Of a stretch of 64,000 nucleotides of DNA, positions 1 to 64,000 are shown piece after piece. This DNA comes from Chloroflexota bacterium (GTDB lineage: Bacteria > Chloroflexota > Anaerolineae > Anaerolineales > UBA11579). The position numbers and the translations under genes were made by a program. The stretch's first letter is position 1, and every line of letters starts with the position of its first letter. A model generated the notes under the pieces. The model worked only from the letters and a program-made list of their open reading frames with translations. It was not told the origin of the DNA and searched no databases. The stretch spans positions 722 through 64,721 of the forward strand of contig QWJF01000007.1 in the NCBI GenBank assembly GCA_009391835.1, read 5' to 3'.

Positions 1-612
1 GGTCTTTTCAAAAAGAGCCCGGTAGAGTCTTTCGTCTCGGCGTGGTCTATCTAAGCTGTCTCGGGCCAAGCGCCTCGCCACAACAATGAGACTTATTGAA
101 AACCCAAAGCCAATGATCAACGCGATGACACTTTCTTCCATTGGCGCGGAATAGGGGTTGAGTGAAATCAATCCCATCGAATCCAGTACATGAATGCCCA
201 CATCCGCCACCAAGCTCAGGCCACCAACCGTGGCTCCGCCGACTGTGCCCGCGGTTAGACCCGCGAAGACAATAATGACCATCTGAGTAGATAACCAGGG
301 GCTGTGTATGCCACCAGTAATACTGATCAATAGAGTTGTTATGATCCAATACCCGATCACGATCAAGCCCGCGGCCTGCCTCAGGCGATCCCGTTTTAAG
401 AGACCATATGCTGTAGCATTAACCGCCAGAGTAATCAAAGGCAAAACAATTCGAAAACTCAATTCACCATCCTGCGGGACAAGCAACAACCCAGTAACTA
501 TCGCAATCGCGGTTGAGGCTATTATGGCTTGGCGAATGTAATCAGCTTGCTTAACGCGTTCAGGGCCTTCTAAAATAGAAACGCTAGCCACTTGCACTTT
601 TTGAATTTTCAT
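1..612 (-). CDS. sensor-type membrane protein, N-terminal multi-pass domain (start in window, 3' end runs past position 1)
   Basis: Absent from the ORF track because there is no stop in the window. ATG at 612 (MKIQKVQVAS...) opens a frame that stays open to position 1. It has several hydrophobic helices (..ITGGIHSPWLSTQMVIIVFAGL..) and ends ..RRDERLYRALFEKT, typical of entry into a PAS/cytoplasmic signalling module. Confidence 0.7.
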   Translation of the reverse strand, partial: MKIQKVQVASVSILEGPERVKQADYIRQAIIASTAIAIVTGLLLVPQDGELSFRIVLPLITLAVNATAYGLLKRDRLRQAAGLIVIGYWIITTLLISITGGIHSPWLSTQMVIIVFAGLTAGTVGGATVGGLSLVADVGIHVLDSMGLISLNPYSAPMEESVIALIIGFGFSISLIVVARRLARDSLDRPRRDERLYRALFEKT

Positions 613-780
613 TACACCTAATCTTGCAAAGATGATCAAGGGTTGAATACAACGTAATTATAGTTAATCCTGCTGGGTTGACTACTCCCCTAAACCTCCT
701 ATCAGAACGATTTCTGTCAAAACAAATTTTCCCTTAACATTTCACAATTGTGCAGCTCAACAGCCAACGGCTAATGATGA

Positions 781-1170
781 TTATTGAATTACCTGCTCAT
801 TCCTGGATAAGTAAAACCCAAAGAAAACGCCAAGACTCACTGTCCAAGGCCACCAACTCAACGCAGCTGCGAGTTGCACTGGGGAAAATTCCAAAAATCC
901 ATGCCCGTGCAAGCCCGTTTTAAAGAGAATCAGAAATATAGCCAAGATCGGGGCCAAGGCTCCATAAAACGCACCTGCCAACAAAGAGAAGCCCTGCGAA
1001 AATGGTCGAAGCGACGCTTGCCGCGCCAAGCTCCAAGCACCCAGTAATCCCGACAAGCTCAGTGCCAACCGGGCATCCAGGTCCTCAAAGGGCAACCAGA
1101 TCATCACGAGCAGCAGCCAGAAAAGTCCCCATCGTTTGAGGATCTCGCGCTTATCCACGATTTTTATCAT
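781..1170 (-). CDS. small polytopic membrane protein (about 4 TM), unknown function
   Basis: 129-aa ORF with hydrophobic helices. Its ATG overlaps the stop of the upstream kinase gene (ATGA at 1167-1170). Confidence 0.6.
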   Translation of the reverse strand: MIKIVDKREILKRWGLFWLLLVMIWLPFEDLDARLALSLSGLLGAWSLARQASLRPFSQGFSLLAGAFYGALAPILAIFLILFKTGLHGHGFLEFSPVQLAAALSWWPWTVSLGVFFGFYLSRNEQVIQ

Positions 1171-2459
1171 TCCAAATTTTCGTCAACAGGAATCCTTACA
1201 GTCAAGCGCGTGCCACTGCCCAAATTACTGATTACCTCAAACGTGCCTCCCAGGATCTCTGTCCTGGTCCGTAGAATCCAGAGGCCAGTTCCAGGCTCCA
1301 TAGCCTTTGCGTCCCCAGTCTCAAACCCCATCCCATCGTCCTCCACATCCAGCCGCACCCAGTCCCGCCCTTCCGGCTTTGCACGTAGCCAGATTGTCCC
1401 CCCTTGGGCATGATTCAGCGCATTGTTCAAGCCCTCAAGTGCAATATAGAATAAGGCGCGCTGACTGCGAAAATCTAGTTGTTTTAGGGCTTTTGCGTCA
1501 ATTTCAAGCTGCAAAATCTGCCCATAGGCATCTTTGGTTTGTTCAGCCAGGTCCTGGAAAGCAGCCGGAAGACCAGAACTCTGCAGCGATTGCGGGTGCA
1601 GGCTGAATAGCAAATGGCGGATTTCCTTGGTGCTGGAACGCGCCAGTTCCTCGACTTTCTTCATTTCTCCCTCAGCGGAACGAACATTTCGCTCGATCAT
1701 TCGCCGCGCCAGGCTCACCCGCATGGCGATCGCGGCAACCGATTGGATTGCTCCGTCGTGCAAAACCCGCGCCCATTGCCGTTGGACTGCCTCGGCTAGT
1801 CCCTCTACTCGTTCTAGTTCTGCCTGAAAATCCGTGCACAAATTCTTATTTTTCCCGGCGACTCGGATTGGCTCTGTGTCATCTACAATTTCCCCCATTG
1901 CATCCTCACCGGAAGTCTGTCCTTGTCCTGGGCGCTGGGCGACGATCCCAATCAGAAATCCAGCCAGTACAAGCCCGATTGCCGGTCCTCGCATCAAGTT
2001 GGAAACGTCTACCAATGGGATATCCACGAGGGCCAGCAAACCAAATCCCGCGCTGGTGACAAAACCTGCCAACAATCCGCCATTGATCCCAAATGCAAAC
2101 CCGGCGCTGGCTACGGGTAGCAGCCCCGCCCAAACCAGAGACCCTAATAAAGTGCCGTTAAAGAAGAAGAGCGCCACACCCAAAAGTGCATCTCCCGCCA
2201 CATGCAACCACGGCGCCTGCAACATGGAATAGCTGGTCTGTTGGCCTGACATCAAGAGCAAAGCCCATAAGCCTCCCACCGCAAACACAATGATCAGTTC
2301 AGAAGTCGCGCGCCCTTTAACGGTCAGCAAAAGGGCCAGGGCCAGTAGTATCCCCCAGCGCACTCCAGGAGCCAGTTTGCCAATCCATTGGCGCGTGTTC
2401 TTCGCCTGCATGTGTCCATCATAGCCAAAAGACCTCGCCAAATCAACCGCAGCCCTCAT
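1167..2459 (-). CDS. membrane sensor histidine kinase, HisKA_3 (NarL/DesK-type) family
   Basis: Multi-TM N-terminus. H-box region VLHDGAIQSVAAIAMRVSLARR and HATPase_c motifs (LEGLNNALNHA, DVEDDGMGF, GTGL). An alternative start at MQAK (2411) is possible. Confidence 0.85.
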   Translation of the reverse strand: MRAAVDLARSFGYDGHMQAKNTRQWIGKLAPGVRWGILLALALLLTVKGRATSELIIVFAVGGLWALLLMSGQQTSYSMLQAPWLHVAGDALLGVALFFFNGTLLGSLVWAGLLPVASAGFAFGINGGLLAGFVTSAGFGLLALVDIPLVDVSNLMRGPAIGLVLAGFLIGIVAQRPGQGQTSGEDAMGEIVDDTEPIRVAGKNKNLCTDFQAELERVEGLAEAVQRQWARVLHDGAIQSVAAIAMRVSLARRMIERNVRSAEGEMKKVEELARSSTKEIRHLLFSLHPQSLQSSGLPAAFQDLAEQTKDAYGQILQLEIDAKALKQLDFRSQRALFYIALEGLNNALNHAQGGTIWLRAKPEGRDWVRLDVEDDGMGFETGDAKAMEPGTGLWILRTRTEILGGTFEVISNLGSGTRLTVRIPVDENLE

Positions 2460-2483
2460 GTATAATCGGATCAGGTTCTTAGA

Positions 2484-3047
2484 ATGCCCCGATTAACCAA
2501 GATCTATACCCGCACCGGCGATGACGGCACAACCGCGCTCGGAAGCCGCCAGCGAGTGTCCAAAGATAGCTTGCGCATCCGCGCCACAGGTACCGTAGAC
2601 GAAGTCAACGCCCTTCTTGGCCTGGCCCTCGCACAGGGGCTTTCTGAGCGTCTCGGCCTGGCGCTCCCCGCTATTCAAAATGAGCTTTTCCATTTGGGTG
2701 CTGAGCTCTCCTTTCCTCCCAGCGAGGAGCAGGAATTTGAGATCCCGCGCATTGAAGCTCACCACGTCACGGCTCTTGAAGAACTGATTGATGAATTGAA
2801 TCAGACCCTTGGCCCCCTGGAGAATTTCATCTTGCCGGGTGGCTCTCCGGGCGCCGCGGCCCTTCAGCTTGCCCGTGCCGTGGCCCGACGCGCCGAACGC
2901 CGGATGGTCAGCCTTGCAGGCGCAGAGCAAGTACGACCCCAAGCAACAGCCTATATCAATCGCTTATCCGATGCTTTGTTTGTAATGGCTCGCTATGAGA
3001 ATAAGCAGCGCGGGATTGAAGAGCCTCTCTGGGATTCGCGCGCCTGA
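2484..3047 (+). CDS. ATP:cob(I)alamin adenosyltransferase, PduO-type
   Basis: N-terminus MPRLTKIYTRTGDDGTT and length of 187 aa are characteristic of the PduO/MMAB family. Confidence 0.85.
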   Translation: MPRLTKIYTRTGDDGTTALGSRQRVSKDSLRIRATGTVDEVNALLGLALAQGLSERLGLALPAIQNELFHLGAELSFPPSEEQEFEIPRIEAHHVTALEELIDELNQTLGPLENFILPGGSPGAAALQLARAVARRAERRMVSLAGAEQVRPQATAYINRLSDALFVMARYENKQRGIEEPLWDSRA

Positions 3048-3049
3048 AC

Positions 3050-3496
3050 TCAGCGCGGCCCCATGTACACCCACACACCGCAACCCGCCAACTCCACCTC
3101 ATAATCCCCCGCCCGCACCAGCAGTTCACCACCCGGCAGCCCATAATAGCTGCCTAAAATAATCCCGTCATATTTTCGCCGCGCCCAATAGCAGAAACGC
3201 CGGTCGCTGGATGTAGAGCGCCACAGCCCGGGGGCAATCTCCACGCCAACCAGGTAAACCCCATCCCCATGTGGAGCGGTTTGCCCGATCCCCGTCGCGG
3301 CTGCCGGGAAAATCGGACTCGGCTCAACAACCGCCTGTGGCGCCCCAACGGCGATGCTTGGCGCCGCTTCTACCGTTTGCGTGCGTTCGACGGCCACTTC
3401 CACCAGGGCCGTGCCCAACGCCCTTTCAGATACTTGAGGGCTGCCGCAGGCGCTCAGCAAGCAGACGAGCCCAATGACGTAGGGGCCGTATTTCAT
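3050..3496 (-). CDS. lipoprotein, unknown function
   Basis: Internal ATG at 3496 gives MKYGPYVIGLVCLLSAC-G (signal peptide plus lipobox). This ATG overlaps the stop of the upstream glycosyltransferase gene (ATGA). The longer ORF-track N-terminus lies inside that gene. Confidence 0.7.
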   Translation of the reverse strand: MKYGPYVIGLVCLLSACGSPQVSERALGTALVEVAVERTQTVEAAPSIAVGAPQAVVEPSPIFPAAATGIGQTAPHGDGVYLVGVEIAPGLWRSTSSDRRFCYWARRKYDGIILGSYYGLPGGELLVRAGDYEVELAGCGVWVYMGPR

Positions 3497-5181
3497 GGAT
3501 TCCCCAATCGATACACCCGCGCATACTCCAGCCCATCCATCCCGGCAATAAAAACTGGCTCTTCTCGGCTCAGGATTTCCAGCAAATTGGCTGGCGTCCC
3601 TCGCTGCCATTGATGGATATACACCACGAGATAATCCATCCCGAGCAAAGCTTGCAATTCATCGTCTGGCAATGCATCCACGATGAGAATATGGGCGGCG
3701 TCATGCGCAAACAGCAGGTTAAAGCTGCTGCTATACCAGCTGGCTACTTTGGCATCACCAATTCCAGGCTGCATGTTCAGGTAGCTGGCCGCCTTGTCCA
3801 GGCCTTCCCCCCACCCCACCATCATCGTTTCGGGTGCTTTAGCGTTGCCCCCCATACTTGGATTGTAGTAGCTCAGGAAGTAGGGGGCACTTGTCCATGC
3901 GGACGCGAATTGCAGGCCCAACACGAGCGCCAACACTCCGTTCGCTGCCCAATCAGGTTGTTTAGGTGATTTTTTCTGCCAAGCCTCCGCGATCCTGCTC
4001 CAACCCCAGCCCGCGATGAGAATAAGTGGCCCGTGTGCCGGAAGCAAGTAACGGTCAAACTTCTTCACCCCCAGGCTCATCAATAGCCCGAAAAACAATG
4101 CAAACAAAAATAAACCCACGATTGCGTCATGATGCCTTGTCTCCGGAATTTTCCTCAGTAGCAACCACCCTGCGAACCCAAGCCCTGCCAAAACCAGCGG
4201 CGTACTTCGCCACAAGAAGCTGAGCGGGTAAAAAATAATTGAAGCTTTGCCCAGATCCCCCAATGGATAGACCATGCCATTGAAAAAAACAGGGCCGCTG
4301 TACCCCCCTTGGGCAGAAACCAATGTGTAGTCCAGAACACCGTCGAGCACTTCCATAGGAATTCGCCACATCGCGGGAAAAAGTAGCGCCCAGGTTGCCA
4401 ATATCACGATTCCAAACAGTGCAATCGAAGGTATCCGTTTTTGGGTCTCGGTCGCGCCCGTTTTTCTTTGGCGCACCCAATGCCAGAAAGCCAGCCCCGC
4501 AATCACAGGGACGACAAACCAACCGGGTGTTTTGGTCAGCCCGCTTAGCCCGGTAGCCACCCCTGCCACAATCAGAGCGCTCCACCGCCCCGCTCGCAAA
4601 TAATCCAAAAATGCCAGCATTGCCAGCAGCATGAAGCTGGTCAGCAGGCCGTCCTGATGCAGCAGTCGCTGGTGGGCGATCAAGAATGGGTCAAAAGCGA
4701 ACAACGCCATCCCGATCATTGCAGCCCGCACCCCAAGCAAACGCCGCGCATAGAACCAGCTCGCAATAAATGCCATCGCGGCAAAGATCACAACGGCTGC
4801 CCGGCCCGCGGCCAGTACTTCCACGGGGTTTACTCCCCGGTTAAGGAGCAGGTGTCTCAACCCGAAATCGCTGATTGCGCTTTCTCCCACGTCTCGATAT
4901 TCAGGAAAGCGCATCAAAAAGCCAAGGAAACCCGCCCATAGAGTCGTGATGCCCGGATGCGAACTCAGAAAGGTCGCTTGCCAATCCGCGTGCATTACCG
5001 CGTAATAAAAATCTGCTGAGTTTCGCAACCATAGCGCTTCATCCGCGGTGGCAAAGCGGCCCAAATTAGGCAGCCGTAAGGCCAGGAAAGCCAGCAAAAG
5101 CAGAGCGGGCTGTACCACTCGCCCCAGCTTCTCTCTATTTTCCATCCCTGGGATGGTCCGAAAATTGAATTTCACAGGCAA
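3493..5181 (-). CDS. GT-C fold membrane glycosyltransferase (family 39 / ArnT-PMT-like)
   Basis: 562 aa with more than 10 TM helices. First-loop acidic motif ..RFATADEALWLRN.. and a soluble C-terminal domain. The start could be TTG 5181 or ATG 5145. Confidence 0.75.
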   Translation of the reverse strand: MPVKFNFRTIPGMENREKLGRVVQPALLLLAFLALRLPNLGRFATADEALWLRNSADFYYAVMHADWQATFLSSHPGITTLWAGFLGFLMRFPEYRDVGESAISDFGLRHLLLNRGVNPVEVLAAGRAAVVIFAAMAFIASWFYARRLLGVRAAMIGMALFAFDPFLIAHQRLLHQDGLLTSFMLLAMLAFLDYLRAGRWSALIVAGVATGLSGLTKTPGWFVVPVIAGLAFWHWVRQRKTGATETQKRIPSIALFGIVILATWALLFPAMWRIPMEVLDGVLDYTLVSAQGGYSGPVFFNGMVYPLGDLGKASIIFYPLSFLWRSTPLVLAGLGFAGWLLLRKIPETRHHDAIVGLFLFALFFGLLMSLGVKKFDRYLLPAHGPLILIAGWGWSRIAEAWQKKSPKQPDWAANGVLALVLGLQFASAWTSAPYFLSYYNPSMGGNAKAPETMMVGWGEGLDKAASYLNMQPGIGDAKVASWYSSSFNLLFAHDAAHILIVDALPDDELQALLGMDYLVVYIHQWQRGTPANLLEILSREEPVFIAGMDGLEYARVYRLGNP

Positions 5182-5249
5182 TTTTCCATCACGCCGGAAT
5201 TATAGTGAGTTCCAATAGGATTTGATTAGCCCTGATTCCAAAACACACT

Positions 5250-5278
5250 TTGCATTTCGAGCGCAGGTAGCCTAGAAT
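5250..5278 (+). promoter_or_regulatory. sigma-70 type promoter TTGCAT-17-TAGAAT
   Basis: -35 at 5250-5255 and -10 at 5273-5278 with a 17-nt spacer, 32 nt upstream of the 5310 ATG. Confidence 0.5.
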
Positions 5279-5294
5279 ATAGAACATATATTCT
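5274..5294. promoter_or_regulatory. 8-bp perfect inverted repeat AGAATATA-N5-TATATTCT overlapping the -10 element
   Basis: Read directly: arms at 5274-5281 and 5287-5294. Candidate operator. Confidence 0.4.
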
Positions 5295-5309
5295 TTACTG
5301 TACGTAATA

Positions 5310-5666
5310 ATGACTTTTTCTCGTTCCGATTCTCTGACCGCCGTTTCAACGATCGTCCAGGCCTACCTCGGGCAGCATGGTCCTGGGGACCAGCCCGCTA
5401 GCCTGCGTGCCTTTGCCGCCCTGCTCTCCGAGTCTCTCCAGTCTTACGAGCGGCAGCTTTCACATCAAAGCATCAAAAACTGGTTGGATCAACGCCATCT
5501 TCCGGATCGTTTCTTGATGCATCAGATCGCTGATATTGCCCTGCATGATTGGCGCGGCGATTTTGCCTTAGACATTCTGGCCGCACTGGATCCCGGCTCC
5601 CACCGACCTGCATCCATCATTGGTCGTCGAGCCCTCTCACATCATTTAACTGAAAACAAAGCCTAA
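5310..5666 (+). CDS. hypothetical protein, possible HTH
   Basis: 118-aa ORF. The segment SLRAFAALLSESLQSYERQLSHQSIKNWLDQRHLP resembles an XRE-like helix-turn-helix. The functional call is weak. Confidence 0.5.
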   Translation: MTFSRSDSLTAVSTIVQAYLGQHGPGDQPASLRAFAALLSESLQSYERQLSHQSIKNWLDQRHLPDRFLMHQIADIALHDWRGDFALDILAALDPGSHRPASIIGRRALSHHLTENKA

Positions 5667-5764
5667 GCCAAGCTTGCTAGTTGCGCCTCGGCCCTGCTAG
5701 GCATACAATGAACCCACAGTACATTCGCCTATAACCTAGAAACGGAGCCGGAGTTTCTCTCCTT

Positions 5765-7246
5765 ATGTGGTCCCTAACTGTCCGTTCCCCGGATAGCAAA
5801 CCCAACGAGTACCTCCTCAAGCCCGGAGCGAACAACCTTGGCCGTCGTAAAGGCAACGATATCGTCATTGCCGACGAGGCCGCTTCGCGCCTCCACGCCC
5901 AACTCCATCTAGACGATAAAACCAATTCCATAACGATTCGCGATCTGGGCAGCCGCAACGGCACTTTCATCAATCGCCGCCGTCTCACAGCAAAGCACGA
6001 TTTCCGGCTGGCGCCAAATGATGTGGTGCGCATCGGCATGTACGAAATTCTGCTCTCCATCCGCGAGGAACCCGGCGAAGAAGCCGAACTTGATGCTTCG
6101 GGATTCCAACCATTCAGCCGCGAGCTGCTTCTAGAATCATTTGATAACCATGCGGTGCTGCTCTATGAAGTCATCCAGCAACTCAACAACGTGCTGGATG
6201 TCGATGTCGCTCTCAAGGAGGTTTCGCGCCTCTTGCGCCTTACGCTAGGCGCCGACAAATGCAGGGTCATTCTGGCCGAAGATTTCAACCGTATCATGGA
6301 GCTCGGCTTTCCTACCAGCATCGCAGATTTCGCCATCGAGAACCGCACCACCGTGCTACTGCCCAGCCGCGGACCCGAAAGCAAGCAATTAATGAGTGAA
6401 AGCGCGCGCACATTGCGTGTCCATACGGTTTTGTGTGTGCCCGTGGTCAGCGCCGATAAGGTCATCGCCTTGATCTACATGTACAAAACTCGATCCGATA
6501 CGCGCCATTTCAGCCGTCGCGATATGCAGCTTGCTGTGGCCGTAGGTCATCTTGCTGCCCTAACCATTGAGCGCGTCTCCCTGATTGAGCGTGTTCGTGA
6601 AGAACAACGCGTTCGTCAGTTACTCCAGCGCTTCGTCGCTCCCACGGAGGCCGAGTTCCTGCTGCGCACCTATCTCGATAGCGGGAGCCTGCCGGTGCTT
6701 CAAGAGTTGCAATGCACGGTAATGTTTGCCGACATCGCCCAATCCAGCCGCCTGGCGGAGAGTCTCGGCCCGCGTCCCTTTGGAGAGCTGCTTAACCGTT
6801 ATTTCCAGGATGTCACCAACATCATCTTCCAATATGGCGGCCTAATTGATAAATACCTCGGCGATGGTTTCATGGCCGTCTTCGGCATGTCTGGGAAGCA
6901 AAAAAATCCCGAACAGAACGCGGTGGCAGCCGGATTGGAGATCATTAAACTCCTCGAGGCCCGCTACCGAGAACCGGATAAACATATCGTTATAGGCATC
7001 GGCATCAACACGGGCATGGTCGTGGCAGGCTATGTGAGCACCAAAGAGCGCGTGGAACTCTCGGTACTGGGAGATGCAGTTAACGTGGCCGCCGGCCTCG
7101 AAAGTATGGCCCGCCCCAATCGCATTTTGCTCGGCCCTCTAACCACAGACGCGGTGAAAGATAGCTACTCCCTTGAGCTTCTTGGGGAACAAACTATCAA
7201 GGGCCGCACGCAACCTCTATTGGTTCACGAAGTCAAGTCCCGGTGA
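5765..7246 (+). CDS. FHA - GAF - class III adenylate/guanylate cyclase
   Basis: FHA motifs (LGRRKGNDIVIADEAASRLHAQL, RDLGSRNGTFIN), a central GAF-like region, and a cyclase core (VMFADIAQSSRL, KYLGDGFMAVFG, GINTGMVVAG). Confidence 0.85.
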   Translation: MWSLTVRSPDSKPNEYLLKPGANNLGRRKGNDIVIADEAASRLHAQLHLDDKTNSITIRDLGSRNGTFINRRRLTAKHDFRLAPNDVVRIGMYEILLSIREEPGEEAELDASGFQPFSRELLLESFDNHAVLLYEVIQQLNNVLDVDVALKEVSRLLRLTLGADKCRVILAEDFNRIMELGFPTSIADFAIENRTTVLLPSRGPESKQLMSESARTLRVHTVLCVPVVSADKVIALIYMYKTRSDTRHFSRRDMQLAVAVGHLAALTIERVSLIERVREEQRVRQLLQRFVAPTEAEFLLRTYLDSGSLPVLQELQCTVMFADIAQSSRLAESLGPRPFGELLNRYFQDVTNIIFQYGGLIDKYLGDGFMAVFGMSGKQKNPEQNAVAAGLEIIKLLEARYREPDKHIVIGIGINTGMVVAGYVSTKERVELSVLGDAVNVAAGLESMARPNRILLGPLTTDAVKDSYSLELLGEQTIKGRTQPLLVHEVKSR

Positions 7247-7258
7247 TACACTTGAATT

Positions 7259-7732
7259 ATGAACGGCCTGCCATTCCAGGATGAATACCTAGAGGCCCGT
7301 GCCGATTGCTGGGGCTGCGGCCGGAACAACCCCGAAGGGCTCTATATCAAGAGTTATTGGGAGGGGGAAGAAGCTGTCGCCCATTATCAACCCCTCCCCC
7401 ACCAAATTGGTCATAAAGGCGTCATGAATGGCGGCGTAATCGCCACCCTGATCGATTGCCACAGCATTGGTCTCGCCATTGCGCATGCCCATCGCGAGGC
7501 TGGCCGCGCAATCGGCACTTCACCACTGATCACCTACGTCACCGGCTCGCTGCAAGTAGATTACCTCAAACCTACACCCGTGAAAGGGGAACCCGTTGAA
7601 TTGCGTGCCCGTATCAAAAGTGTAGATGGACGCAAATCACTGGTCACCTGCTCCCTGTTTGCCGGTGGCGTGGAAACCGCTCGCGGAGAAGTGCTCGGCG
7701 TGCAGGTTGAAGAGCTGCCGATGCCTGCTTGA
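7259..7732 (+). CDS. PaaI-family (hotdog fold) thioesterase
   Basis: GVMNGGVIATLIDCHSIG motif, an N-terminal CWGCG knuckle, and 157 aa. Confidence 0.7.
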   Translation: MNGLPFQDEYLEARADCWGCGRNNPEGLYIKSYWEGEEAVAHYQPLPHQIGHKGVMNGGVIATLIDCHSIGLAIAHAHREAGRAIGTSPLITYVTGSLQVDYLKPTPVKGEPVELRARIKSVDGRKSLVTCSLFAGGVETARGEVLGVQVEELPMPA

Positions 7733-8262
7733 TGCGCCTCTCCTACCGCCCCACGTTCGCCCATTTCACCGACAATTACCTCGCCACCCATTTCAGCAGC
7801 GGCGTCCAAACGCTGCGCCGTTTGGCTGGCGGCCCTATTCTGATTGTGGCTGGCTCCCTGCTCATCATTGCGGCCCGCACCTGGATGGCTTCTCTCTGGC
7901 TGCGCCTGCTTTCAATCGGCTTAGGAGTGCTGCTCATCGTAATCGGTGCCTTCGTATTCGCCATGCCGCTCATTAACATATTCCTCGTGTGGCTGCGCCG
8001 CGATCAATTATTTGGCGATGAGCAATCTGTCACCACAATTGAGTTACTTGCCGGGCATTTGAAGATTACCGAGCGCGGAGAAACCGTCAAGCTGCCGCTG
8101 GCGCAAATTCAGTCAGTGCAGCACCGAGCCGCCAGTACTTGGATTCTCACCCGGAGCGACACGCTCATTTATGTCCCCCGCCAAAACCTGCTCAGTGGTG
8201 ATCACGACCAGTTCATTGCCGCCCTCGAAGAGAAAATTGCCCCGCCCGAAACACAAGAGTAG
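7732..8262 (+). CDS. membrane protein, YcxB-like
   Basis: Two N-terminal TM helices followed by a small soluble domain. ATG 7732 overlaps the upstream stop (TGATG); the ORF track starts at TTG 7729. Confidence 0.55.
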   Translation: MRLSYRPTFAHFTDNYLATHFSSGVQTLRRLAGGPILIVAGSLLIIAARTWMASLWLRLLSIGLGVLLIVIGAFVFAMPLINIFLVWLRRDQLFGDEQSVTTIELLAGHLKITERGETVKLPLAQIQSVQHRAASTWILTRSDTLIYVPRQNLLSGDHDQFIAALEEKIAPPETQE

Positions 8263-8276
8263 CAGGGCCTCATTAG

Positions 8277-9077
8277 TTGTTGAACGAATTACGCTTCACC
8301 TCGAGCCAAGCCCCCAACGCCTTTCCCTACGTCAAAGCGCTACTCAGCCATCTCAGCGAGCGCTTGGGATTTCCCGTTCATTTCACTGAACATGCCGATT
8401 GGCTCACCCGGGAAACGCAACTGGAGGCTGGTGAAATCCAAGTCGGCTGGATTTGTGGCCTCCCCTACGTGTGGAAAGCCGATATCCCCGATCCAAGCAT
8501 CCGATTACTGGCCGCGCCCGTGATGAGCGCCGCACGTTATGCGGATAAGCCTGTTTACTACTCAGATGTGCTGGTCCGTGCGGATAGCGCCTTTAAACGC
8601 TTCGAGGATTTGCGCGGCACCGTTTGGGCCTACAACGAAGTTCGCTCGCAATCCGGCTACAACATCACTCGCTACCATCTGGCTACAATGCAGGCGCCCT
8701 CGGGCTTCTTTCGCAAATCCGTCAACGCCGGATCCCACCAAAATGCGCTGAAACTTATCTTACGGGGCTCGGTGGATGCCAGTGCCATTGATAGCACGGT
8801 GCTAGAAACCGAACGCCGCGCCAATCCGAACTTAAAGTCCGCATTGCGTAGGATCGCCATTCTGGGCCCAAGCCCCATCCCGCCCTGGGTGATCCACAAG
8901 GACGTGCCCGCCGAAACGCGAGCCGCCTTGCAACGCGAATTAATTCAATTGGATACTTACGAAGAGGGAAAAACTTTGCTTGCCGCCGGCCGACTGGCCA
9001 GATTTGCCAAGGTTCAAGATTCTGATTACGCTCCCATTCGGGAGATGGCTGCTCTCGCCGAACCAGTAAAGCTCTAG
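8277..9077 (+). CDS. PhnD/phosphonate-binding-type periplasmic-binding-fold protein without signal peptide
   Basis: 266 aa. Type 2 PBP-like motifs (VGWICGLPYV, YYSDVLVRADS, GYNITRYHL, VDASAIDSTVLE). No hydrophobic N-terminal segment. TTG start. Confidence 0.6.
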   Translation: MLNELRFTSSQAPNAFPYVKALLSHLSERLGFPVHFTEHADWLTRETQLEAGEIQVGWICGLPYVWKADIPDPSIRLLAAPVMSAARYADKPVYYSDVLVRADSAFKRFEDLRGTVWAYNEVRSQSGYNITRYHLATMQAPSGFFRKSVNAGSHQNALKLILRGSVDASAIDSTVLETERRANPNLKSALRRIAILGPSPIPPWVIHKDVPAETRAALQRELIQLDTYEEGKTLLAAGRLARFAKVQDSDYAPIREMAALAEPVKL

Positions 9078-9157
9078 ATCAATTGGTCGCTGGTCCCAAA
9101 CCTCTTAAAACTACGGTTTTCCCAGCAAATAGCCTACAAAATTGCCAGTTTTTACGT

Positions 9158-9186
9158 TTGCCCCTATCGCCCTCTAATGCTACAAT
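9158..9186 (+). promoter_or_regulatory. sigma-70 type promoter TTGCCC-17-TACAAT
   Basis: -35 at 9158-9163 and -10 at 9181-9186, about 70 nt upstream of ATG 9257. Confidence 0.5.
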
Positions 9187-9256
9187 GCGCTAGAGGGGAG
9201 TGTGCACAGTTGTTTGCATTGATTCCCCAACCCTTCCCATTGATAAGGAGTGGAAC

Positions 9257-9451
9257 ATGGCTTTTACACACACCAACAGCAAAGGCAACAAATACATTTT
9301 GCACGAGCGGAAACGCACCACAAGCACGGGCAAAACCACCAGCCTGTATTTCTTCGCCAAAGAAGAAAAGGCTGGCGCCCTGGACAGCGTACCCTCGGGC
9401 TACATGGTCGCTGAGACCAAAACCGGCCTGCCTGTCCTCAAAAAGGGTTAA
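9257..9451 (+). CDS. small conserved-looking hypothetical protein (64 aa)
   Basis: ATG 9257 is preceded by AAGGAG (9245-9250). Sequence MAFTHTNSKGNKYILHERKR.. The ORF-track N-terminal extension lacks an RBS. Confidence 0.6.
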   Translation: MAFTHTNSKGNKYILHERKRTTSTGKTTSLYFFAKEEKAGALDSVPSGYMVAETKTGLPVLKKG

Positions 9452-9466
9452 CCGGAGTTTTTCTTG

Positions 9467-9497
9467 AGCGGCGCAGTATACTGCGCCGCTTTGTTTT
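9467..9497 (+). terminator. intrinsic terminator
   Basis: Perfect 24-nt palindrome AGCGGCGCAGTA/TACTGCGCCGCT followed by TTGTTTT. It lies between the convergent genes 9257-9451 and trmB. Confidence 0.75.
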
Positions 9498-10185
9498 ACC
9501 TAGACATTCCGTCTGCGCGCCGTAAAATAAAGCGTAGCGGCTTTATGCCTTTTCCTTCCCAAAAACGCTGAAATCGAGATTTGGTCGTCGGTTCAAACGC
9601 GGCCAGATAGCGTTCCGCGTGGGTGGGCACAAAACGCCCGTCCCTCTCGGCCAGACGAAGCATCTCTTCAAAGAAGTCTTTTCGATCGCTCACCACACTG
9701 ATTTGCCCGTCTTCGGTTAGGGCCCGCGCCATCACATCCAGGAATTCCGGATCGAACACGCGATGCTTCTCATCTTTCGCCTTGTGTACCGGGTCGGGGA
9801 AATGCAAATAAACGCTGTGCCATGCATTATTGGGGATCAGCTGATAGATCAGTTTGATATTGGCCCGCACAAAGCGAATGTTGGCCAACCCATACGTATC
9901 CGCTAAATGGACAGCGTAGTAAATCGCCCGCTTTGACGCTTCGATACCCAAAAAGTTCGTGCTCGGATTAGCCCCCGCCAGCCCACATAAATATTCCCCC
10001 GTTCCCGGCCCAATCTCCACCTCAAGCGCTGCTTCATTGCCGAACACACTCTTGGAACTGAGTCTGGGATGGGCTGTCAGATTCTCAAAAAGCGCCTTGG
10101 CCGTCCATTCATGCAAATAGGCGTCGCGCTGGCTGGAGTATAGCTCCCGCAGTTTGATGCGCCCGATATGTCGCCCTCGCGACAC
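9496..10185 (-). CDS. trmB: tRNA (guanine46-N7)-methyltransferase
   Basis: EIGPGTGEYL SAM motif, NFLGIE, and LHFPDPVHKAKDEKHR, all typical of TrmB. Confidence 0.9.
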   Translation of the reverse strand: MSRGRHIGRIKLRELYSSQRDAYLHEWTAKALFENLTAHPRLSSKSVFGNEAALEVEIGPGTGEYLCGLAGANPSTNFLGIEASKRAIYYAVHLADTYGLANIRFVRANIKLIYQLIPNNAWHSVYLHFPDPVHKAKDEKHRVFDPEFLDVMARALTEDGQISVVSDRKDFFEEMLRLAERDGRFVPTHAERYLAAFEPTTKSRFQRFWEGKGIKPLRFILRRADGMSR

Positions 10186-10186
10186 T

Positions 10187-11014
10187 TCACACCACCTGCC
10201 AGTTTCGCTCGAGGCGTCGTAGTAGCCCTAGAAATAACGCGGAAACCCCCAGCAGCAATACCGAAAGCCCCACGGCAACACCGCGATTATTTTCCAGGCC
10301 AATATAAATCGCCAATGGCATCGTCTGTGTGCGCCCCACCAAGTTCCCCGCAAAAATGATGGTTGCTCCAAATTCGCCCAGCGCCCGCGCCCAACACAAC
10401 AGCGCCCCGCCCAACAGCGCCTGGGACGCTGCCGGGATCATCACATAGCGAAACAGTTGCCACTGATTCGCCCCCTCGGTGGTCGCAGCCTCCTCTAGCT
10501 GGCGATTGACCGCGCCAAAACCAATGCGCGCCGCCCGCACGAAAAGCGGCCCTGCGACAAATAATTGGGCCAGCACTACGGCTGCTGCTGTGAACGGCAG
10601 GTGGATGCCCAGCAATTCCAACGAACCCCCTACCAATCCCCTGCGACCGAATGCCAGCAACAAGCCCAGCCCAGCCACTGAGGGTGGCAGAACAATTGGC
10701 AGGTCCACGAGGATCTCCACCCAGCCTTTGCCCCTGAACGGAACCCGGGCTAACACATAGGCCAGTGGTGTGCCCGTCAAAATAGCTGCCGCGGTGCTCA
10801 CCGAGGTGGTGGCTAGGCTCACCCGCAACGCGGTGAGCGCCTGCGCATCCATCAGTGTTCCGGGCAAACTGGCCGCAAGCCCTTCGACCACCAGCGCCAG
10901 CACAGGCAGCCCCAGTAGCAGGGTGAGCAGCAGCCCCGGCGCGACCAACCATCCCACCGAAACACTACGCGTATCTTTGCGCGTCATCGAATTTGCTTCC
11001 ATAATCTCGGGCAC
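10187..11014 (-). CDS. modB: molybdate-type ABC transporter permease
   Basis: Strong similarity by eye to E. coli ModB (LPIVLPPSVAGLGLLLAFGRRG, ARALGEFGATIIFAGN). Ends 1 nt before the trmB start. No modA or modC is adjacent. Confidence 0.8.
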   Translation of the reverse strand: MPEIMEANSMTRKDTRSVSVGWLVAPGLLLTLLLGLPVLALVVEGLAASLPGTLMDAQALTALRVSLATTSVSTAAAILTGTPLAYVLARVPFRGKGWVEILVDLPIVLPPSVAGLGLLLAFGRRGLVGGSLELLGIHLPFTAAAVVLAQLFVAGPLFVRAARIGFGAVNRQLEEAATTEGANQWQLFRYVMIPAASQALLGGALLCWARALGEFGATIIFAGNLVGRTQTMPLAIYIGLENNRGVAVGLSVLLLGVSALFLGLLRRLERNWQVV

Positions 11015-11085
11015 GCCGAGATTATAGCTTGGCTTTCACGGCTATAATTCAGTGGCCGTTTACCTAGCCCACCACCCGAAGCCCA

Positions 11086-13146
11086 ATGCCACGCTCCGAC
11101 ACTCCCTCCATCAAGTACCTCCGCCTCCAAACCTGGGCAGAACAGCGCCACGCCTGGCTCATGCCCATTGCTCTCTTAACTGTCTGTATTTTGGCGTATG
11201 GGCTTCTGATCCCCTGGCTGGGTTTTTATTGGGACGATTGGCCCAAAGCTCTTTTCGCCGAAACGATTGGCCCAGGCGCCTTCGTCCGCTTTGCGGCGCA
11301 TCGTCCAATCAATGGTTGGTGGTACATCCTTTCCCTGTCCCTGTTAGGCACCTCACCGCTGCGCTGGCAGCTCTATGCTCTCTTCTGGCGCTGGGCCAGC
11401 GCAGTGGCCTTCTGGCTCTTCCTGCGTGCTCTCTGGCCTCGTCGGCGCTGGCTTGTTTCTGCAGCCGCGCTGCTTTTCGCTGTTTACCCCGGTTTCCGCC
11501 AAACCAACATTGCCCTCTCGTATTACATCCATTTCCTTGCGCTGACTAGCTTTTTCCTTTCCCTGGCCTTAATGTTGGCTTCCATGCGCCCATCGAATAC
11601 TGCCCGTTGGCAGAATGTTGCCGCATTCCTGCTTGCCGTGCTCACCATGCTGACCACAGATTACTACTACGGCCTCGAACTCATCCGCCCCGTGCTGCTC
11701 TATTTGGCTCTGAAACCCGCCAGCCAAACGTCCCGAGAGCGCCTGCGCCGCACTCTCAGGCTATGGGCGCCCTACCTGCTCCTCACCACAATCATGTTCG
11801 TTTGGCGCCTCAGTTTGGAGGCGCCCGAATCCTACGCCTCGGGCCTGACGGAAACGCTGGGCAATGTGAGCGGCTTCAGCACGGTTCTCAGTTCGGCCCT
11901 CGGCGATCTGTTTCAAGGCGCGCTCTCTGCTTGGTTGCAAACCATTACAGCGCTTGGCAATATCAATTGGGCCTCACGCGTCGAACTACTTGGCCTCCTA
12001 CTCACCCTGCTCAGTGCTGCGGCTGCCTACCTATTTCTTAGATTTGGTTTGCCCTCCCCTAAAGATGACGAGCCAACTGATGGCTCTCGCAGGCAGATTC
12101 TTGGGCTGGGTGGGTTGGCTCTGGTGGTCGCTAACCTCCCATTTTGGGCTTCGGGCTTGGCCATCGGCCTGAACTTTCCTGCCAACCGCCTAACACTGCC
12201 AATGGCCGCCGCTTCATCATTGCTCCTGGTTGGGTTCGCGCTTTTCCTGCGCGCCGGTTGGCCGCGCGCCCTGTTTATTGCCAGCCTGCTTGCCCTCGCT
12301 ATCGGGCTTCAGTTCCACACCGCCAATGCGATGCGCGAAGATGGTGAGCACCACGCCGATTTTTGGCAACAATTCATTTGGCGCGCCCCCACAATTGAGC
12401 CAGGCACGGCCATTCTGAGTGAGGAGCTGCCGCTTGAATTCTTCTCCGATGATTCGCTCACCGGTGCAGTAAACCTGATCTATCCTTCCCCCTTCCCAGA
12501 AAGCTCCCTGAACAACGCTATCCTCTACTTGGATTTGCGTCTGGGCAGCAAGCTGCCGAGTCTGGCTCCCGATCAGCGCATTTTTTGGGAGTACCGTCTG
12601 GTTACCTTCACGGGCAGCACGTCCCGGTCAATCATCATCTACTACGCGCCGCCCGCCTGTTTGCGCATCCTGGATCCCATCATTGATGCCAACAATCCCC
12701 TCCTAACCCCCGCTACTCGACAGGCGCTTCCACTCTCCCGTCCCGAATTGGCCGCTCAGGCTGCGGGCATCCCTGCCCAGGCTCCTGGCAATCTTCTTGA
12801 TGGCCGCGGGTCTGAATCGTCCTGGTGCTATTACTTTGAAAAAGCGGATTTGGCGCGCCAAAACGGGGATTGGGCACAAGTCGCCACCCTCGGGGATGTT
12901 GCTTTTTCCCTGGAGGATTCCCCAAATCACGCTTCGGAACGCGTGCCATTCATTGATGGCTATGCCCGCGTTGGGGACTATGACCGTGCCCTGGAGCTCA
13001 GCCTTGAGGCCATTGAAATCAATTCCCGCATGAGTGCGATGCTATGTGATACGTGGCGCCGCATTTACGCCTCCACGCCCGAAAACGCGGATAGAGTTTC
13101 TGTGCTGCAAGTTATTGAAAATAAATTGACCTGTAACCTAGATTAA
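11086..13146 (+). CDS. large polytopic membrane protein, putative GT-C type glycosyltransferase with soluble C-terminal domain
   Basis: 686 aa, about 12 TM helices, first-loop motif LGFYWDDWP, and a C-terminal helical (TPR-like) region. Confidence 0.6.
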   Translation: MPRSDTPSIKYLRLQTWAEQRHAWLMPIALLTVCILAYGLLIPWLGFYWDDWPKALFAETIGPGAFVRFAAHRPINGWWYILSLSLLGTSPLRWQLYALFWRWASAVAFWLFLRALWPRRRWLVSAAALLFAVYPGFRQTNIALSYYIHFLALTSFFLSLALMLASMRPSNTARWQNVAAFLLAVLTMLTTDYYYGLELIRPVLLYLALKPASQTSRERLRRTLRLWAPYLLLTTIMFVWRLSLEAPESYASGLTETLGNVSGFSTVLSSALGDLFQGALSAWLQTITALGNINWASRVELLGLLLTLLSAAAAYLFLRFGLPSPKDDEPTDGSRRQILGLGGLALVVANLPFWASGLAIGLNFPANRLTLPMAAASSLLLVGFALFLRAGWPRALFIASLLALAIGLQFHTANAMREDGEHHADFWQQFIWRAPTIEPGTAILSEELPLEFFSDDSLTGAVNLIYPSPFPESSLNNAILYLDLRLGSKLPSLAPDQRIFWEYRLVTFTGSTSRSIIIYYAPPACLRILDPIIDANNPLLTPATRQALPLSRPELAAQAAGIPAQAPGNLLDGRGSESSWCYYFEKADLARQNGDWAQVATLGDVAFSLEDSPNHASERVPFIDGYARVGDYDRALELSLEAIEINSRMSAMLCDTWRRIYASTPENADRVSVLQVIENKLTCNLD

Positions 13147-13607
13147 TGTTGGGGTGTTTCAACCGCTTTCGCCCGAGCCTTCTCGAAGGCCCGCCGGAAA
13201 CGTTTCAACAATTGGCGGTCCTCGCGCTGCAGCCCTTTAGCCACTAACCACGCCAATGGCTTACGCATGCCTTCGCCCCTAACCTGGCCCAGCAATTCAA
13301 TCTGTGTCCCTTCGCTCTCTGGGCGAAGCACGTAACGATAAATTAGTTCGATATGATCTTGTCGATAGCTCACCGCATAGTTGTAAGGAGCTTCGAATTC
13401 CACCACCTCAAAGGTCTCGCGGATTTCTTTGCCCCCCTCTTGTCGGGTCTGAACGTACCGCGTTCCGACGTCGAGCGGACCCTTTCCCAGTTTTTCAGTC
13501 CCTTTGATTGCCGGGTCCATCTTGCCGGCATTCTCCACCGCGACAAGAAAATAAAACACATCTCGAGGAGCCGCATCAACGAATTCAGAAAAAGAAAAAT
13601 CAGCCAT
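13143..13607 (-). CDS. SRPBCC (polyketide cyclase/START-like) family protein
   Basis: ATG 13607 is preceded by GGGAGAG. Sequence MADFSFSEFVDAAPRDVFYFL.. The length and pattern fit SRPBCC. Its 3' end overlaps the convergent gene by 4 nt. Confidence 0.6.
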   Translation of the reverse strand: MADFSFSEFVDAAPRDVFYFLVAVENAGKMDPAIKGTEKLGKGPLDVGTRYVQTRQEGGKEIRETFEVVEFEAPYNYAVSYRQDHIELIYRYVLRPESEGTQIELLGQVRGEGMRKPLAWLVAKGLQREDRQLLKRFRRAFEKARAKAVETPQH

Positions 13608-13659
13608 ATACTCTCTCCCACATTCTACACGAAGGCCCCGTCCCGGATAGTATGTTTTA

Positions 13660-13692
13660 AACGAAAAAGAGGCGCTCAACTCGAGCGCCTCT
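13660..13692 (-). terminator. intrinsic terminator for gene 13716-14504
   Basis: Stem AGAGGCGCTC/GAGCGCCTCT (13668-13677 and 13683-13692), followed on the minus strand by TTTTCGTTT. Confidence 0.7.
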
Positions 13693-13715
13693 TTACATGT
13701 CACAAAAGGGTGGCT

Positions 13716-14504
13716 TTAGGGAGCAAAAGCCACCCAGGTGGCGCCCCCGGTTGCCCTTAGGGTCCCGGAATAGTTTCGACCAAAGGCCACGAACAAGTAG
13801 GTGTATTCGCCGCGGATCACATCCAATCGGTTGAAGCCCGGATTTGCCTGAATGTAATAATTTTTCGGGCCGCTTAGCGTGATGTTAATCGGGAAGGAAA
13901 AGTGGTTGCCCATCATCAGATTGCTCGGATTGGGTAAACCGAAAGACAATAGTTCGGCGCGCTCACAACTTAAAAGCCGCAACCGGGCCGTGCCATTCTT
14001 CAACACCCGCACTGTACCACCAAAAGTTGTGCCGCAAGCTTCATAGCTGTATACGTATTCGCCGGAGGCAATGGTCAGGAAACGGTTACTTCCCAGGCTG
14101 ATAGCCAGCTCGTAATCCTCGGGGCCGCTCATCTCAAGCGTTACCGGGTCGCCCAAATGGCTGTCAATCACAAATTTCGCATGAATGACTTCCCCCGGGC
14201 AATTCTCGATCACCAGCCATTGGTCATCCGAGGTTACGGTGATCTTGCCGTTTACTTCAACGCCGCAAGCCGTGTAGTTGTAATCGTAGGTGCCTTCCTC
14301 AACGGTTTCAAAAACCTTTCCAGTCGCCACCGTAAAGGAGTATTTTTCAGGCCCGGTCAATTTCAGCTTGACACTGCCTTCGGTATTATTGTGGATATTC
14401 AAAACCCATTTGCCCGCTGCCTGCACAGGCTGTACAACGGTGAGCGCAAGGGCCAGCACGATCAGCAAAATTAAGCTTTTCTTCATAGGTGTCTCCGTGT
14501 TCAC
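13716..14504 (-). CDS. secreted protein built from three tandem ~70-80 aa repeats
   Basis: Signal peptide ..LALTVVQPVQA-AG. The motif [LM]x[LM][ST]GP[EK]xY...GxYxYxYxACG....G[KT][IV] is repeated three times. Confidence 0.7.
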   Translation of the reverse strand: MNTETPMKKSLILLIVLALALTVVQPVQAAGKWVLNIHNNTEGSVKLKLTGPEKYSFTVATGKVFETVEEGTYDYNYTACGVEVNGKITVTSDDQWLVIENCPGEVIHAKFVIDSHLGDPVTLEMSGPEDYELAISLGSNRFLTIASGEYVYSYEACGTTFGGTVRVLKNGTARLRLLSCERAELLSFGLPNPSNLMMGNHFSFPINITLSGPKNYYIQANPGFNRLDVIRGEYTYLFVAFGRNYSGTLRATGGATWVAFAP

Positions 14505-14619
14505 GATGATCTTGGTACCGAAACTGCGCGCAAATCATAGCTTGCGAAAATAGAGATGTCAACACAACGATAGTACTTTTGTACTAGAATTCAATGAGCA
14601 TTCTCTTAGAGCCACTACG

Positions 14620-15399
14620 ATGACAAACCCCAACCCCACCACCCGCTTCTCGAATCGAGTAGCCAACTACATCAAATACCGGCCGGGCTATCCCGCCGAA
14701 ATCTACCCATATTTGAGCACCGAGGCCGGCCTTGAGCCACAGTCCGCCATCCTGGATTTGGGCTCAGGCACCGGCATCCTCAGCCGCCTCTTCCTGGATC
14801 GCGGCCACCGGGTATTTGCCGTAGAGCCCAACCCAGAAATGCGCCTGGCAGCCGAAAATCTCCTGGGCCAAAATGCCAACTTCGTCAGCCTAGCAGGTCG
14901 CGCCGAGCAAATTCCGCTTCCGGAAAACGCGGTCAATTTTGTTGTTGCGGGTCAATCCTTTCATTGGTTTGAACCACTTGGGGCCAAACGCGAAGTGCAA
15001 CGCGTCTTGCGCCCGAACTGTCAGGCAGCCCTGATTTGGAACGATTGGAGTGCCGATCTCAGCCCCTTCCTGCACGCCTACGAACAGTTGCTCCTGGATT
15101 ACGGGACTGACTATCGGCAAGTCAGCCGCCAAAACGACGGCCTGCTGCGCCAGATCCTTCGTTTTTTCGCGCCCAGCCAGCCCAAGGTAGCCGCTTTCCC
15201 CAACCAACAAACCTTCGATTTTGATGGACTTCGCGGCCGCTTGCTATCCTCGTCCTATGTGCCATTGGATGGTCAGCCAGGGTTCGCTCCCATGCTGGAA
15301 GCGCTGCGCCTGATATTCGATCAATTCCAGCTGGATAGTTTGATAACCTTCGATTACCAGACCCGTATCTACCATGCCAGTCTTGAGCTAGGCCAGTGA
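14620..15399 (+). CDS. class I SAM-dependent methyltransferase
   Basis: Motif I ILDLGSGTGILSRLF and the post-I segment RVFAVEPNPEM. Confidence 0.8.
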   Translation: MTNPNPTTRFSNRVANYIKYRPGYPAEIYPYLSTEAGLEPQSAILDLGSGTGILSRLFLDRGHRVFAVEPNPEMRLAAENLLGQNANFVSLAGRAEQIPLPENAVNFVVAGQSFHWFEPLGAKREVQRVLRPNCQAALIWNDWSADLSPFLHAYEQLLLDYGTDYRQVSRQNDGLLRQILRFFAPSQPKVAAFPNQQTFDFDGLRGRLLSSSYVPLDGQPGFAPMLEALRLIFDQFQLDSLITFDYQTRIYHASLELGQ

Positions 15400-15872
15400 A
15401 CGACGCATCGGATCTACCCGCAATTAATTACCTTGAGCAATTGGGTATTCCCTTCCGGATTTTCGTCCACCAGGGCGCCGTCCATTCGCTCGAACAGGCG
15501 GCTGAAGAACGCGGCCAACAGCCTGATCAGGTGGTCCGCAGCTTGCTCTTTCGGTTATCGGAGGCCGAATTCGTACTGGTACTCGTTGCAGGTCCCGAAC
15601 AAATTCCCTGGAAGACCCTGCGCCGCCAATTTGGCCAACGTCGTCTTACCCTGGCCTCTGCCGATGAGGTCCTGAGCCAAACCGGCTATCGCATAGGGGC
15701 CGTCTCGCCCTTCGGCCTGTCAAGTCCTATTCCCATCTATATAGAAAGCAACCTGCTCAAGCTGAGCGAGATCTCCACCGGCTCCGGTCGTCCGGGAACC
15801 GCCATCATGCTGCGATCAACCGATCTGCCGGCAGCCCTACCTGAAGCGCAAATCATCTCCCTTTTCGTTTGA
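15396..15872 (+). CDS. YbaK/ProX-type aminoacyl-tRNA deacylase domain protein
   Basis: 158 aa. Its start overlaps the upstream stop by 4 nt. The pattern ..VRSLLFRL..FVLVLVAG...IGAVSPFG fits YbaK/EbsC. Confidence 0.65.
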   Translation: MNDASDLPAINYLEQLGIPFRIFVHQGAVHSLEQAAEERGQQPDQVVRSLLFRLSEAEFVLVLVAGPEQIPWKTLRRQFGQRRLTLASADEVLSQTGYRIGAVSPFGLSSPIPIYIESNLLKLSEISTGSGRPGTAIMLRSTDLPAALPEAQIISLFV

Positions 15873-15979
15873 GATCGTCTGACCGTAAGTAGAATTGCGC
15901 GGTTGCTGGCGAATACCCTTGTAAACCCCACTGCTATAATCAGCATGTGGATTGCCCGCACTGACAAATCAGAGCTATC

Positions 15980-17362
15980 GTGAAACTCCTCTCCTATAAA
16001 AATCCGGCGCTAGGCATGATCGTCCCTCTCGCTGCTTATATCTTTTTGCGTGGAGCCCCTGCTCTGGATTCGCTGATTGGTACGCCGCTCCTCCATTTCC
16101 AAATCGTATCAGCCACATTTCTGATCGCCCTCCTTCTCTCCATTGCCATTGGGATCGCAGGAATCCGCCAGCGAAACCTTCAAGTCATTTATGTGTCGCT
16201 TGCCTTTATTTCACTGGCCGGCCTATTTAGCGTTCATGGGCTCGCCACGCCCGGGTTCATCTTTAGCAGCGGCGCCCTGGTCGGCGTTGCGGCCCAACTC
16301 AGTGTGCTCACGATGGGTTTTTGGTTGCTACTCTCCAGTTTGCCCGTTGAGCATCCCCTGAGCGCCTGGCTCTCCACTCGCGCCAAATTCCTCCTTCCGC
16401 TCTGGACCCCTGCAATCGTCATCGCAGGCATCTATGCGCTGAACAACCCTGCTGTTGTTGAGTGGGTCCCCGTCACTCAGGCCCCGTTGCGTGGCTTCGT
16501 GACCGTCATAACAATTTTCTTCGCTGGCGTTTCCGCCTACCGCTACTGGCAGTCCTATCGTTATTCTCGCTTCCCCTTTCAACTTGCGATGACGTATGTA
16601 GGCGGCTGGATCGCCGTTAGCCAGATCATCATCGCCACTGGCCAAACCTTTTACTTGAGTTGGTGGATATATCACTTCCTGCTGCTTTTCGCTGTCCTCG
16701 CCGTCATCCTGGGCCTGATCGTTCAATATTCAAGTGGCCAGTCATTGCGCCTCTCTGTGCAGGGGCTCTTCTCGTCAGATCCGCGGGACCGGCTTGAAGC
16801 AGGTCTCTCCCCAAGCATCCGCGCCCTGATCGCCGCCACCGAAGCCCGCGACCCATATACCGCGGGCCATTCTGAGCGCGTCGCCCTGGGAGCCATCCGG
16901 CTCGGCACCGCCCTGCATTTCTCACCTGAAGATCTCCGAGTTTTGGCCCATAGCGGCCTTGTCCACGATATTGGCAAGTTGCAGGTTCCCGATAAAGTGC
17001 TCAACAAGCCTGGCAAGTTGGATACTCAAGAGCGAAAAATCATTGAACTGCACCCCATCACCGGCTACGAGCTTTGCGCGCGCCTTGGGTTTATGCCCCC
17101 CGAGCTTCAGGTCATCCGCCACCACCATGAACGCCTGGATGGCAATGGCTATCCGGATAAGCTCACAGCGGATCGGCTCTCGCGCCTGGTGCGTGTCCTT
17201 AGTGTGGTGGACGTTTACGACGCATTGACTACCTCACGCTCCTATCGCCCGGCATGGAGCCGTGCCGAAGCGATCAAATACCTCCAGGAGCATGCCGGCA
17301 CTCAATTCGACCCCGAATACGTGGAAGTGTGGATCAATCTGGAAAACAATCACGACAAGTAA
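15980..17362 (+). CDS. polytopic membrane HD-GYP domain phosphodiesterase
   Basis: About 8 TM helices, then HD-GYP motifs (GHSERVA, LVHDIGK, HHHERLDGNGYPD). GTG start. Confidence 0.85.
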   Translation: MKLLSYKNPALGMIVPLAAYIFLRGAPALDSLIGTPLLHFQIVSATFLIALLLSIAIGIAGIRQRNLQVIYVSLAFISLAGLFSVHGLATPGFIFSSGALVGVAAQLSVLTMGFWLLLSSLPVEHPLSAWLSTRAKFLLPLWTPAIVIAGIYALNNPAVVEWVPVTQAPLRGFVTVITIFFAGVSAYRYWQSYRYSRFPFQLAMTYVGGWIAVSQIIIATGQTFYLSWWIYHFLLLFAVLAVILGLIVQYSSGQSLRLSVQGLFSSDPRDRLEAGLSPSIRALIAATEARDPYTAGHSERVALGAIRLGTALHFSPEDLRVLAHSGLVHDIGKLQVPDKVLNKPGKLDTQERKIIELHPITGYELCARLGFMPPELQVIRHHHERLDGNGYPDKLTADRLSRLVRVLSVVDVYDALTTSRSYRPAWSRAEAIKYLQEHAGTQFDPEYVEVWINLENNHDK

Positions 17363-17382
17363 TGCTTTGTTCGCATTAAAGA

Positions 17383-17415
17383 GAAAAGCGGCACTCAATG
17401 AGTGCCGCTTTTTTG
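17383..17415. terminator. bidirectional intrinsic terminator
   Basis: Stem AGCGGCACT/AGTGCCGCT flanked by an A-run and TTTTTT, between the convergent HD-GYP and csp genes. Confidence 0.8.
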
Positions 17416-17428
17416 GTCAGCGTTTCAT

Positions 17429-17641
17429 TTACATTACAGGGGAAACGTCTTGCGCTTGGGGACCTTTGTCGCCTTGGACGACAACGTATTCAACTCGTTG
17501 TCCTTCTTCCAGCGAGCGGTAACCATCGCCGACGATAGCGCTGTAATGCACGAATACGTCTTCGCCTTCATCCTGCTCGATGAAGCCAAAGCCTTTCGTA
17601 GCATTGAACCACTTCACCGTGCCGGTCACGCGTTCTGCCAT
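17429..17641 (-). CDS. cold-shock protein (CspA family)
   Basis: [21 protein letters not shown]...[11 protein letters not shown] 17641 is preceded by AAAGGAGG. The ORF-track extension is 5' UTR. Confidence 0.9.
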
Positions 17642-17739
17642 GAGCCGGAACCTCCTTTCATTCTCTCTTCTGCTAGAGGTTCCAGTCAGTACAGAGCGTA
17701 CTCTTCCTGTGTTTGAGAACAACTGCTAGCAAGACAGTG

Positions 17740-17768
17740 ATTCTAGCATGGCCTTAAATAGCTGTCAA
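17740..17768 (-). promoter_or_regulatory. promoter TTGACA-17-TAGAAT for csp
   Basis: Plus-strand TGTCAA at 17763-17768 and ATTCTA at 17740-17745. Implies a 5' UTR of about 90 nt. Confidence 0.65.
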
Positions 17769-17794
17769 CGAACTTTGGGCGCAGCAATTCTTCG

Positions 17795-19138
17795 TTGAAT
17801 ATGATTATGATATTATTTTCACAAATGGGTTCCTCCCGACGTAAATCCGCTTCATCCGCTTTTGCCCTTTCCCATGACGTTCAAGAGCAAACGGAGGCCG
17901 ATGCTTTCCTGAGTCATCTCGGCGAATTGAAAGACCTTCACCGCGACGCACTGGTTATTGCTTGGGAGAACTTGCTCTCAGGAATGGAGATTAGGAGCAT
18001 TGAAGGGGGAGGTGAAAAGCTCGTATTGAACGCTGGCATGCGTAATTTCCGCGAACCTTGGGCCCGCGATTTTGGCTTTGCCAGTTACGGACTACTGGCC
18101 GTGAAGGAGTTCAAAGTGGTCCGTGAAACGATTGAAACTTTTTTGCGCTTTCAGAAAGAGGATGGCCAGTTTCCCATTAAGGTCTTCTCCAACAACACAT
18201 TCTGGCGCACAGTCCACTCCGTTCTGGATCTTCCTCAACCCACGCATCGACCTCTTCGCCCGCGTTATGTCTCAGGCCACAATAGCATATCTCCTGACGG
18301 CAATGCTCTCCTCATAAGCGCCGTCTTAAACTATGCTATCCAGAGCCGCGACGAAGTTTTTCTTAAGAGGCATTGGCACAGCCTTGAGCAAGCCATCCGC
18401 TGGCTGAAAGCCCAGGCGCCTGACGACGATGGTCTCATTGTTCAAGGACCATTTAGCGATTGGGCCGATACGATTGGCCGCACAGGCAAAATCCTCTATA
18501 CCAATGTGGTCTATTGGAAAGCTCTCCACGATATGGCACGGGCCGCCAAGGGTTTTGGCTTGGATGCCAAACACGCCGAATTTTCTGCACGATCCACCCA
18601 AATTAGCGCTTCGCTGCAAACCCAATTCTGGCGTGAGGATCTCGGTTACTGCGTTACGAGCCGTGAATTCGATAACTTGAATACCAGTGGCAACCTCTTG
18701 GCAATCTGCTGGGGTTGCCTTTCCCCACAACAATCCAATCGCGCGCTCGACAAAATCAAAGAATTTGGCCTCGATTATCCTGTCCCCACCAAACCTGTAA
18801 ACTTTGGCTATCCCCGCCGGATGATCGCGTTGGAGGCCCGTCTGGGCCGCTTTCCTTATTATCACGTGAACGCCGCTTGGCTATGGCTAGGTAGCTTGAA
18901 TGTGATTGCCTTAGCCAGTGTTGGTCGCTTCCCAGAATCTGAGGAATTGCTGGATCGGCTTGCCAGCCTCATCGTGCGCGATAAGGTCGTATATGAGGTT
19001 TATAAAGAGAATGGAAAACCTTTCTCCAATCTTTTGTACAAATCTGAAGCCCCCCTCACCTGGAGTGCGGGTATGATTATTTACTGCTTTCACCAACACC
19101 ACCGCCACCTCCATTCCGAGACCTCGCAAAACTCTTAA
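17795..19138 (+). CDS. six-hairpin glycoside hydrolase, amylo-alpha-1,6-glucosidase (GDE_C) like
   Basis: Motifs NFREPWARDFGFASYGLL and SDWADTIGRTGKILYTNVVYWKAL resemble the GDE_C family. Which ATG/TTG is the start is uncertain. Confidence 0.65.
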   Translation: MNMIMILFSQMGSSRRKSASSAFALSHDVQEQTEADAFLSHLGELKDLHRDALVIAWENLLSGMEIRSIEGGGEKLVLNAGMRNFREPWARDFGFASYGLLAVKEFKVVRETIETFLRFQKEDGQFPIKVFSNNTFWRTVHSVLDLPQPTHRPLRPRYVSGHNSISPDGNALLISAVLNYAIQSRDEVFLKRHWHSLEQAIRWLKAQAPDDDGLIVQGPFSDWADTIGRTGKILYTNVVYWKALHDMARAAKGFGLDAKHAEFSARSTQISASLQTQFWREDLGYCVTSREFDNLNTSGNLLAICWGCLSPQQSNRALDKIKEFGLDYPVPTKPVNFGYPRRMIALEARLGRFPYYHVNAAWLWLGSLNVIALASVGRFPESEELLDRLASLIVRDKVVYEVYKENGKPFSNLLYKSEAPLTWSAGMIIYCFHQHHRHLHSETSQNS

Positions 19139-19179
19139 GGCAAGAGAAACTAAGACAAGATAGGGAGGCCGGAGATTCG

Positions 19180-20349
19180 ATGCGTATCGCCCAATTTACG
19201 AATACATATCACCCCAGCATTAGTGGTGTCGTACGCTCCGTTGCTGGTTTCCGCCAAGCCCTTACGGAACTCGGAAACAACGTCTTCGTCTTTACGCAGG
19301 ATGCTGCCGATTATGAAGATCAAGAGCCTTTCATCTTTCGCTATATCTCTCTAAACCTTGGCCTACCCAACCAGTTTCCCGCCACCATTCCCATCTCGCC
19401 TTTTATGGATCGCCTCATCCCAGCCCTCAAGCTGGACGTGATCCACGCCCACCATCCCATCCTTCTTGGCCAAATCGCTGCCAACAAAGCCCAGGAACTG
19501 AACATTCCCCTGGTTTTCACCTTTCATACTCGTTACCGGGAATACAGCCACTACATCCCAATCCCACAGGATGCCGTGCAGGATTTTCTGAAGGGCGCCA
19601 TTGACCTTTGGCTCAAAGATTTCATCAAGCAGTGCGACCAAATCGTGGTGCCCTCCGAAAGCATGCGCCAGGTTCTCGCCGAACACTATGATTACACAGA
19701 CGATCTCACCGTTGTCCCAACCGGCATTGATCTGCGCCCCTATGGTTCCGCAGATGGGGAGTCAATTCGCGCGCAGCACGGTTGGCAAGATGACATCATC
19801 ATTGTGTCGGTGGGTCGCTTGGCCTCCGAAAAAAATTGGCCCACCTTGCTGGAAGCCGTCGCCAAAGTCCATCCCAAGCATCCCAAACTACGCCTGGTAA
19901 TCATTGGCGATGGGCCGGATAGCCGCAAGTTGAAGAAGATGCCCAAAAAGTTGGGCATCGCCGATCGCGTTAATTTTCTTGGCAAGTTACCCTTTGATGC
20001 CATTCCCAGCTACCTGAAAGCCAGCAACTTATTTGCCTTTGCCTCCACCACCGAAACCCAGGGACTCGTCACACTTGAAGCGATGGCCGCTGGCCTTCCC
20101 GTGGTTGCTGTTGATGCGATTGGCACCCGCGATGTCGTTGTCCACGAAAAAGATGGGCTGCTCACCGAAGACGATAGCGCCGCGCTCGCCGCCGCGATTG
20201 ATCGCATGCTCTCAGACCCCAATCTGCTTGAGCATTACCGCGCTGCCTCACTGGAAAAAGCTAAGTCTCTTGAATTTTCCCGCCAAGCCAAAAAGCTTGT
20301 CAAAGTATATGAAGAAGTGATTGAGCGTAAGAAACGCGCAAACAAATAG
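19180..20349 (+). CDS. GT4 glycosyltransferase, diacylglycerol glycosyltransferase-like
   Basis: MRIAQFTNTYHPSISGVVRSV.. The N-terminus is typical of GT4 glycolipid synthases. C-terminal EX7E-type region (ETQGLVTLEAMAAGLPVVA). Confidence 0.8.
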   Translation: MRIAQFTNTYHPSISGVVRSVAGFRQALTELGNNVFVFTQDAADYEDQEPFIFRYISLNLGLPNQFPATIPISPFMDRLIPALKLDVIHAHHPILLGQIAANKAQELNIPLVFTFHTRYREYSHYIPIPQDAVQDFLKGAIDLWLKDFIKQCDQIVVPSESMRQVLAEHYDYTDDLTVVPTGIDLRPYGSADGESIRAQHGWQDDIIIVSVGRLASEKNWPTLLEAVAKVHPKHPKLRLVIIGDGPDSRKLKKMPKKLGIADRVNFLGKLPFDAIPSYLKASNLFAFASTTETQGLVTLEAMAAGLPVVAVDAIGTRDVVVHEKDGLLTEDDSAALAAAIDRMLSDPNLLEHYRAASLEKAKSLEFSRQAKKLVKVYEEVIERKKRANK

Positions 20350-20371
20350 AGCAACAGCCGCCTTGCCCCAA

Positions 20372-21154
20372 ATGATTGATCCCGAGTTACTGGAATTGCT
20401 GGCGGATCCACTCACTCACCATCCGCTGCAACTGCAGGGCCGTCAGCTCATAAACCAGACTGCAAACCGCGTCTTTCCCATTCGAAAAGGGGGTGTGCCC
20501 AGCTTTGTCACCGCATCAGCTGTGCCCCTCCGCCATCATTTGTGGCGCGCTTTTTATGATCGCACTGCCTTCGCATACGACGTAGTTCTTGATCTAGGCC
20601 ATCGCCTGCATCTAGGAGCTGAGCCAGGTATCCGATCCTACCTGTTCAGCGACCTCGATGTTCCGGCTGCCACTACCATCCTGGATATCGGCGCAGGAAC
20701 CGCCGCCAACCGCACCCACCTTCCCGCTGGTGCCACTTATGTCGGGTTGGATCCCTCGCTAGGGATGCTGCAGCGCGCCCGTAAGCGGCTAACCAGAGCG
20801 AACCTTCACGGCCATCTAGTGCACGCCGATGCGCTCAGTTTGCCCTTCAAACCCGATCGCTTCAATCTGATCGTCTGTATGGGCGTCTTGCAGCATCTCA
20901 GCCATCCATTCCGCGCGGTCAGCGAAATGCGCCGCGTCGCCCAGCAAGCATGCATCATTTTGCTCTTAGACGAGATATCCAGCTTACCAGCCACCCTCAA
21001 ACATCTCAAGAAAAAGTTTCCAGGTTCATCTGCTGCCATGCCTAAACTCAATGCACTTAGTGAAATCCTCTTTCCTGAGACACTCCCGTACTCAGTGAAA
21101 ACCAGCCTCCTTGGAGATTACTATCTGCTTGAGGCTACCCAAACCAATCTCTAA
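20372..21154 (+). CDS. Trm112-like N-terminal segment fused to class I SAM methyltransferase
   Basis: ATG 20372 lies downstream of the GT4 stop. LLELLADPLTHHPLQL..FPIRKGGVPSFV, then ILDIGAGTAAN and the LDPSLGML motifs. Confidence 0.7.
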   Translation: MIDPELLELLADPLTHHPLQLQGRQLINQTANRVFPIRKGGVPSFVTASAVPLRHHLWRAFYDRTAFAYDVVLDLGHRLHLGAEPGIRSYLFSDLDVPAATTILDIGAGTAANRTHLPAGATYVGLDPSLGMLQRARKRLTRANLHGHLVHADALSLPFKPDRFNLIVCMGVLQHLSHPFRAVSEMRRVAQQACIILLLDEISSLPATLKHLKKKFPGSSAAMPKLNALSEILFPETLPYSVKTSLLGDYYLLEATQTNL

Positions 21155-21229
21155 CAAATAACAAATCTGTTAAGCCAAACAAGCCATAAACCTGATATTC
21201 TCCGTGAAATAGTTCACACGTGGGGTTAT

Positions 21230-21604
21230 ATGGCAATTATCCTGATAGTAGAAGACGTTCCCGAGAGCGCCCAAATGGCTGCCACCATCCTGAAGCGCTA
21301 CGGACACGAACCGCTCATCGCCGATACTGGCCAGCGCGGTCTCGATTTGATTGAAGAAAAAATTCCCGATCTCATCATATTCGATTACATGCTTCCCGAC
21401 CTGGACGCTGGGGATTTTATTAGACAGCTCCGTGCGCAGGATTCGCATGCACAAATCCCCCTTATTGCCTGCAGTGCTAGCCCGCGATCCCTGATCGAGA
21501 AATCAGTCGGCCCCACCGGGTTTACAGATTTCATCCGCAAGCCCTATCGCGTCAGCTTCTTTATGGAGGTAGTTGAACGTCACGCTGCCACATCTTCCAG
21601 ATAG
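21230..21604 (+). CDS. stand-alone response regulator receiver (CheY-like)
   Basis: IVEDVP acidic pair, DLIIFDYMLPDLDAG phospho-acceptor region, ACSAS, and IRKPY. Confidence 0.85.
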   Translation: MAIILIVEDVPESAQMAATILKRYGHEPLIADTGQRGLDLIEEKIPDLIIFDYMLPDLDAGDFIRQLRAQDSHAQIPLIACSASPRSLIEKSVGPTGFTDFIRKPYRVSFFMEVVERHAATSSR

Positions 21605-21685
21605 CGGTCAGCCCAGTAAAGGGCCACATACAGTAAAATAATTTTGCGCATGCCTGGGTGACCCCCTCACCTGGGTGTGCGCAAT

Positions 21686-21718
21686 AAAAAGGCAGCAGGA
21701 TATCCTGCTGCCTTTTTA
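21686..21718. terminator. bidirectional intrinsic terminator
   Basis: 22-nt palindrome GGCAGCAGGATATCCTGCTGCC flanked by AAAAA and TTTTT. Confidence 0.8.
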
Positions 21719-21734
21719 TTTAGTTCTTAAGCTG

Positions 21735-22006
21735 TTATCGGTTTCGCGCCAGCAAGCTGACCACAGCCACAAACAACGCCGATCCCATGATCGACCAGAG
21801 CACCGGGAAGTCCTCGCCCCCCACGTCCAGCACAAGCAGCGCGGGCAAGCCCAGGTTGCGTGCCAGCCAGACGCCGATTACCGCGCCGATAAAACCGACG
21901 GCGATGGAAACTAGGCATCCGCCACGCATGTAGCCCGCTATCCCTTGGCCGATGGACCAGCCAGGCCAGCGATTACCAAAAGCAGTAGAAGTTCAATTAG
22001 TGCCAT
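21735..22006 (-). pseudogene. GlsB/YeaQ/YmgE (transglycosylase-associated) family membrane protein, apparently frameshifted
   Basis: Frame A: ATG 22006 gives MALIELLLLLVIAGLAGPSAKG, then TAG at 21938-21940. Frame B continues ..WSIGQGIAGYMRGGCLVSIAVGFIGAVIGVWL.. to 21735. Together they make a full-length family member. The ORF track shows only the 64-aa distal part. Confidence 0.6.
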
Positions 22007-22034
22007 ATGTATCCTTCTACTTGAGAAAAATCGT

Positions 22035-22364
22035 TTATCCCCTACGGCTCATGATCAAGTGCATCAGCTCAACCAAACCCCAGGCTAATAGCAGATAAAC
22101 AATCATTGCAATCAAGGAAGATATTTCCATAACGATGCCGTCAGCCGAAGGTGTTGCCGTCAGGCTCACAAAAGGCCATAGAAAGATATCGGTCAACGAG
22201 TAGACAAAGCTGGCAAAAGGATTGTTCGGATTTGCTGCCATCAGCTTCAGCAGCACCCGCAAGCCAATTGCGCCTTCCAGCAAGCCTGTCGCCCACCAGA
22301 TAAACTGCGTAACCTTGCTCAACACGAGTCGGCGCACGGCATCTGTTTGAGTCGAAGTGGTCAT
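22035..22364 (-). CDS. yggT: YggT family membrane protein
   Basis: LRVLLKLMAANPNNPFASFVYSLTDIFLWPF matches the YGGT repeat pattern. Confidence 0.7.
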   Translation of the reverse strand: MTTSTQTDAVRRLVLSKVTQFIWWATGLLEGAIGLRVLLKLMAANPNNPFASFVYSLTDIFLWPFVSLTATPSADGIVMEISSLIAMIVYLLLAWGLVELMHLIMSRRG

Positions 22365-22418
22365 CGAAACCTCCTGACAATTTCCAGAGTAGTAATGATT
22401 ATGTTGGTCGACAAGTTC

Positions 22419-22652
22419 TTACCGGAGTACGCCACCCAGGGCAACAACTACCAGCAGGACGATGATCAGGATCAACAGCGTGTTCTGGGAAATCGCCCCA
22501 CCGCCGCCTTCTCCGCCTGAACCCTCTCCGCCACCAAGATCCAAATTGATTGCGCCTTCTCCGCTTACGCTTCCGCACGCGGTAAGCAGCAAGCTGAAGA
22601 CCACCAGCAGGCTGAGGGCTCGAAACAAAGTGGTATTACGAGTTAGAAACAT
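22419..22652 (-). CDS. small lipoprotein with Gly/Glu-rich spacer and C-terminal TM helix
   Basis: Lipobox LLLTAC-G, the spacer GGGEGSGGEGGGG, then LLILIIVLLVVVALGG. Confidence 0.55.
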   Translation of the reverse strand: MFLTRNTTLFRALSLLVVFSLLLTACGSVSGEGAINLDLGGGEGSGGEGGGGAISQNTLLILIIVLLVVVALGGVLR

Positions 22653-22840
22653 TTTTCCTCCGTAACACTAGTATGGGTCGATGTGTTTTGGGAAGCCCTT
22701 TCTGCCTTCCAGAGCCGCCCGCCACAATAAACGCAATCTGCGCGAATTTGTTACGAAGCATCAAAGCATGAGACATTCCCCTATAGCTATCTGCCCTGCT
22801 GTGACCCAAAATTTAACTACGGGAAGCCGGCCAGCACCGC

Positions 22841-23401
22841 ATGACAATCAATTCAACCGCTTTGGATGAAAAGCAGTTATTGCAGAACGCCATCAATGGC
22901 GATCAGCAAGCTTTCGCCAGCATCTACGATACCTATGTCGATGAGATCTACCGCTTTATCTATTTTCGCGTGGAGGATCAGCCCACCGCCGAGGACATAA
23001 CTTCAACAGTCTTTCTCAGAGCCTGGGAAAATCTGGGTGGCTTTGAGATCCGCAAGGCCCCATTCAAAGCCTGGATTTACCACATCGCCCGCAACGCGGT
23101 GATAGATCACTACCGCGCCAGTAAAAGTAACACCTCGCTGGAAGCAATTCATAACGTTGCCGATGCTGGCGCCACCAGTGTCACACAGCCTGTGGAAACG
23201 CTAGTGGAGGGTGAAAAGCTGGCAAAATTGCTGCCCGAATTAACTGAAGATCAGCGTAACGTTTTAGTGCTCAAATTCGTTCAAGGATATAGCAAGAAGG
23301 AAGTGGCCGATGCCTTAGGCAAACGCCAGGGGGCGATTCGAGCCTTGCAGATGCGTGCGCTGCAAGCGCTGGCCCAACTGATGGAGATGCACGATGAATG
23401 A
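22841..23401 (+). CDS. ECF (sigma-70 family group 4) sigma factor
   Basis: Region 2 (IYRFIYFRV..AEDITSTVFLRAW) and region 4 (VLVLKFVQGYSKKEVADALGKRQGAIRALQMRA). Confidence 0.9.
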   Translation: MTINSTALDEKQLLQNAINGDQQAFASIYDTYVDEIYRFIYFRVEDQPTAEDITSTVFLRAWENLGGFEIRKAPFKAWIYHIARNAVIDHYRASKSNTSLEAIHNVADAGATSVTQPVETLVEGEKLAKLLPELTEDQRNVLVLKFVQGYSKKEVADALGKRQGAIRALQMRALQALAQLMEMHDE

Positions 23402-23789
23402 ACTGCAAAAGGCGCTGGAAGGCTGCTTGGAGTTAATCACACATGAAAGCATCAGTATAGAAGAAGCTCTGGAACATTATCCGCAAGTCGTCAATGAGGA
23501 AAGGCCCCTGTTGATCGCAGCCCAATCTTTAGGCACCTTAAAAGGAATACAGCCCAGCGCTGAATATAAAAAGAAAGCCCGTGCTCAGCTTGTCCAGCGG
23601 ATGGGCTTGCATGGCGCGCCTGCAAGGTCCGCGTCTTCCTCTTTTGAAGCGGCCAGCTTGTGGCCGAAACTCCGCGCAACGGCTGTCATGCGTACGGCAA
23701 CCAGCCTTGCGATGGTGTTGCTGCTTTTCATTACTACGGGAACTGCTTTTGCCCAGCGCGCGCTCCCCGGAGATTTTCTGTATCTCTGA
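23394..23789 (+). CDS. anti-sigma factor, N-terminal cytoplasmic part plus TM helix (terminated by TGA 23787-23789)
   Basis: 8-nt overlap with the sigma gene. TM helix SLAMVLLLFITTGTAFA. It ends inside the conserved ..ALPGDFLYL motif that opens DUF5667-type extracytoplasmic domains. Confidence 0.7.
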   Translation: MNELQKALEGCLELITHESISIEEALEHYPQVVNEERPLLIAAQSLGTLKGIQPSAEYKKKARAQLVQRMGLHGAPARSASSSFEAASLWPKLRATAVMRTATSLAMVLLLFITTGTAFAQRALPGDFLYL

Positions 23790-23858
23790 AAACTCACCAC
23801 AGAGCAAGTCTGGCTAACCATCACCCGTGACAAATTCATCGGCCAATCCAACATTATC

Positions 23859-24236
23859 ATGCGTCGCTTGGATGAATTGATCGCCGTGTACGGTAATCAA
23901 ACGCCAGAGGCGTCTTCCCTTGAGGCTTATCTTTTCTCTATTCGCAGCCTCGATCTTGTATCTAATCAGCAAAACTACGCACTCTCAATTGAAACGTTGC
24001 GCGCCCAGGAACAAATCCTGCGCGATGCCGACATTACATTCCCCGAATTGCAGGATCTACCCGGTCTCTTGAATGATCCGGGGGCGGGCACTAATCCCGA
24101 GGAAAAATTAGACGAGGGTGCCATACAAGTCCCCGATCAGGGCAATGCCCCTCATGACCCGGCCGACGACGAAACGAACCAATCATCCCTACAAGGCTCC
24201 ACAGCCACCTTGGTACCCGATTCCTCCCTCCCCTAA
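23859..24236 (+). CDS. continuation of the anti-sigma extracytoplasmic domain in the same frame (first ATG 23859; frame open from 23790)
   Basis: (23859-23394) is divisible by 3. Codons 23790-23858 read KLTTEQVWLTITRDKFIGQSNII with no stop. Confidence 0.5.
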   Translation: MRRLDELIAVYGNQTPEASSLEAYLFSIRSLDLVSNQQNYALSIETLRAQEQILRDADITFPELQDLPGLLNDPGAGTNPEEKLDEGAIQVPDQGNAPHDPADDETNQSSLQGSTATLVPDSSLP

Positions 24237-24352
24237 ATTACTTCCCATATAGGAGAAGAGTACTATAGGGGATTTCCCCTACAAGCCCTATAATCTAGCT
24301 CCAACCACTATCCAACCAAACGCTAACAAGTTTGGTAGATCGTAGTTTTACA

Positions 24353-25018
24353 ATGGACAAAGAATTTAAACTCGGCAGCATTCGCAGATATGCATTCGCT
24401 CTTTCCGTTCCCCTGTTTTGGATGGGCGGAATTTCGATGTCTGGAGCCTCCGCATCCGCTGCCAAGCAAGCCTCCGATCTTCAGTTCATTCCTGTGGCCC
24501 TGCACGCCTCACATGCAGCCAATTATGGAACCGATAACGCAGCGCTAACCTTTGCTCCATTGGATATGAGCGTGATCCACTCCGTTATGGAAGATCACTC
24601 GATGAACGCCGCTCAAGTAGAAATCATTTTACAAACTATCGATCAGCAAATCGAATCCACCACAACCAATTCGAACGACAAAGAATCAGACGAAGAAACC
24701 GGCGGACGCAGCCAGGAAACTCAAACCTCCAATTCGCCCTCCCAGAATACGAGTAGCACCCCAACAAACTCGGGCAGCAGCAACGCCACGAACGAAGCCG
24801 ACAATGGGAATGGCAACGCCTACGACTACGACAAGAACGATGACAAAGTCAAAGACGATGACAAGGTCAAAGACGACAAAGACAACAAAGACAGCAACAC
24901 TGGCAATGGCGGCGGCAACAGCAACAATGGCAATAGCGGAAAAGATAAAGAGAAAAACAAAAATAAGGATGACGTTCAAGCCGCTATTTTGAATTACCTG
25001 GCCCGCCTGGCTGTTTGA
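24353..25018 (+). CDS. secreted low-complexity Asn/Asp/Lys/Ser-rich protein
   Basis: N-terminal hydrophobic segment (YAFALSVPLFWMGGISMSGASASA), and a C-terminal half that is STN-rich and then DDKVKD/NGN-rich. Confidence 0.55.
   Translation: MDKEFKLGSIRRYAFALSVPLFWMGGISMSGASASAAKQASDLQFIPVALHASHAANYGTDNAALTFAPLDMSVIHSVMEDHSMNAAQVEIILQTIDQQIESTTTNSNDKESDEETGGRSQETQTSNSPSQNTSSTPTNSGSSNATNEADNGNGNAYDYDKNDDKVKDDDKVKDDKDNKDSNTGNGGGNSNNGNSGKDKEKNKNKDDVQAAILNYLARLAV
24839..24874 (+). repeat. 2 x 18-bp tandem coding repeat (DDKVKD)
   Basis: GATGACAAAGTCAAAGAC followed by GATGACAAGGTCAAAGAC, read directly. Confidence 0.8.
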
Positions 25019-25033
25019 TACTAAACCTATCTA

Positions 25034-25066
25034 AAACAGAAGCGGTGGCTGACGCCACCGCTTTTT
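25034..25066. terminator. bidirectional intrinsic terminator
   Basis: Stem AGCGGTGGC/GCCACCGCT with TTTTT. The T-run overlaps the stop of the convergent HD-GYP gene. Confidence 0.8.
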
Positions 25067-26750
25067 AGTTAATCTTCTCCGCTGCAAGTAGTTCAAGAAA
25101 GGCGTCAACCACCTCAGGGTCGAAGTGGGATTCCCGTCCCACTTCGATAATGGCTTTAGCTTTCTTAAAAGGCATCGCTTTCCGGTAGGGCCGGTCGGAA
25201 GTAATTGCATCCCATACGTCAACAATCGCGAAGATACGCGCCGCTAATGGAATTTTCTTACCCTCCAACCCCTGCGGGTAACCACTCCCATCCCATTTTT
25301 CGTGGTGGCTGTAAGGGATATCCAGCGCCGGTTTTAGGAAATCAATCTCCTCCATAAACGCCCGGCCATGTTCGGGATGCAGTTGCATGGTGGCTCGTTC
25401 CTTTGCAGATAATTTCCCTTTTTTCAACAAGATACTATCCGCAACGCCGATTTTCCCAATGTCGTGCAGCAGTGCCCCTCGTGTTAAGTTCTCAAGCGCC
25501 TCGCCTTCAATACCCATCCGTTTCGCCAGCTTCGTCGAAATTTCTGCCACTCGCTTACTATGTCCCTGTGTCTCGCGATCCCGCAGGTCGAGCGCCATCG
25601 CCCAACCTTCAATCGTCTTGTCGTAGGCCTCGATCAAATCCCGCTTAGATTTGTTGATACTGTCCACCATCTCATTGAACGAGTTAGCCAGCTCGCTCAC
25701 TTCGTCCCTTGAGCGCGAACTCACCCGCACCGTGAGATTACCCAGGGATATTTGCTCTGCCGCATCTCGCAGATCCAAAATGGGGCGTGTGATCCGCCCG
25801 GCCACAAATACCCCCACCACGATCACTAGCAGCAAGACTCCTGCCATCAGAATAAGCGTGTTGCTGCGCGTAATTTCACTGGCCTGCGTCAAAAAGCTGG
25901 TTGGCAGGGCCACGCCCATAATGCCCAGGTCTTGCCCTTCGCGGATTTCAAAGGAAGTTAGCAATTCGTTGTAAGCGATTCCGCTGTCTTCGAACGAGCG
26001 CAATTGGCTGCCCGCCGCCTGCTGGGCCAGGATGGTTTGCGCATCCTCGGGGACCAGTGGAGCCCCTTCCCCCAATGTACTGGTCAGCAAGTTGCCGTCC
26101 AAATCATAAAAGCTAAGCTGTGCCAGCGTCTCCTGACGAACCTGCAACACCAGGTTTTCCTGGGAAACACCAACCAACGCGATTCCTTTCAGCACGCCGT
26201 CTACATCTTCAATCGGTCCCGCCACAAAAAAATAGCTGCCCTGGTCCGTCTCCAGAACGCCGCCAAATTTATCTCCAAATTCATCTTCTTGTCGGGCAAT
26301 AACACTTTGAACAAATCGAACCTGTGAGAGGGGCACCCTGGTATTCAACGGCACATATACTTGCGTTTCTTCATCGAAGGTAACCAGCAGCAACTCATTT
26401 CCAAAGCGGTTAAGCACCCCCAGCGCTGGTACGTTGGAGTTGTAAGCGGAGGGCAGCACAAGCTGCTGAATGATACCTACCTCAGATCTCTCAACTGCGT
26501 CCGCCATCCCCTGTACGTGGCTGATTTGGCGCAAATCCTCGAGCAGTTTCTCCTCTTCACGCACAATACTTTCGCTGGCCAACAATCCGGTCTCGATTAG
26601 TTGGTTGGTGAACCGTTCTTCTACCGAATCGATGATCACCCGCGAAATAATGTAACTGCCCCCCGCGGCAATAATCAATGCCAGGATCACATAAGGAACC
26701 GTGATCTTGGTCAGAATTGGAATTTCGAGGTTACGTAGGGCTTTTAACAA
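25065..26750 (-). CDS. membrane sensor: extracytoplasmic domain - HAMP - HD-GYP phosphodiesterase
   Basis: Two TM helices flank a sensor domain of about 270 aa. HAMP (ITRPILDLRDAAEQISLGNL) and HD-GYP (GHSKRVA, LLHDIGK, HHEKWDGSGYPQG). Confidence 0.85.
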   Translation of the reverse strand: MLKALRNLEIPILTKITVPYVILALIIAAGGSYIISRVIIDSVEERFTNQLIETGLLASESIVREEEKLLEDLRQISHVQGMADAVERSEVGIIQQLVLPSAYNSNVPALGVLNRFGNELLLVTFDEETQVYVPLNTRVPLSQVRFVQSVIARQEDEFGDKFGGVLETDQGSYFFVAGPIEDVDGVLKGIALVGVSQENLVLQVRQETLAQLSFYDLDGNLLTSTLGEGAPLVPEDAQTILAQQAAGSQLRSFEDSGIAYNELLTSFEIREGQDLGIMGVALPTSFLTQASEITRSNTLILMAGVLLLVIVVGVFVAGRITRPILDLRDAAEQISLGNLTVRVSSRSRDEVSELANSFNEMVDSINKSKRDLIEAYDKTIEGWAMALDLRDRETQGHSKRVAEISTKLAKRMGIEGEALENLTRGALLHDIGKIGVADSILLKKGKLSAKERATMQLHPEHGRAFMEEIDFLKPALDIPYSHHEKWDGSGYPQGLEGKKIPLAARIFAIVDVWDAITSDRPYRKAMPFKKAKAIIEVGRESHFDPEVVDAFLELLAAEKIN

Positions 26751-26823
26751 GCTACCTCATCCTATAAGTTCAACCGTATCTATCTAGTGCCGCAAGCTAA
26801 GAGCACTAACCTTTAGTATGCCC

Positions 26824-26851
26824 TTGACAGCCACCCTGGCACAAGTAAAAT
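26824..26851 (+). promoter_or_regulatory. promoter TTGACA-16-TAAAAT for csp
   Basis: -35 at 26824-26829 and -10 at 26846-26851. 5' UTR of about 60 nt. Confidence 0.6.
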
Positions 26852-26918
26852 TCCACCTGTGTCCTCACAGACCTTCCCAAAATGTCACAGATGAACGATG
26901 AACATGGAGATCCAACGC

Positions 26919-27131
26919 ATGGCAGATCGTGAAACGGGTTCGGTGAAATGGTTTAACGGCGCCAAAGGCTACGGTTTTTTGGAACGCGATTCGGGTGGAG
27001 AGCTTTTCGTTCATTACAGCGCAATCAGCGCGGATGGCTTCCGTAGCCTCACGGAAGGTCAGCGTGTGGAATTTGTAACCGTTGAGGGGGAAAAAGGTTT
27101 GCAAGCCGAAAACGTCGTCGCTCTCGAATAA
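26919..27131 (+). CDS. cold-shock protein (CspA family)
   Basis: [34 protein letters not shown] lies 8 nt upstream of ATG 26919. Confidence 0.9.
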
Positions 27132-27142
27132 CCTGCTGAAAG

Positions 27143-28351
27143 CTATTGGTCCCCTGCCGCGTAAACGGCCAGATCATTAAAAAGAATTTGTGTCCCCGTT
27201 TCAGAGGCCGTGCCGGCAAACAAACCAATTTGCCCGCTAGCAAGCGCCTCATCATTCGTCTCAACCAACAAAACATCATTCACCGTTAATCGCAACTGCG
27301 TCCCCACGCATTCCACGCGCAAATGGTTGGCCGCCCCGCCTGTATTGATTAAATTACTGAATTGCATCTTGTCTTGCCCGATCAGGGTCAGCGCCCCGTC
27401 GCTTACCCGTTTTCCCACGCCATAATACCCATCGCTGCTGATCAGCAGCACGTAAAAATTCTCGCCCTCCGAATTGGCTTGATAACGGCAAATCACCCCG
27501 AAATAATTGTCTTCATCTCCACCTACTTTCATGCTATCCACTTCCACCCGGGTATCCGTGAAATGCAATCCTTGCAAGGCCCAACCAGCCACATTCGCCT
27601 GGGTCGGCCCCAGCAAATAGCCGCCCTCTGCATACTTGGCGACCGCTGCCGGATCCCCGTTCGAATACCAACCGCTGGCCGGATCCGAGAAATCATCCGC
27701 AAACAGCAATCCGTCCTCATTAGCTTGCGGGGTCAGCGCGGCCTCTAGGTCGGCAATTTGCGCCTCAATCATCTGCGTGTCAGGCGCACTGGGCAACAGC
27801 TCCAGATAAGTCCGTAAATCCAGAATCGCAGTATTTAGGTTTCCCTGGCCGATCAAAACGTTCGCCCGGTTGCGGTAGGCCAGCGCATAACCAGGCGTTA
27901 GCGCAATTGCCAGGTCGAAATCTGCAATGGCCGCGCTGGCCTCACCAACCCCAGCTTTCGCCAGGCCGCGCCCATTAAAAGCTTCCGTATAGCTAGTATC
28001 AATCGCCAGCACTTGGTCATAATCCGCGATCGCCTGCGCCTGATTGCCCAGGCTGGCTTGCGCATTGCCACGCAATAAATAGCTTCGCGCCTGGCTGCCA
28101 TCCATCAAAATCGCCTGAGTATAGAATTCCAGGGCCACTGCCCAATCGCCTCGATTAGCCGCCTCTAGGCCGGAATCGAGCAGCATCTCAAACCTTGGCG
28201 TCGCAGTATGGACAACAATGGCTGTCTCCTGTTCGATGCCATCTAGATCTGCCCCTGGCGCCCCCTTTGGTAGGATCGCTCCGCAAGCGCTCAATCCAGC
28301 CATCAAAATCACCAGCCACACAATTGGGGTCCATGAAATTCGGCTATCCAT
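27143..28351 (-). CDS. lipoprotein with TPR repeats and C-terminal concanavalin/LamG-like domain
   Basis: ATG 28351 gives MDSRISWTPIVWLVILMAGLSAC-G (lipobox). Several TPR units (ALEFYTQAI, AIADYDQVLAID, AIADFDLAIAL). Beta-rich C-terminal domain. Confidence 0.7.
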   Translation of the reverse strand: MDSRISWTPIVWLVILMAGLSACGAILPKGAPGADLDGIEQETAIVVHTATPRFEMLLDSGLEAANRGDWAVALEFYTQAILMDGSQARSYLLRGNAQASLGNQAQAIADYDQVLAIDTSYTEAFNGRGLAKAGVGEASAAIADFDLAIALTPGYALAYRNRANVLIGQGNLNTAILDLRTYLELLPSAPDTQMIEAQIADLEAALTPQANEDGLLFADDFSDPASGWYSNGDPAAVAKYAEGGYLLGPTQANVAGWALQGLHFTDTRVEVDSMKVGGDEDNYFGVICRYQANSEGENFYVLLISSDGYYGVGKRVSDGALTLIGQDKMQFSNLINTGGAANHLRVECVGTQLRLTVNDVLLVETNDEALASGQIGLFAGTASETGTQILFNDLAVYAAGDQ

Positions 28352-28447
28352 CCCCCAAACTGTAATCGAAAAGGCAGGCAACCGCAATCGCCATTCCTCG
28401 CCTCGTAGTAAACTTGAAGTACGCTTATAACCCTGAGGAGTCACTCA

Positions 28448-29878
28448 ATGGCATCCCGCCCCAAAACTAGCCAATCATTTACCGAGAGTATCGACCGTAT
28501 GGTAGATCGTGCCCTGCCCCACCTGGATATGGATATCCCGCTTGGGCTCGCCGATCAAATTAAAGCCTGCGACAAGGTCTTTCAAGTCAAATTTCCAGTA
28601 AAGATGGACGATGGTCAGTACCGTGTCTTTACCGGCTGGCGCGCCGTCCATAGTGAGCACCGCCTACCCGCCAAAGGCGGCATCCGCTACGCACCCCACG
28701 TCAGCCAGGATGAGGTGGTCGCCTTAGCCGCCCTCATGACCTACAAATGCGCCATCGTAGATGTGCCTTTCGGCGGCGCCAAGGGCAGCTTGGTGGTAGA
28801 TCCGCGCGCCCACTCGGAAGACGAGATGGAACGCATCACCCGCCGCTTTGCGCGCAAGCTCATTCAGGGCGGCTACATTTCGCCGGGGGGCAACGTCCCC
28901 GCCCCAGACATGGGCACCGGCCCGCGCGAAATGGGCTGGATCGCCGATGAATACAAAAACCTGCGCCCCGGCGATATCAATTACTTCGCCTGTGTCACTG
29001 GCAAACCGGTCACCAACGGCGGCATTCGCGGCCGCGTGGAAGCCACTGGGCGCGGTGTGCAATTTGTGCTGCGTGAATTCTTCCGCCATCCTAAAGACGT
29101 AGCGCTAGCCGGCCTCAGCGGTTCGCTAGAGGGCAAACGTGTGGTCATCCAGGGCCTCGGCAACGTGGGCTATCACGCTGCCAAATTTCTCACCGAGGAA
29201 GATGGCGCCCTTATCACCGCGGTCATCGAATACGATGGTGCCCTCACTTCTGATCAGGGTCTTCCCATTGAAGAAATCCGACAGCACATGAACGCCACCG
29301 GCAGCATCAAGGGTTTCAATGGCGCCGAATACCACCCCGACGGGCTGCCCCTTCTGGAGAGCGACTGCGATATCCTCATCCCTGCCGCGCTGGAAGCCCA
29401 GATCACCACCAAAAACGCAAAACGCATCAAGGCCCCGCTCATCGCCGAGGCCGCCAACGGCCCCATTACGTTCAACGCCGATAGCATTTTGAGGGAGCGC
29501 GGCAAAGTCATCCTTCCAGATAGCTTCGTCAACGCCGGCGGTGTGACGGTCTCTTATTTCGAGTGGGTAAAAAACTTATCGCACATTCGCTTCGGCCGCA
29601 TGGCTCGACGACAAGACGAATATCGCGGCCAGGGCATTGTGGATGCCCTGGAGCAAATGACTGGCCAGCAGTTGGATCCCGGTTTGCGCAAGGTAATAAC
29701 TACCGGAGCCAACGAACTGGATTTGGTGCGTTCCGGCCTGGATGATACGATGCGCCTGGCCTATCAGGAGATCAGCGAAGTCTTCCACAGTAATAAAAAG
29801 ATTGAGGATTTTCGCACCGCAGCCTTTACCATCGCGCTACGAAAAATTGTCCGTTCCTATTTGGAATTGGGCATCTAA
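28448..29878 (+). CDS. gdh: Glu/Leu/Phe/Val-family dehydrogenase, glutamate dehydrogenase-like
   Basis: KGGIRYAPHVSQDEV..MTYKCAIVDVPFGGAKGS catalytic Lys region and the GLGNVG Rossmann motif. Confidence 0.9.
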   Translation: MASRPKTSQSFTESIDRMVDRALPHLDMDIPLGLADQIKACDKVFQVKFPVKMDDGQYRVFTGWRAVHSEHRLPAKGGIRYAPHVSQDEVVALAALMTYKCAIVDVPFGGAKGSLVVDPRAHSEDEMERITRRFARKLIQGGYISPGGNVPAPDMGTGPREMGWIADEYKNLRPGDINYFACVTGKPVTNGGIRGRVEATGRGVQFVLREFFRHPKDVALAGLSGSLEGKRVVIQGLGNVGYHAAKFLTEEDGALITAVIEYDGALTSDQGLPIEEIRQHMNATGSIKGFNGAEYHPDGLPLLESDCDILIPAALEAQITTKNAKRIKAPLIAEAANGPITFNADSILRERGKVILPDSFVNAGGVTVSYFEWVKNLSHIRFGRMARRQDEYRGQGIVDALEQMTGQQLDPGLRKVITTGANELDLVRSGLDDTMRLAYQEISEVFHSNKKIEDFRTAAFTIALRKIVRSYLELGI

Positions 29879-29902
29879 CCGCGCAATCGTTTGCGTCCAA
29901 CC

Positions 29903-29935
29903 AAAAAGCCCCCGCAAAATGCGGGGGCTTTTTTC
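29903..29935. terminator. bidirectional intrinsic terminator
   Basis: Stem AGCCCCCGC/GCGGGGGCT flanked by AAAAA and TTTTTT. Confidence 0.85.
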
Positions 29936-29973
29936 ATATCATCATTCTGAGGGCTGAAACGCCCTTTTAAGGT

Positions 29974-30729
29974 TTATGGCGTTGGCGTACTGCCCCGCAC
30001 TTCGATATCCACCCAGAAAGATTGGTCCTGGTTGGGGCCCCAGCCAATCGGATCACCATTGGAAGTCTGCAAGATCCAGTAGCCTCGATAGGTGCCCGGC
30101 ACGCTCGGCGCAATCAGGTTGATGCTGAAATTCGCATAGCCGCCTGAAGGCACGTTATAGGTGATTGTCAACGGGTTCGATCCAGACATGCGCGCTCCTG
30201 AAACGAAAGCCAACGCATATTCGCCCCCCTTCCAGTCACAGGTGCCCACGTTCTGCAGCCGCCAGGTCTTCTGGAAGGATTGCCCGGGGTCAACTCGTGT
30301 CCCATCCGGGAAGTTCTCGTCATACGCATAGCGGTGCTCGTAGCATGCAGTCGAAGCGCCTACGGCTGTCGGCGTTGGCGTTGAAGTGCCTTCGCCAAAA
30401 GCGGGCGTCGGTGTGATGCTGGGTGTAGCCGCTTCATCCGTGAGCGCCGCTGCCAATTCAGTCAACTGAACGCTGCCTTGGGTTGCGGTCGCTTCCTCTG
30501 TGGGTTCGAGCGTCAGCGTAGCGCTTGGTACGCTCTCAGCCGTGGCCGAGCCCAGCAGTGCGCCCAACGTCATCTGCACCTGGGCGTCCTTGGTGGCCGC
30601 CGCGGCATCTTCAGAGTTGGCGCTCTCTGGCACGCCCACAGTGCGCACACAGGCCAGGGCCGTCATCAATAAGACTGCAGCCACCAGCAGTAAAACACGA
30701 TTTCGTTTGTTATGTCTCAAAGTATTCAT
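29974..30729 (-). CDS. secreted/lipo-protein with Thr/Ala/Pro linker and C-terminal NBR1-like Ig domain
   Basis: Signal ..LLMTALAC. C-terminus FQKTWRLQNVGTCDW...PGTYRGYWILQTSNGDPIG, typical of Nbr1_FW-type domains. Confidence 0.7.
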   Translation of the reverse strand: MNTLRHNKRNRVLLLVAAVLLMTALACVRTVGVPESANSEDAAAATKDAQVQMTLGALLGSATAESVPSATLTLEPTEEATATQGSVQLTELAAALTDEAATPSITPTPAFGEGTSTPTPTAVGASTACYEHRYAYDENFPDGTRVDPGQSFQKTWRLQNVGTCDWKGGEYALAFVSGARMSGSNPLTITYNVPSGGYANFSINLIAPSVPGTYRGYWILQTSNGDPIGWGPNQDQSFWVDIEVRGSTPTP

Positions 30730-30822
30730 AATCCATTCTCCATACTTGAAAACTATACAAGAAGCATGCCACCTGCGCCACTCAATGCAATACTAATTTA
30801 ATGCGGCTGGAGCGATCAGCCG

Positions 30823-32070
30823 TTGACATATAATTCGCCCGTGAATAGCTATCTCGCCTTGATTCGGCGGCGCCCCGCATTTCGGCGCTTGTGGCTGGCA
30901 TCTGTGGTCAGTTTTGCTGGTGATTGGTTCAATACTATCGCCAGCGTGATTATCGTTACCCGTTACTCAGAGTCTGGTCTCGCCGTCGGCGCCCTGTTCC
31001 TCGCACGCACGCTGCCCCAATTTTTGCTCGGTCCCATCGCTGGTGTCGTCGCCGACCGCTTCAATCGCAAACACGTCATGATTGCCAGCGATGTGCTGCG
31101 CGCCGCCATTGTGCTTTCGTTCCTTTTTGTAGATCGCCCCGAAAGACTATGGATGATCTACGCCCTCACTGTGGCCCAGTTCGTCCTCTCCACCTTTTTC
31201 CAACCCGCCAACGCAGCCATTCTGCCCAGCCTCGTCCACCAGGACGAACTGGTAACCGGCAACGTCATTTCATCCATCACCTGGTCGGCCATGCTTGCTC
31301 TGGGCGCCGCCTTGGGAGGCGCAGTGGCCGCCCTTTTTGGCGCTGGCGCAGCCCTGGTGCTGGATTCGCTCAGCTACCTGATCTCCGCCCTGTTGGTTGT
31401 GGGCATCCAATCCCCTGCGCTTGTCCCGCCTGAATCCTCGAAATCCAGCGGTTGGACTGATCTACTTGAAGGGTTCGCCTACGTGCGCGCCAACGCGCAT
31501 GCTCGTATGCTTGCCCTTGTCAAGGCGCTTGGACAGGTGGGCACGGGCGATATCATCATCGCCACGTTCGCCCGCCGCATCTTTGTGATCGGGCGCGAGA
31601 GCGCCGGTTCGCTAGGCTTGCTCTACGCCGCTGCAGGTCTGGGTGCTGTGCTCGGTCCGGTGCTTGGCCGCTATCTCCACGACGAAAGCCCCGCAGGATT
31701 GCGCCGTCGCATTCTGGATGGCTTTTGGATAATGCCGTTGGGTTGGGTCGTAATGGCCTGGGCCCCGAATATCTGGGTCGCTATGTTTGGCCTGTTGCTC
31801 AACCTGATGGGCGGCTCCGCTAATTGGACCTTTAGTTCCGTCCTCATCCAAACTCAAGTGCCGGATCGCTACTTGGGTCGCGTATTCGCCCTCGATTTTG
31901 CTCTTTTTACGTTGGCCAGCGCCGCCAGCCTCTGGCTCTTTGGTTGGCTGCTCGATCGCTGGCTGCTCGACCCGCGCACCATCCTTTATGGCGTCGCCGC
32001 CCTGAGCCTCATCCCCGTGGCTATCTGGGCCGCCTACCTGCGCAGGACTGTTGCCCAGCAAGCCAAATAA
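30823..32070 (+). CDS. MFS transporter (MFS_3/EntS-like subfamily)
   Basis: 12 TM helices. FRRLWLASVVSFAGDW and VADRFNRKHVMIASD motifs. TTG start. Confidence 0.8.
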   Translation: MTYNSPVNSYLALIRRRPAFRRLWLASVVSFAGDWFNTIASVIIVTRYSESGLAVGALFLARTLPQFLLGPIAGVVADRFNRKHVMIASDVLRAAIVLSFLFVDRPERLWMIYALTVAQFVLSTFFQPANAAILPSLVHQDELVTGNVISSITWSAMLALGAALGGAVAALFGAGAALVLDSLSYLISALLVVGIQSPALVPPESSKSSGWTDLLEGFAYVRANAHARMLALVKALGQVGTGDIIIATFARRIFVIGRESAGSLGLLYAAAGLGAVLGPVLGRYLHDESPAGLRRRILDGFWIMPLGWVVMAWAPNIWVAMFGLLLNLMGGSANWTFSSVLIQTQVPDRYLGRVFALDFALFTLASAASLWLFGWLLDRWLLDPRTILYGVAALSLIPVAIWAAYLRRTVAQQAK

Positions 32071-32094
32071 AAATGGCGGCCTCCGGGCCGCCAT
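32065..32094 (-). terminator. intrinsic terminator for gene 32111-32962
   Basis: Stem ATGGCGGCC/GGCCGCCAT, followed on the minus strand by TTTTATTT. It overlaps the stop codon of the convergent MFS gene. Confidence 0.7.
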
Positions 32095-32110
32095 TGCTTA
32101 ATAATAATCT

Positions 32111-32962
32111 CTAGGGCCCGAAACACGGGCTTGGCTGCGAGGCGCCCAAGCGCGCGCCGCACCAATCCGTGCTGCCCCCATCCAAATTGCCGATAAATTG
32201 GTTAATGTTCTTCTTGCGTTGCCATTCAAAAGTCCCTGAGCCTCCCGCCGTAGAATTCCATGTGCCTGCAACATAAGTGTAATCCGCGCTCAACGTGCCG
32301 CTCAAGGTCACCACATTGCCTCCGCCCGCATCAAAACTGCCAGTGATCGCGGTCCCCGAATGGCTCAGTGTCATGCTGTATAGCGTCAGTGGCGCCGGCC
32401 CCACCCAGGTCTGCCAGGTGTCGGCCCAAACCACTGAGGGCGTCGGTGTCACGCTGGGTGTCGGTGTAGGTGGCGTATCAAAGAAAGCCAGTCCCTCCAG
32501 CGATCCCGAGACGCTCGCAAAGCGCGTCCACAACCAGCAATTGCCGGCGCGTTCCGGATTGGCAATCACCAGGTAATCAGCATCCGCCGCGCGCCCCACC
32601 ACTTCAGCCACATCCCCTTCTTTCATTGCGCCCTCAATTAGGTAATCCGTGCCCGGGCCGCTGCGGCAATTGGTTCCTGTGCTCACCTCAACCACTGGAA
32701 TTTCTGGCGTAGGCGTCAGTGTTCTTGTCGGCGTTTCGCTGGGCTCCGGCGTCTCGCTGGGCTCCGGCGTTACGCTGGGTGTGGCCGAGCTTTCGTCAGC
32801 CGTGTTTGTTTGCCGAGTAATCTGCGCCCAAACCGTGGCCGCTACAGAGGTCTCCTGGCCGCTGCTTTGTGCTGCCGCGCTTCCAGGGGTAATCACCCGG
32901 CTGCAAGCGCTGGCTAGCAGGAGCGCCACGCCTAAAGTAAAGAGCAACCCAATGCGTTTCAT
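32111..32962 (-). CDS. lipoprotein with Pro/Thr/Glu repeats, SH3b-like domain and C-terminal beta domain
   Basis: ATG 32962 gives MKRIGLLFTLGVALLLASAC-S. Repeats PEPSETPEPSETP and TPTPSVTPTPSV. SH3b-like segment TNCRSGPGTDYLIEGAMKEGDVAEVVG. Confidence 0.7.
   Translation of the reverse strand: MKRIGLLFTLGVALLLASACSRVITPGSAAAQSSGQETSVAATVWAQITRQTNTADESSATPSVTPEPSETPEPSETPTRTLTPTPEIPVVEVSTGTNCRSGPGTDYLIEGAMKEGDVAEVVGRAADADYLVIANPERAGNCWLWTRFASVSGSLEGLAFFDTPPTPTPSVTPTPSVVWADTWQTWVGPAPLTLYSMTLSHSGTAITGSFDAGGGNVVTLSGTLSADYTYVAGTWNSTAGGSGTFEWQRKKNINQFIGNLDGGSTDWCGARLGASQPSPCFGP
32730..32783 (-). repeat. 3 x 18-bp tandem coding repeat (PSETPE linker)
   Basis: GGCGTTTCGCTGGGCTCC, GGCGTCTCGCTGGGCTCC and GGCGTTACGCTGGGTGTG on the plus strand. 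Confidence 0.8.
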
Positions 32963-33052
32963 CGTGACTCTAGTATAGCGATCCCCGGCATTCCCACAAA
33001 ACAAAAAAGGGCCGACCCGTGGGGGCGGCCCCTTAAGATTCACCACCTAGCT

Positions 33053-33217
33053 TTATCGCCGCCAGAAAACCAGCCCCAGGATAAGCGACACAATCCCAAC
33101 TACTGCCCAGCGCAGGTCGCCAGTCATAAAACTGCCCGGCAAAATATTGATCCCCTGCAAAAAGAATACTCCCCCGGCGCCGATCAAGAATCCGGCGATA
33201 ATTTTTTGAAAATTCAT
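33053..33217 (-). CDS. 54-aa two-helix membrane micro-protein (below ORF-track size cut-off)
   Basis: GGAGAG is followed by ATG 33217: MNFQKIIAGFLIGAGGVFFLQGINILPGSFMTGDLRWAVVGIVSLILGLVFWRR, with TAA at 33053-33055. It sits 18 nt downstream of gene 33236-33751. Confidence 0.5.
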   Translation of the reverse strand: MNFQKIIAGFLIGAGGVFFLQGINILPGSFMTGDLRWAVVGIVSLILGLVFWRR

Positions 33218-33235
33218 TTCTCTCCGATCACTACG

Positions 33236-33751
33236 TTAAATTTGACCTTCGGGCGGCGGGGGTGAGGCCATCGTGTCCTTGTCCAGAAAATCCCCGCTCC
33301 GCGGTTTCCCGCTCTTACGATAAGCCGCCATCTCGCGCATCCGGCGTTCGTAGCACTCGTTGCATTCCCAATTGCGCGCCAATTGCGGATCTCCCTCAAC
33401 TCGCTCGAACGCCTGGGTAGATTTGTATTGCTTGCAGGTATAGCATTGGCGCAGTTCCACCTGAGCATATCCTGGATTTGCCTTCGCCTCCTCAGAGTCG
33501 ATCGGTTGCGCCTGACCCGGCAGATGTGGAACTTGGTGCCAGCCATCCTTGATCCCCATGTCAGGTTGGAGGATATCCTTGGCACTCACCATCCTTTTGC
33601 CCAGTTGCCAATTCCCCTCCCGCCCATAAAGCCCCCGTGCTTCAAAGGTCCCTGCTTTGTATCGGTATACGAAGCCAAGATTGTCGCTCAATCGAAAAAC
33701 CCGGATCGCCCCTTCTTCGACTGCCTGTTTGATTACTGCGTCATACGTCAT
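33236..33751 (-). CDS. hypothetical protein with C-terminal CxxC...CxxC zinc-ribbon-like motif
   Basis: 171-aa ORF with CYTCKQY...CNECYERR. No family recognised. Confidence 0.6.
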   Translation of the reverse strand: MTYDAVIKQAVEEGAIRVFRLSDNLGFVYRYKAGTFEARGLYGREGNWQLGKRMVSAKDILQPDMGIKDGWHQVPHLPGQAQPIDSEEAKANPGYAQVELRQCYTCKQYKSTQAFERVEGDPQLARNWECNECYERRMREMAAYRKSGKPRSGDFLDKDTMASPPPPEGQI

Positions 33752-33925
33752 GAATATCGTCCTGGGAATTAATGATGTCGCCCAATTATAGCCCGCAAGC
33801 GTAACAATTCTTCACGGCTCTCCCTCCCGCCAGAATAAGGACATTTGTCCCTATAACTCCCCATCCAATTAGCTACAATCAAAACACAATTTAGGCACAC
33901 CTAATAGGAGCGCATTTTCAGCCAA

Positions 33926-34696
33926 TTGCTAACTTCACTGTCCGGCGGATCGCCCGTATTACTCGGCCTCTTCGGGGGGCTCATCATCGCCGCCTTCAAC
34001 ATGCTCGGCGCGCTGCTCGTGCTTGTCTGGCGCAAACCCTCCGCAAAAGTTCTTGATATTGGGTTGGGGTTTGCCGCCGGAGTGATGCTCACCGCCAGCT
34101 ACACCAGCCTGATTCTGCCCGGCATTGACTATGGGGGCATTCTGCCCGTCCTCATCGGTATCGCGCTCGGCGCGCTACTGATCGCCACCGCCGACCAGTG
34201 GGTGCCGCATCAACACGCGATTAAAGGCCGTGAGGGGATTGAGCCGGGCGCCTGGAAGGCAGTCTGGCTCTTCATCATCGCCATTACCATCCACAACATG
34301 CCGGAAGGCCTCGCCGTCGGTGTGGGTTTTGGGTCAGGCGATCTGGACAATGCCATCGCCTTGATGCTCGCAATCGGCATCCAAAACGTCCCTGAGGGTT
34401 TCGCCGTATCTTTGTCAGCCATCAACGCTGGGATGGGCAGCTACACCTACGCCAGCATTGCCGGCATCCGCGCCGGGCTGGTGGAAATTCCCCTTGCCGT
34501 GCTGGGGGCTTGGGCGGTCCAATTTGCGCGCCCCATCCTGCCTTATGCGATGGGTTTTGCCGCTGGGGCTATGCTTTATGTGATCAGCAACGAGATCATC
34601 CCTGAAACCCACCGCAAGGGCCATCACAAAGTTGCGACACTGGGCATGCTGGTTGGTGTAGTCGTGATGCTTTATTTGGACGTCAGCCTGGGTTGA
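33926..34696 (+). CDS. ZIP family divalent metal (zinc) transporter
   Basis: HNMPEGLAVGVGF and QNVPEGFAVS signature helices. TTG start; the exact start is uncertain. Confidence 0.85.
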   Translation: MLTSLSGGSPVLLGLFGGLIIAAFNMLGALLVLVWRKPSAKVLDIGLGFAAGVMLTASYTSLILPGIDYGGILPVLIGIALGALLIATADQWVPHQHAIKGREGIEPGAWKAVWLFIIAITIHNMPEGLAVGVGFGSGDLDNAIALMLAIGIQNVPEGFAVSLSAINAGMGSYTYASIAGIRAGLVEIPLAVLGAWAVQFARPILPYAMGFAAGAMLYVISNEIIPETHRKGHHKVATLGMLVGVVVMLYLDVSLG

Positions 34697-35285
34697 GCGA
34701 TTCAAGCGTGGCCAACATGGCCGCCATCGCTTTGGCTCGATGACTCAGCTTGTTTTTCTCCCCCATTGTGAGTTGCGCCATCGTCTTATTTATACCCGCC
34801 ACTTGAAAAACGGGATCGTAGCCAAATCCGTGAGTCCCCCGTTCAAGCGCCGCGATTTCGCCCAGGCACTCCCCACTAGTAAAATGCAACCCCCCATTCG
34901 GCTCCGCCACGCAAACCGTGCTGCGAAACTTGGCCCGCCAAGGGCCTGAGATCCCATTGAGCTGTTTCAGTAGAAAACGCCGCCGGTCAGCATCATCTGC
35001 ACCCTTTTGCGGCGCGTAACGCGCAGAAAATAAGCCCGGCGCTCCGTTTATCGCTTCAACTTCCAATCCGCTGTCATCCGCCAGTGCCGCAAATCCACTC
35101 GCTGCACAATAAGCCCCTGCCTTCAGAGCGGCGTTTTCTGCGTAATCCGCGCCGTCTTCCACCACATCCAGGGCAATCCCCAGCTCCTCTGGCGTGTGCA
35201 AGCGCAGAAAATCTGCACCGGCGAGCAGGCTGCGCATTTCTGCTATTTTTCCTGGATTTGTTGTGGCCAGCAGCAGATCAAGCAT
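34683..35285 (-). CDS. rdgB: RdgB/HAM1 non-canonical purine NTP pyrophosphatase
   Basis: LLATTNPGKIAEMRSLL, ..EDGADYAENAALKA.. and FGYDPVF motifs. Confidence 0.9.
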   Translation of the reverse strand: MLDLLLATTNPGKIAEMRSLLAGADFLRLHTPEELGIALDVVEDGADYAENAALKAGAYCAASGFAALADDSGLEVEAINGAPGLFSARYAPQKGADDADRRRFLLKQLNGISGPWRAKFRSTVCVAEPNGGLHFTSGECLGEIAALERGTHGFGYDPVFQVAGINKTMAQLTMGEKNKLSHRAKAMAAMLATLESLNPG

Positions 35286-35380
35286 GTCTTTCTCTTTTCA
35301 AGGTAGAATCCTCTGGATAGTACCACGACACAACCTATAGGGGGAGTCGCTTGCGAGTCAGCCACATTTAAGGTTGTCCA

Positions 35381-35409
35381 TTGACCGATTCTGCAATTTT
35401 TGTTATAAT
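35381..35409 (+). promoter_or_regulatory. promoter TTGACC-17-TATAAT
   Basis: -35 at 35381-35386 and -10 at 35404-35409, upstream of yceD/rpoD. Confidence 0.65.
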
Positions 35410-35508
35410 TTTTCTAGGTTTTATAGAATCCTTTGCAAAAAGCATTGCATCGGGCCCCCAGACAACGGATGGCAACTAATAATCGTACTCGAAGCCCCAA
35501 GCAGGATC

Positions 35509-36027
35509 ATGACTCAGCACATTAATCCCTTATGGATAAATGTCGGCTTCATCGTCAAGGCCGACGCGGGCTACAGCCGCACCTTCGATTTCGAGTTGCC
35601 CGAAGTCTTTCTAGCCCCCGATCTGTCGCTCAACGATTTGGTCGGCACCGCCCGCTTCAGCCGTACGCCGCAGGGCCTGGTTATGGACGTGTTTCTCAGC
35701 GCGCGTACGCCAGGCGAGTGTGCGCGTTGCCTTGATCCCGTCGACCAGGCCATCGCCACTCAGTTTACCGAGCTGTACGCCTTCAATGAACGCTCCGCCA
35801 CCGAATCACAACTTATCTTGCCCGCCAACCACCAAATCGATCTGGCTCCTCTCGTGCGCGAATATATGATTCTGGATATGCCCATGAATCCCCTCTGCCA
35901 AAAGGATTGCCAGGGCCTCTGCCCTGTCTGCGGCATCAATCGCAACCACGAGAATTGCGACCACGTCCCCTCGGACATTGACCCCCGACTCGCCACCCTT
36001 AAGGATCTCTTAGATCCCCAAGACTGA
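35509..36027 (+). CDS. yceD: YceD/DUF177 family protein
   Basis: MTQHINPLWINVGFI.. and the C-terminal CQGLCPVCGINRNHENC metal-knuckle typical of DUF177. The ORF-track N-terminal extension was rejected. Confidence 0.8.
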   Translation: MTQHINPLWINVGFIVKADAGYSRTFDFELPEVFLAPDLSLNDLVGTARFSRTPQGLVMDVFLSARTPGECARCLDPVDQAIATQFTELYAFNERSATESQLILPANHQIDLAPLVREYMILDMPMNPLCQKDCQGLCPVCGINRNHENCDHVPSDIDPRLATLKDLLDPQD

Positions 36028-36073
36028 AAGCCAGTCGGGCGCGATTGTGTTGGCGCCCGGCCCTGGAGGAACC

Positions 36074-37234
36074 ATGTCCTATCCTTCCGATTCCTTAGAA
36101 AGCTCAAGCTCCGAAGATTTGCTCTTCGACACCGAAGAAGACGAAAGCTCGGAAGAAACTGTGGAGCGTGTTGAAATCTTTCTCAAGACGGATAAGGATT
36201 TCGACCGTTTACGCCTGCATTTTTACGATCAAATCGGCGCCGACGAAGAGGCCGCTGAGGACAATGACCTTCCCAAGAATCTGTATGATTACTCGGTTCC
36301 CAAAGCCTACGAGCTGCCTCAGGACGAGGCTATCGATTCAGTCGGCCTCTACCTGAAAGAAATGTCAAATGTTCCCCTGCTCAATATGGAGCAGGAAGTT
36401 GATTTGGCCAAACGCATCGAATCGGCCAAAAAAGCCAACCGTAAATCAAAGAAGATGGAAGGCAAGCTCACCGAACAAAAAGCCTCCGAAATCCATTTCT
36501 TGGTTGAGGACGGCCGACTGGCTCGCGAACACCTCATTAAGGCCAATACCCGCTTGGTGGTTAGCATTGCCAAAAAATATATGGGCCGCGGCGTCCCCTT
36601 CTTAGATCTGATTCAGGAGGGCAACCTTGGTCTGATGAAAGCCGTCACCAAATTCGATTACCGTCGCGGCTTCCGCTTCTCCACCTACGCCACGTGGTGG
36701 ATCCGCCAAACCATAACTCGCTCCATTGCGGATCAGGGCCGCACCATTCGCGTCCCCGTACACATGATTGATCGCATCCGCCAACTCTACAAGACGGCTC
36801 ATCTGCTTGAGCAGCGCCTCGGCCATCCGCCAAGTGTCGACGAATTGGCCAAAACGCTCGAGGAAGACACCGAGAAAGTTGAATGGATGCTGCAGGTCTC
36901 CTGGCTACCCCTCTCCTTGGAAAGCCCCGTCGGCGACGAAGAGGATTCGGAATTGGGCATGTTCGTCGAAGACGAAAACAGCGCCAGCCCCAGCGAAACC
37001 GCCTACGACAACATGATGATTGAAAAGGTCCACCAGGTGCTCGCCACTCTCAGCCCGCGCGAATCTCGTATTCTGCGCCTGCGCTTTGGTCTCGAAAATG
37101 GCCGCACCTATACGCTCGAAGAAGTTGGCGAGAAATTTGGCCTCACCCGCGAGCGCATCCGCCAGATTGAGGGCAAAGCCCTTCGCCGTTTGCGTCATCC
37201 GATGCGCGCCCGGCAGCTAAAAGATTACGTGTAG
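36074..37234 (+). CDS. rpoD: primary RNA polymerase sigma factor
   Basis: Acidic N-terminus. Region 1.2 YLKEMSNVPLL, region 2 FLDLIQEGNLGLMKAVTKFDYRRGFRFSTYATWWIRQ, and region 4 LEEVGEKFGLTRERIRQIE. GGAGGA lies before ATG 36074. Confidence 0.92.
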   Translation: MSYPSDSLESSSSEDLLFDTEEDESSEETVERVEIFLKTDKDFDRLRLHFYDQIGADEEAAEDNDLPKNLYDYSVPKAYELPQDEAIDSVGLYLKEMSNVPLLNMEQEVDLAKRIESAKKANRKSKKMEGKLTEQKASEIHFLVEDGRLAREHLIKANTRLVVSIAKKYMGRGVPFLDLIQEGNLGLMKAVTKFDYRRGFRFSTYATWWIRQTITRSIADQGRTIRVPVHMIDRIRQLYKTAHLLEQRLGHPPSVDELAKTLEEDTEKVEWMLQVSWLPLSLESPVGDEEDSELGMFVEDENSASPSETAYDNMMIEKVHQVLATLSPRESRILRLRFGLENGRTYTLEEVGEKFGLTRERIRQIEGKALRRLRHPMRARQLKDYV

Positions 37235-37264
37235 CTCGCCCATAAGGTAGCGATGGATCCCAAC

Positions 37265-37293
37265 AAAAAAGGCCGCTTGAGCGGCCTTTTTTT
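37265..37293. terminator. bidirectional intrinsic terminator
   Basis: Stem AGGCCGC/GCGGCCT flanked by AAAAAA and TTTTTTT. Confidence 0.8.
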
Positions 37294-37314
37294 ATGATTT
37301 CTAGCTATTTGCTA

Positions 37315-37674
37315 TTAATTTAGCAACTCTGGCTTTTGCGCGTCCCGTTCTACCTTGCGCTTCCGCCGCCAACTGAGCAGTCCCGAAAGCGCCGCGCCCA
37401 ACAGCAGCACGCCCGCGTCATCCGCCGGGCCTGCCACCAAATCAGGCAGCACCGCATACAGCCCCCCAACCACGGCCGGAAACCACGCATAATTTCGGAT
37501 GGAGATAAATAAGTAGGCTGAAAAACCTGCCAGCACCACAAAAGTGCCAACGCTTAAAATCACCCCCGTTTTGAAATCCCAACCGATCGAACCGCCGATC
37601 AGGGCCACTACCGCCAGTCCCATCGCCAGCGCCAGGAACACAAAGCCCAATACCGCCCGTCGCCGATCGCTCAT
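37315..37674 (-). CDS. membrane protein (3-4 TM), unknown function
   Basis: 119-aa hydrophobic ORF, 8 nt downstream of the Nfu-type gene. Confidence 0.6.
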   Translation of the reverse strand: MSDRRRAVLGFVFLALAMGLAVVALIGGSIGWDFKTGVILSVGTFVVLAGFSAYLFISIRNYAWFPAVVGGLYAVLPDLVAGPADDAGVLLLGAALSGLLSWRRKRKVERDAQKPELLN

Positions 37675-37682
37675 GATTGCCC

Positions 37683-38354
37683 TTATTGGTTGAACGGCGA
37701 CGCCCCGCCCATCGCTTCGGCTGCCTCTGCCGAATAATAGGGCTGCTCGCCCTCTTCATGCTCCGTCATATCAATAATGCCTTCAATTTCGGGCACTGCC
37801 TGCAAAATCGCCGTCTCGATCCCTTGGCGCAGCGTCACTGCGGAGAGCCCGCAGCCCTGGCAGCCGCCACCCATTTCCACGTACGCTTGCTTCTCGCGCA
37901 CATCCTCCAACCGCACCCAGCCGCCGTGCCCGGCCACGCCCGGATTGATGTACTCATCAATCACCGTCTGCACCTTCTGCGCAATCGGATCGTCCCATTG
38001 CTTGCCGGGTTCCGCCTCCGGCGCATACATGCTCTCGCGTGGGTATTCAATATTGAAACCCGCCGAATAGCGGCTTTCGTCAAAATCCACTCTCGAGCCC
38101 TGAATTTTCTGGGCCACATCCGGCTCGAAAAGGAAATCCACAGTGCCGATCCGCTGCACGATATCGTCGGCGCCCGCCTCATCCAGCCCCATAAACTTGA
38201 ATTCAGTCTGGTAGCCGCCGCCTGGCAGAGAACCGCGAATCGCCACCCGAACAGCTAAATCATCTCGCTCACGGCTGGCGATCAACTCGGCGATCTTTTC
38301 TGCCGCCGGTTGGCTTACATCCAGGATATTTTCATTGTTGATGGTTTCGCTCAT
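37683..38354 (-). CDS. Fe-S cluster biogenesis protein, IscA/HesB-like N-domain fused to NifU C-terminal domain (NfuA-like)
   Basis: ATG 38354 gives MSETINN.. C-terminal domain with GGGCQGCGLSAVTL CxxC. Confidence 0.8.
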   Translation of the reverse strand: MSETINNENILDVSQPAAEKIAELIASRERDDLAVRVAIRGSLPGGGYQTEFKFMGLDEAGADDIVQRIGTVDFLFEPDVAQKIQGSRVDFDESRYSAGFNIEYPRESMYAPEAEPGKQWDDPIAQKVQTVIDEYINPGVAGHGGWVRLEDVREKQAYVEMGGGCQGCGLSAVTLRQGIETAILQAVPEIEGIIDMTEHEEGEQPYYSAEAAEAMGGASPFNQ

Positions 38355-38418
38355 AATGTTCCTATTGCTCTTATTTACACAATCCGCTCCATTATATCGC
38401 ACCACTCATAAAAGTAGT

Positions 38419-39588
38419 CTACCTCGCGTTGGGTTTCTCTCTTAGCCTGGGGAGTGGAGAAAAAAGAATGGGTAGAACCGCAAGCCACAACCCGAAGGCT
38501 CCTACGAAAAGAGTTGGCTTTAATCCAATCCCTTTTCCCAAGGCTCCTCCCAACAATGACCCCAGTGGAAGGGCGCGTGTGACAAAAAAGCGATAACTCG
38601 CGTTCATGCGCCACAAAAGTGCTTGCGGGGTGATTCTTTGTCGAAGACTTATGAAATGCACATTGCTCAAGGCCCCGCCAAAGCTGGTAAGAATATAAGA
38701 AAGCACAAGTATCAAGGCGGTCATAGTGCCGCTGGCCAGCGGGATAAGAATCGGCCCCAAACGGGCCGTCACAACTCCCACTACCAAGGTGCGCCCTACA
38801 CCCAGGCGCTTCGCGATACCTTTGGCCGCCAACGAACCAACCAGCGCTCCAATGTTGCCTGCCGAGATGATCAAACCCAAAAATCCTGCGCTGATTCTTA
38901 GATCCTTTGTTGCGTAAAGCACAAAGGCCGAAAAGATCGTCATCCAAAAGAAATTGTAGATGGTGGCCTCGCCCATCAAAGCCCTAAGGCGTTTATCCCC
39001 GAACACCACCCGCAACCCCGCCTTGATTTGCATTATTATGGTCTCGCTCTTAATATCAACCTTCTCCAGTTGCTCAGGTTCTTGAATAAGGCTCAACCCC
39101 ACCGCCGACACTACGTACGAGAAGGCATCAGCGAGTATTGCCATTGGTGCCGTTATGCGCTCAACAAGGATGCCTGCCAGACCGGGCCCTCCAATCTCAG
39201 CTGCAGAGGAACTGGCAATCAATTTACTGTTGGCATCCACCAACTCTTCAGGAGCCACCAATGAGGGCAGGTAAGCCTGGTAACCCAGATCGAAGAAAAC
39301 ACTGAATACGCCAATGGCGAATCCGATCAGATATAGATATTCAATTTGTAGCGCATTTACGGCCAACAGGATAGGGATCAAGCTGAGCATCAACCCGCGC
39401 GCTAGGTTCGAAATGATCATCACCTGTCGCTTAGGCAGACGGTCCACCGCCACGCCAGCAAAAAGTGTCACCAGCAAGTAAGGGGCGAATTGCGCCGCGC
39501 CCAGTAGGCCCATTTGGGTCGCCCCGACGTGTAAAACGTTAATTGCAGTCAGTGGGATTGCCAGGACACTCACTTGAGTGCCAAACAA
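38419..39588 (-). CDS. MFS transporter (MFS_3/EntS-like subfamily), start unresolved
   Basis: VDRLPKRQVMIISN motif and 12 TM helices. The frame is open upstream to 39651 (..NADFLKLWASESISLFGTQV) with no ATG/GTG there; the first canonical start is TTG 39588. Confidence 0.75.
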   Translation of the reverse strand: MFGTQVSVLAIPLTAINVLHVGATQMGLLGAAQFAPYLLVTLFAGVAVDRLPKRQVMIISNLARGLMLSLIPILLAVNALQIEYLYLIGFAIGVFSVFFDLGYQAYLPSLVAPEELVDANSKLIASSSAAEIGGPGLAGILVERITAPMAILADAFSYVVSAVGLSLIQEPEQLEKVDIKSETIIMQIKAGLRVVFGDKRLRALMGEATIYNFFWMTIFSAFVLYATKDLRISAGFLGLIISAGNIGALVGSLAAKGIAKRLGVGRTLVVGVVTARLGPILIPLASGTMTALILVLSYILTSFGGALSNVHFISLRQRITPQALLWRMNASYRFFVTRALPLGSLLGGALGKGIGLKPTLFVGAFGLWLAVLPILFSPLPRLREKPNAR

Positions 39589-39692
39589 AGAGATGCTTTC
39601 ACTGGCCCAGAGTTTCAGAAAATCTGCATTCCCCCAAGTTCCATGCTCCTTTTAGCCAACGGCAGGGACTGCTCGTTTGACGTAGTTTTGAT

Positions 39693-39721
39693 TTGACATC
39701 AATAACCTAACCTTCTATAAT
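39693..39721 (+). promoter_or_regulatory. perfect consensus promoter TTGACA-17-TATAAT
   Basis: -35 at 39693-39698 and -10 at 39716-39721, directed at the CGNR gene. Confidence 0.7.
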
Positions 39722-39786
39722 GTGGTTGAAAGTTAGAGTATAGACGCGATAATCTAACCTGTCAATTCTGTATAGAGAGTTAGTAT

Positions 39787-40422
39787 TTGGATATTTTCCT
39801 TGATTCCTCTGGTTACGAAGGCACATACGAAGCCATCGCTGGCCACTCTGTTATCGATTTCGCCAATACCATAAGCAATCGCCGCAGCCCGCGTGAGCAT
39901 GAATGGCTGGATAGCTATACGAATCTTTTAGCCTGGTGTGGCCTGGCTGGCTTGCTGGACTCCGCTCAGATCCGCGCATTGCAGGAAAAATCCGCCCAGC
40001 AACCGCGCAATTCGAAAAACGTTTTGGCAGATGCCCGTCGGCTGCGTGAAGCCATTTACTCACTCATCGCCGACGCTGCATCCAGTCGCGAACCCCACCC
40101 CGAAGTCTTGCAAGTCTTTAACGATTATCTGACCCGCGCAACAGCTCAAGGCGCCCTCCAGCATTCCTCTGGCAAATTCGCTTGGCAATCCATCCCTCAG
40201 GATCCCTCTTTGGAAGCAATGCTCTGGCCCCTCGCTCGTTCTGCCGCCGACCTGCTCTTGGGTCCCGAGTTGACTTATGTCGGGGAATGCGAAGGCGAGG
40301 GCTGTGGATGGCTCTTCATAGACGAAAGCCGTAACCACAGCCGTCGCTGGTGCAACATGAATGATTGCGGTAACCGTGCCAAGGCGAAACGCCATTACCA
40401 GCGCGCGAAAGCCGCCTCTTGA
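39787..40422 (+). CDS. ABATE domain / CGNR zinc-finger putative regulator
   Basis: C-terminal CGWLFIDESRNHSRRWCNMNDCGNRAKAKRHY, which is the zf-CGNR signature. TTG start. Confidence 0.85.
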   Translation: MDIFLDSSGYEGTYEAIAGHSVIDFANTISNRRSPREHEWLDSYTNLLAWCGLAGLLDSAQIRALQEKSAQQPRNSKNVLADARRLREAIYSLIADAASSREPHPEVLQVFNDYLTRATAQGALQHSSGKFAWQSIPQDPSLEAMLWPLARSAADLLLGPELTYVGECEGEGCGWLFIDESRNHSRRWCNMNDCGNRAKAKRHYQRAKAAS

Positions 40423-40447
40423 CATTCACGACTATATTTCTTAAACT
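40419..40447 (+). promoter_or_regulatory. promoter TTGACA-17-TAAACT overlapping the CGNR stop codon
   Basis: -35 at 40419-40424 and -10 at 40442-40447. Confidence 0.5.
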
Positions 40448-40456
40448 TGCGCTCAT

Positions 40457-40549
40457 ATGAATACGGTTTATCTTCCATTGCTGGCTGCTCTTTTGGCCTT
40501 GATCATGCCCCGCCAATCCTTGGCCCGGGCAGTTCAGCGCGTACGCTAA
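40457..40549 (+). CDS. candidate 30-aa hydrophobic micro-ORF (near leaderless)
   Basis: ATG 40457 lies about 3 nt after the predicted TSS: MNTVYLPLLAALLALIMPRQSLARAVQRVR, then TAA at 40547-40549. There is no SD. Speculative. Confidence 0.25.
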   Translation: MNTVYLPLLAALLALIMPRQSLARAVQRVR

Positions 40550-40570
40550 CCAGCGTTACCGTTGCACATC

Positions 40571-40596
40571 AAGCTGCCCTCGGGCAGCTTTTTTGT
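40571..40596 (+). terminator. intrinsic terminator 40 nt upstream of metG
   Basis: Stem AAGCTGCCC/GGGCAGCTT with TTTTTTG. Confidence 0.75.
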
Positions 40597-40636
40597 TTAA
40601 CTCTTGTATACTGGCCCTTTAGGAGAAAGAGAAATC

Positions 40637-42421
40637 ATGTCACAACACATCCTCGTCGCAGTTGCCTGGCCCTACGCCAGCGCTGATATCCATGTCGGCA
40701 ATGTCGCTGGCTCCTATTTGCCCGCCGACATCTTTGCTCGCTATCACCGTCTAAAGGGCAATCACGTGCTTATGGTTTCCGGCTCGGATGCCCACGGCAC
40801 CCCCATCACGGTCAAAGCAGATGCCGAAGGGCTGCCCCCCGTTGAGGTTTTCCAACGCTACCACGCCGATTTCGTCAGCCTCTTTCAGCAGCTCGGCCTC
40901 AACTATGATCTCTTTACCAGCACCCACACGGAGAATCACGCCAAAGTCTCTCAGGCCATCTTCCTCGCCCTCAACGAGAACGGTTTCCTCTATCCGGAAG
41001 AGCAGCAGCAATGGTATTCCCCCGCCCTCAAGCGTTTCCTCCCCGATCGCTATGTAGAGGGCACTTGCTACATCTGCGGCTACGAGCAAGCCCGCGGCGA
41101 CCAATGTGATAATTGCGGAAATATCCTCGATGGCACCCAACTTATCAACCCGCGCGCCAAAACCGATGGCTCCACCCCCGAACTGCGCAAAACCTCGCAC
41201 TTCTTCATGGATCTCGCCAAACTCCAGGATCAGGTTGTCGACTTTTTGGAAGCCCGTCAGGACTATTGGCGTCCCAACGTCGTCAAGCGCTCGCTGGGCT
41301 GGATCAAGGCCGAGGGCCTGCGCGGTCGCCCCATCACCCGTGACCTCGATTGGGGCATCCCCGTCCCGGTCGAGGGCTGGGAGGATAAACGCCTCTACGT
41401 TTGGTTCGAAGCCGTCATTGGTTATCTCTCCGCCGCTATCGAATGGGCGCAGCTCAACGGCGAACCCGATGCTTGGCACAAATGGTGGACCGATCCCAAG
41501 GCCCGTGCCTACTACTTCATCGGCAAGGACAACATAGATTTCCACGCCATAATGTGGCCCGCCCAGTTGGCCGGCGTCGGTGAGCAATTTACGCGCATAT
41601 TTGCGAACGAAACGGGCAAACCGCTCAACCTCCCCTACGACGTCCCTGCCAACGAGTTCCTCAACATGGGCGACCGCAAGATTTCCGGCAGCCAGAATTG
41701 GGGCGTTTGGGTCCTCGATTTCCTCACCCGTTACGACCCCGATGCCCTGCGCTACTACATCACCGTCAATATGCCCGAAACCCGCGACGCCAATTGGGAT
41801 TGGGATGACTTTGTCGCCCGTAACAACAACGAGCTGGTCGCCAACTGGGGCAACCTCGTCAACCGCACCCTCTCATTCGCCCACAAGCATTGGAATGGCC
41901 ACTTCCCCGATGCCGGTGACCTACGTCCCCAGGACAAAGCCCTGCTCAAAAAGATCGAGGCCGGCTTTGAAAGTGTCGCCGCTGAACTGGAGGCCGTCCA
42001 CTTACGCGCCGCCCTCAACGAGGCCTTCCGCCTGGCCACGGAAACCAACAAATATCTCGAAGATCAGGCCCCCTGGACTCAGATCAAAACCGATAAGCCG
42101 GCCGCCGGCCAAACCATCTTCACTGCCATCAAAGCCATAGACAATCTCAAGCTCCTCCTAGCCCCATTCCTGCCCCACACCGCCGAACAGCTTCATCACA
42201 TCCTCGGCTACAAACAGCCCCTCTTCGGCGAGCAATACACGCAATCCGTTTCGGACGATCTCGGCGAGCGTATCGCCTTGCGCTACAAGACCGGGGCCGC
42301 CATCGGAGCTTGGCTCCCCAGCCAACTCCAGCCCGGCAAATTCTTTAATCCCCCCGTGCCACTTTTCAAAAAACTCGAGCCGGAAATCGCCGACCAGGAA
42401 CGCGCCCGCCTGGGTCACTAG
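40637..42421 (+). CDS. metG: methionyl-tRNA synthetase (no C-terminal tRNA-binding extension)
   Basis: AGGAGA RBS. WPYASADIHVGNVAGS (HIGH-type), the zinc knuckle CYICGYEQARGDQCDNCG, and KISGSQ (KMSKS-type). Confidence 0.92.
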   Translation: MSQHILVAVAWPYASADIHVGNVAGSYLPADIFARYHRLKGNHVLMVSGSDAHGTPITVKADAEGLPPVEVFQRYHADFVSLFQQLGLNYDLFTSTHTENHAKVSQAIFLALNENGFLYPEEQQQWYSPALKRFLPDRYVEGTCYICGYEQARGDQCDNCGNILDGTQLINPRAKTDGSTPELRKTSHFFMDLAKLQDQVVDFLEARQDYWRPNVVKRSLGWIKAEGLRGRPITRDLDWGIPVPVEGWEDKRLYVWFEAVIGYLSAAIEWAQLNGEPDAWHKWWTDPKARAYYFIGKDNIDFHAIMWPAQLAGVGEQFTRIFANETGKPLNLPYDVPANEFLNMGDRKISGSQNWGVWVLDFLTRYDPDALRYYITVNMPETRDANWDWDDFVARNNNELVANWGNLVNRTLSFAHKHWNGHFPDAGDLRPQDKALLKKIEAGFESVAAELEAVHLRAALNEAFRLATETNKYLEDQAPWTQIKTDKPAAGQTIFTAIKAIDNLKLLLAPFLPHTAEQLHHILGYKQPLFGEQYTQSVSDDLGERIALRYKTGAAIGAWLPSQLQPGKFFNPPVPLFKKLEPEIADQERARLGH

Positions 42422-42517
42422 CGCGTACATTTGTACTGTAAAAAGCTTCTCAAGCATGCCTCGCCATTCCCCAAGCCCGTTTCCTTCGATAAATGTTTCA
42501 TGCTATAACCAAACAGT

Positions 42518-43192
42518 ATGAATTCCTCTTACGTGTCAATCCTTTTGGTTATCAGCATGGCGATAGTTATCGTGCTCCCCGCGCGGCGCGGCAGCCCTGG
42601 ATTGGGCGTGCTTGCCGGTCTCGCCCTCGCCGCGGGTGCTATCCTGTGGCGCAGCCAGGCTCTGGCAGATTTCGGATTCGCCCCACCTGAAAGCGCTACA
42701 TCGACTCTCCTTCTCAGCCTGGTGCTGGGCCTGGGGCTTGCGCTGGCCTCTCAAATGCTTATCGATCCAGTGGTTGAGAAACTTACCAAACAGCCCCACT
42801 ATATTAGTGCTGTGAAAGCCGTGCGTGGCAATATCGCAAATTTGTTAATCACATTGCTTGCGGTTTGGATTCTGGTTGCTTTTGTGGAAGAATTTCTTTA
42901 CCGTGGCTTTATCCTTACTGAATTGCTGAATATTGTAGGACGCCAGCCACTCGGCCTTTTCATCGCTCTACTAACCGGCGCGATTCTGTTTGGTTTGTCT
43001 CACTCCTATCAGGGGATTAGTGGCGTTTGGAGCACCGGCATACTGGGTTTGGTTTTTGGCCTTATCTTCATATATTCTGGATTTAATCTCTGGCTGCCCA
43101 TACTCACTCATGGCGTAATTGATACTGTTTTGCTGATATTTATTTTTCTCAATGTGGATCAAAAACTAAAACACCTCTTAATTCGCCCCTGA
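42518..43192 (+). CDS. CPBP family intramembrane glutamic endopeptidase (CAAX protease-like)
   Basis: EEFLYRG, FGLSH and THGVID motifs in TM helices. Confidence 0.8.
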   Translation: MNSSYVSILLVISMAIVIVLPARRGSPGLGVLAGLALAAGAILWRSQALADFGFAPPESATSTLLLSLVLGLGLALASQMLIDPVVEKLTKQPHYISAVKAVRGNIANLLITLLAVWILVAFVEEFLYRGFILTELLNIVGRQPLGLFIALLTGAILFGLSHSYQGISGVWSTGILGLVFGLIFIYSGFNLWLPILTHGVIDTVLLIFIFLNVDQKLKHLLIRP

Positions 43193-43252
43193 CAGATAAT
43201 TACCAATAGCTGCTTTACCATAAATCAAATAATCTCATTTTTACGCCTGGCC

Positions 43253-43687
43253 TTATGAATCTGCTTTTCTCCGCCACACAAATCCCCCCAGCCCAGTCCA
43301 GAAAAGTATGGCGCCGGCTTTCCCAACATATGAATTAGGGAGAAAACCCAGGGACCGCACAATCCCGCTTGGCAACCACCATAGCGCATCCCCAACTGGG
43401 GCAACAAACGCAAAGAAGAACGAACTGAAGCTGAGCATCCCCAGGAGTGCCAACACCCCGAACACCCAACCATCGGCCCGCACTCCCCCAAAGATCGCCC
43501 TGACAAAAATCACCGTCGCCAGGCCAAAAAGCAAGGTCAACCCCAAAGCCCCCAGCAGCACACGTTGAAATTGAAAAGTGGCCCCTGCCCAATCCTCCAA
43601 TAACCCCCTTGCTCTGTCTGCCCAGATAGCAACCAGCAAAAAACCAATTGCAAACAAAATGGGCTTCCAATTAGATGAATTGTTCAT
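43253..43687 (-). CDS. polytopic membrane protein, unknown function
   Basis: 144-aa ORF with 4 hydrophobic helices. Confidence 0.55.
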   Translation of the reverse strand: MNNSSNWKPILFAIGFLLVAIWADRARGLLEDWAGATFQFQRVLLGALGLTLLFGLATVIFVRAIFGGVRADGWVFGVLALLGMLSFSSFFFAFVAPVGDALWWLPSGIVRSLGFLPNSYVGKAGAILFWTGLGGFVWRRKADS

Positions 43688-43765
43688 TTGATCTCCGCAC
43701 CATAAAACATCATCCGATTATGTTAACTTTACTTCTCAATTTCACAACCCCTGCCATGCTTGCCC

Positions 43766-43793
43766 GCAAAAAGAAACGGGCCTTGCGGCCCGT
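43766..43793 (-). terminator. intrinsic terminator for gene 43803-44219
   Basis: Stem ACGGGCC/GGCCCGT (43776-43793), followed on the minus strand by TTCTTTTT. Confidence 0.7.
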
Positions 43794-43802
43794 CACTTTT
43801 CG

Positions 43803-44219
43803 TTACCCCGGAAAATTAAATTCTCCAACCAACTCCCCATTCACAAACACTTCGTACGTTCCTTCAGGGGCGTTTTCCAGCCCGATCGGAATCGTCTCAT
43901 CGAACGGCTCCAGCACTTGGGCGGGCAGCGCCGCCGGATCCCCCTCGCTGTACACCATGATATCCACCCGGTTGGTTTTCCCGAAGATCTGCATCTCATA
44001 TTGGTAGCGAAATTCGTGGCAGGGCGTAGGCGTGCTGCCCACCACGTGCACTGAAACCTTCGCCGGATAGCTCTCCATCACAACCAGCTCAGCCTTGTCC
44101 ACGTAGGCGCTTGCCCCCAGCACCCCGGCATCCTCTCCGCCCCCCTCGACGCGTGCATCCACAACACACCCAGCCAGCGCAATAGCTGCCAGCCCCAAAA
44201 CCAAAAACATCTTTTTCAT
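43803..44219 (-). CDS. lipoprotein, beta-rich, unknown function
   Basis: ATG 44219 gives MKKMFLVLGLAAIALAGC-V (lipobox). Confidence 0.65.
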   Translation of the reverse strand: MKKMFLVLGLAAIALAGCVVDARVEGGGEDAGVLGASAYVDKAELVVMESYPAKVSVHVVGSTPTPCHEFRYQYEMQIFGKTNRVDIMVYSEGDPAALPAQVLEPFDETIPIGLENAPEGTYEVFVNGELVGEFNFPG

Positions 44220-44417
44220 ACAAATCACATCTGCTTAAAAGATTGGCTATCACCATATTAACGCCCAAGCGTCCAATATTGTTCCAACCGACCTGTTTTT
44301 AATCGTCTCTTCTTCCATCTCAACGAACGCCGCGAAAGCAAGCGTAGCCAGCTAAGAAGTGGATGATAGGCCCGTCTTCCGAGGTGTGCGCTCGTTGATT
44401 AAGCTAAAATACGAATC

Positions 44418-45218
44418 ATGAAAACGCCTTTTGGTCGCTTGGAAGCCCGCCTCCAACACTTTATCGAAGAAGGCACCGCCCGTCTTTTTTCCACCCAGGA
44501 TTTAAAAAGCGAGCTCACTTCCCGCCTGGCCGAAAGCATGCATGCCCAGGTGCATTTCGACGCCGATGGACAGTTGGTTGCGCCTGGCACCTACACCATC
44601 GACGTTAGCAGCCGCCTCGCGGCCACTCTCAAATCCAATCAGAGCCTTGTATCCTCTCTACAAGCTGCCCTACTCAGCGCCGCGTCAGACGCCAAAATTC
44701 ATCTTGATAGCGAGCCCATACTCCACATTGCCCCCAACGATGAACTCGCCCAGGGAGAATTCCGCGTGCACAGTACCGTTGTGGGCCAAAGCTTAGCTGT
44801 AACACAATCGCTTGAAGCCCAGCCAAAAGTGCAAGAGGTTCAAACCCCAGCCGGCGCTTTTCTCATCGTCAATGGTACAGAAATATTTCCCCTCAATCTC
44901 CCCATTATTAATATCGGCCGCAAAAGCGATAACCACCTCGCCATTGATGATTCACACATCTCACGCCGCCACGCGCAATTGCGCGCCATCGACGGGCACT
45001 ATCATTTCTTCGATCTCGGCTCCACGGGTGGTTCAAACATTAACGGCCAGTCCTCGCGCAGTGCAATCCTTCTCCCCGGCGACGTAATCCATTTGGCGGG
45101 TGTGCCCTTAATTTACGGCCAGGATCGCGCCACACCACAGGAAGAAACACAAGAATTGGCTGTCGCTCCTCAAAATAAAAACAATCGCACCCGCGCCAGC
45201 ACCAAACCCACCCCCTGA
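44418..45218 (+). CDS. fhaA: FhaA-like protein (DUF3662 N-domain + C-terminal FHA)
   Basis: MKTPFGRLEARLQHFIEEGTARLFS (DUF3662 pattern). FHA motifs INIGRKSDNHLAIDDSHISRRHAQL..DLGSTGGSNING. Confidence 0.8.
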   Translation: MKTPFGRLEARLQHFIEEGTARLFSTQDLKSELTSRLAESMHAQVHFDADGQLVAPGTYTIDVSSRLAATLKSNQSLVSSLQAALLSAASDAKIHLDSEPILHIAPNDELAQGEFRVHSTVVGQSLAVTQSLEAQPKVQEVQTPAGAFLIVNGTEIFPLNLPIINIGRKSDNHLAIDDSHISRRHAQLRAIDGHYHFFDLGSTGGSNINGQSSRSAILLPGDVIHLAGVPLIYGQDRATPQEETQELAVAPQNKNNRTRASTKPTP

Positions 45219-45227
45219 CCAATCAGC

Positions 45228-45665
45228 ATGAACGACATTGCGGCTTATCTTTTGCTGGCCCTTCGCCTGCTGATGGCGCTTGCCCTGTTTGCTTTTCTGG
45301 GCTGGGCGCTGCACACCATGTGGCGCGATCTAAAGGCCCAGGCCCAGCAAGATAGTTCGGCCCAGGCGCCGCCTATTCACCTCACCCCCCAAGGTGAAGG
45401 CACCGAGCCGCTACGCTTCACCGTCCCTGAGATCACTGTTGGCCGCCATCCAGCTTGCGAATGGCTGCTGGACCATGAAACCATCTCCTCTCGCCACGCC
45501 CGCCTCAGCTTTCATAACAAAAACTGGTGGCTCGAAGACCTCGCCTCTCGCAACGGCACTTACTTGAACGAAGAAATCATCACAGAAGCTGTCGTGCTGG
45601 CCAATCAAGATGTCATTCGCTGTGGTGAGGCCGCCTTTAGAATTTCCCTGGAGTCTCAATCCTGA
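45228..45665 (+). CDS. fhaB: FhaB-like protein (N-terminal TM helix + FHA)
   Basis: TM helix LLLALRLLMALALFAFLGWAL. FHA motifs ITVGRHPACEWLLDHETISSRHARL..DLASRNGTYLN. Confidence 0.8.
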   Translation: MNDIAAYLLLALRLLMALALFAFLGWALHTMWRDLKAQAQQDSSAQAPPIHLTPQGEGTEPLRFTVPEITVGRHPACEWLLDHETISSRHARLSFHNKNWWLEDLASRNGTYLNEEIITEAVVLANQDVIRCGEAAFRISLESQS

Positions 45666-45677
45666 TTGGAGCAAGCC

Positions 45678-46550
45678 ATGCCCGCCAACAGTGATGTTCC
45701 CCTGCTCGCCATTATCGGCGGCTCCGGCCTCTACAGCATGCCGGGCCTCGAAGATATCGAAGAGCAAACCATCTCTACGCCCTTCGGCGATCCCAGCTCC
45801 CCCGTTGTCCTGGGCTCCCTGGATGGCGTCCGCCTCGCCTTCCTCGCCCGCCACGGCCGCGGCCACACCATTACCCCCAGCGAAGTGAACTATCGCGCCA
45901 ACATCTGGGCCCTGAAGTCTCTCGGCGCGCGTTTCATCCTTGCTGTTAGCGCCTGTGGCTCCCTGCGCGAAGATTACGCCCCCGGGGATATCGTAATTCC
46001 CGATCAACTCTTCGATTTCACCCACGGGCGCGCCCGCTCTTTCTTTCAGGACGGTTTTGTGGTCCACGTCGGTGTCGCCGATCCCTTTTGCAAACCCTTC
46101 AGCGCCCAGCTGCACAATGCTTGTGAGCAGGTTGACGCAACTGTTCACGCCGGTGGTGGCTACATCACCATTGAAGGGCCCCGCTTTTCCACTCGCGCCG
46201 AATCTAACACCTATCGCTCTTGGGGCCTCTCCATTATCGGTATGACCAGTTCCCCGGAAGCATTTCTGGCTCGTGAAGCCGAGATGCATTATGCCGTCAT
46301 GGCCCATGTTACCGATTACGACGTTTGGTACCAGGAGCCTGTTAGTGTGGATATGGTCATCCGCACCATGCAAAAGAACACACAGCTCGCGCACCAGGCC
46401 ATTCATCGCCTGGCTGTGGAGTTGCAAACCGAGCAGGATTGCGGTTGTGAGCACGCCCTGGCGAACGCATTCATTACCGATTTTGAGCAAGCCCCTCCCG
46501 CCACGCTCAAGAAACTCGATCTGCTCATCCGCAATTACCGCAAAATATGA
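45678..46550 (+). CDS. mtnP: S-methyl-5'-thioadenosine phosphorylase
   Basis: LAIIGGSGLY, LARHGRGH, GDIVIPDQ and MTSSPEAFLAREAEMHYA are typical of MTAP. GGAG lies 6 nt before ATG 45678. The stop overlaps the next start (ATGA). Confidence 0.85.
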   Translation: MPANSDVPLLAIIGGSGLYSMPGLEDIEEQTISTPFGDPSSPVVLGSLDGVRLAFLARHGRGHTITPSEVNYRANIWALKSLGARFILAVSACGSLREDYAPGDIVIPDQLFDFTHGRARSFFQDGFVVHVGVADPFCKPFSAQLHNACEQVDATVHAGGGYITIEGPRFSTRAESNTYRSWGLSIIGMTSSPEAFLAREAEMHYAVMAHVTDYDVWYQEPVSVDMVIRTMQKNTQLAHQAIHRLAVELQTEQDCGCEHALANAFITDFEQAPPATLKKLDLLIRNYRKI

Positions 46551-49180
46551 ACATGTCCCGGCCGCTTCGCTGGCTGCTGAGCGGCAGCCAGTCCGGGCGC
46601 CAGCTTCGCCTAGCTGCCGCCTTCCTGGCTTTTTTCGCCCTGGCCCTCACCCTCTCGCCGGCGGTGGGCAACCCGGAACCCATCGACCTGGGCGGCCTGC
46701 GCTGGTCGCATTGGATTGGCCTCGCCACCTGGTTGGCAGCCTTCTATTGGATGCAGCGCGCTGTTAGTCATGAACTGCCTGAGCACGACCGCTTGCTGCT
46801 GCCCCTCGCTGGCCTGCTCACCGGTTGGGGCCTGCTCACCGTCTGGCGACTTACTGTGCTCTTCGGCTTGCGCCAGGCGCTCTGGGTCCTGGTCTGCACG
46901 GCCCTAATCATCAGTCTGCTGCGCTACAAAAACCAGTTGCTCCCCCTGCTCCGTCGCTATAAATATCTTTGGCTGCTGGCTGGCTTTATCATCACCGCCC
47001 TCACATTTTTCTTCGGCACCAACCCCTCTGGCATCGGCCCCGATTTGTGGCTCGGTTGCTGCGGACTCTATTTCCAGCCCTCCGAGCCGCTCAAGTTACT
47101 TCTCATCATTTACCTCGCGGCCTACCTGGCCGACCGTCAGCCGCTGATGCGCGGCCTGGGTCCTTTGCTGGCCCCCACCTTCGTCATGAGCGGCCTCGCC
47201 CTGCTGCTTCTCCTTATCCAACGCGATCTTGGCACCGCCTGGGTATTCATCTTCATCTACACCGTCATGATCTATGCCGCCACTGGGGAGCGTCGCATTC
47301 TGCTGGCCAGCTTGCTGAGCATCATGCTCGCCCTTTTCTTTGGCTACGAATTTATCCCCTTGGTGCATGCCCGCATCGAGGCCTGGCTCAATCCCTGGTT
47401 GGACTCCAGCGGAGGTGCTTATCAAATCGTTCAGGGCATACTTGCAGTTGCCGCTGGTGGCCTCTTTGGCCGTGGCCCCGGCATGGGCAGCCCCGGCTTC
47501 GTCCCCGTCGCCCATACCGATTTTATCTACACCTCGGTCGTCGAGGAAAGCGGTCTACTGGGGGCCATCGGCCTCCTGTTGCTTATCGCCTTGATCAGCC
47601 TGCGCGCTCTGCGCATCGCCTTGCGCGCCCGAGATGCTTACCCACGTTACCTGGCCATCGGACTCAGCGCCTATTTGGCTTGCCAGGCACTGCTTATCAT
47701 TGGCGGCAATATCCGCCTCCTGCCACTTACCGGCGTAACCCTGCCATTTGTCTCTTACGGCGGCTCCTCACTGCTCACATCCTTTTTTGCCCTGCTGCTC
47801 TTGTTATTGATCAGTGACCAATCCGCAAGCCGCCACGCGCCGCCTCCCCGTGGCGGCCCAACGTTGACCATCACCGCAGGTTACCTCATCGCCTTTGGCC
47901 TCGCCGCCCTCGTAACTGGATGGTGGGGATTGCTGCGCGCCCCCGATCTGCTCACCCGCCCCGATAACGCTCGTCGCACCCAGAGTGAACTCGTCGTCCG
48001 CCGCGGCGACCTGCTCGATCGCAACGACCTCATCCTCAACACCACGCAGGGTCTGTCTGGCGAATACACCCGCAGCTACAACTACTCAGCGCTCAGTCCC
48101 CTCCTCGGCTATTCACACCCCTTGTTTGGCCAGGTCGGCCTGGAAGCCTCCCTCGACTCCATCCTGCGCGGCGAGGAATATCAGCCCGCCCTCACCCTTC
48201 TCATGGACGAGTTACTCTACGGCCAAACACCCGCCGGCTTAGATGTGCGTTTGAGTTTGGATGCATTGCTTCAATTACAGGCCACCAGCCTGCTTGGTGA
48301 TCAACCCGGGGCCGCCGTTGTATTGGATGCCATAACGGGCGATATCCTCGTCCTTGCTTCCACCCCCACCTATGATGCCAACAAGTTGGATGAGAATTGG
48401 GAAAGTCTCAGCGATACCGATTATTCCCCGCTGCTCAATCGCGCCATCCAGGCTGCCTATCCGCCCGGCCTCACCCTTGCCCCATTTATTTATACGGCTG
48501 CCCTGGGCCAGAGCATTTTGCCAGCCGCACCCGGCCCGCTCACCTACGAACTCGACAATGCCACCTTGGAGTGCCAGCGTCAGCCTGCCAACCCCGCCAA
48601 TTGGGCCGCGGTGATTGCCTCGGCCTGCCCCGGCCCCATTGCTGAGCTGGGCCTGACCCTCGGCAGTCAGGGGCTGATCAGTTTATATCGCGATTTGGAT
48701 TTCTATTCCCCCACGCCGCTGCGCCTTGAAGCCCACACCCCATCCGCCATAAGCATCGAGCGCCCCGGCCTGGCCGCTTTGGGCCGCTCAACCCTGCGTC
48801 TCAGCCCTCTGCAAATTGCTCTCGCCGCCGCAACACTTTCCAACTATGGAGAATTGCCCCCCGCCCATTTGGCGCTCGCCGTAGAGCAAAGCGATGGCCA
48901 ATGGCTCGAACTGGAACCCCTTACCGAATCTCGTGCGGTGCTCAATCGCGCCCTCACTGCCGCTACCGCTCAGGAATTGCGCAGCCCTTATCTGCCGCTA
49001 TGGCAATATGCGGCTCCCGGTGTTGGAGAGAACGGCGAAACAGTCACCTGGTATATGGCCGGATCAATGCCCGGCGGGACAAAAAACTATGTAGTTGTGA
49101 TTCTGCTGGAGCAGGACAATCCCATCCTCGCCAAATCCATCGGGCAACGCCTCTGGCTTGCAGCAATCAATCAGGAGTAA
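46547..49180 (+). CDS. fusion protein: SEDS (RodA/FtsW) peptidoglycan polymerase + class B PBP (PbpA-like) module with degenerate active-site motifs
   Basis: SEDS motifs QPSEPLK, HTDFIYTSVVEESG and LPFVSYGGSS. The PBP part aligns by eye with PbpA (GAAVVLDAITGDILVLASTPTYDAN, LLNRAIQAAYPPG). However, SxxK reads LTLA, SxN reads SAC and KTG reads PGV. Confidence 0.85.
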   Translation: MNMSRPLRWLLSGSQSGRQLRLAAAFLAFFALALTLSPAVGNPEPIDLGGLRWSHWIGLATWLAAFYWMQRAVSHELPEHDRLLLPLAGLLTGWGLLTVWRLTVLFGLRQALWVLVCTALIISLLRYKNQLLPLLRRYKYLWLLAGFIITALTFFFGTNPSGIGPDLWLGCCGLYFQPSEPLKLLLIIYLAAYLADRQPLMRGLGPLLAPTFVMSGLALLLLLIQRDLGTAWVFIFIYTVMIYAATGERRILLASLLSIMLALFFGYEFIPLVHARIEAWLNPWLDSSGGAYQIVQGILAVAAGGLFGRGPGMGSPGFVPVAHTDFIYTSVVEESGLLGAIGLLLLIALISLRALRIALRARDAYPRYLAIGLSAYLACQALLIIGGNIRLLPLTGVTLPFVSYGGSSLLTSFFALLLLLLISDQSASRHAPPPRGGPTLTITAGYLIAFGLAALVTGWWGLLRAPDLLTRPDNARRTQSELVVRRGDLLDRNDLILNTTQGLSGEYTRSYNYSALSPLLGYSHPLFGQVGLEASLDSILRGEEYQPALTLLMDELLYGQTPAGLDVRLSLDALLQLQATSLLGDQPGAAVVLDAITGDILVLASTPTYDANKLDENWESLSDTDYSPLLNRAIQAAYPPGLTLAPFIYTAALGQSILPAAPGPLTYELDNATLECQRQPANPANWAAVIASACPGPIAELGLTLGSQGLISLYRDLDFYSPTPLRLEAHTPSAISIERPGLAALGRSTLRLSPLQIALAAATLSNYGELPPAHLALAVEQSDGQWLELEPLTESRAVLNRALTAATAQELRSPYLPLWQYAAPGVGENGETVTWYMAGSMPGGTKNYVVVILLEQDNPILAKSIGQRLWLAAINQE

Positions 49181-49230
49181 TGGACCCCCTCAGCCCCCGC
49201 GCTCATTTATAGCCCACGCCACAACCCGCA

Positions 49231-49272
49231 CAAAACGCCCCGTTTTGTCATGCTGAGCGAAGCGAAGCATCC
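49231..49272. repeat. small palindromic (REP-like) intergenic element
   Basis: CAAAACG-ccc-CGTTTTG followed by TCATGCTGAGCGAAGCGAAGCATCC (ATGCT..AGCAT arms), in the convergent spacer before tyrS. Confidence 0.4.
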
Positions 49273-49343
49273 ATCCGCATCATCTGTCCCCCGTAAGTGG
49301 CTCCGCAAAAAATCCTTTCCGATTCCTCACCTGGGCTTCGAAC

Positions 49344-50558
49344 CTACGCCTCCACGCGCACAAAACGCCGCTTCCCCACCTGCAGCACGCCCGGCCCCGG
49401 GAACGCCGCGTTCGCATCCTCCAGCGTTTCTCCATCCAAACGCACACCGTTTTGCTCAACTAGCCGCCGCGCTTCGCTTTTGCTTTTCACAAGCTTCGCC
49501 CCCACCAACACATCCAGAACGCTTTGTCCCGCATTGAGCGAATAGCTCGGCATCTCTTCCGGCATATCTCCTTGCTGAAAGACGCGCACGAAGGCCTCTC
49601 TCGCGTCCTCAGCAGCCTGCGCGTCGTAATAGAACGCCGTAATTTCCTCGGCGATCTGCATTTTGGCATCCCGTGGATGCAGCGCCCCGCTCTCTACATC
49701 TGCTTCCCGTTTGGCGATTTCACTCGACGTCCAGCGCGTAGCTAAACGCATATACTTGCCCATTGCCTTATCCGGCACGCTCATCACCTTGCCAAACATA
49801 TCGCTGGCATCCGTATTCAGCGGGATGTGATTGCCCAGCGATTTACTCATCTTGACTTCGCCGTCTGTGCCCGGCAGCAGCCCCAAAATGACGCCGATAT
49901 TCGGGCGATCGCCCAGCGCGCTCATCAGCTTACGCCCCGCGGTAACGATATTAAAAAGCTGATCCGTCCCCCCCACTTGCACATCCGCCTTCAAAATGTG
50001 CGCGTCGTAACCCTGCATGATCGAATAAAAGGTTTCATGCAAATAGACCGGATCGCCCTCATCCCAACGTTTGCGGAAATTCTCGCGCCTCATGAATTGT
50101 TGCACGGTGAAATTGGAGGCCAGGTGAATTAGGTCCCCAAAACTAAGCTCGGAAAGCCATTCGGAGTTGTATCGCACTTCAGTCTTCGTTTTATCCAGGA
50201 TTCGGAAAGCCTGCTCCGCGTAAGTCTTGGCATTCTCCGCCACCTCGTCTGCGCTCAGTTGCGGTCGCAATTTATCCTTATCTGAAGGATCCCCGATCAA
50301 CGACGTGTACGTCCCAATCATAAACACCACCTCATGGCCCATATCCTGGAATTGGCGCAGCTTGTTCATCGGAATCGTGTGCCCGATATGCAAGTCTGAA
50401 GTGCGCGGATCAAACCCAGCATACACCCGCAAGGGCCTGCCTACCTTTTCCGCCTTCGCAAGTCGCTCCAGAAGCTCGTCTTCCATCGCTTGCTTCAGGG
50501 TTTCGTCACCGTATTCCGTCCCCTGCATCAGCGTCGCCACTTGTTCTTCGATCTTCAT
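49344..50558 (-). CDS. tyrS: tyrosyl-tRNA synthetase
   Basis: HIGH (DLHIGHTIP), KMSKS (KMSKSLGN) and a C-terminal S4-like domain. GGAGG RBS. Confidence 0.92.
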   Translation of the reverse strand: MKIEEQVATLMQGTEYGDETLKQAMEDELLERLAKAEKVGRPLRVYAGFDPRTSDLHIGHTIPMNKLRQFQDMGHEVVFMIGTYTSLIGDPSDKDKLRPQLSADEVAENAKTYAEQAFRILDKTKTEVRYNSEWLSELSFGDLIHLASNFTVQQFMRRENFRKRWDEGDPVYLHETFYSIMQGYDAHILKADVQVGGTDQLFNIVTAGRKLMSALGDRPNIGVILGLLPGTDGEVKMSKSLGNHIPLNTDASDMFGKVMSVPDKAMGKYMRLATRWTSSEIAKREADVESGALHPRDAKMQIAEEITAFYYDAQAAEDAREAFVRVFQQGDMPEEMPSYSLNAGQSVLDVLVGAKLVKSKSEARRLVEQNGVRLDGETLEDANAAFPGPGVLQVGKRRFVRVEA

Positions 50559-50577
50559 CCGTCGTCCTCCACCGTGT

Positions 50578-50610
50578 TAAAACAAATGCGCCCTCGAGGC
50601 GAGGGCGCGC
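50578..50610 (-). promoter_or_regulatory. terminator-type hairpin inside the tyrS 5' leader (candidate attenuator)
   Basis: Minus strand: GCGCCCTCG-CCT-CGAGGGCGC followed by ATTTGTTTT, about 20 nt upstream of the SD. The neighbouring upstream gene is divergent, so this is not another gene's terminator. Confidence 0.55.
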
Positions 50611-50679
50611 ATAGCTCACCACAGGGTTTTAGTGGGCTTTTGCGTAATAAACATTTGCTTTTTGAATTTTCACGCTCAA

Positions 50680-50751
50680 ATTATAGCATGGGGTCTCGCT
50701 CGCCTCCCATAGTTCCCGTCCCCTTTGGGCGGCAAGTCCTTATGCTATAAT
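50680..50751. promoter_or_regulatory. divergent promoter pair formed by a 10-bp inverted repeat ATTATAGCAT ... ATGCTATAAT (extended -10, TGCTATAAT, on each strand)
   Basis: Arms at 50680-50689 (serving tyrS, minus strand) and 50742-50751 (serving the HNH gene, plus strand). Confidence 0.5.
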
Positions 50752-50788
50752 CGCCCCGTTCGAGCGAAAATCGACAAAGCGGCCAACT

Positions 50789-51304
50789 ATGCACAGTAGC
50801 CTACTGGAACCTGTCCTTGTCCTGAACGCAAACTTTGAACCCATGAACGTTTGCACGATTCGCCGTGCAATGGGCCTGATCTTTTCCGACAAGGCCTCGA
50901 TGCTCGTCAATGGCCGCGGCGAAGTCCACACCAGTTCAACATCCTTTCCCGCCCCCTCGGTGATCCGCTTGGATCGCATGATCAAGCGCCCCCGCCCTCA
51001 AATCAAGCTAAACAAGCAGGAAGTCTTCCGCCGGGATCGTCACACCTGCCAATATTGTGGATCCGCGGATGGCGAACTCACGCTGGACCACGTGGTCCCA
51101 AGGCACTTGGGCGGTTCCCATTCCTGGGATAATCTGGTGACCGCCTGCCGCACTTGCAACCACAAGAAAGGCGGGCGTACCGTCGAGAACGCCGGCATGC
51201 AACCACGCAACAGGCCCAGCGCTCCCTCCGCCTCCGCCAAATACATTTTTGGTCGTTATCTGAGTAACAATCAAGGCTGGGATACATACATCGAAGGCTG
51301 GTAA
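50789..51304 (+). CDS. HNH endonuclease family protein
   Basis: CQYCGS..LTLDHVVPRHLGGSHSWDNLVTACRTCNHKKG, which is the HNH/CxxC signature. Confidence 0.85.
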   Translation: MHSSLLEPVLVLNANFEPMNVCTIRRAMGLIFSDKASMLVNGRGEVHTSSTSFPAPSVIRLDRMIKRPRPQIKLNKQEVFRRDRHTCQYCGSADGELTLDHVVPRHLGGSHSWDNLVTACRTCNHKKGGRTVENAGMQPRNRPSAPSASAKYIFGRYLSNNQGWDTYIEGW

Positions 51305-51426
51305 AGCCCTTTTCTGTTACCCCCAGTTAGCATAAAACCTACATAAAACCAGAATTTCCACCAGCAATGGTGGTCTAAGGCTCACCCGAATCTCCCTTTT
51401 CCTTACCCACTCCCCCAGTTCGACAT

Positions 51427-52182
51427 CTAATCGAACTCAAACTCCATAAAATCCTCTGCCAACACCACCGGTCCATCAAAATTTCGGCTCGCCTCAGCCA
51501 CCAAATCCTGCGGATTCTTTAACCCCGTCGGATAGTGGATCAAATATAAGGCCTTCGCCTTGGCCTGTTTAGCCATCTCGCCCGCCTGCGCTGCCGAACT
51601 GTGCCCCTCCGATTCGCCCGACGCCTCATGCAGCAAAATATCCGCGCCCTGCGCCAACCAGGCCACGTTGGCCGTGGGTGCCGTGTCGCTGGTGTAGGCC
51701 ACCACCTTGCCCGAGCCCGGAAATTCAAAACGCAGCCCGATCGCCGGAACAAAATGGTTCACTGGGTAGCTAACGATCCGCAAATCCGGCGCTTCCAGCA
51801 CCAGGGTCATATTCTTGTTGCGCAGGCGCTTAATGTCAACCGGATATTCCTGCCAGCGCTCCCATTCAAACGCATCCAGGAGTTGCTCCATCAGGCGCAC
51901 CGTATGTTCCAACCCATATAAGTTGAGCTGGTCGTGCCGGCCCAACAACCACATATTCATCAGCAGCAAAGGCACGCCGGAAACATGGTCCGGGTGGAAG
52001 TGAGTCATGATGATGTCAGTGATCGAATTGGGTTCTACGCCAATACGGCGCAGCCGCATCACCGGGTTGCTGGCGCAATCAACCAAAACGCGCCGCGTCT
52101 TCCCAATGAGCAGCATATGGGTGTTATCGTGATTCTCGTCTGGAACGGAATCCGAAGTGCCCAAAATAATCAGCTTGGGCAT
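51427..52182 (-). CDS. MBL-fold metallo-hydrolase (RNase Z-like)
   Basis: THFHPDHVSG (HxHxDH) and downstream His/Asp ligand positions. Confidence 0.8.
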   Translation of the reverse strand: MPKLIILGTSDSVPDENHDNTHMLLIGKTRRVLVDCASNPVMRLRRIGVEPNSITDIIMTHFHPDHVSGVPLLLMNMWLLGRHDQLNLYGLEHTVRLMEQLLDAFEWERWQEYPVDIKRLRNKNMTLVLEAPDLRIVSYPVNHFVPAIGLRFEFPGSGKVVAYTSDTAPTANVAWLAQGADILLHEASGESEGHSSAAQAGEMAKQAKAKALYLIHYPTGLKNPQDLVAEASRNFDGPVVLAEDFMEFEFD

Positions 52183-52195
52183 AAGTCGACCTAAA

Positions 52196-53014
52196 CTAAC
52201 CCTTCGCCAGCTTGGTATTGCTCCGGTGGCGCAAAATCAAAGTTACCGCCGCAAAAACAAGCACGATCGCCATCAGTGTTTGATTGGCATTAAAGCCACC
52301 CACCTCGGACGCATCCAAGCGCAGGAAATCAAGCAGGATCCGGATCACTGGATAGCTGATCAGATAGATAAGAAAAAGGTCTCCGGATTTTAGCCTGTCG
52401 CTATATTTGCGCGCCAGCCACAGCAACAGAAACACGGTTCCCAGGCTCCAAAGCGCCTCGTAAAGAAAGATGGGATGGTAGGTAGCCTGATCCGCAAACT
52501 CAGGCAGCCGATTCTCGGGGGCTATCGTGATTGCCCAGGGCAGGTTGCTGGGTGCGCCGTATAGTTCCTGATTCACGAAATTACCCCAGCGCCCGATGGC
52601 CTGGCCCAAGGGCAGCGCCGGTGCGATCACATCCACCCAATCCAAAAAGTTCTGTTTGCGCCGCTTGGCCATCACATACAGAGCGAGCAATCCGCCCGCC
52701 ACGGCGCCGGGAATTCCCAGGCCTCCGTTCAGTAGATTGATGGCATCCAGCGGATGCGTCAGGTAATACTGCGTGGTGATTCCAACTGCCACCAGGGAAG
52801 GCGAAGGGGTCAGGATGTGCCAGATGCGCGCCCCCACCACGCCGCCGATCACCATCCAGAACAGGCTGTCCCACAGGAAATCGGTGTTCATTTTGTGCCG
52901 TGTCGCTTGGCGCTCAGCTAGATAAGCCGCAGCCAACACTCCAAGCATCAGAATAATGCCGTAAAAGCGTATGTAAAGCGGCCCCAGATGGATTCCAAAT
53001 TGATCGATAGACAT
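52196..53014 (-). CDS. lgt: prolipoprotein diacylglyceryl transferase
   Basis: IRFYGIILMLG, GGLGIPGAVAGG and IGRWGNFVNQELYG motifs. Confidence 0.9.
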   Translation of the reverse strand: MSIDQFGIHLGPLYIRFYGIILMLGVLAAAYLAERQATRHKMNTDFLWDSLFWMVIGGVVGARIWHILTPSPSLVAVGITTQYYLTHPLDAINLLNGGLGIPGAVAGGLLALYVMAKRRKQNFLDWVDVIAPALPLGQAIGRWGNFVNQELYGAPSNLPWAITIAPENRLPEFADQATYHPIFLYEALWSLGTVFLLLWLARKYSDRLKSGDLFLIYLISYPVIRILLDFLRLDASEVGGFNANQTLMAIVLVFAAVTLILRHRSNTKLAKG

Positions 53015-53022
53015 AATCTCTC

Positions 53023-53649
53023 CTAGTTCTTTCGCTGGCGATGGGCCTCTGCCCGAACGTGCCAGATACGCTGCAGGGCCGTCAGATTGGAACCCGCGGC
53101 AATGATGGCCACTCCAATAAAGGGGATGTTAAAGAGCAGCGCCGGACCAAGGATCAAAACCCGCTCGACTCGCGAGAACCATCCCACCTTGGCCTCCATC
53201 CCCAGACTCTGAGCCCGTGCCCGTGTATAAGAAACCAGCATGGAGCCGAACGCCGCCAAATAAACCGCCAGCGACCATCCACTGAGCGTGTGGCCCAGGC
53301 TGTACCAGAGCAGCCCGCCGTATACCACCAGCTCCGAATAGCGATCGGTGACTGAATCCACGAAGGCGCCAAAATCTTCGGATTCGCCTTTGAGCCGCGC
53401 CAGCGCCCCATCCAGCGCATCAATGGGCCCCATCAGCAAAATCAGGAACCCACCCCAACTGAATTCTCCCTGGGAAACCAGCCATGCTCCCACCGAGGTG
53501 CCCACCAGCCCGCTTACGGTGAGCATATTGGGCTGCACCCCCATCCGGTTCAGAAAGCTTGCGGTCGGCTCCAATACCCAGCGAAATGTGCTTCGCAGCC
53601 ATTCGGTAAATGTGGTGCGTTTCTTTCCTTGTTGCACGGTCTCAGCCAA
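53023..53649 (-). CDS. CDP-alcohol phosphatidyltransferase family protein (PIP-synthase-like)
   Basis: DALDGALAR...G.FVDSVTDRYSE matches the D-x2-DG-x2-AR...G-x3-D-x3-D signature. Confidence 0.8.
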   Translation of the reverse strand: MAETVQQGKKRTTFTEWLRSTFRWVLEPTASFLNRMGVQPNMLTVSGLVGTSVGAWLVSQGEFSWGGFLILLMGPIDALDGALARLKGESEDFGAFVDSVTDRYSELVVYGGLLWYSLGHTLSGWSLAVYLAAFGSMLVSYTRARAQSLGMEAKVGWFSRVERVLILGPALLFNIPFIGVAIIAAGSNLTALQRIWHVRAEAHRQRKN

Positions 53650-53736
53650 AAGGGATTCCTACCTTTCAAAAGAATGCCACCAACCCGGCGCTTGATGGCC
53701 AAAGCTTGGGTATGCTAACTCGCTGCCAGAGGGCTG

Positions 53737-55944
53737 TCAAGCGAGGCCCTCGTTCTCGTCTTCGGCGCCGTCCATGTCCATTGAGACTAACACCTCGCGC
53801 TCGCGTCCCCCGCCCTGCACCGGCCCCAGCACACCCATATCTTCCAATTCATCCACCAGCCGCGCCGCCCGTGGATAGCCAATCCGCAGCGCCCGTTGCA
53901 GGTGCGAGGCGCTCGATTTACCCGAACGCCTGATTTCCTCGATGGCTGATTCAACCAATTCGTCCCGGTCCGAGAGCACGGCATCGTTGCGGATCATCTC
54001 GTCCCACGGCGCTCGCGCCTCATCGTCGGTTTCCCAATTCGTCCGCCAATAGCGCACCACGTTTTCCACTTCCCGGTCTGTGATCAACACGCCCTGCGAG
54101 CGCAAGGGTGCCGCCGCCTCCGGGGACAAATACAGCATATCGCCCTTGCCCAGCAGCGCCTCAGCCCCCGTACTATCCAGAATAACCCGCGAATCCACGG
54201 CCGAAGCCACAGCAAACGAAATGCGTGCCGGGAAATTCGCCTTGATCAACCCCGTCACGACATCCGTGCTGGGCCGCTGCGTTGCTACCACCAGGTGAAT
54301 GCCCGTGGCTCGCGCCATCTGCGCCAGTCGCACCAGTGTGCTCTCCGTGTGGTCGGCTGCATTCATCATCAGGTCGGCCAGCTCGTCAATCAACACCACC
54401 AGACGCGGCATCTTGGCCTTATCTTGCCTTCGCTCTACTTTACGGTTGTAACTCTCAAGATCGCGGGCACGCACGCTTTCCAGTTCCTTATAGCGCCGCC
54501 CCATCTCTGCCACCAACCAACGCAGCACCGCCGTGATGCGCTCCAATTCAGTTTCCACCTTGCCCATCAAATGCGGTAACCCGTTAAAGCGCACCAGCTC
54601 CACCATCTTGGGGTCCAGCATGATCAACCTTAAATCCTCGGGACTGTTGTTCATCGCCAGGCAAACGGTAATCGCCGAAATCACCACCGATTTACCCGAT
54701 CCTGTAGTACCCGCAATCAATAAATGCGGCATCTTGGCCAGGTCCGCCGCCACCGGCACGCCGGAAACATCCCGCCCCAGCGCGATTCCCAATTTCGATT
54801 TCAATCGGTGGAAAATATCGCTTTCCAGAATCGGCCTCAGTCGCACCAAAGAAGCCCGCGTGTTGGGCACTTCCACGCCCACATAGGAGCGCCCCGGTAC
54901 GGGTGCCTGAATGCGCAAGCGCTGGGCGGATAGCGCCAGCGCCAGATCCCGCTGCAAAGCCGATATCTGCGACACGCGCACCTTCTGTCCCCGCTCATCG
55001 TCGCCGTTGCCCGGCTTCGGAATATAGCCTGGCTCCACCGCAAATTGCGTCACCGTCGGCCCCACCTTGTAACCCACCACTTTGGCCGGGATGCCAAATT
55101 CGGCCAGCGTGCGCTCCAATAGCCCCGCCGATTGGTTAATATGCCGTTCGTTGGGCCGGTAGCTCTCCTCGGCAGAAAGCAAATCAACGGGCGGTAAATC
55201 CGCTGAACGCGGTGGCGCCTTGGCCGCGGCCTGGTTGGCCTCCCCCGCCCCAAAATCAGCCAACGCTTGAGGGGGTCGCGCCCCTTTACGCCGCCCCTGC
55301 CCCTCGTCCTCGTCCGCTTCATCCCCCTCGCCCTCGAACGGCGAAACAGAGAGCACCTCTGAAACGCGCGCCGCCCGCTTATCGGATTGCTCATCCAGCC
55401 AGTCGCGCGCCCGACCCATTTGCGCCGCCGCCATCAAACCGCTCACCAGGAGCAGGCCCAGCAACACTGCCCCGCTCAATGTACTCGCCATCCACTCGGG
55501 CAGGATGCTGCCAAACAACAGCCTGAAAGCCTCTGCCAATCCCCAGCCCACTAGGCCACCGTCCAGGCCCGTTTCGGCCCGCTCCAGCGAATGCCCCCAG
55601 AGCAGACTAATTAGCCCCAAGCTGGCGAAGGCCGCCAATTCCAGCGCGATCACGCGTCCCCATGCCGATTGCGCCGCTTGCCGCTTATGCATCAGGAGCC
55701 GCCAACCGGCATAAGCCAGCCCACCCACCACCAGTACGCTGCCCCAGCCCAGCCAGCGCCGCCACAACCCCACCCAGGGAGATAGCCAGGCGCCCGTGCT
55801 CAGCCCGCTAAGTGCCAGGATCGTCAGCAGCGCCAGCGCCAGCAGAACCACGCCCGCGATCTCAGCCAAATAGTCGCTAAATAAACTGCGCAACTGGTCA
55901 AGCCGCGCCGGCTTCGGCTCGCTGGCTTTGGAAGATTTAGCCAT
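53737..55944 (-). CDS. ftsK: DNA translocase FtsK
   Basis: N-terminal TM helices, Walker A GTTGSGKS, VVLIDELADLM, and the C-terminal gamma winged helix (RIGYPRAARLVDELE). ATG 55944 overlaps the S1-gene stop (ATGGCTAA). Confidence 0.92.
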   Translation of the reverse strand: MAKSSKASEPKPARLDQLRSLFSDYLAEIAGVVLLALALLTILALSGLSTGAWLSPWVGLWRRWLGWGSVLVVGGLAYAGWRLLMHKRQAAQSAWGRVIALELAAFASLGLISLLWGHSLERAETGLDGGLVGWGLAEAFRLLFGSILPEWMASTLSGAVLLGLLLVSGLMAAAQMGRARDWLDEQSDKRAARVSEVLSVSPFEGEGDEADEDEGQGRRKGARPPQALADFGAGEANQAAAKAPPRSADLPPVDLLSAEESYRPNERHINQSAGLLERTLAEFGIPAKVVGYKVGPTVTQFAVEPGYIPKPGNGDDERGQKVRVSQISALQRDLALALSAQRLRIQAPVPGRSYVGVEVPNTRASLVRLRPILESDIFHRLKSKLGIALGRDVSGVPVAADLAKMPHLLIAGTTGSGKSVVISAITVCLAMNNSPEDLRLIMLDPKMVELVRFNGLPHLMGKVETELERITAVLRWLVAEMGRRYKELESVRARDLESYNRKVERRQDKAKMPRLVVLIDELADLMMNAADHTESTLVRLAQMARATGIHLVVATQRPSTDVVTGLIKANFPARISFAVASAVDSRVILDSTGAEALLGKGDMLYLSPEAAAPLRSQGVLITDREVENVVRYWRTNWETDDEARAPWDEMIRNDAVLSDRDELVESAIEEIRRSGKSSASHLQRALRIGYPRAARLVDELEDMGVLGPVQGGGREREVLVSMDMDGAEDENEGLA

Positions 55945-56944
55945 AGTCCTCAGGCGGGTCCAGCAATTGCGGCTCGGGTGCGTTCTCCTCGTTCCACGGC
56001 TCACCCAGCAATTGCAGGCTCAGGCGCTGCCGCTCCGGTTCTACCTGGATCACTCGCACCTGTACTTTCATCCCACTCTCAAGCACCAGCCGCGGGTCTA
56101 GCCGTTCGTGCAACCCCATTTGCGAAATATGGATCAGTCCCTCCAACCCATCCTCCACCCGTGCAAAGGCCCCAAAATGCACCACTTCAGTAATCTCCGC
56201 CTCGATCTCCTCGCCTGTGGGGTATTTGCTCTGCGCCGTCTGCCAGGGATTGGTCCCTGCTCGCTTCACACTCAGTGATACACGGCCGCGTTCGCTATCC
56301 ATATCCAGCACGACAACCTCAAGCTCGTCCCCCGCCTTGGCCACTTCTTTGGGGTGCCCCACCCGGCCCCACGAAAGTTCTGAGATGTGTACCAGCCCCT
56401 CCACACCGCCCAGATCAATAAACAATCCGAAGGCCGTCACGTTGGTAACCTTGCCTGACATTCGTTGCCCTTTCTCCAGGGTCTCCAGTAAGTTCTGTCG
56501 CGAACCGGGTTGGCTTTCCGCAGCCCGTTCGGAGAGCACTATCCGTCCCCGCTCTGGATCGCATTCGATCACTTTTAACTCGAGTTCCTCCCCCACGTAA
56601 TTCTCCAGGAAGGCATCCCCCTTGCCTCGTCCGCTCAGGTTATCCAGCAGATGGGAGCGCGGCACAAAGCCCTGGAATTCCTGGGCCCGCACCAGCAGCC
56701 CGCCCTGATTGAAGCCAATCACTTCGGCGTAGCAAACCGTTTCCTTTTCTTGCAGTTCTAGCACTCGCGTCCAGTCCACCCAATCCATCGACTGGCCTCC
56801 GCCGTCCTTGCCGCGTTTGGGTTTGCTCGGCCCGCCGCGGCCCCGTTTCGCCGGCCCTTTGTGCTCTTCGGCCATCAAGGATTGCCACCAACCATCTTGG
56901 TTGCCGCTGCTGTTAGTTTCCCAGGGGTATCGTCTTTTCTCCAT
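55937..56944 (-). CDS. protein with three S1 RNA-binding domains and basic N-terminal tail
   Basis: S1-type repeats (GKVTNVTAFGLFIDLGGVEGLVHISEL; AEITEVVHFGAFARVEDGLEGLIHISQM). ATG 56944 is preceded by AAAGGA and lies 32 nt inside the upstream gene. Confidence 0.8.
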   Translation of the reverse strand: MEKRRYPWETNSSGNQDGWWQSLMAEEHKGPAKRGRGGPSKPKRGKDGGGQSMDWVDWTRVLELQEKETVCYAEVIGFNQGGLLVRAQEFQGFVPRSHLLDNLSGRGKGDAFLENYVGEELELKVIECDPERGRIVLSERAAESQPGSRQNLLETLEKGQRMSGKVTNVTAFGLFIDLGGVEGLVHISELSWGRVGHPKEVAKAGDELEVVVLDMDSERGRVSLSVKRAGTNPWQTAQSKYPTGEEIEAEITEVVHFGAFARVEDGLEGLIHISQMGLHERLDPRLVLESGMKVQVRVIQVEPERQRLSLQLLGEPWNEENAPEPQLLDPPEDYG

Positions 56945-58829
56945 CTCGTATCCTTTCACCATCGTCTCGAACATCTTTTTCCATCTCAAGCAACACGTTC
57001 GCCACCGATTCAACGGCCACTCGCTGCTTGCGGTAAAGGTCCGCTTCAGACATAGCCAGCCGTCGGGCGACATCGCGCACCTTGCGCCCCTGCAAAAATT
57101 TCAATTCCAACAAGTTGTAGAGCATCCATTCAGCGTTCAACCGCGATTCCCCTTCAGGCCGGTTGCGCTCAATCGCCTCCCTCAGGATTGCGCGCATGGC
57201 GTTCGCCGGGTTGCCATCGTGTTCGGCCATCGCTTCCTGAACCACCCGCAACCCCCGCAACGGGCTGTCAGTTAACTTCGGTCCGCCCCAATAATGGCTC
57301 AACGCGTCCTTCACCCACTTGCTCAGATCGCTATTCTTGATCTCAAAGGGATCCGCCAGCACTTCGCGCTGGTTATAGCGCGCCGCCGCCCGCTGTCGTT
57401 GGAAGCGTTCAACCCGCGGTGAAAGCGCTTGTAGCGATTGCAGCACAATCTGCTGCTGGCGACGGTCGTCCAGCGCCAGAGCCGCCCGATCAGACAATGT
57501 CGCCAGCCCGTCCTTCTGATCCTCGGTCAGCTTCCCTTTAGTCTCTCTGAACACGCCCAGCAACCCCAGCACCTCATTATCTTCTGGGGCATGCAAGAGC
57601 ATCACCCAGAAGTCGCCCCACGCAAAGATTTCCTGTGGTGAGCGTCCATTTTTCGCCACCTGGGAAAGCTCTGCCTGCTTTTCTTGGTCGCCCAGTACGT
57701 CCTTATCTCCCACCTGTACAACCAGTTCAACCTCTAGATTGTCCAGCGCCGCCACGAACGCAGTCCGCGTCTGGAATCGGTCGCACACCGCAGCCAACAC
57801 CGCTTCCAGAAATTGGCGCAGGTCCCCACTGGTCAACGCACGCTCTTGCAGCGATTGCAGCAATTGAAAATCGCGGTCCTCGCTATCCGCGAACAGCCAG
57901 CGCTCCCAAATTGGCGCCGCAATCGTGATTAAGTGCTCGATCAGGAGCACCGATAGCACTACCAGGATTGGCAACACCACCGTATCTCGCGTGTTCAACA
58001 GCGCCGCCGTCTGGCTCACCAACGGAATAATCGCCAAAACCGCAAACACCGCCACCGGGCCGCGCAACAGCCATTTTAATAGACGGCTGCGCACCACCCG
58101 ATCCGGCCAGGCCACCCCGAAGAACGCCGTCGCGTAGGCCATCGCGATCAGCGCATAGAACACCAGCACGTTGCCTAGCGCCGCCAGCAACATGAACATC
58201 ACCGGGTTGGCCGCCGCGAATTCCGATCCCAAAAACAAGAAGGGATACGAACCCACCGCCAGCGCCGCAGAGCCACCCAATAAATAAGTCATTCGACGGT
58301 GACTGGCGCTCAACACGGTGCGCTCCCGCGCCCGCCAGATCGTCTGTGCCGCCAGCACCATCACCAACGCGTAATAAAACGTAAACACCCACGAGAGCCA
58401 GGTGCGTGCCAGGTGCGCCACCGGAATTCCATCCACCACCAGGGGCCCCACCAACAGGTCGGTAGGCAGCGTAAGGATAAAAGCCCCGGAAATCCCGTAG
58501 GTCAGCCGCACCAAAAAGCGCCGCCGCCCGCGCGAGGGTCGCCCCGTGGTCTCCAGCAGCGCATCCGAAAAATGCAGATAAGCCGCCGGCAGGAAAATAG
58601 TGCCGATCCATTGGAATTGAAGCCAGAATTCCTGGCTGGTGACTTGCCCCGCCGCCCCGCTCACCGCCTCGCCCGAGAAGCTCACCATCACACAGGCCAG
58701 GATCATCACAAAGGCGCGCGACACTCGGTCGCGCAAATTGAAAGTTAGCGCTCGAATGAAAAGCGAGAGCGCGGTGATAGCAATGCCGGCTTCAAAAACT
58801 CGATTGAGGGTCTCTAGCGCATTTAGCAC
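56913..58829 (-). CDS. membrane-anchored putative transcription regulator: 7-8 TM sensor domain - GAF-like region - C-terminal sigma70-region-4/LuxR-like HTH
   Basis: The N-terminal half is polytopic (resembles the histidine-kinase 7TM N-domain). There is no kinase core. C-terminus WMLYNLLELKFLQGRKVRDVARRLAMSEADLYRKQRVAVESVA. Confidence 0.65.
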   Translation of the reverse strand: MLNALETLNRVFEAGIAITALSLFIRALTFNLRDRVSRAFVMILACVMVSFSGEAVSGAAGQVTSQEFWLQFQWIGTIFLPAAYLHFSDALLETTGRPSRGRRRFLVRLTYGISGAFILTLPTDLLVGPLVVDGIPVAHLARTWLSWVFTFYYALVMVLAAQTIWRARERTVLSASHRRMTYLLGGSAALAVGSYPFLFLGSEFAAANPVMFMLLAALGNVLVFYALIAMAYATAFFGVAWPDRVVRSRLLKWLLRGPVAVFAVLAIIPLVSQTAALLNTRDTVVLPILVVLSVLLIEHLITIAAPIWERWLFADSEDRDFQLLQSLQERALTSGDLRQFLEAVLAAVCDRFQTRTAFVAALDNLEVELVVQVGDKDVLGDQEKQAELSQVAKNGRSPQEIFAWGDFWVMLLHAPEDNEVLGLLGVFRETKGKLTEDQKDGLATLSDRAALALDDRRQQQIVLQSLQALSPRVERFQRQRAAARYNQREVLADPFEIKNSDLSKWVKDALSHYWGGPKLTDSPLRGLRVVQEAMAEHDGNPANAMRAILREAIERNRPEGESRLNAEWMLYNLLELKFLQGRKVRDVARRLAMSEADLYRKQRVAVESVANVLLEMEKDVRDDGERIRDGEKTIPLGN

Positions 58830-58857
58830 GCAAACAACCTTTACAACAGCTTACAAA

Positions 58858-59394
58858 CTAAGATAAAGATTTCGCAAAGAAGATCGCAATGTCTTGGTTC
58901 GGATAATAGCGGTCGTGATAGCCGCTGAATTCGAAGGCCAGTTTCTGAGCCAGCCGGATCGCCGGATGATTTTTGGATTGCATCTCGAGCACGATACGCC
59001 GCAGCCCCTGCTGTTTGGCCCATTTCTGCGCTGCCAGCACCAATTGGCTGCCTGCTCCCTGGCGGCGTTTCGGAATATCCACCGCCAAATCGGTAACCCA
59101 GGCCGCCCCCGGTGAAATTGAGGTGTCCACGCACAGGTAACCGATCAGCGCCTCGCCTTTCTCCGCCACCAGTACCGCGGCTCGTTTCTCCCAACCCTCG
59201 GCCAACGCTTCCACCGGGCGTGGGTAGCCTACCGTCATCTTGCGCGGCAGTCGTGCCTCTCTGAATTGGGCTCCGGTGCGCTTCCCTTCGTCGTCAAGGT
59301 CCATTTGCCAAACGAATTCGGTGCTGTAACTGTGGTCAAAAGCAGCCACGCGATCAATATCGTCTGCCTTCGCCGCCCTCACGAGAAATGTCAT
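58858..59394 (-). CDS. GNAT family N-acetyltransferase
   Basis: ATG 59394 (TGATG overlap with the upstream stop). Acetyl-CoA motif KRRQGAGSQLVLAAQKWAKQQG. Confidence 0.8.
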   Translation of the reverse strand: MTFLVRAAKADDIDRVAAFDHSYSTEFVWQMDLDDEGKRTGAQFREARLPRKMTVGYPRPVEALAEGWEKRAAVLVAEKGEALIGYLCVDTSISPGAAWVTDLAVDIPKRRQGAGSQLVLAAQKWAKQQGLRRIVLEMQSKNHPAIRLAQKLAFEFSGYHDRYYPNQDIAIFFAKSLS

Positions 59395-60104
59395 CAGGAG
59401 CTCGCCTCCGGCATCGCAATCCGCACCGGGATCCGGCAGGGCAGCATTTCGTCGCCCGCGCTGTTGGTCACAATCAATTGCAGCACATAGTCGCCCACTG
59501 GAAGCCGCGAAGTGTCCCAATTTTCCACCAACACCCCATCGCGCACCACGTTGCGCCCCGCCTGGATGGTAAGCCACAGTTCCTCCTGCGCCCGCGCCAC
59601 CTCAAATTTGTAAAATCCAAAATTGGGCGCGTCTGCTGTTCCCGTTACCTCAACCGACCCCTGTAGGGTGTCCCCGGCCTTCGGCGATGAAATAAACGCT
59701 TGGTCCACAACGCAGCCTTCCGGATCAATTCGCACTGTCGGCAAAGGGGTCGCCGTCGCAAATTCGAGACCCTCCCCACTCGCTGGCGTCAACGTGGTGT
59801 CTTTGAACAGCGGTTCCACTGCCAGGTTGAGCGTAGGCGTGGCCAGCAGGGCCTGGGCCGGAAGTGTGGGCGCTACAAAAGTCACCATGCTAAATACGAG
59901 CACTCCTGTAAGCAGCAGCAGAAACAGAACCACAGCCGACTGGTTGAGTCGCCCCTGTGCGGCCTGCTGCTCTAAACCATAAACCGCCAGTTGCGATTCT
60001 TGCCAGGCCGTCCAGAATCGGTAAATGTAGAAGATCGCAGCCAGCCCTAAAACGAAGTAAAGGACCGCTTCGTAGGTGATAAAGAAGCTTAGGACCTGTG
60101 CCAT
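59394..60104 (-). CDS. membrane-anchored protein with extracytoplasmic Ig-like C-terminal domain
   Basis: Two TM helices, then a beta-rich domain (GSVEVTGTADAPNFGFYKFEV...GDYVLQLIVTNSAG). Confidence 0.6.
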   Translation of the reverse strand: MAQVLSFFITYEAVLYFVLGLAAIFYIYRFWTAWQESQLAVYGLEQQAAQGRLNQSAVVLFLLLLTGVLVFSMVTFVAPTLPAQALLATPTLNLAVEPLFKDTTLTPASGEGLEFATATPLPTVRIDPEGCVVDQAFISSPKAGDTLQGSVEVTGTADAPNFGFYKFEVARAQEELWLTIQAGRNVVRDGVLVENWDTSRLPVGDYVLQLIVTNSAGDEMLPCRIPVRIAMPEASS

Positions 60105-60122
60105 AGTGGGTCAAACAAAAAT

Positions 60123-60959
60123 CTAGAGTTTCCGAAGCACGCCTCGCAAAAGTTTGGTCAGCTTGGGCACCAGCACCTCGCCGGCCTCAAGCACCTCGTC
60201 ATGCGTGGTTTCGGTGTCTCCATCTAGGTTTGCTTTGTTGCTGATCCCCGAAACGCCCATCACCCGCGTCCCCCCATGATGCGCCACAATTGCCTCCGGC
60301 ACCGTAGACATGCCTACTGCATCCACCCCAGCCCCACGCAAAAAGCGCAGGTCGGCCGGGGTTTCAAACGATGGGCCTGCCAGGCACACGTATACGCCTT
60401 CGCGCAAGCCAACCTTTTCTGCTTTGGCAACATCCCGCGCCACCGCCTGCAGCTTGCGGTCATACACCTGACTCATATCCGGGAAGCGCACTCCGAATTC
60501 ATCGAGGTTCGGCCCGCGCAGCGGATTTTGCCCGGCCATCCCAATGAGATTGAGGTGGTCGGTCAGCAGCATCAGGTCCCCGGGTTCAAAATCCGGGTTC
60601 ACGGCTCCAGCCGCATTGGTCACCATCAAAATTTCGATCCCCAGCCTTTGCATCACCCGCACAGGCAACCCCAACCGGGGCATGTCGTAGCCCTCATAAA
60701 AATGAGTGCGTCCCTGCATGGCCACCACGGGTTGGCCCTCCAGTTCGCCGAACACCAATTGGCCCACATGCCCCCTCACGGTGGAAACCGGCCAGCCCGG
60801 CACCTTGCCATACGGCACCAATTCTGCCTTTTCGATGGCGTCAGCCAGCGGCCCCAGGCCGGAGCCCAGGATCATCCCCACCCGCGGGCGCACCTTGGTG
60901 TGCTTGCGGACTTCGTTTGCTGCAATGTCAATGTGTTCTATGGTGAGGAAATCACCCAT
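60123..60959 (-). CDS. purine nucleoside phosphorylase (trimeric PNP/PunA type)
   Basis: GMILGSGLG, GRTHFYEGY, VTNAAG and MSTVPEAIVA motifs. Confidence 0.88.
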   Translation of the reverse strand: MGDFLTIEHIDIAANEVRKHTKVRPRVGMILGSGLGPLADAIEKAELVPYGKVPGWPVSTVRGHVGQLVFGELEGQPVVAMQGRTHFYEGYDMPRLGLPVRVMQRLGIEILMVTNAAGAVNPDFEPGDLMLLTDHLNLIGMAGQNPLRGPNLDEFGVRFPDMSQVYDRKLQAVARDVAKAEKVGLREGVYVCLAGPSFETPADLRFLRGAGVDAVGMSTVPEAIVAHHGGTRVMGVSGISNKANLDGDTETTHDEVLEAGEVLVPKLTKLLRGVLRKL

Positions 60960-61052
60960 TCACCGGTCTCCAATAAGTTGTTCAGGGCGAAGGACTAACA
61001 ATAAATTGTTCCGGGATTATATCATTGCGCCTGTTCCGGCACGGCCAAAGCC

Positions 61053-62108
61053 CTACGCCGATTGCAAAACACCTCGAAAGGCCTCAATCGTGTGCTTCAG
61101 CGCCGCGTCGTCTATCCAGTAATGCGTCAGCGCCCGCATTCCCCACGCGCCGCCCCAACTGATCAGCACGCCCCGCTCTTTCATTGCCGCCAGCAGTTCA
61201 ACCGGACCCATCGCCGCGCCCTCCTTGAACTTAAAACGCACGATGTTCGTGTGCTGTGGGAACACCTCGAGAGCATCCATCTCCCTCAAGGCCTCGGCCA
61301 GTGCGTTCGCCCGAGCGTGATCCTCCCCCAGCCGCTGGGTCATCGTCTCCAGCGCAATCAACCCCGCTGCCGCCAACACCCCAGCCTGGCGCATACCGCC
61401 CCCCAGCATCTTGCGCGCCCGCAGCGCCTTGCGAATAAATTCATCCGACCCGCACAACACGGAGCCCACCGGCGCGCACAACCCCTTGCTCAAACAGAAG
61501 GTCACCGAATCGGCCGCCGCCACCAGCTCCTTGGCCTCCACCCCCAATGCGGTGGCTGCATTGAAGAGCCGCGCCCCATCAATGTGCAGCCCCAGCCCAT
61601 GCGCCTTAGCCAGCGTCCCTACCTGCCCGATGTAATCCGCTCCCAGCGCCGACCCGTAACAGCGGTTGTGCGTGTTTTCCAGCAGGATCAGCCGCGTGAT
61701 CGGATGGTGTTGGTCGTCCGCCCGAATTGCCCCTTCGATATCCTCAAGCTTAAGCGTCCCATCTGGCTGATTGCGCAGCGTATGCGCTTGGATGCCGCCC
61801 AGCGCCGCCATGCCGCCCGTCTCGTTCAGGAAAGGGTGCGCCAAATCCCCCACGATCACCTCGTCCCCCCGCTGGCAGTGCACCAGCAGCGCAATCAGAT
61901 TGCCCATCGTCCCCGAAGGCACAAACAGCGCCGCTTCCTTGCCCATCCGTTCGGCGGCTAACTTTTCCAGCGCGTTGATCGTCGGGTCCTCGCCATATAC
62001 GTCATCCCCCACTTCAGCTTTAGCCATCGCCGCCCGCATCTCCGGCGTCGGTTGCGTTACCGTATCAGACCGCAGGTCAATAGTATCCATTCCTTTTTCC
62101 TCACTCAA
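61053..62108 (-). CDS. ltaE: low-specificity L-threonine aldolase
   Basis: [25 protein letters not shown] and the [12 protein letters not shown]-Lys region. Confidence 0.88.
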
Positions 62109-63069
62109 CGATCAAACTCCCCTGCAACCCATTCAAAACTTCCTGCAATTCCTCCGGCAGGGGCGCTTCAAAATGCCGCATCACCCGTTCGCCCGGCAGC
62201 TTAATCCCCAACTTCGCCGCGTGCAGGAAATGCCGCGCAAGCCCCAGCGTCGGTTTGCGCCGCCCATACACGGTGTCCCCCGCCACCGGGCAGCCGATAA
62301 ACGCCAAGTGCACCCGGATTTGATGCGTACGCCCCGTGCGCGGTTCAACCTCCAGCAGGCTGTGCTTGGGAAAGGTCTCCAGCATCCGATATTCGCTCAC
62401 TGCCGCCCGCCCCTTGGCATCCGGCAAAGCGGCCATCTTCTTACGCTCCTGGGGATCCCGCCCGATCGCCGCCTCCACCCGCCCGGTCTGCGTGGGCGGC
62501 CGCCCATCCACCAGCGCCAAATATTGCTTCTCCACTTCGCGCGCCTCAAATTGCGCCTGCAGAAAGCGCTGCGCCCGCTCATTCTTAGCCAGCACAATCA
62601 ATCCTGAGGTGTCCTTGTCCAGACGATGCACCAGCCCCGGCCGCAGTTCCCCACCCACCCCCTCAATATCCGGCGCATGGCCCAGTACGGCATTCACCAG
62701 CGTCCCAGTCGCGTGCCCCACCGCAGGGTGCACCACCATCCCGGCCGCTTTGTTGACCACGATCACATCTTCGTTTTCAAATACGATATCCAGCGGAATG
62801 TCCTCAGCCAACAGCCCCACTTCCTCCGCCACAGGCACCAGCACTTCGATCTCCTCGCCTCCCACCAAACCAAAACCCGGCTTGATTACCGTGTCCCCGT
62901 CCACCTGCACCATGCCGGCCTTGATCAATCCCTGCAATCGCGCCCGGGAATGTCCCTCCAGTTGCTCCGCTAAGAATTTATCCAGCCGCTCACGCTTGCC
63001 TACCGGCGCCTCCAGGAGGTGCACCTGCTCGCCGTCCGTCACTGCCATCTGGTCAGACAGTTGCGGCAT
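62101..63069 (-). CDS. rluD: RluA-family 23S rRNA pseudouridine synthase (RluD-like)
   Basis: S4 domain ([10 protein letters not shown]), [10 protein letters not shown] catalytic Asp motif, and [11 protein letters not shown]. The start is ATG 63069 or 63048; it overlaps ltaE by 8 nt at the 3' end. Confidence 0.88.
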
Positions 63070-63619
63070 CCTGTTCCGAGCCCACCTCGGATGCTTCATC
63101 TTCCTCATCGTGGCCAAACCATGTGAACAGCAGCAGCAGCCCCACCCCCACCGTGATGCTGGCATCCGCAACATTAAATACCGGGAAGTTCCCGACCGAA
63201 ATAAAGTCCGTCACGTAGCCCAGCGTCAGCCGGTCCAGCAGATTGCCCAGCGCCCCACCCAATTGCAGCCCCATCGCCACACGCAGCAGCCATTGGCCGG
63301 AATCAATCCGCGGGAAGTAATAAATGATCAACGCCGCCACCACGATGGCCAGCAGCGCAAAAAAGTTGCCGCCGCCGCTACCCTTGAACAATCCAAAGGC
63401 CGCCCCATCGTTACCCCAGTGCACCAATCTCGCATAAGGGGCGAGCCAAGGCCACGGCGTCAGTGTCTCCCCGAAGGCCAGGTTGTCGCGCACCCAAAAC
63501 TGGCTCCACTCGTCCAGCCAAATCGAAAGCCCCGCCACCGCAAACAGGGTCAGATAGCCGCCTAGATGGCGCTTTGGCGCATTCGTTTCACGGAGTTCAG
63601 TTTCGGGATTGTCCATCAC
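63053..63619 (-). CDS. lspA: lipoprotein signal peptidase II
   Basis: GNDGAAFGLF, GNLLDR, VTDFI and FNVADASI motifs. Confidence 0.88.
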   Translation of the reverse strand: MMDNPETELRETNAPKRHLGGYLTLFAVAGLSIWLDEWSQFWVRDNLAFGETLTPWPWLAPYARLVHWGNDGAAFGLFKGSGGGNFFALLAIVVAALIIYYFPRIDSGQWLLRVAMGLQLGGALGNLLDRLTLGYVTDFISVGNFPVFNVADASITVGVGLLLLFTWFGHDEEDEASEVGSEQDAATV

Positions 63620-63668
63620 ACCTCAATGACTGGTTTACGGGCGACAATTCTACCTGCTGTCCCTCCGC

Positions 63669-64000
63669 CTACGCCGCCTTGCGCCCGACCACATCCAGTT
63701 GGTGGGCGATATACACCAGCTCGCCCTCCGCAATCTGCCGCCGCCGTGCCGTCAACCAGTCCGCCAGCTTAGCCGAATCCACATCCGCGTGCCCCTGTAG
63801 CGATGTCTCGAAAAAATGCAGGATGTGATAAAGAAAATAGGCCTCGTTCTCCATATAGCCCCCACTCTGAGGAACCACCACCCAATCTGAGGCCCCCGCC
63901 GCCAGCACTTTAGCGCCCAACTCTGGCAAGCGCTTTAACAGGTGCCGTCCCGTGCGGCTGTCTCCGGATGGCCGTCCCCCGCTTTGCCTCGCATCCATCG
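63669..64000 (-). CDS. C-terminal part of a gene whose start lies beyond the window end (possibly a methyltransferase-like protein)
   Basis: The frame is open from the 64000 edge to the stop at 63669. Function not recognisable from this fragment. Confidence 0.45.
   Translation of the reverse strand, partial: MDARQSGGRPSGDSRTGRHLLKRLPELGAKVLAAGASDWVVVPQSGGYMENEAYFLYHILHFFETSLQGHADVDSAKLADWLTARRRQIAEGELVYIAHQLDVVGRKAA

Follow-up and report, generated by a model that had tools for sequence, protein, structure and literature searches.

We found that a single open reading frame (ORF) of an Anaerolineae bacterium joins a SEDS (RodA/FtsW) glycosyltransferase to a PbpA-type penicillin-binding protein (PBP) in which all three transpeptidase motifs are lost. 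Sequence comparisons indicated that members of the class Anaerolineae have generally held on to this dead partner, which therefore appears to serve a non-catalytic role. In most bacteria, pairs of SEDS proteins and class B PBPs (bPBPs) form the core machinery of cell-wall synthesis and the targets of beta-lactams, and laboratory work has suggested two jobs for the bPBP: cross-linking, and switching on the polymerase via its pedestal. The Anaerolineae family appears to represent a natural separation of these two jobs, in which catalysis was long ago discarded and the pedestal is under selection, in both fused and split forms.

The ORF spans positions 46547-49180 on the forward strand (877 codons, ATG start) of the window, which is the whole 64,000-nucleotide stretch analyzed. 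It encodes, in order, a SEDS glycosyltransferase, a transmembrane (TM) helix, a pedestal of the PbpA type and a transpeptidase-fold domain that is catalytically dead. A preliminary description of this DNA had proposed a SEDS module and a class B PBP in one frame; the ORF, the domain order and all peptide blocks quoted there were recovered, and searches with SEDS, dimerisation and transpeptidase profiles matched FTSW_RODA_SPOVE and Transpeptidase, with PBP_dimer_2 just under threshold. The SEDS domain (residues 105-426; 46859-47824, forward strand) matched FTSW_RODA_SPOVE (PF01098) with an E-value of 7.6e-65 (219.7 bits, with 26.4 required, over profile positions 36-354 of 356) and aligned with the FtsW structures 8P1U and 8BH1 and the RodA structure 6BAR in PDB with E-values of 1e-28 to 1e-32. 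E180 and K183 (in QPSEPLK), D227 (xDLG) and D325 (HTDF) were all present and were invariant across the family. D325 (codon 47519-47521, forward strand), the counterpart of the invariant SEDS aspartate, aligned with 'ahTDFvf' of the FtsW/RodA structures and was kept in 117 of 117 homologues. The NCBIfam scores of this part were 242 bits for FtsW (cut-off 337.5) and 203 bits for RodA (cut-off 336.7). Its operon context is RodA/PbpA-like.

A linker of about 10 residues connects the tenth TM helix of the SEDS module to an eleventh one (residues 437-463; 47855-47935, forward strand), which once anchored the bPBP at its N-terminus and in which W459 and W460 are invariant. The pedestal that follows (residues 471-585; 47957-48301, forward strand) showed structural matches to PbpA and aligned over residues 486-567 with the whole of PBP_dimer_2 (PF21922; profile positions 1-83 of 83), scoring 25.4 bits, slightly below the cut-off of 27; the same match is precomputed for most homologues. 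The remaining domain (residues 586-877; 48302-49177, forward strand) has a transpeptidase fold, detected both with Foldseek and by Pfam Transpeptidase (PF00905; residues 588-810, E-value 1.1e-14), the latter covering only profile positions 1-210 of 299. Structure prediction for the full fusion, proposed earlier as a check, yielded a confident AlphaFold2 model (pLDDT 90.3, pTM 0.84) with 11 TM helices, including the additional one at 437-463, and a PbpA-like ectodomain. The PBP half of the model matched the PbpA-type structures 4MNR, 3UN7, 4JBF and 3LO7 with Foldseek TM-scores of 0.75-0.79, and the family profile matched 4MNR with an E-value of 4.6e-42. The predicted structure suggests that the class B PBP layout, i.e., TM anchor, pedestal and penicillin-binding fold, is present in the C-terminal half of the fusion.

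The three motifs of the transpeptidase center had previously been read as degenerate. For SxxK and KTG this reading was correct, with LTLA under STFK, PGV under KTG and the codons as quoted. Codons 48470-48481 (forward strand; CTC ACC CTT GCC) encode L642-T-L-A645 directly after YPPG, and G-L-T-L-A falls under G-S-T-F-K in both the pairwise alignment with Mycobacterium tuberculosis PbpA and the family-profile alignment with 4MNR. Lys was found at the SxxK Lys position in 0 of 342 family sequences, and in the same set the former Ser position was hypervariable (T, A, S, G, P, L and others). The KTG remnant, P824-G-V826 (49016-49024, forward strand; profile alignment with 4MNR), lies in columns that vary within the family (R, L, T, Q, V and others at the K position, mostly A at the T position). 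Loss of SxN also stood, but the register given for it, S-A-C, did not: this is the result of the pairwise alignment with M. tuberculosis PbpA, whereas the profile alignment with 4MNR placed A693-C694-P695 (48623-48631, forward strand) at the site, one residue rightward. Asn was absent in both, and the family consensus at the site was G-C-P. An intact triad hidden elsewhere in the domain was ruled out, as a motif scan detected no S-x-x-K or K-[TS]-G anywhere in the whole 877-residue protein, and the 4MNR profile and PbpA alignments revealed no intact SxxK, SxN or KTG at any other place. The transpeptidase-like domain contains only three lysines (613, 846 and 863). Because it lacks the nucleophilic Ser and the Lys of SxxK as well as the Asn of SxN and the whole of KTG, the C-terminal half is, judging by its sequence, incapable of acylation, and loss of these motifs predicts the absence of both covalent beta-lactam binding and D,D-transpeptidase activity.

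More than 70 genomes of Chloroflexota (class Anaerolineae) contained intact homologues, the complete one of Leptolinea sp. HRD-7 among them. Dozens of independent assemblies, as well as one complete isolate genome, had uninterrupted ORFs of approximately 800-910 residues, which reproduces the single frame, with neither a stop nor a frameshift between the halves. A phmmer search with the PBP half retrieved 351 clusters (50% identity) with E-values ≤1e-30, and S..K was absent in all 149 examined among the best 150 of them. Close relatives were all equally degenerate and none was motif-intact; the earlier view that the PBP half is retained as a pseudo-enzyme is consistent with these intact dead homologues throughout the class, which point to long-term selection and not to decay. 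Fusion with a dead partner goes back to the ancestor of the class Anaerolineae or is, at the least, widespread throughout it. Mean identity to the query was 67% for the SEDS domain and 53% for the pedestal, the best-conserved portion of the PBP half, in which N474, R486, G487, G521, L540, G542 and G564 are invariant and common to catalytically intact relatives. Of the 35 PBP-half positions conserved at 90% or more, 32 are located before residue 642, most of them also common to catalytically intact relatives, and only 3 beyond residue 641 (all Chloroflexota sequences considered). Thus, the SEDS part and the pedestal were highly conserved, and conservation dropped exactly at the former catalytic Ser, a pattern that fits retention as an activator or scaffold. 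At equal pedestal divergence (0.43), identity in the transpeptidase core was 0.26 in the dead clade versus 0.43 in active relatives (three active sequences). At least 18 species carried in-frame deletions of residues ~654-704 or more. One metagenome-assembled genome (MAG; L076) apparently retained only the SEDS part and the TM helix; if real, the pedestal would be dispensable in that lineage.

Two cysteines stood out in the head domain. C676 (codon 48572-48574) and C694 were invariant in an 85-sequence alignment (A1), C694 was found in 294 of the 296 family sequences that retain the segment, and the two columns were gapped together in every deletion variant. In the pairwise alignment, M. tuberculosis PbpA also had Cys at both matching places. 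A literature search for a published disulfide in that protein gave no usable source, and we therefore refer to C676-C694 only as a probable structural pair. Among closer homologues, C676, W686, C694, P695, G746, Q756, G768, W819, W835 and E855 were invariant or near-invariant. The invariance of C676, C694, W819, W835 and E855 in a head that mostly remains in frame suggests that this domain may be more than a spacer.

Fusion and catalytic death are independent events, as judged from the sequences, because dead pairs occur unfused and live proteins occur fused. Some Anaerolineae have unfused yet equally dead SEDS/PBP pairs, in which the stop codon is directly followed, in the same frame, by ATG or GTG, and Coriobacteriia proteins are fused yet motif-intact (PDB 4MNR, 4JBF). 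The preliminary description needs correcting on this point, in that fusion and degeneration did not happen as one event. Fusion as the cause of degeneration was likewise ruled out by the unfused dead pairs. In a neighbor-joining tree of the SEDS domain, the Coriobacteriia/Actinomycetes fusions formed a clade apart, suggesting that fusion arose independently. In Anaerolineae the two genes probably became one when the stop codon immediately before the pbpA start codon was lost.

The preliminary description noted that the pair is normally encoded by separate genes. SEDS::PbpA fusions that occur naturally in Coriobacteriia and Actinomycetes were already described in 2025 as 'bifunctional class B synthases' (PMC12516126), and PBP halves from Coriobacteriia have been crystallized: 4MNR from Eggerthella lenta, and 4JBF, 4N1X, 4QJG, 4RA7 and others from Atopobium parvulum with beta-lactams bound. 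These fusions have the same domain order (glycosyltransferase, TM helix, PBP-A pedestal and transpeptidase fold), and their PBP halves (4MNR, 4JBF) were the best structural and sequence matches in PDB to the Anaerolineae PBP half. Unlike the Anaerolineae proteins, they keep GSTFK, SxN and KTG (L074, L075, L077, L078 and L080). The fold, and probably the PbpA-type pedestal (PBP_dimer_2), are common to the fusion and actinobacterial PbpA, but M. tuberculosis RodA and PbpA (Rv0017c/Rv0016c) are two proteins, and SxxK, SxN and KTG were all lost only on the Anaerolineae side of this comparison. It has been reported that engineered fusions of Escherichia coli RodA-PBP2 and Bacillus subtilis SpoVE-SpoVD are functional and that RodA is activated by pedestal changes (PMC6207328). 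As in the natural protein, the SEDS C-terminus is joined to the N-terminal TM helix of the bPBP in a single chain, but the engineered proteins are artificial, their linker is (GGGS)x3 and their transpeptidase is active. FtsW polymerase assays employ bPBP variants marked as catalytically inactive (10.1101/358663). Besides, B. subtilis and Clostridioides difficile are reported to tolerate an inactive canonical bPBP given an alternative bPBP (PMC12516126), with PBP3 driving division alongside B. subtilis PBP2B or C. difficile SpoVD (PMC12516126; PMC12713402). In those cases too the bPBP is required as a protein and not as an enzyme; however, they are laboratory point mutants of enzymes that are active otherwise, whereas here the loss is natural, involves all three motifs and is fixed across a class. 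In the literature searched we found no description of a naturally dead, clade-wide bPBP partner, and it is this, and not the SEDS-bPBP fusion itself, that appears to be the new element.

Taken by analogy with RodA-PBP2 and FtsW-FtsI, these data led us to a working model that we regard as fairly probable: the protein would be a peptidoglycan synthase of the RodA/PbpA type made as a single chain, with catalysis confined to the SEDS glycosyltransferase and the tethered PBP half acting as a non-catalytic activator or scaffold. The C-terminal half would descend from an actinobacterial-type PbpA, with the membrane helix, pedestal and penicillin-binding fold kept. The tethered TM helix and pedestal would dock on the SEDS module, as assumed from homologues, and keep it competent for polymerisation, while the head domain, which is eroding, would be a spacer or scaffold, and glycan strands would be cross-linked in trans by a divisome bPBP, class A PBPs or L,D-transpeptidases. 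Motif scans and searches with HMMs derived from the family alignment detected no second SEDS, other PBP or YkuD-type L,D-transpeptidase in the 64-kb window and 1.39 Mb of flanks of 81 related loci, and Pfam scans of 20 further proteins in the window detected no cell-wall synthase. A wider proposal, which we put forward tentatively and consider less probable than this working model, is that throughout the class, in all genomes sampled, the RodA/PbpA-type SEDS polymerase has a partner that turned into a pseudo-enzyme early in the history of the clade, polymerisation being permanently uncoupled from D,D-transpeptidation and cross-links being formed in trans (possibly by L,D-transpeptidases or class A PBPs) or absent from this wall material. 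If true, the family would show by natural example that what is conserved in the contribution of bPBPs to SEDS pairs is allosteric and not enzymatic.

Other interpretations concern mainly the head domain. It may have been repurposed, with a function beyond holding the pedestal: it could bind stem peptides of peptidoglycan or lipid II non-covalently, as a reader, or offer a place for a transpeptidase or regulator acting in trans to dock. The domain is folded according to a confident structure prediction, is in frame in most lineages and has the ten conserved residues from C676 to E855 among closer homologues, and bPBP-bPBP interactions have been reported in C. difficile (PMC12516126). We consider this unlikely, however, given the scarcity of conserved positions past residue 641 in the full Chloroflexota set, the hypervariable former active site, the deletion of the Cys-pair segment in at least 18 species (and of more in others) and the fact that the retained invariants are generic bPBP fold motifs. 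That the domain is still an enzyme with another catalytic set, e.g., with C694 as a Cys nucleophile as in L,D-transpeptidases, seems highly improbable: C694 occupies the former SxN site almost without exception where the segment exists, but it always occurs with C676 and both are lost together, which fits a structural pair, and M. tuberculosis PbpA shares both Cys. Moreover, C694 is not accompanied by any conserved general base such as His or Lys, and many family members lack the segment entirely. Finally, frameshifts in a few long-read MAG relatives (L035, L050) and the truncated gene in L076 could speak for a decaying pseudogene or of an assembly or frameshift artefact merging two genes. This explanation was rejected as having almost no chance of being correct, considering the intact ORFs in dozens of assemblies and a complete isolate genome, the sequence identity of the SEDS domain and pedestal, the conserved operon and the 351 clusters.

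With the tethered-activator model preferred, the family offers a ready-made system to study SEDS activation in the absence of transpeptidase activity and a predicted beta-lactam-insensitive elongation synthase, and it raises the question of how filamentous Anaerolineae cross-link their peptidoglycan. It is also a warning to annotators, as the labels 'Penicillin-binding transpeptidase domain-containing protein' and 'bifunctional class B synthase' are apparently wrong, in functional terms, for the Anaerolineae proteins.

The fusion gene is the last in a conserved operon, fhaA-fhaB-mtnP(MTAP)-rodA::pbpA, all on the forward strand. The first gene (44418-45218) is fhaA-like, with FhaA_N (6e-12) and FHA (8.9e-14) Pfam domains, and precedes the SEDS gene in 51 of 80 related loci. 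It is followed by an fhaB/fipA-like gene (45228-45665) with an N-terminal TM segment and an FHA domain (Pfam, 5.1e-20; NCBIfam FhaB_Rv0019c, 78.6 bits versus a cut-off of 125), which was upstream in 59 of 80 loci. Next is a gene for S-methyl-5'-thioadenosine phosphorylase (MTAP; 45666-46550; TIGR01694, 303.8 bits, cut-off 274.85), present in 63 of 80 loci and adjoining the SEDS gene on the upstream side in nearly all; its stop codon overlaps the ATG of the fusion (ATGA; sequence ..AATATGAACATG..). The resemblance noted earlier to the actinobacterial cluster fhaA-fhaB-pstP-rodA-pbpA-pknA-pknB was only partly upheld. FhaA and FhaB genes are upstream in identical order, and pbpA comes directly after the SEDS gene in both. 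In contrast, PstP and PknA/B are missing from the local operon, where MTAP fills the slot between fhaB and rodA, and no PASTA kinase is encoded downstream. The active relatives L071 and L074 have a PP2C phosphatase as well as a PASTA kinase (PknB). Being conserved and translationally coupled, the MTAP gene that replaces pstP could contribute to regulation of a new kind. Downstream of the fusion, tyrS lies on the opposite strand.

The fusion ORF (window 46547-49180, + strand) is one unbroken frame of 877 codons. Pfam searches placed FTSW_RODA_SPOVE at residues 105-426 (E 7.6e-65), PBP_dimer_2 at residues 486-567 (25.4 bits, slightly below the cut-off of 27) and Transpeptidase at residues 588-810 (E 1.1e-14, covering only profile positions 1-210 of 299). 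Structures of FtsW and RodA aligned with the N-terminal half, including the QPSE..K, xDLG and HTDF motifs, and for the C-terminal half the best alignments were to PDB 4MNR and to PbpA of M. tuberculosis. The structure predicted by AlphaFold2 from 85 homologues was confident (pLDDT 90.3, pTM 0.84) and showed the SEDS helices followed by an extra TM helix (437-463) and then by the pedestal and a penicillin-binding fold. Its top structural matches (TM-scores 0.75-0.79) were PBP domains of Eggerthella lenta and Atopobium parvulum, and M. tuberculosis PbpA.

All three catalytic motifs of the transpeptidase were missing. G-L-T-L-A of the fusion fell under G-S-T-F-K in both the pairwise alignment to PbpA and the family-profile alignment to 4MNR, and the L-T-L-A codons lie at 48470-48481, exactly as given in the preliminary description. 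In the family-profile alignment, P-G-V was positioned under K-T-G, and A693-C694-P695 (G-C-P in the family) under S-x-N. The SxN block had been read as S-A-C; the profile moves this register by one residue, and the Asn is absent in either register. We searched the whole fusion protein for an intact triad elsewhere, and none is present. The idea of a hidden triad fails because the protein has neither S-x-x-K nor K-[TS]-G at any position and its transpeptidase-like domain contains only three lysines, and the motif loss described earlier stands. The same loss was seen in every Chloroflexota member among the related loci. Among 342 pooled family sequences, the position of the SxxK lysine was never occupied by K (G in 163, A in 46, Q in 34, and others), and the serine position was hypervariable (T 101, A 54, S 49, G 34, P 34, L 19, and others). 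Besides, when the PBP half served as phmmer query against 1.84 billion representative sequences, 351 clusters (50% identity) matched with E <= 1e-30, and S..K was absent from all 149 that were examined of the best 150.

An assembly artefact or a decaying pseudogene was rejected as an explanation for this gene. A search of 5.8 billion proteins gave thousands of matches, and nearly all of the best 120 had the same architecture, a length of 850-910 aa and 45-63% identity to the fusion; the few source names given among these 120 were Anaerolineales or Chloroflexota MAGs. Scanning GTDB with a single genome for each species gave 80 loci, and ORF extraction with family HMMs revealed that most of those from Chloroflexota carry the gene as one undivided ORF. 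Among them were the complete Leptolinea sp. HRD-7 genome (AP024710.1) and MAGs with the labels Ardenticatenaceae, Brevefilum, Longilinea, Caldilineaceae and Thermoflexales. The complete Anaerolineae genomes CP075367.1 and CP070785.1 also carry the gene. The single frame noted in the preliminary description is thus neither artefact nor decay. A single frameshift splits the gene in each of two MAGs (L035, about 12180-12290; L050, about 10804-10885) that come from the same long-read project (‘MFD’ isolates), and most likely reflects a sequencing error rather than biology.

Fusion and degeneration are distinct events. In five genomes of Chloroflexota, one of them from Aggregatilineales (L061), rodA and pbpA were separate, adjacent genes, and the encoded PbpA proteins were as degenerate as the fused form. 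In all five, the rodA stop (TAG or TAA) was followed at once by an in-frame pbpA ATG or GTG (L061, 11213-11218; L068 and L069, both 11156-11161; L070, 11258-11263; L079, 11294-11299), and therefore one substitution interconverts fused and split forms. The global search also found about 35 complete unfused representatives of dead PbpA, the few with source names being from Anaerolineae and Candidatus Promineifilaceae. In contrast to the Chloroflexota fusions, in which all three motifs are gone, the fused proteins of Coriobacteriales (L074, L075, L077, L078 and L080) retained GSTFK, as well as SxN and KTG where the alignment extended that far. In a neighbor-joining tree of the SEDS domain these fusions grouped with unfused actinobacterial pairs in a separate clade, and fusion therefore arose at least twice. 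The structural-genomics entries 4MNR (E. lenta) and 4JBF (A. parvulum) are PbpA-type PBP domains, and beta-lactams are bound in several related A. parvulum entries (4N1X, 4QJG, 4RA7 and others). The five entries named here presumably correspond to the PBP portions of SEDS::PbpA fusions from Coriobacteriia. The matched E. lenta and A. parvulum entries carry the title ‘peptidoglycan glycosyltransferase’, which is misleading.

Conservation decreased along the protein, with mean identity to the query of 67% for the SEDS domain, 53% for the pedestal and 41% for the transpeptidase-like domain. Among 73 Chloroflexota sequences, 35 positions of the PBP half were at least 90% conserved; 32 of these were located at residues 460-641 and only three beyond residue 641, a boundary that coincides with the former catalytic serine. 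Most of the conserved pedestal residues were common to catalytically intact relatives (N474, R486, G487, R509, G521, Y522, G528, E533, L540, G542, G564 and Q576). Pairwise identity in the dead clade was 0.43 for the pedestal and 0.26 for the core after the Ser position, and in active relatives (n = 3) it was 0.43 for both. This pattern is the signature of a domain freed from enzymatic constraint, with the N-terminal pedestal still under selection. Lineage-specific in-frame deletions were also observed in the dead domain. About 50 residues (query ~654-704) were lost in at least 18 species, yielding forms of ~806 aa (L006, L010, L012, L015, L017, L018, L023-L029, L032, L037, L040 and L049), and larger losses or strong divergence of the domain were found in L036, L038, L043, L044, L065, L067 and L073. 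The deleted segment includes C676 (48572-48574) and C694 (48626-48628); both were invariant in all sequences that keep the segment, and their columns were gapped in all deletion variants. PbpA of M. tuberculosis also carries Cys at the equivalent positions, one within its S-C-N motif; the two residues probably form a structural disulfide inherited from an active ancestor. In one Anaerolineales MAG (L076, 9836-11365), a 510-aa protein seemed to contain only the SEDS module and the extra TM helix; fhaA, fhaB and MTAP preceded the SEDS gene as usual, and nothing PBP-like followed it. Either the entire PBP half has truly been lost in this genome or the assembly is faulty at this point.

It has been reported that SEDS polymerases require a bPBP partner, that pedestal changes activate RodA and that engineered SEDS-bPBP fusions are functional in vivo (PMC6207328). 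Variants of bPBP marked as catalytically inactive have been used in FtsW polymerase assays (10.1101/358663), and a 2025 study states that some bacteria tolerate an inactive canonical bPBP if an alternative bPBP is present (PMC12516126). The most economical reading is that the SEDS module would actively polymerize glycan, activating and stabilizing contacts would come from the tethered TM helix together with the pedestal, the dead head would serve as a scaffold or spacer, and cross-links would be supplied in trans. Neither the window nor 1.39 Mb of flanking sequence from related loci contained a further SEDS, PBP or YkuD-like gene. A divisome FtsW/FtsI is a plausible source of transpeptidase activity, since retention of dcw sub-clusters has been reported for Chloroflexi (PMC8871954). 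The 2025 study catalogued natural GTase-pedestal-TPase chimeras as putative ‘bifunctional class B synthases’, comprising 117 InterPro proteins, mainly from Actinomycetes, and one Coriobacteriales example; its analysis did not extend to the active sites of the chimeras (PMC12516126). Our literature searches found no description of a clade-wide pseudo-enzyme bPBP partner. What appears to be new is a large clade-wide family with such a partner, in both fused and split form, which matters to cell-wall specialists and whose role is so far predicted.

The fusion is the last gene of a conserved unit, fhaA-fhaB-MTAP-rodA::pbpA, whose first gene encodes FhaA_N and FHA domains and whose second encodes a FipA-like FHA protein. 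The gene for MTAP, S-methyl-5'-thioadenosine phosphorylase (window 45666-46550, + strand), scored above the TIGR01694 cut-off, and its stop overlaps the fusion start as ATGA. MTAP was present in 63 of the 80 loci (seen across L001-L070), nearly always between fhaB and the SEDS gene and directly upstream of the latter, to which it was often translationally coupled. This fixes the gene of a methionine-salvage enzyme inside a cell-wall operon. In catalytically active actinobacterial relatives this slot before rodA is occupied by a PP2C phosphatase (PstP) and a PASTA kinase follows pbpA, whereas in Anaerolineae neither adjoins the synthase gene. Downstream, the order tyrS - HNH endonuclease - MBL-fold hydrolase - lgt - CDP-alcohol phosphatidyltransferase - ftsK (window 49344-56004, -/+) was kept in about 20 related loci (L002, L009, L011, L020, L030, L045 and others), so that the broader surroundings of the gene are stable across the order. 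Another FHA-based signalling protein, of 493 aa, is encoded at window 5765-7246 (+ strand); its FHA domain is N-terminal and is combined with a GAF and an adenylate/guanylate cyclase domain.
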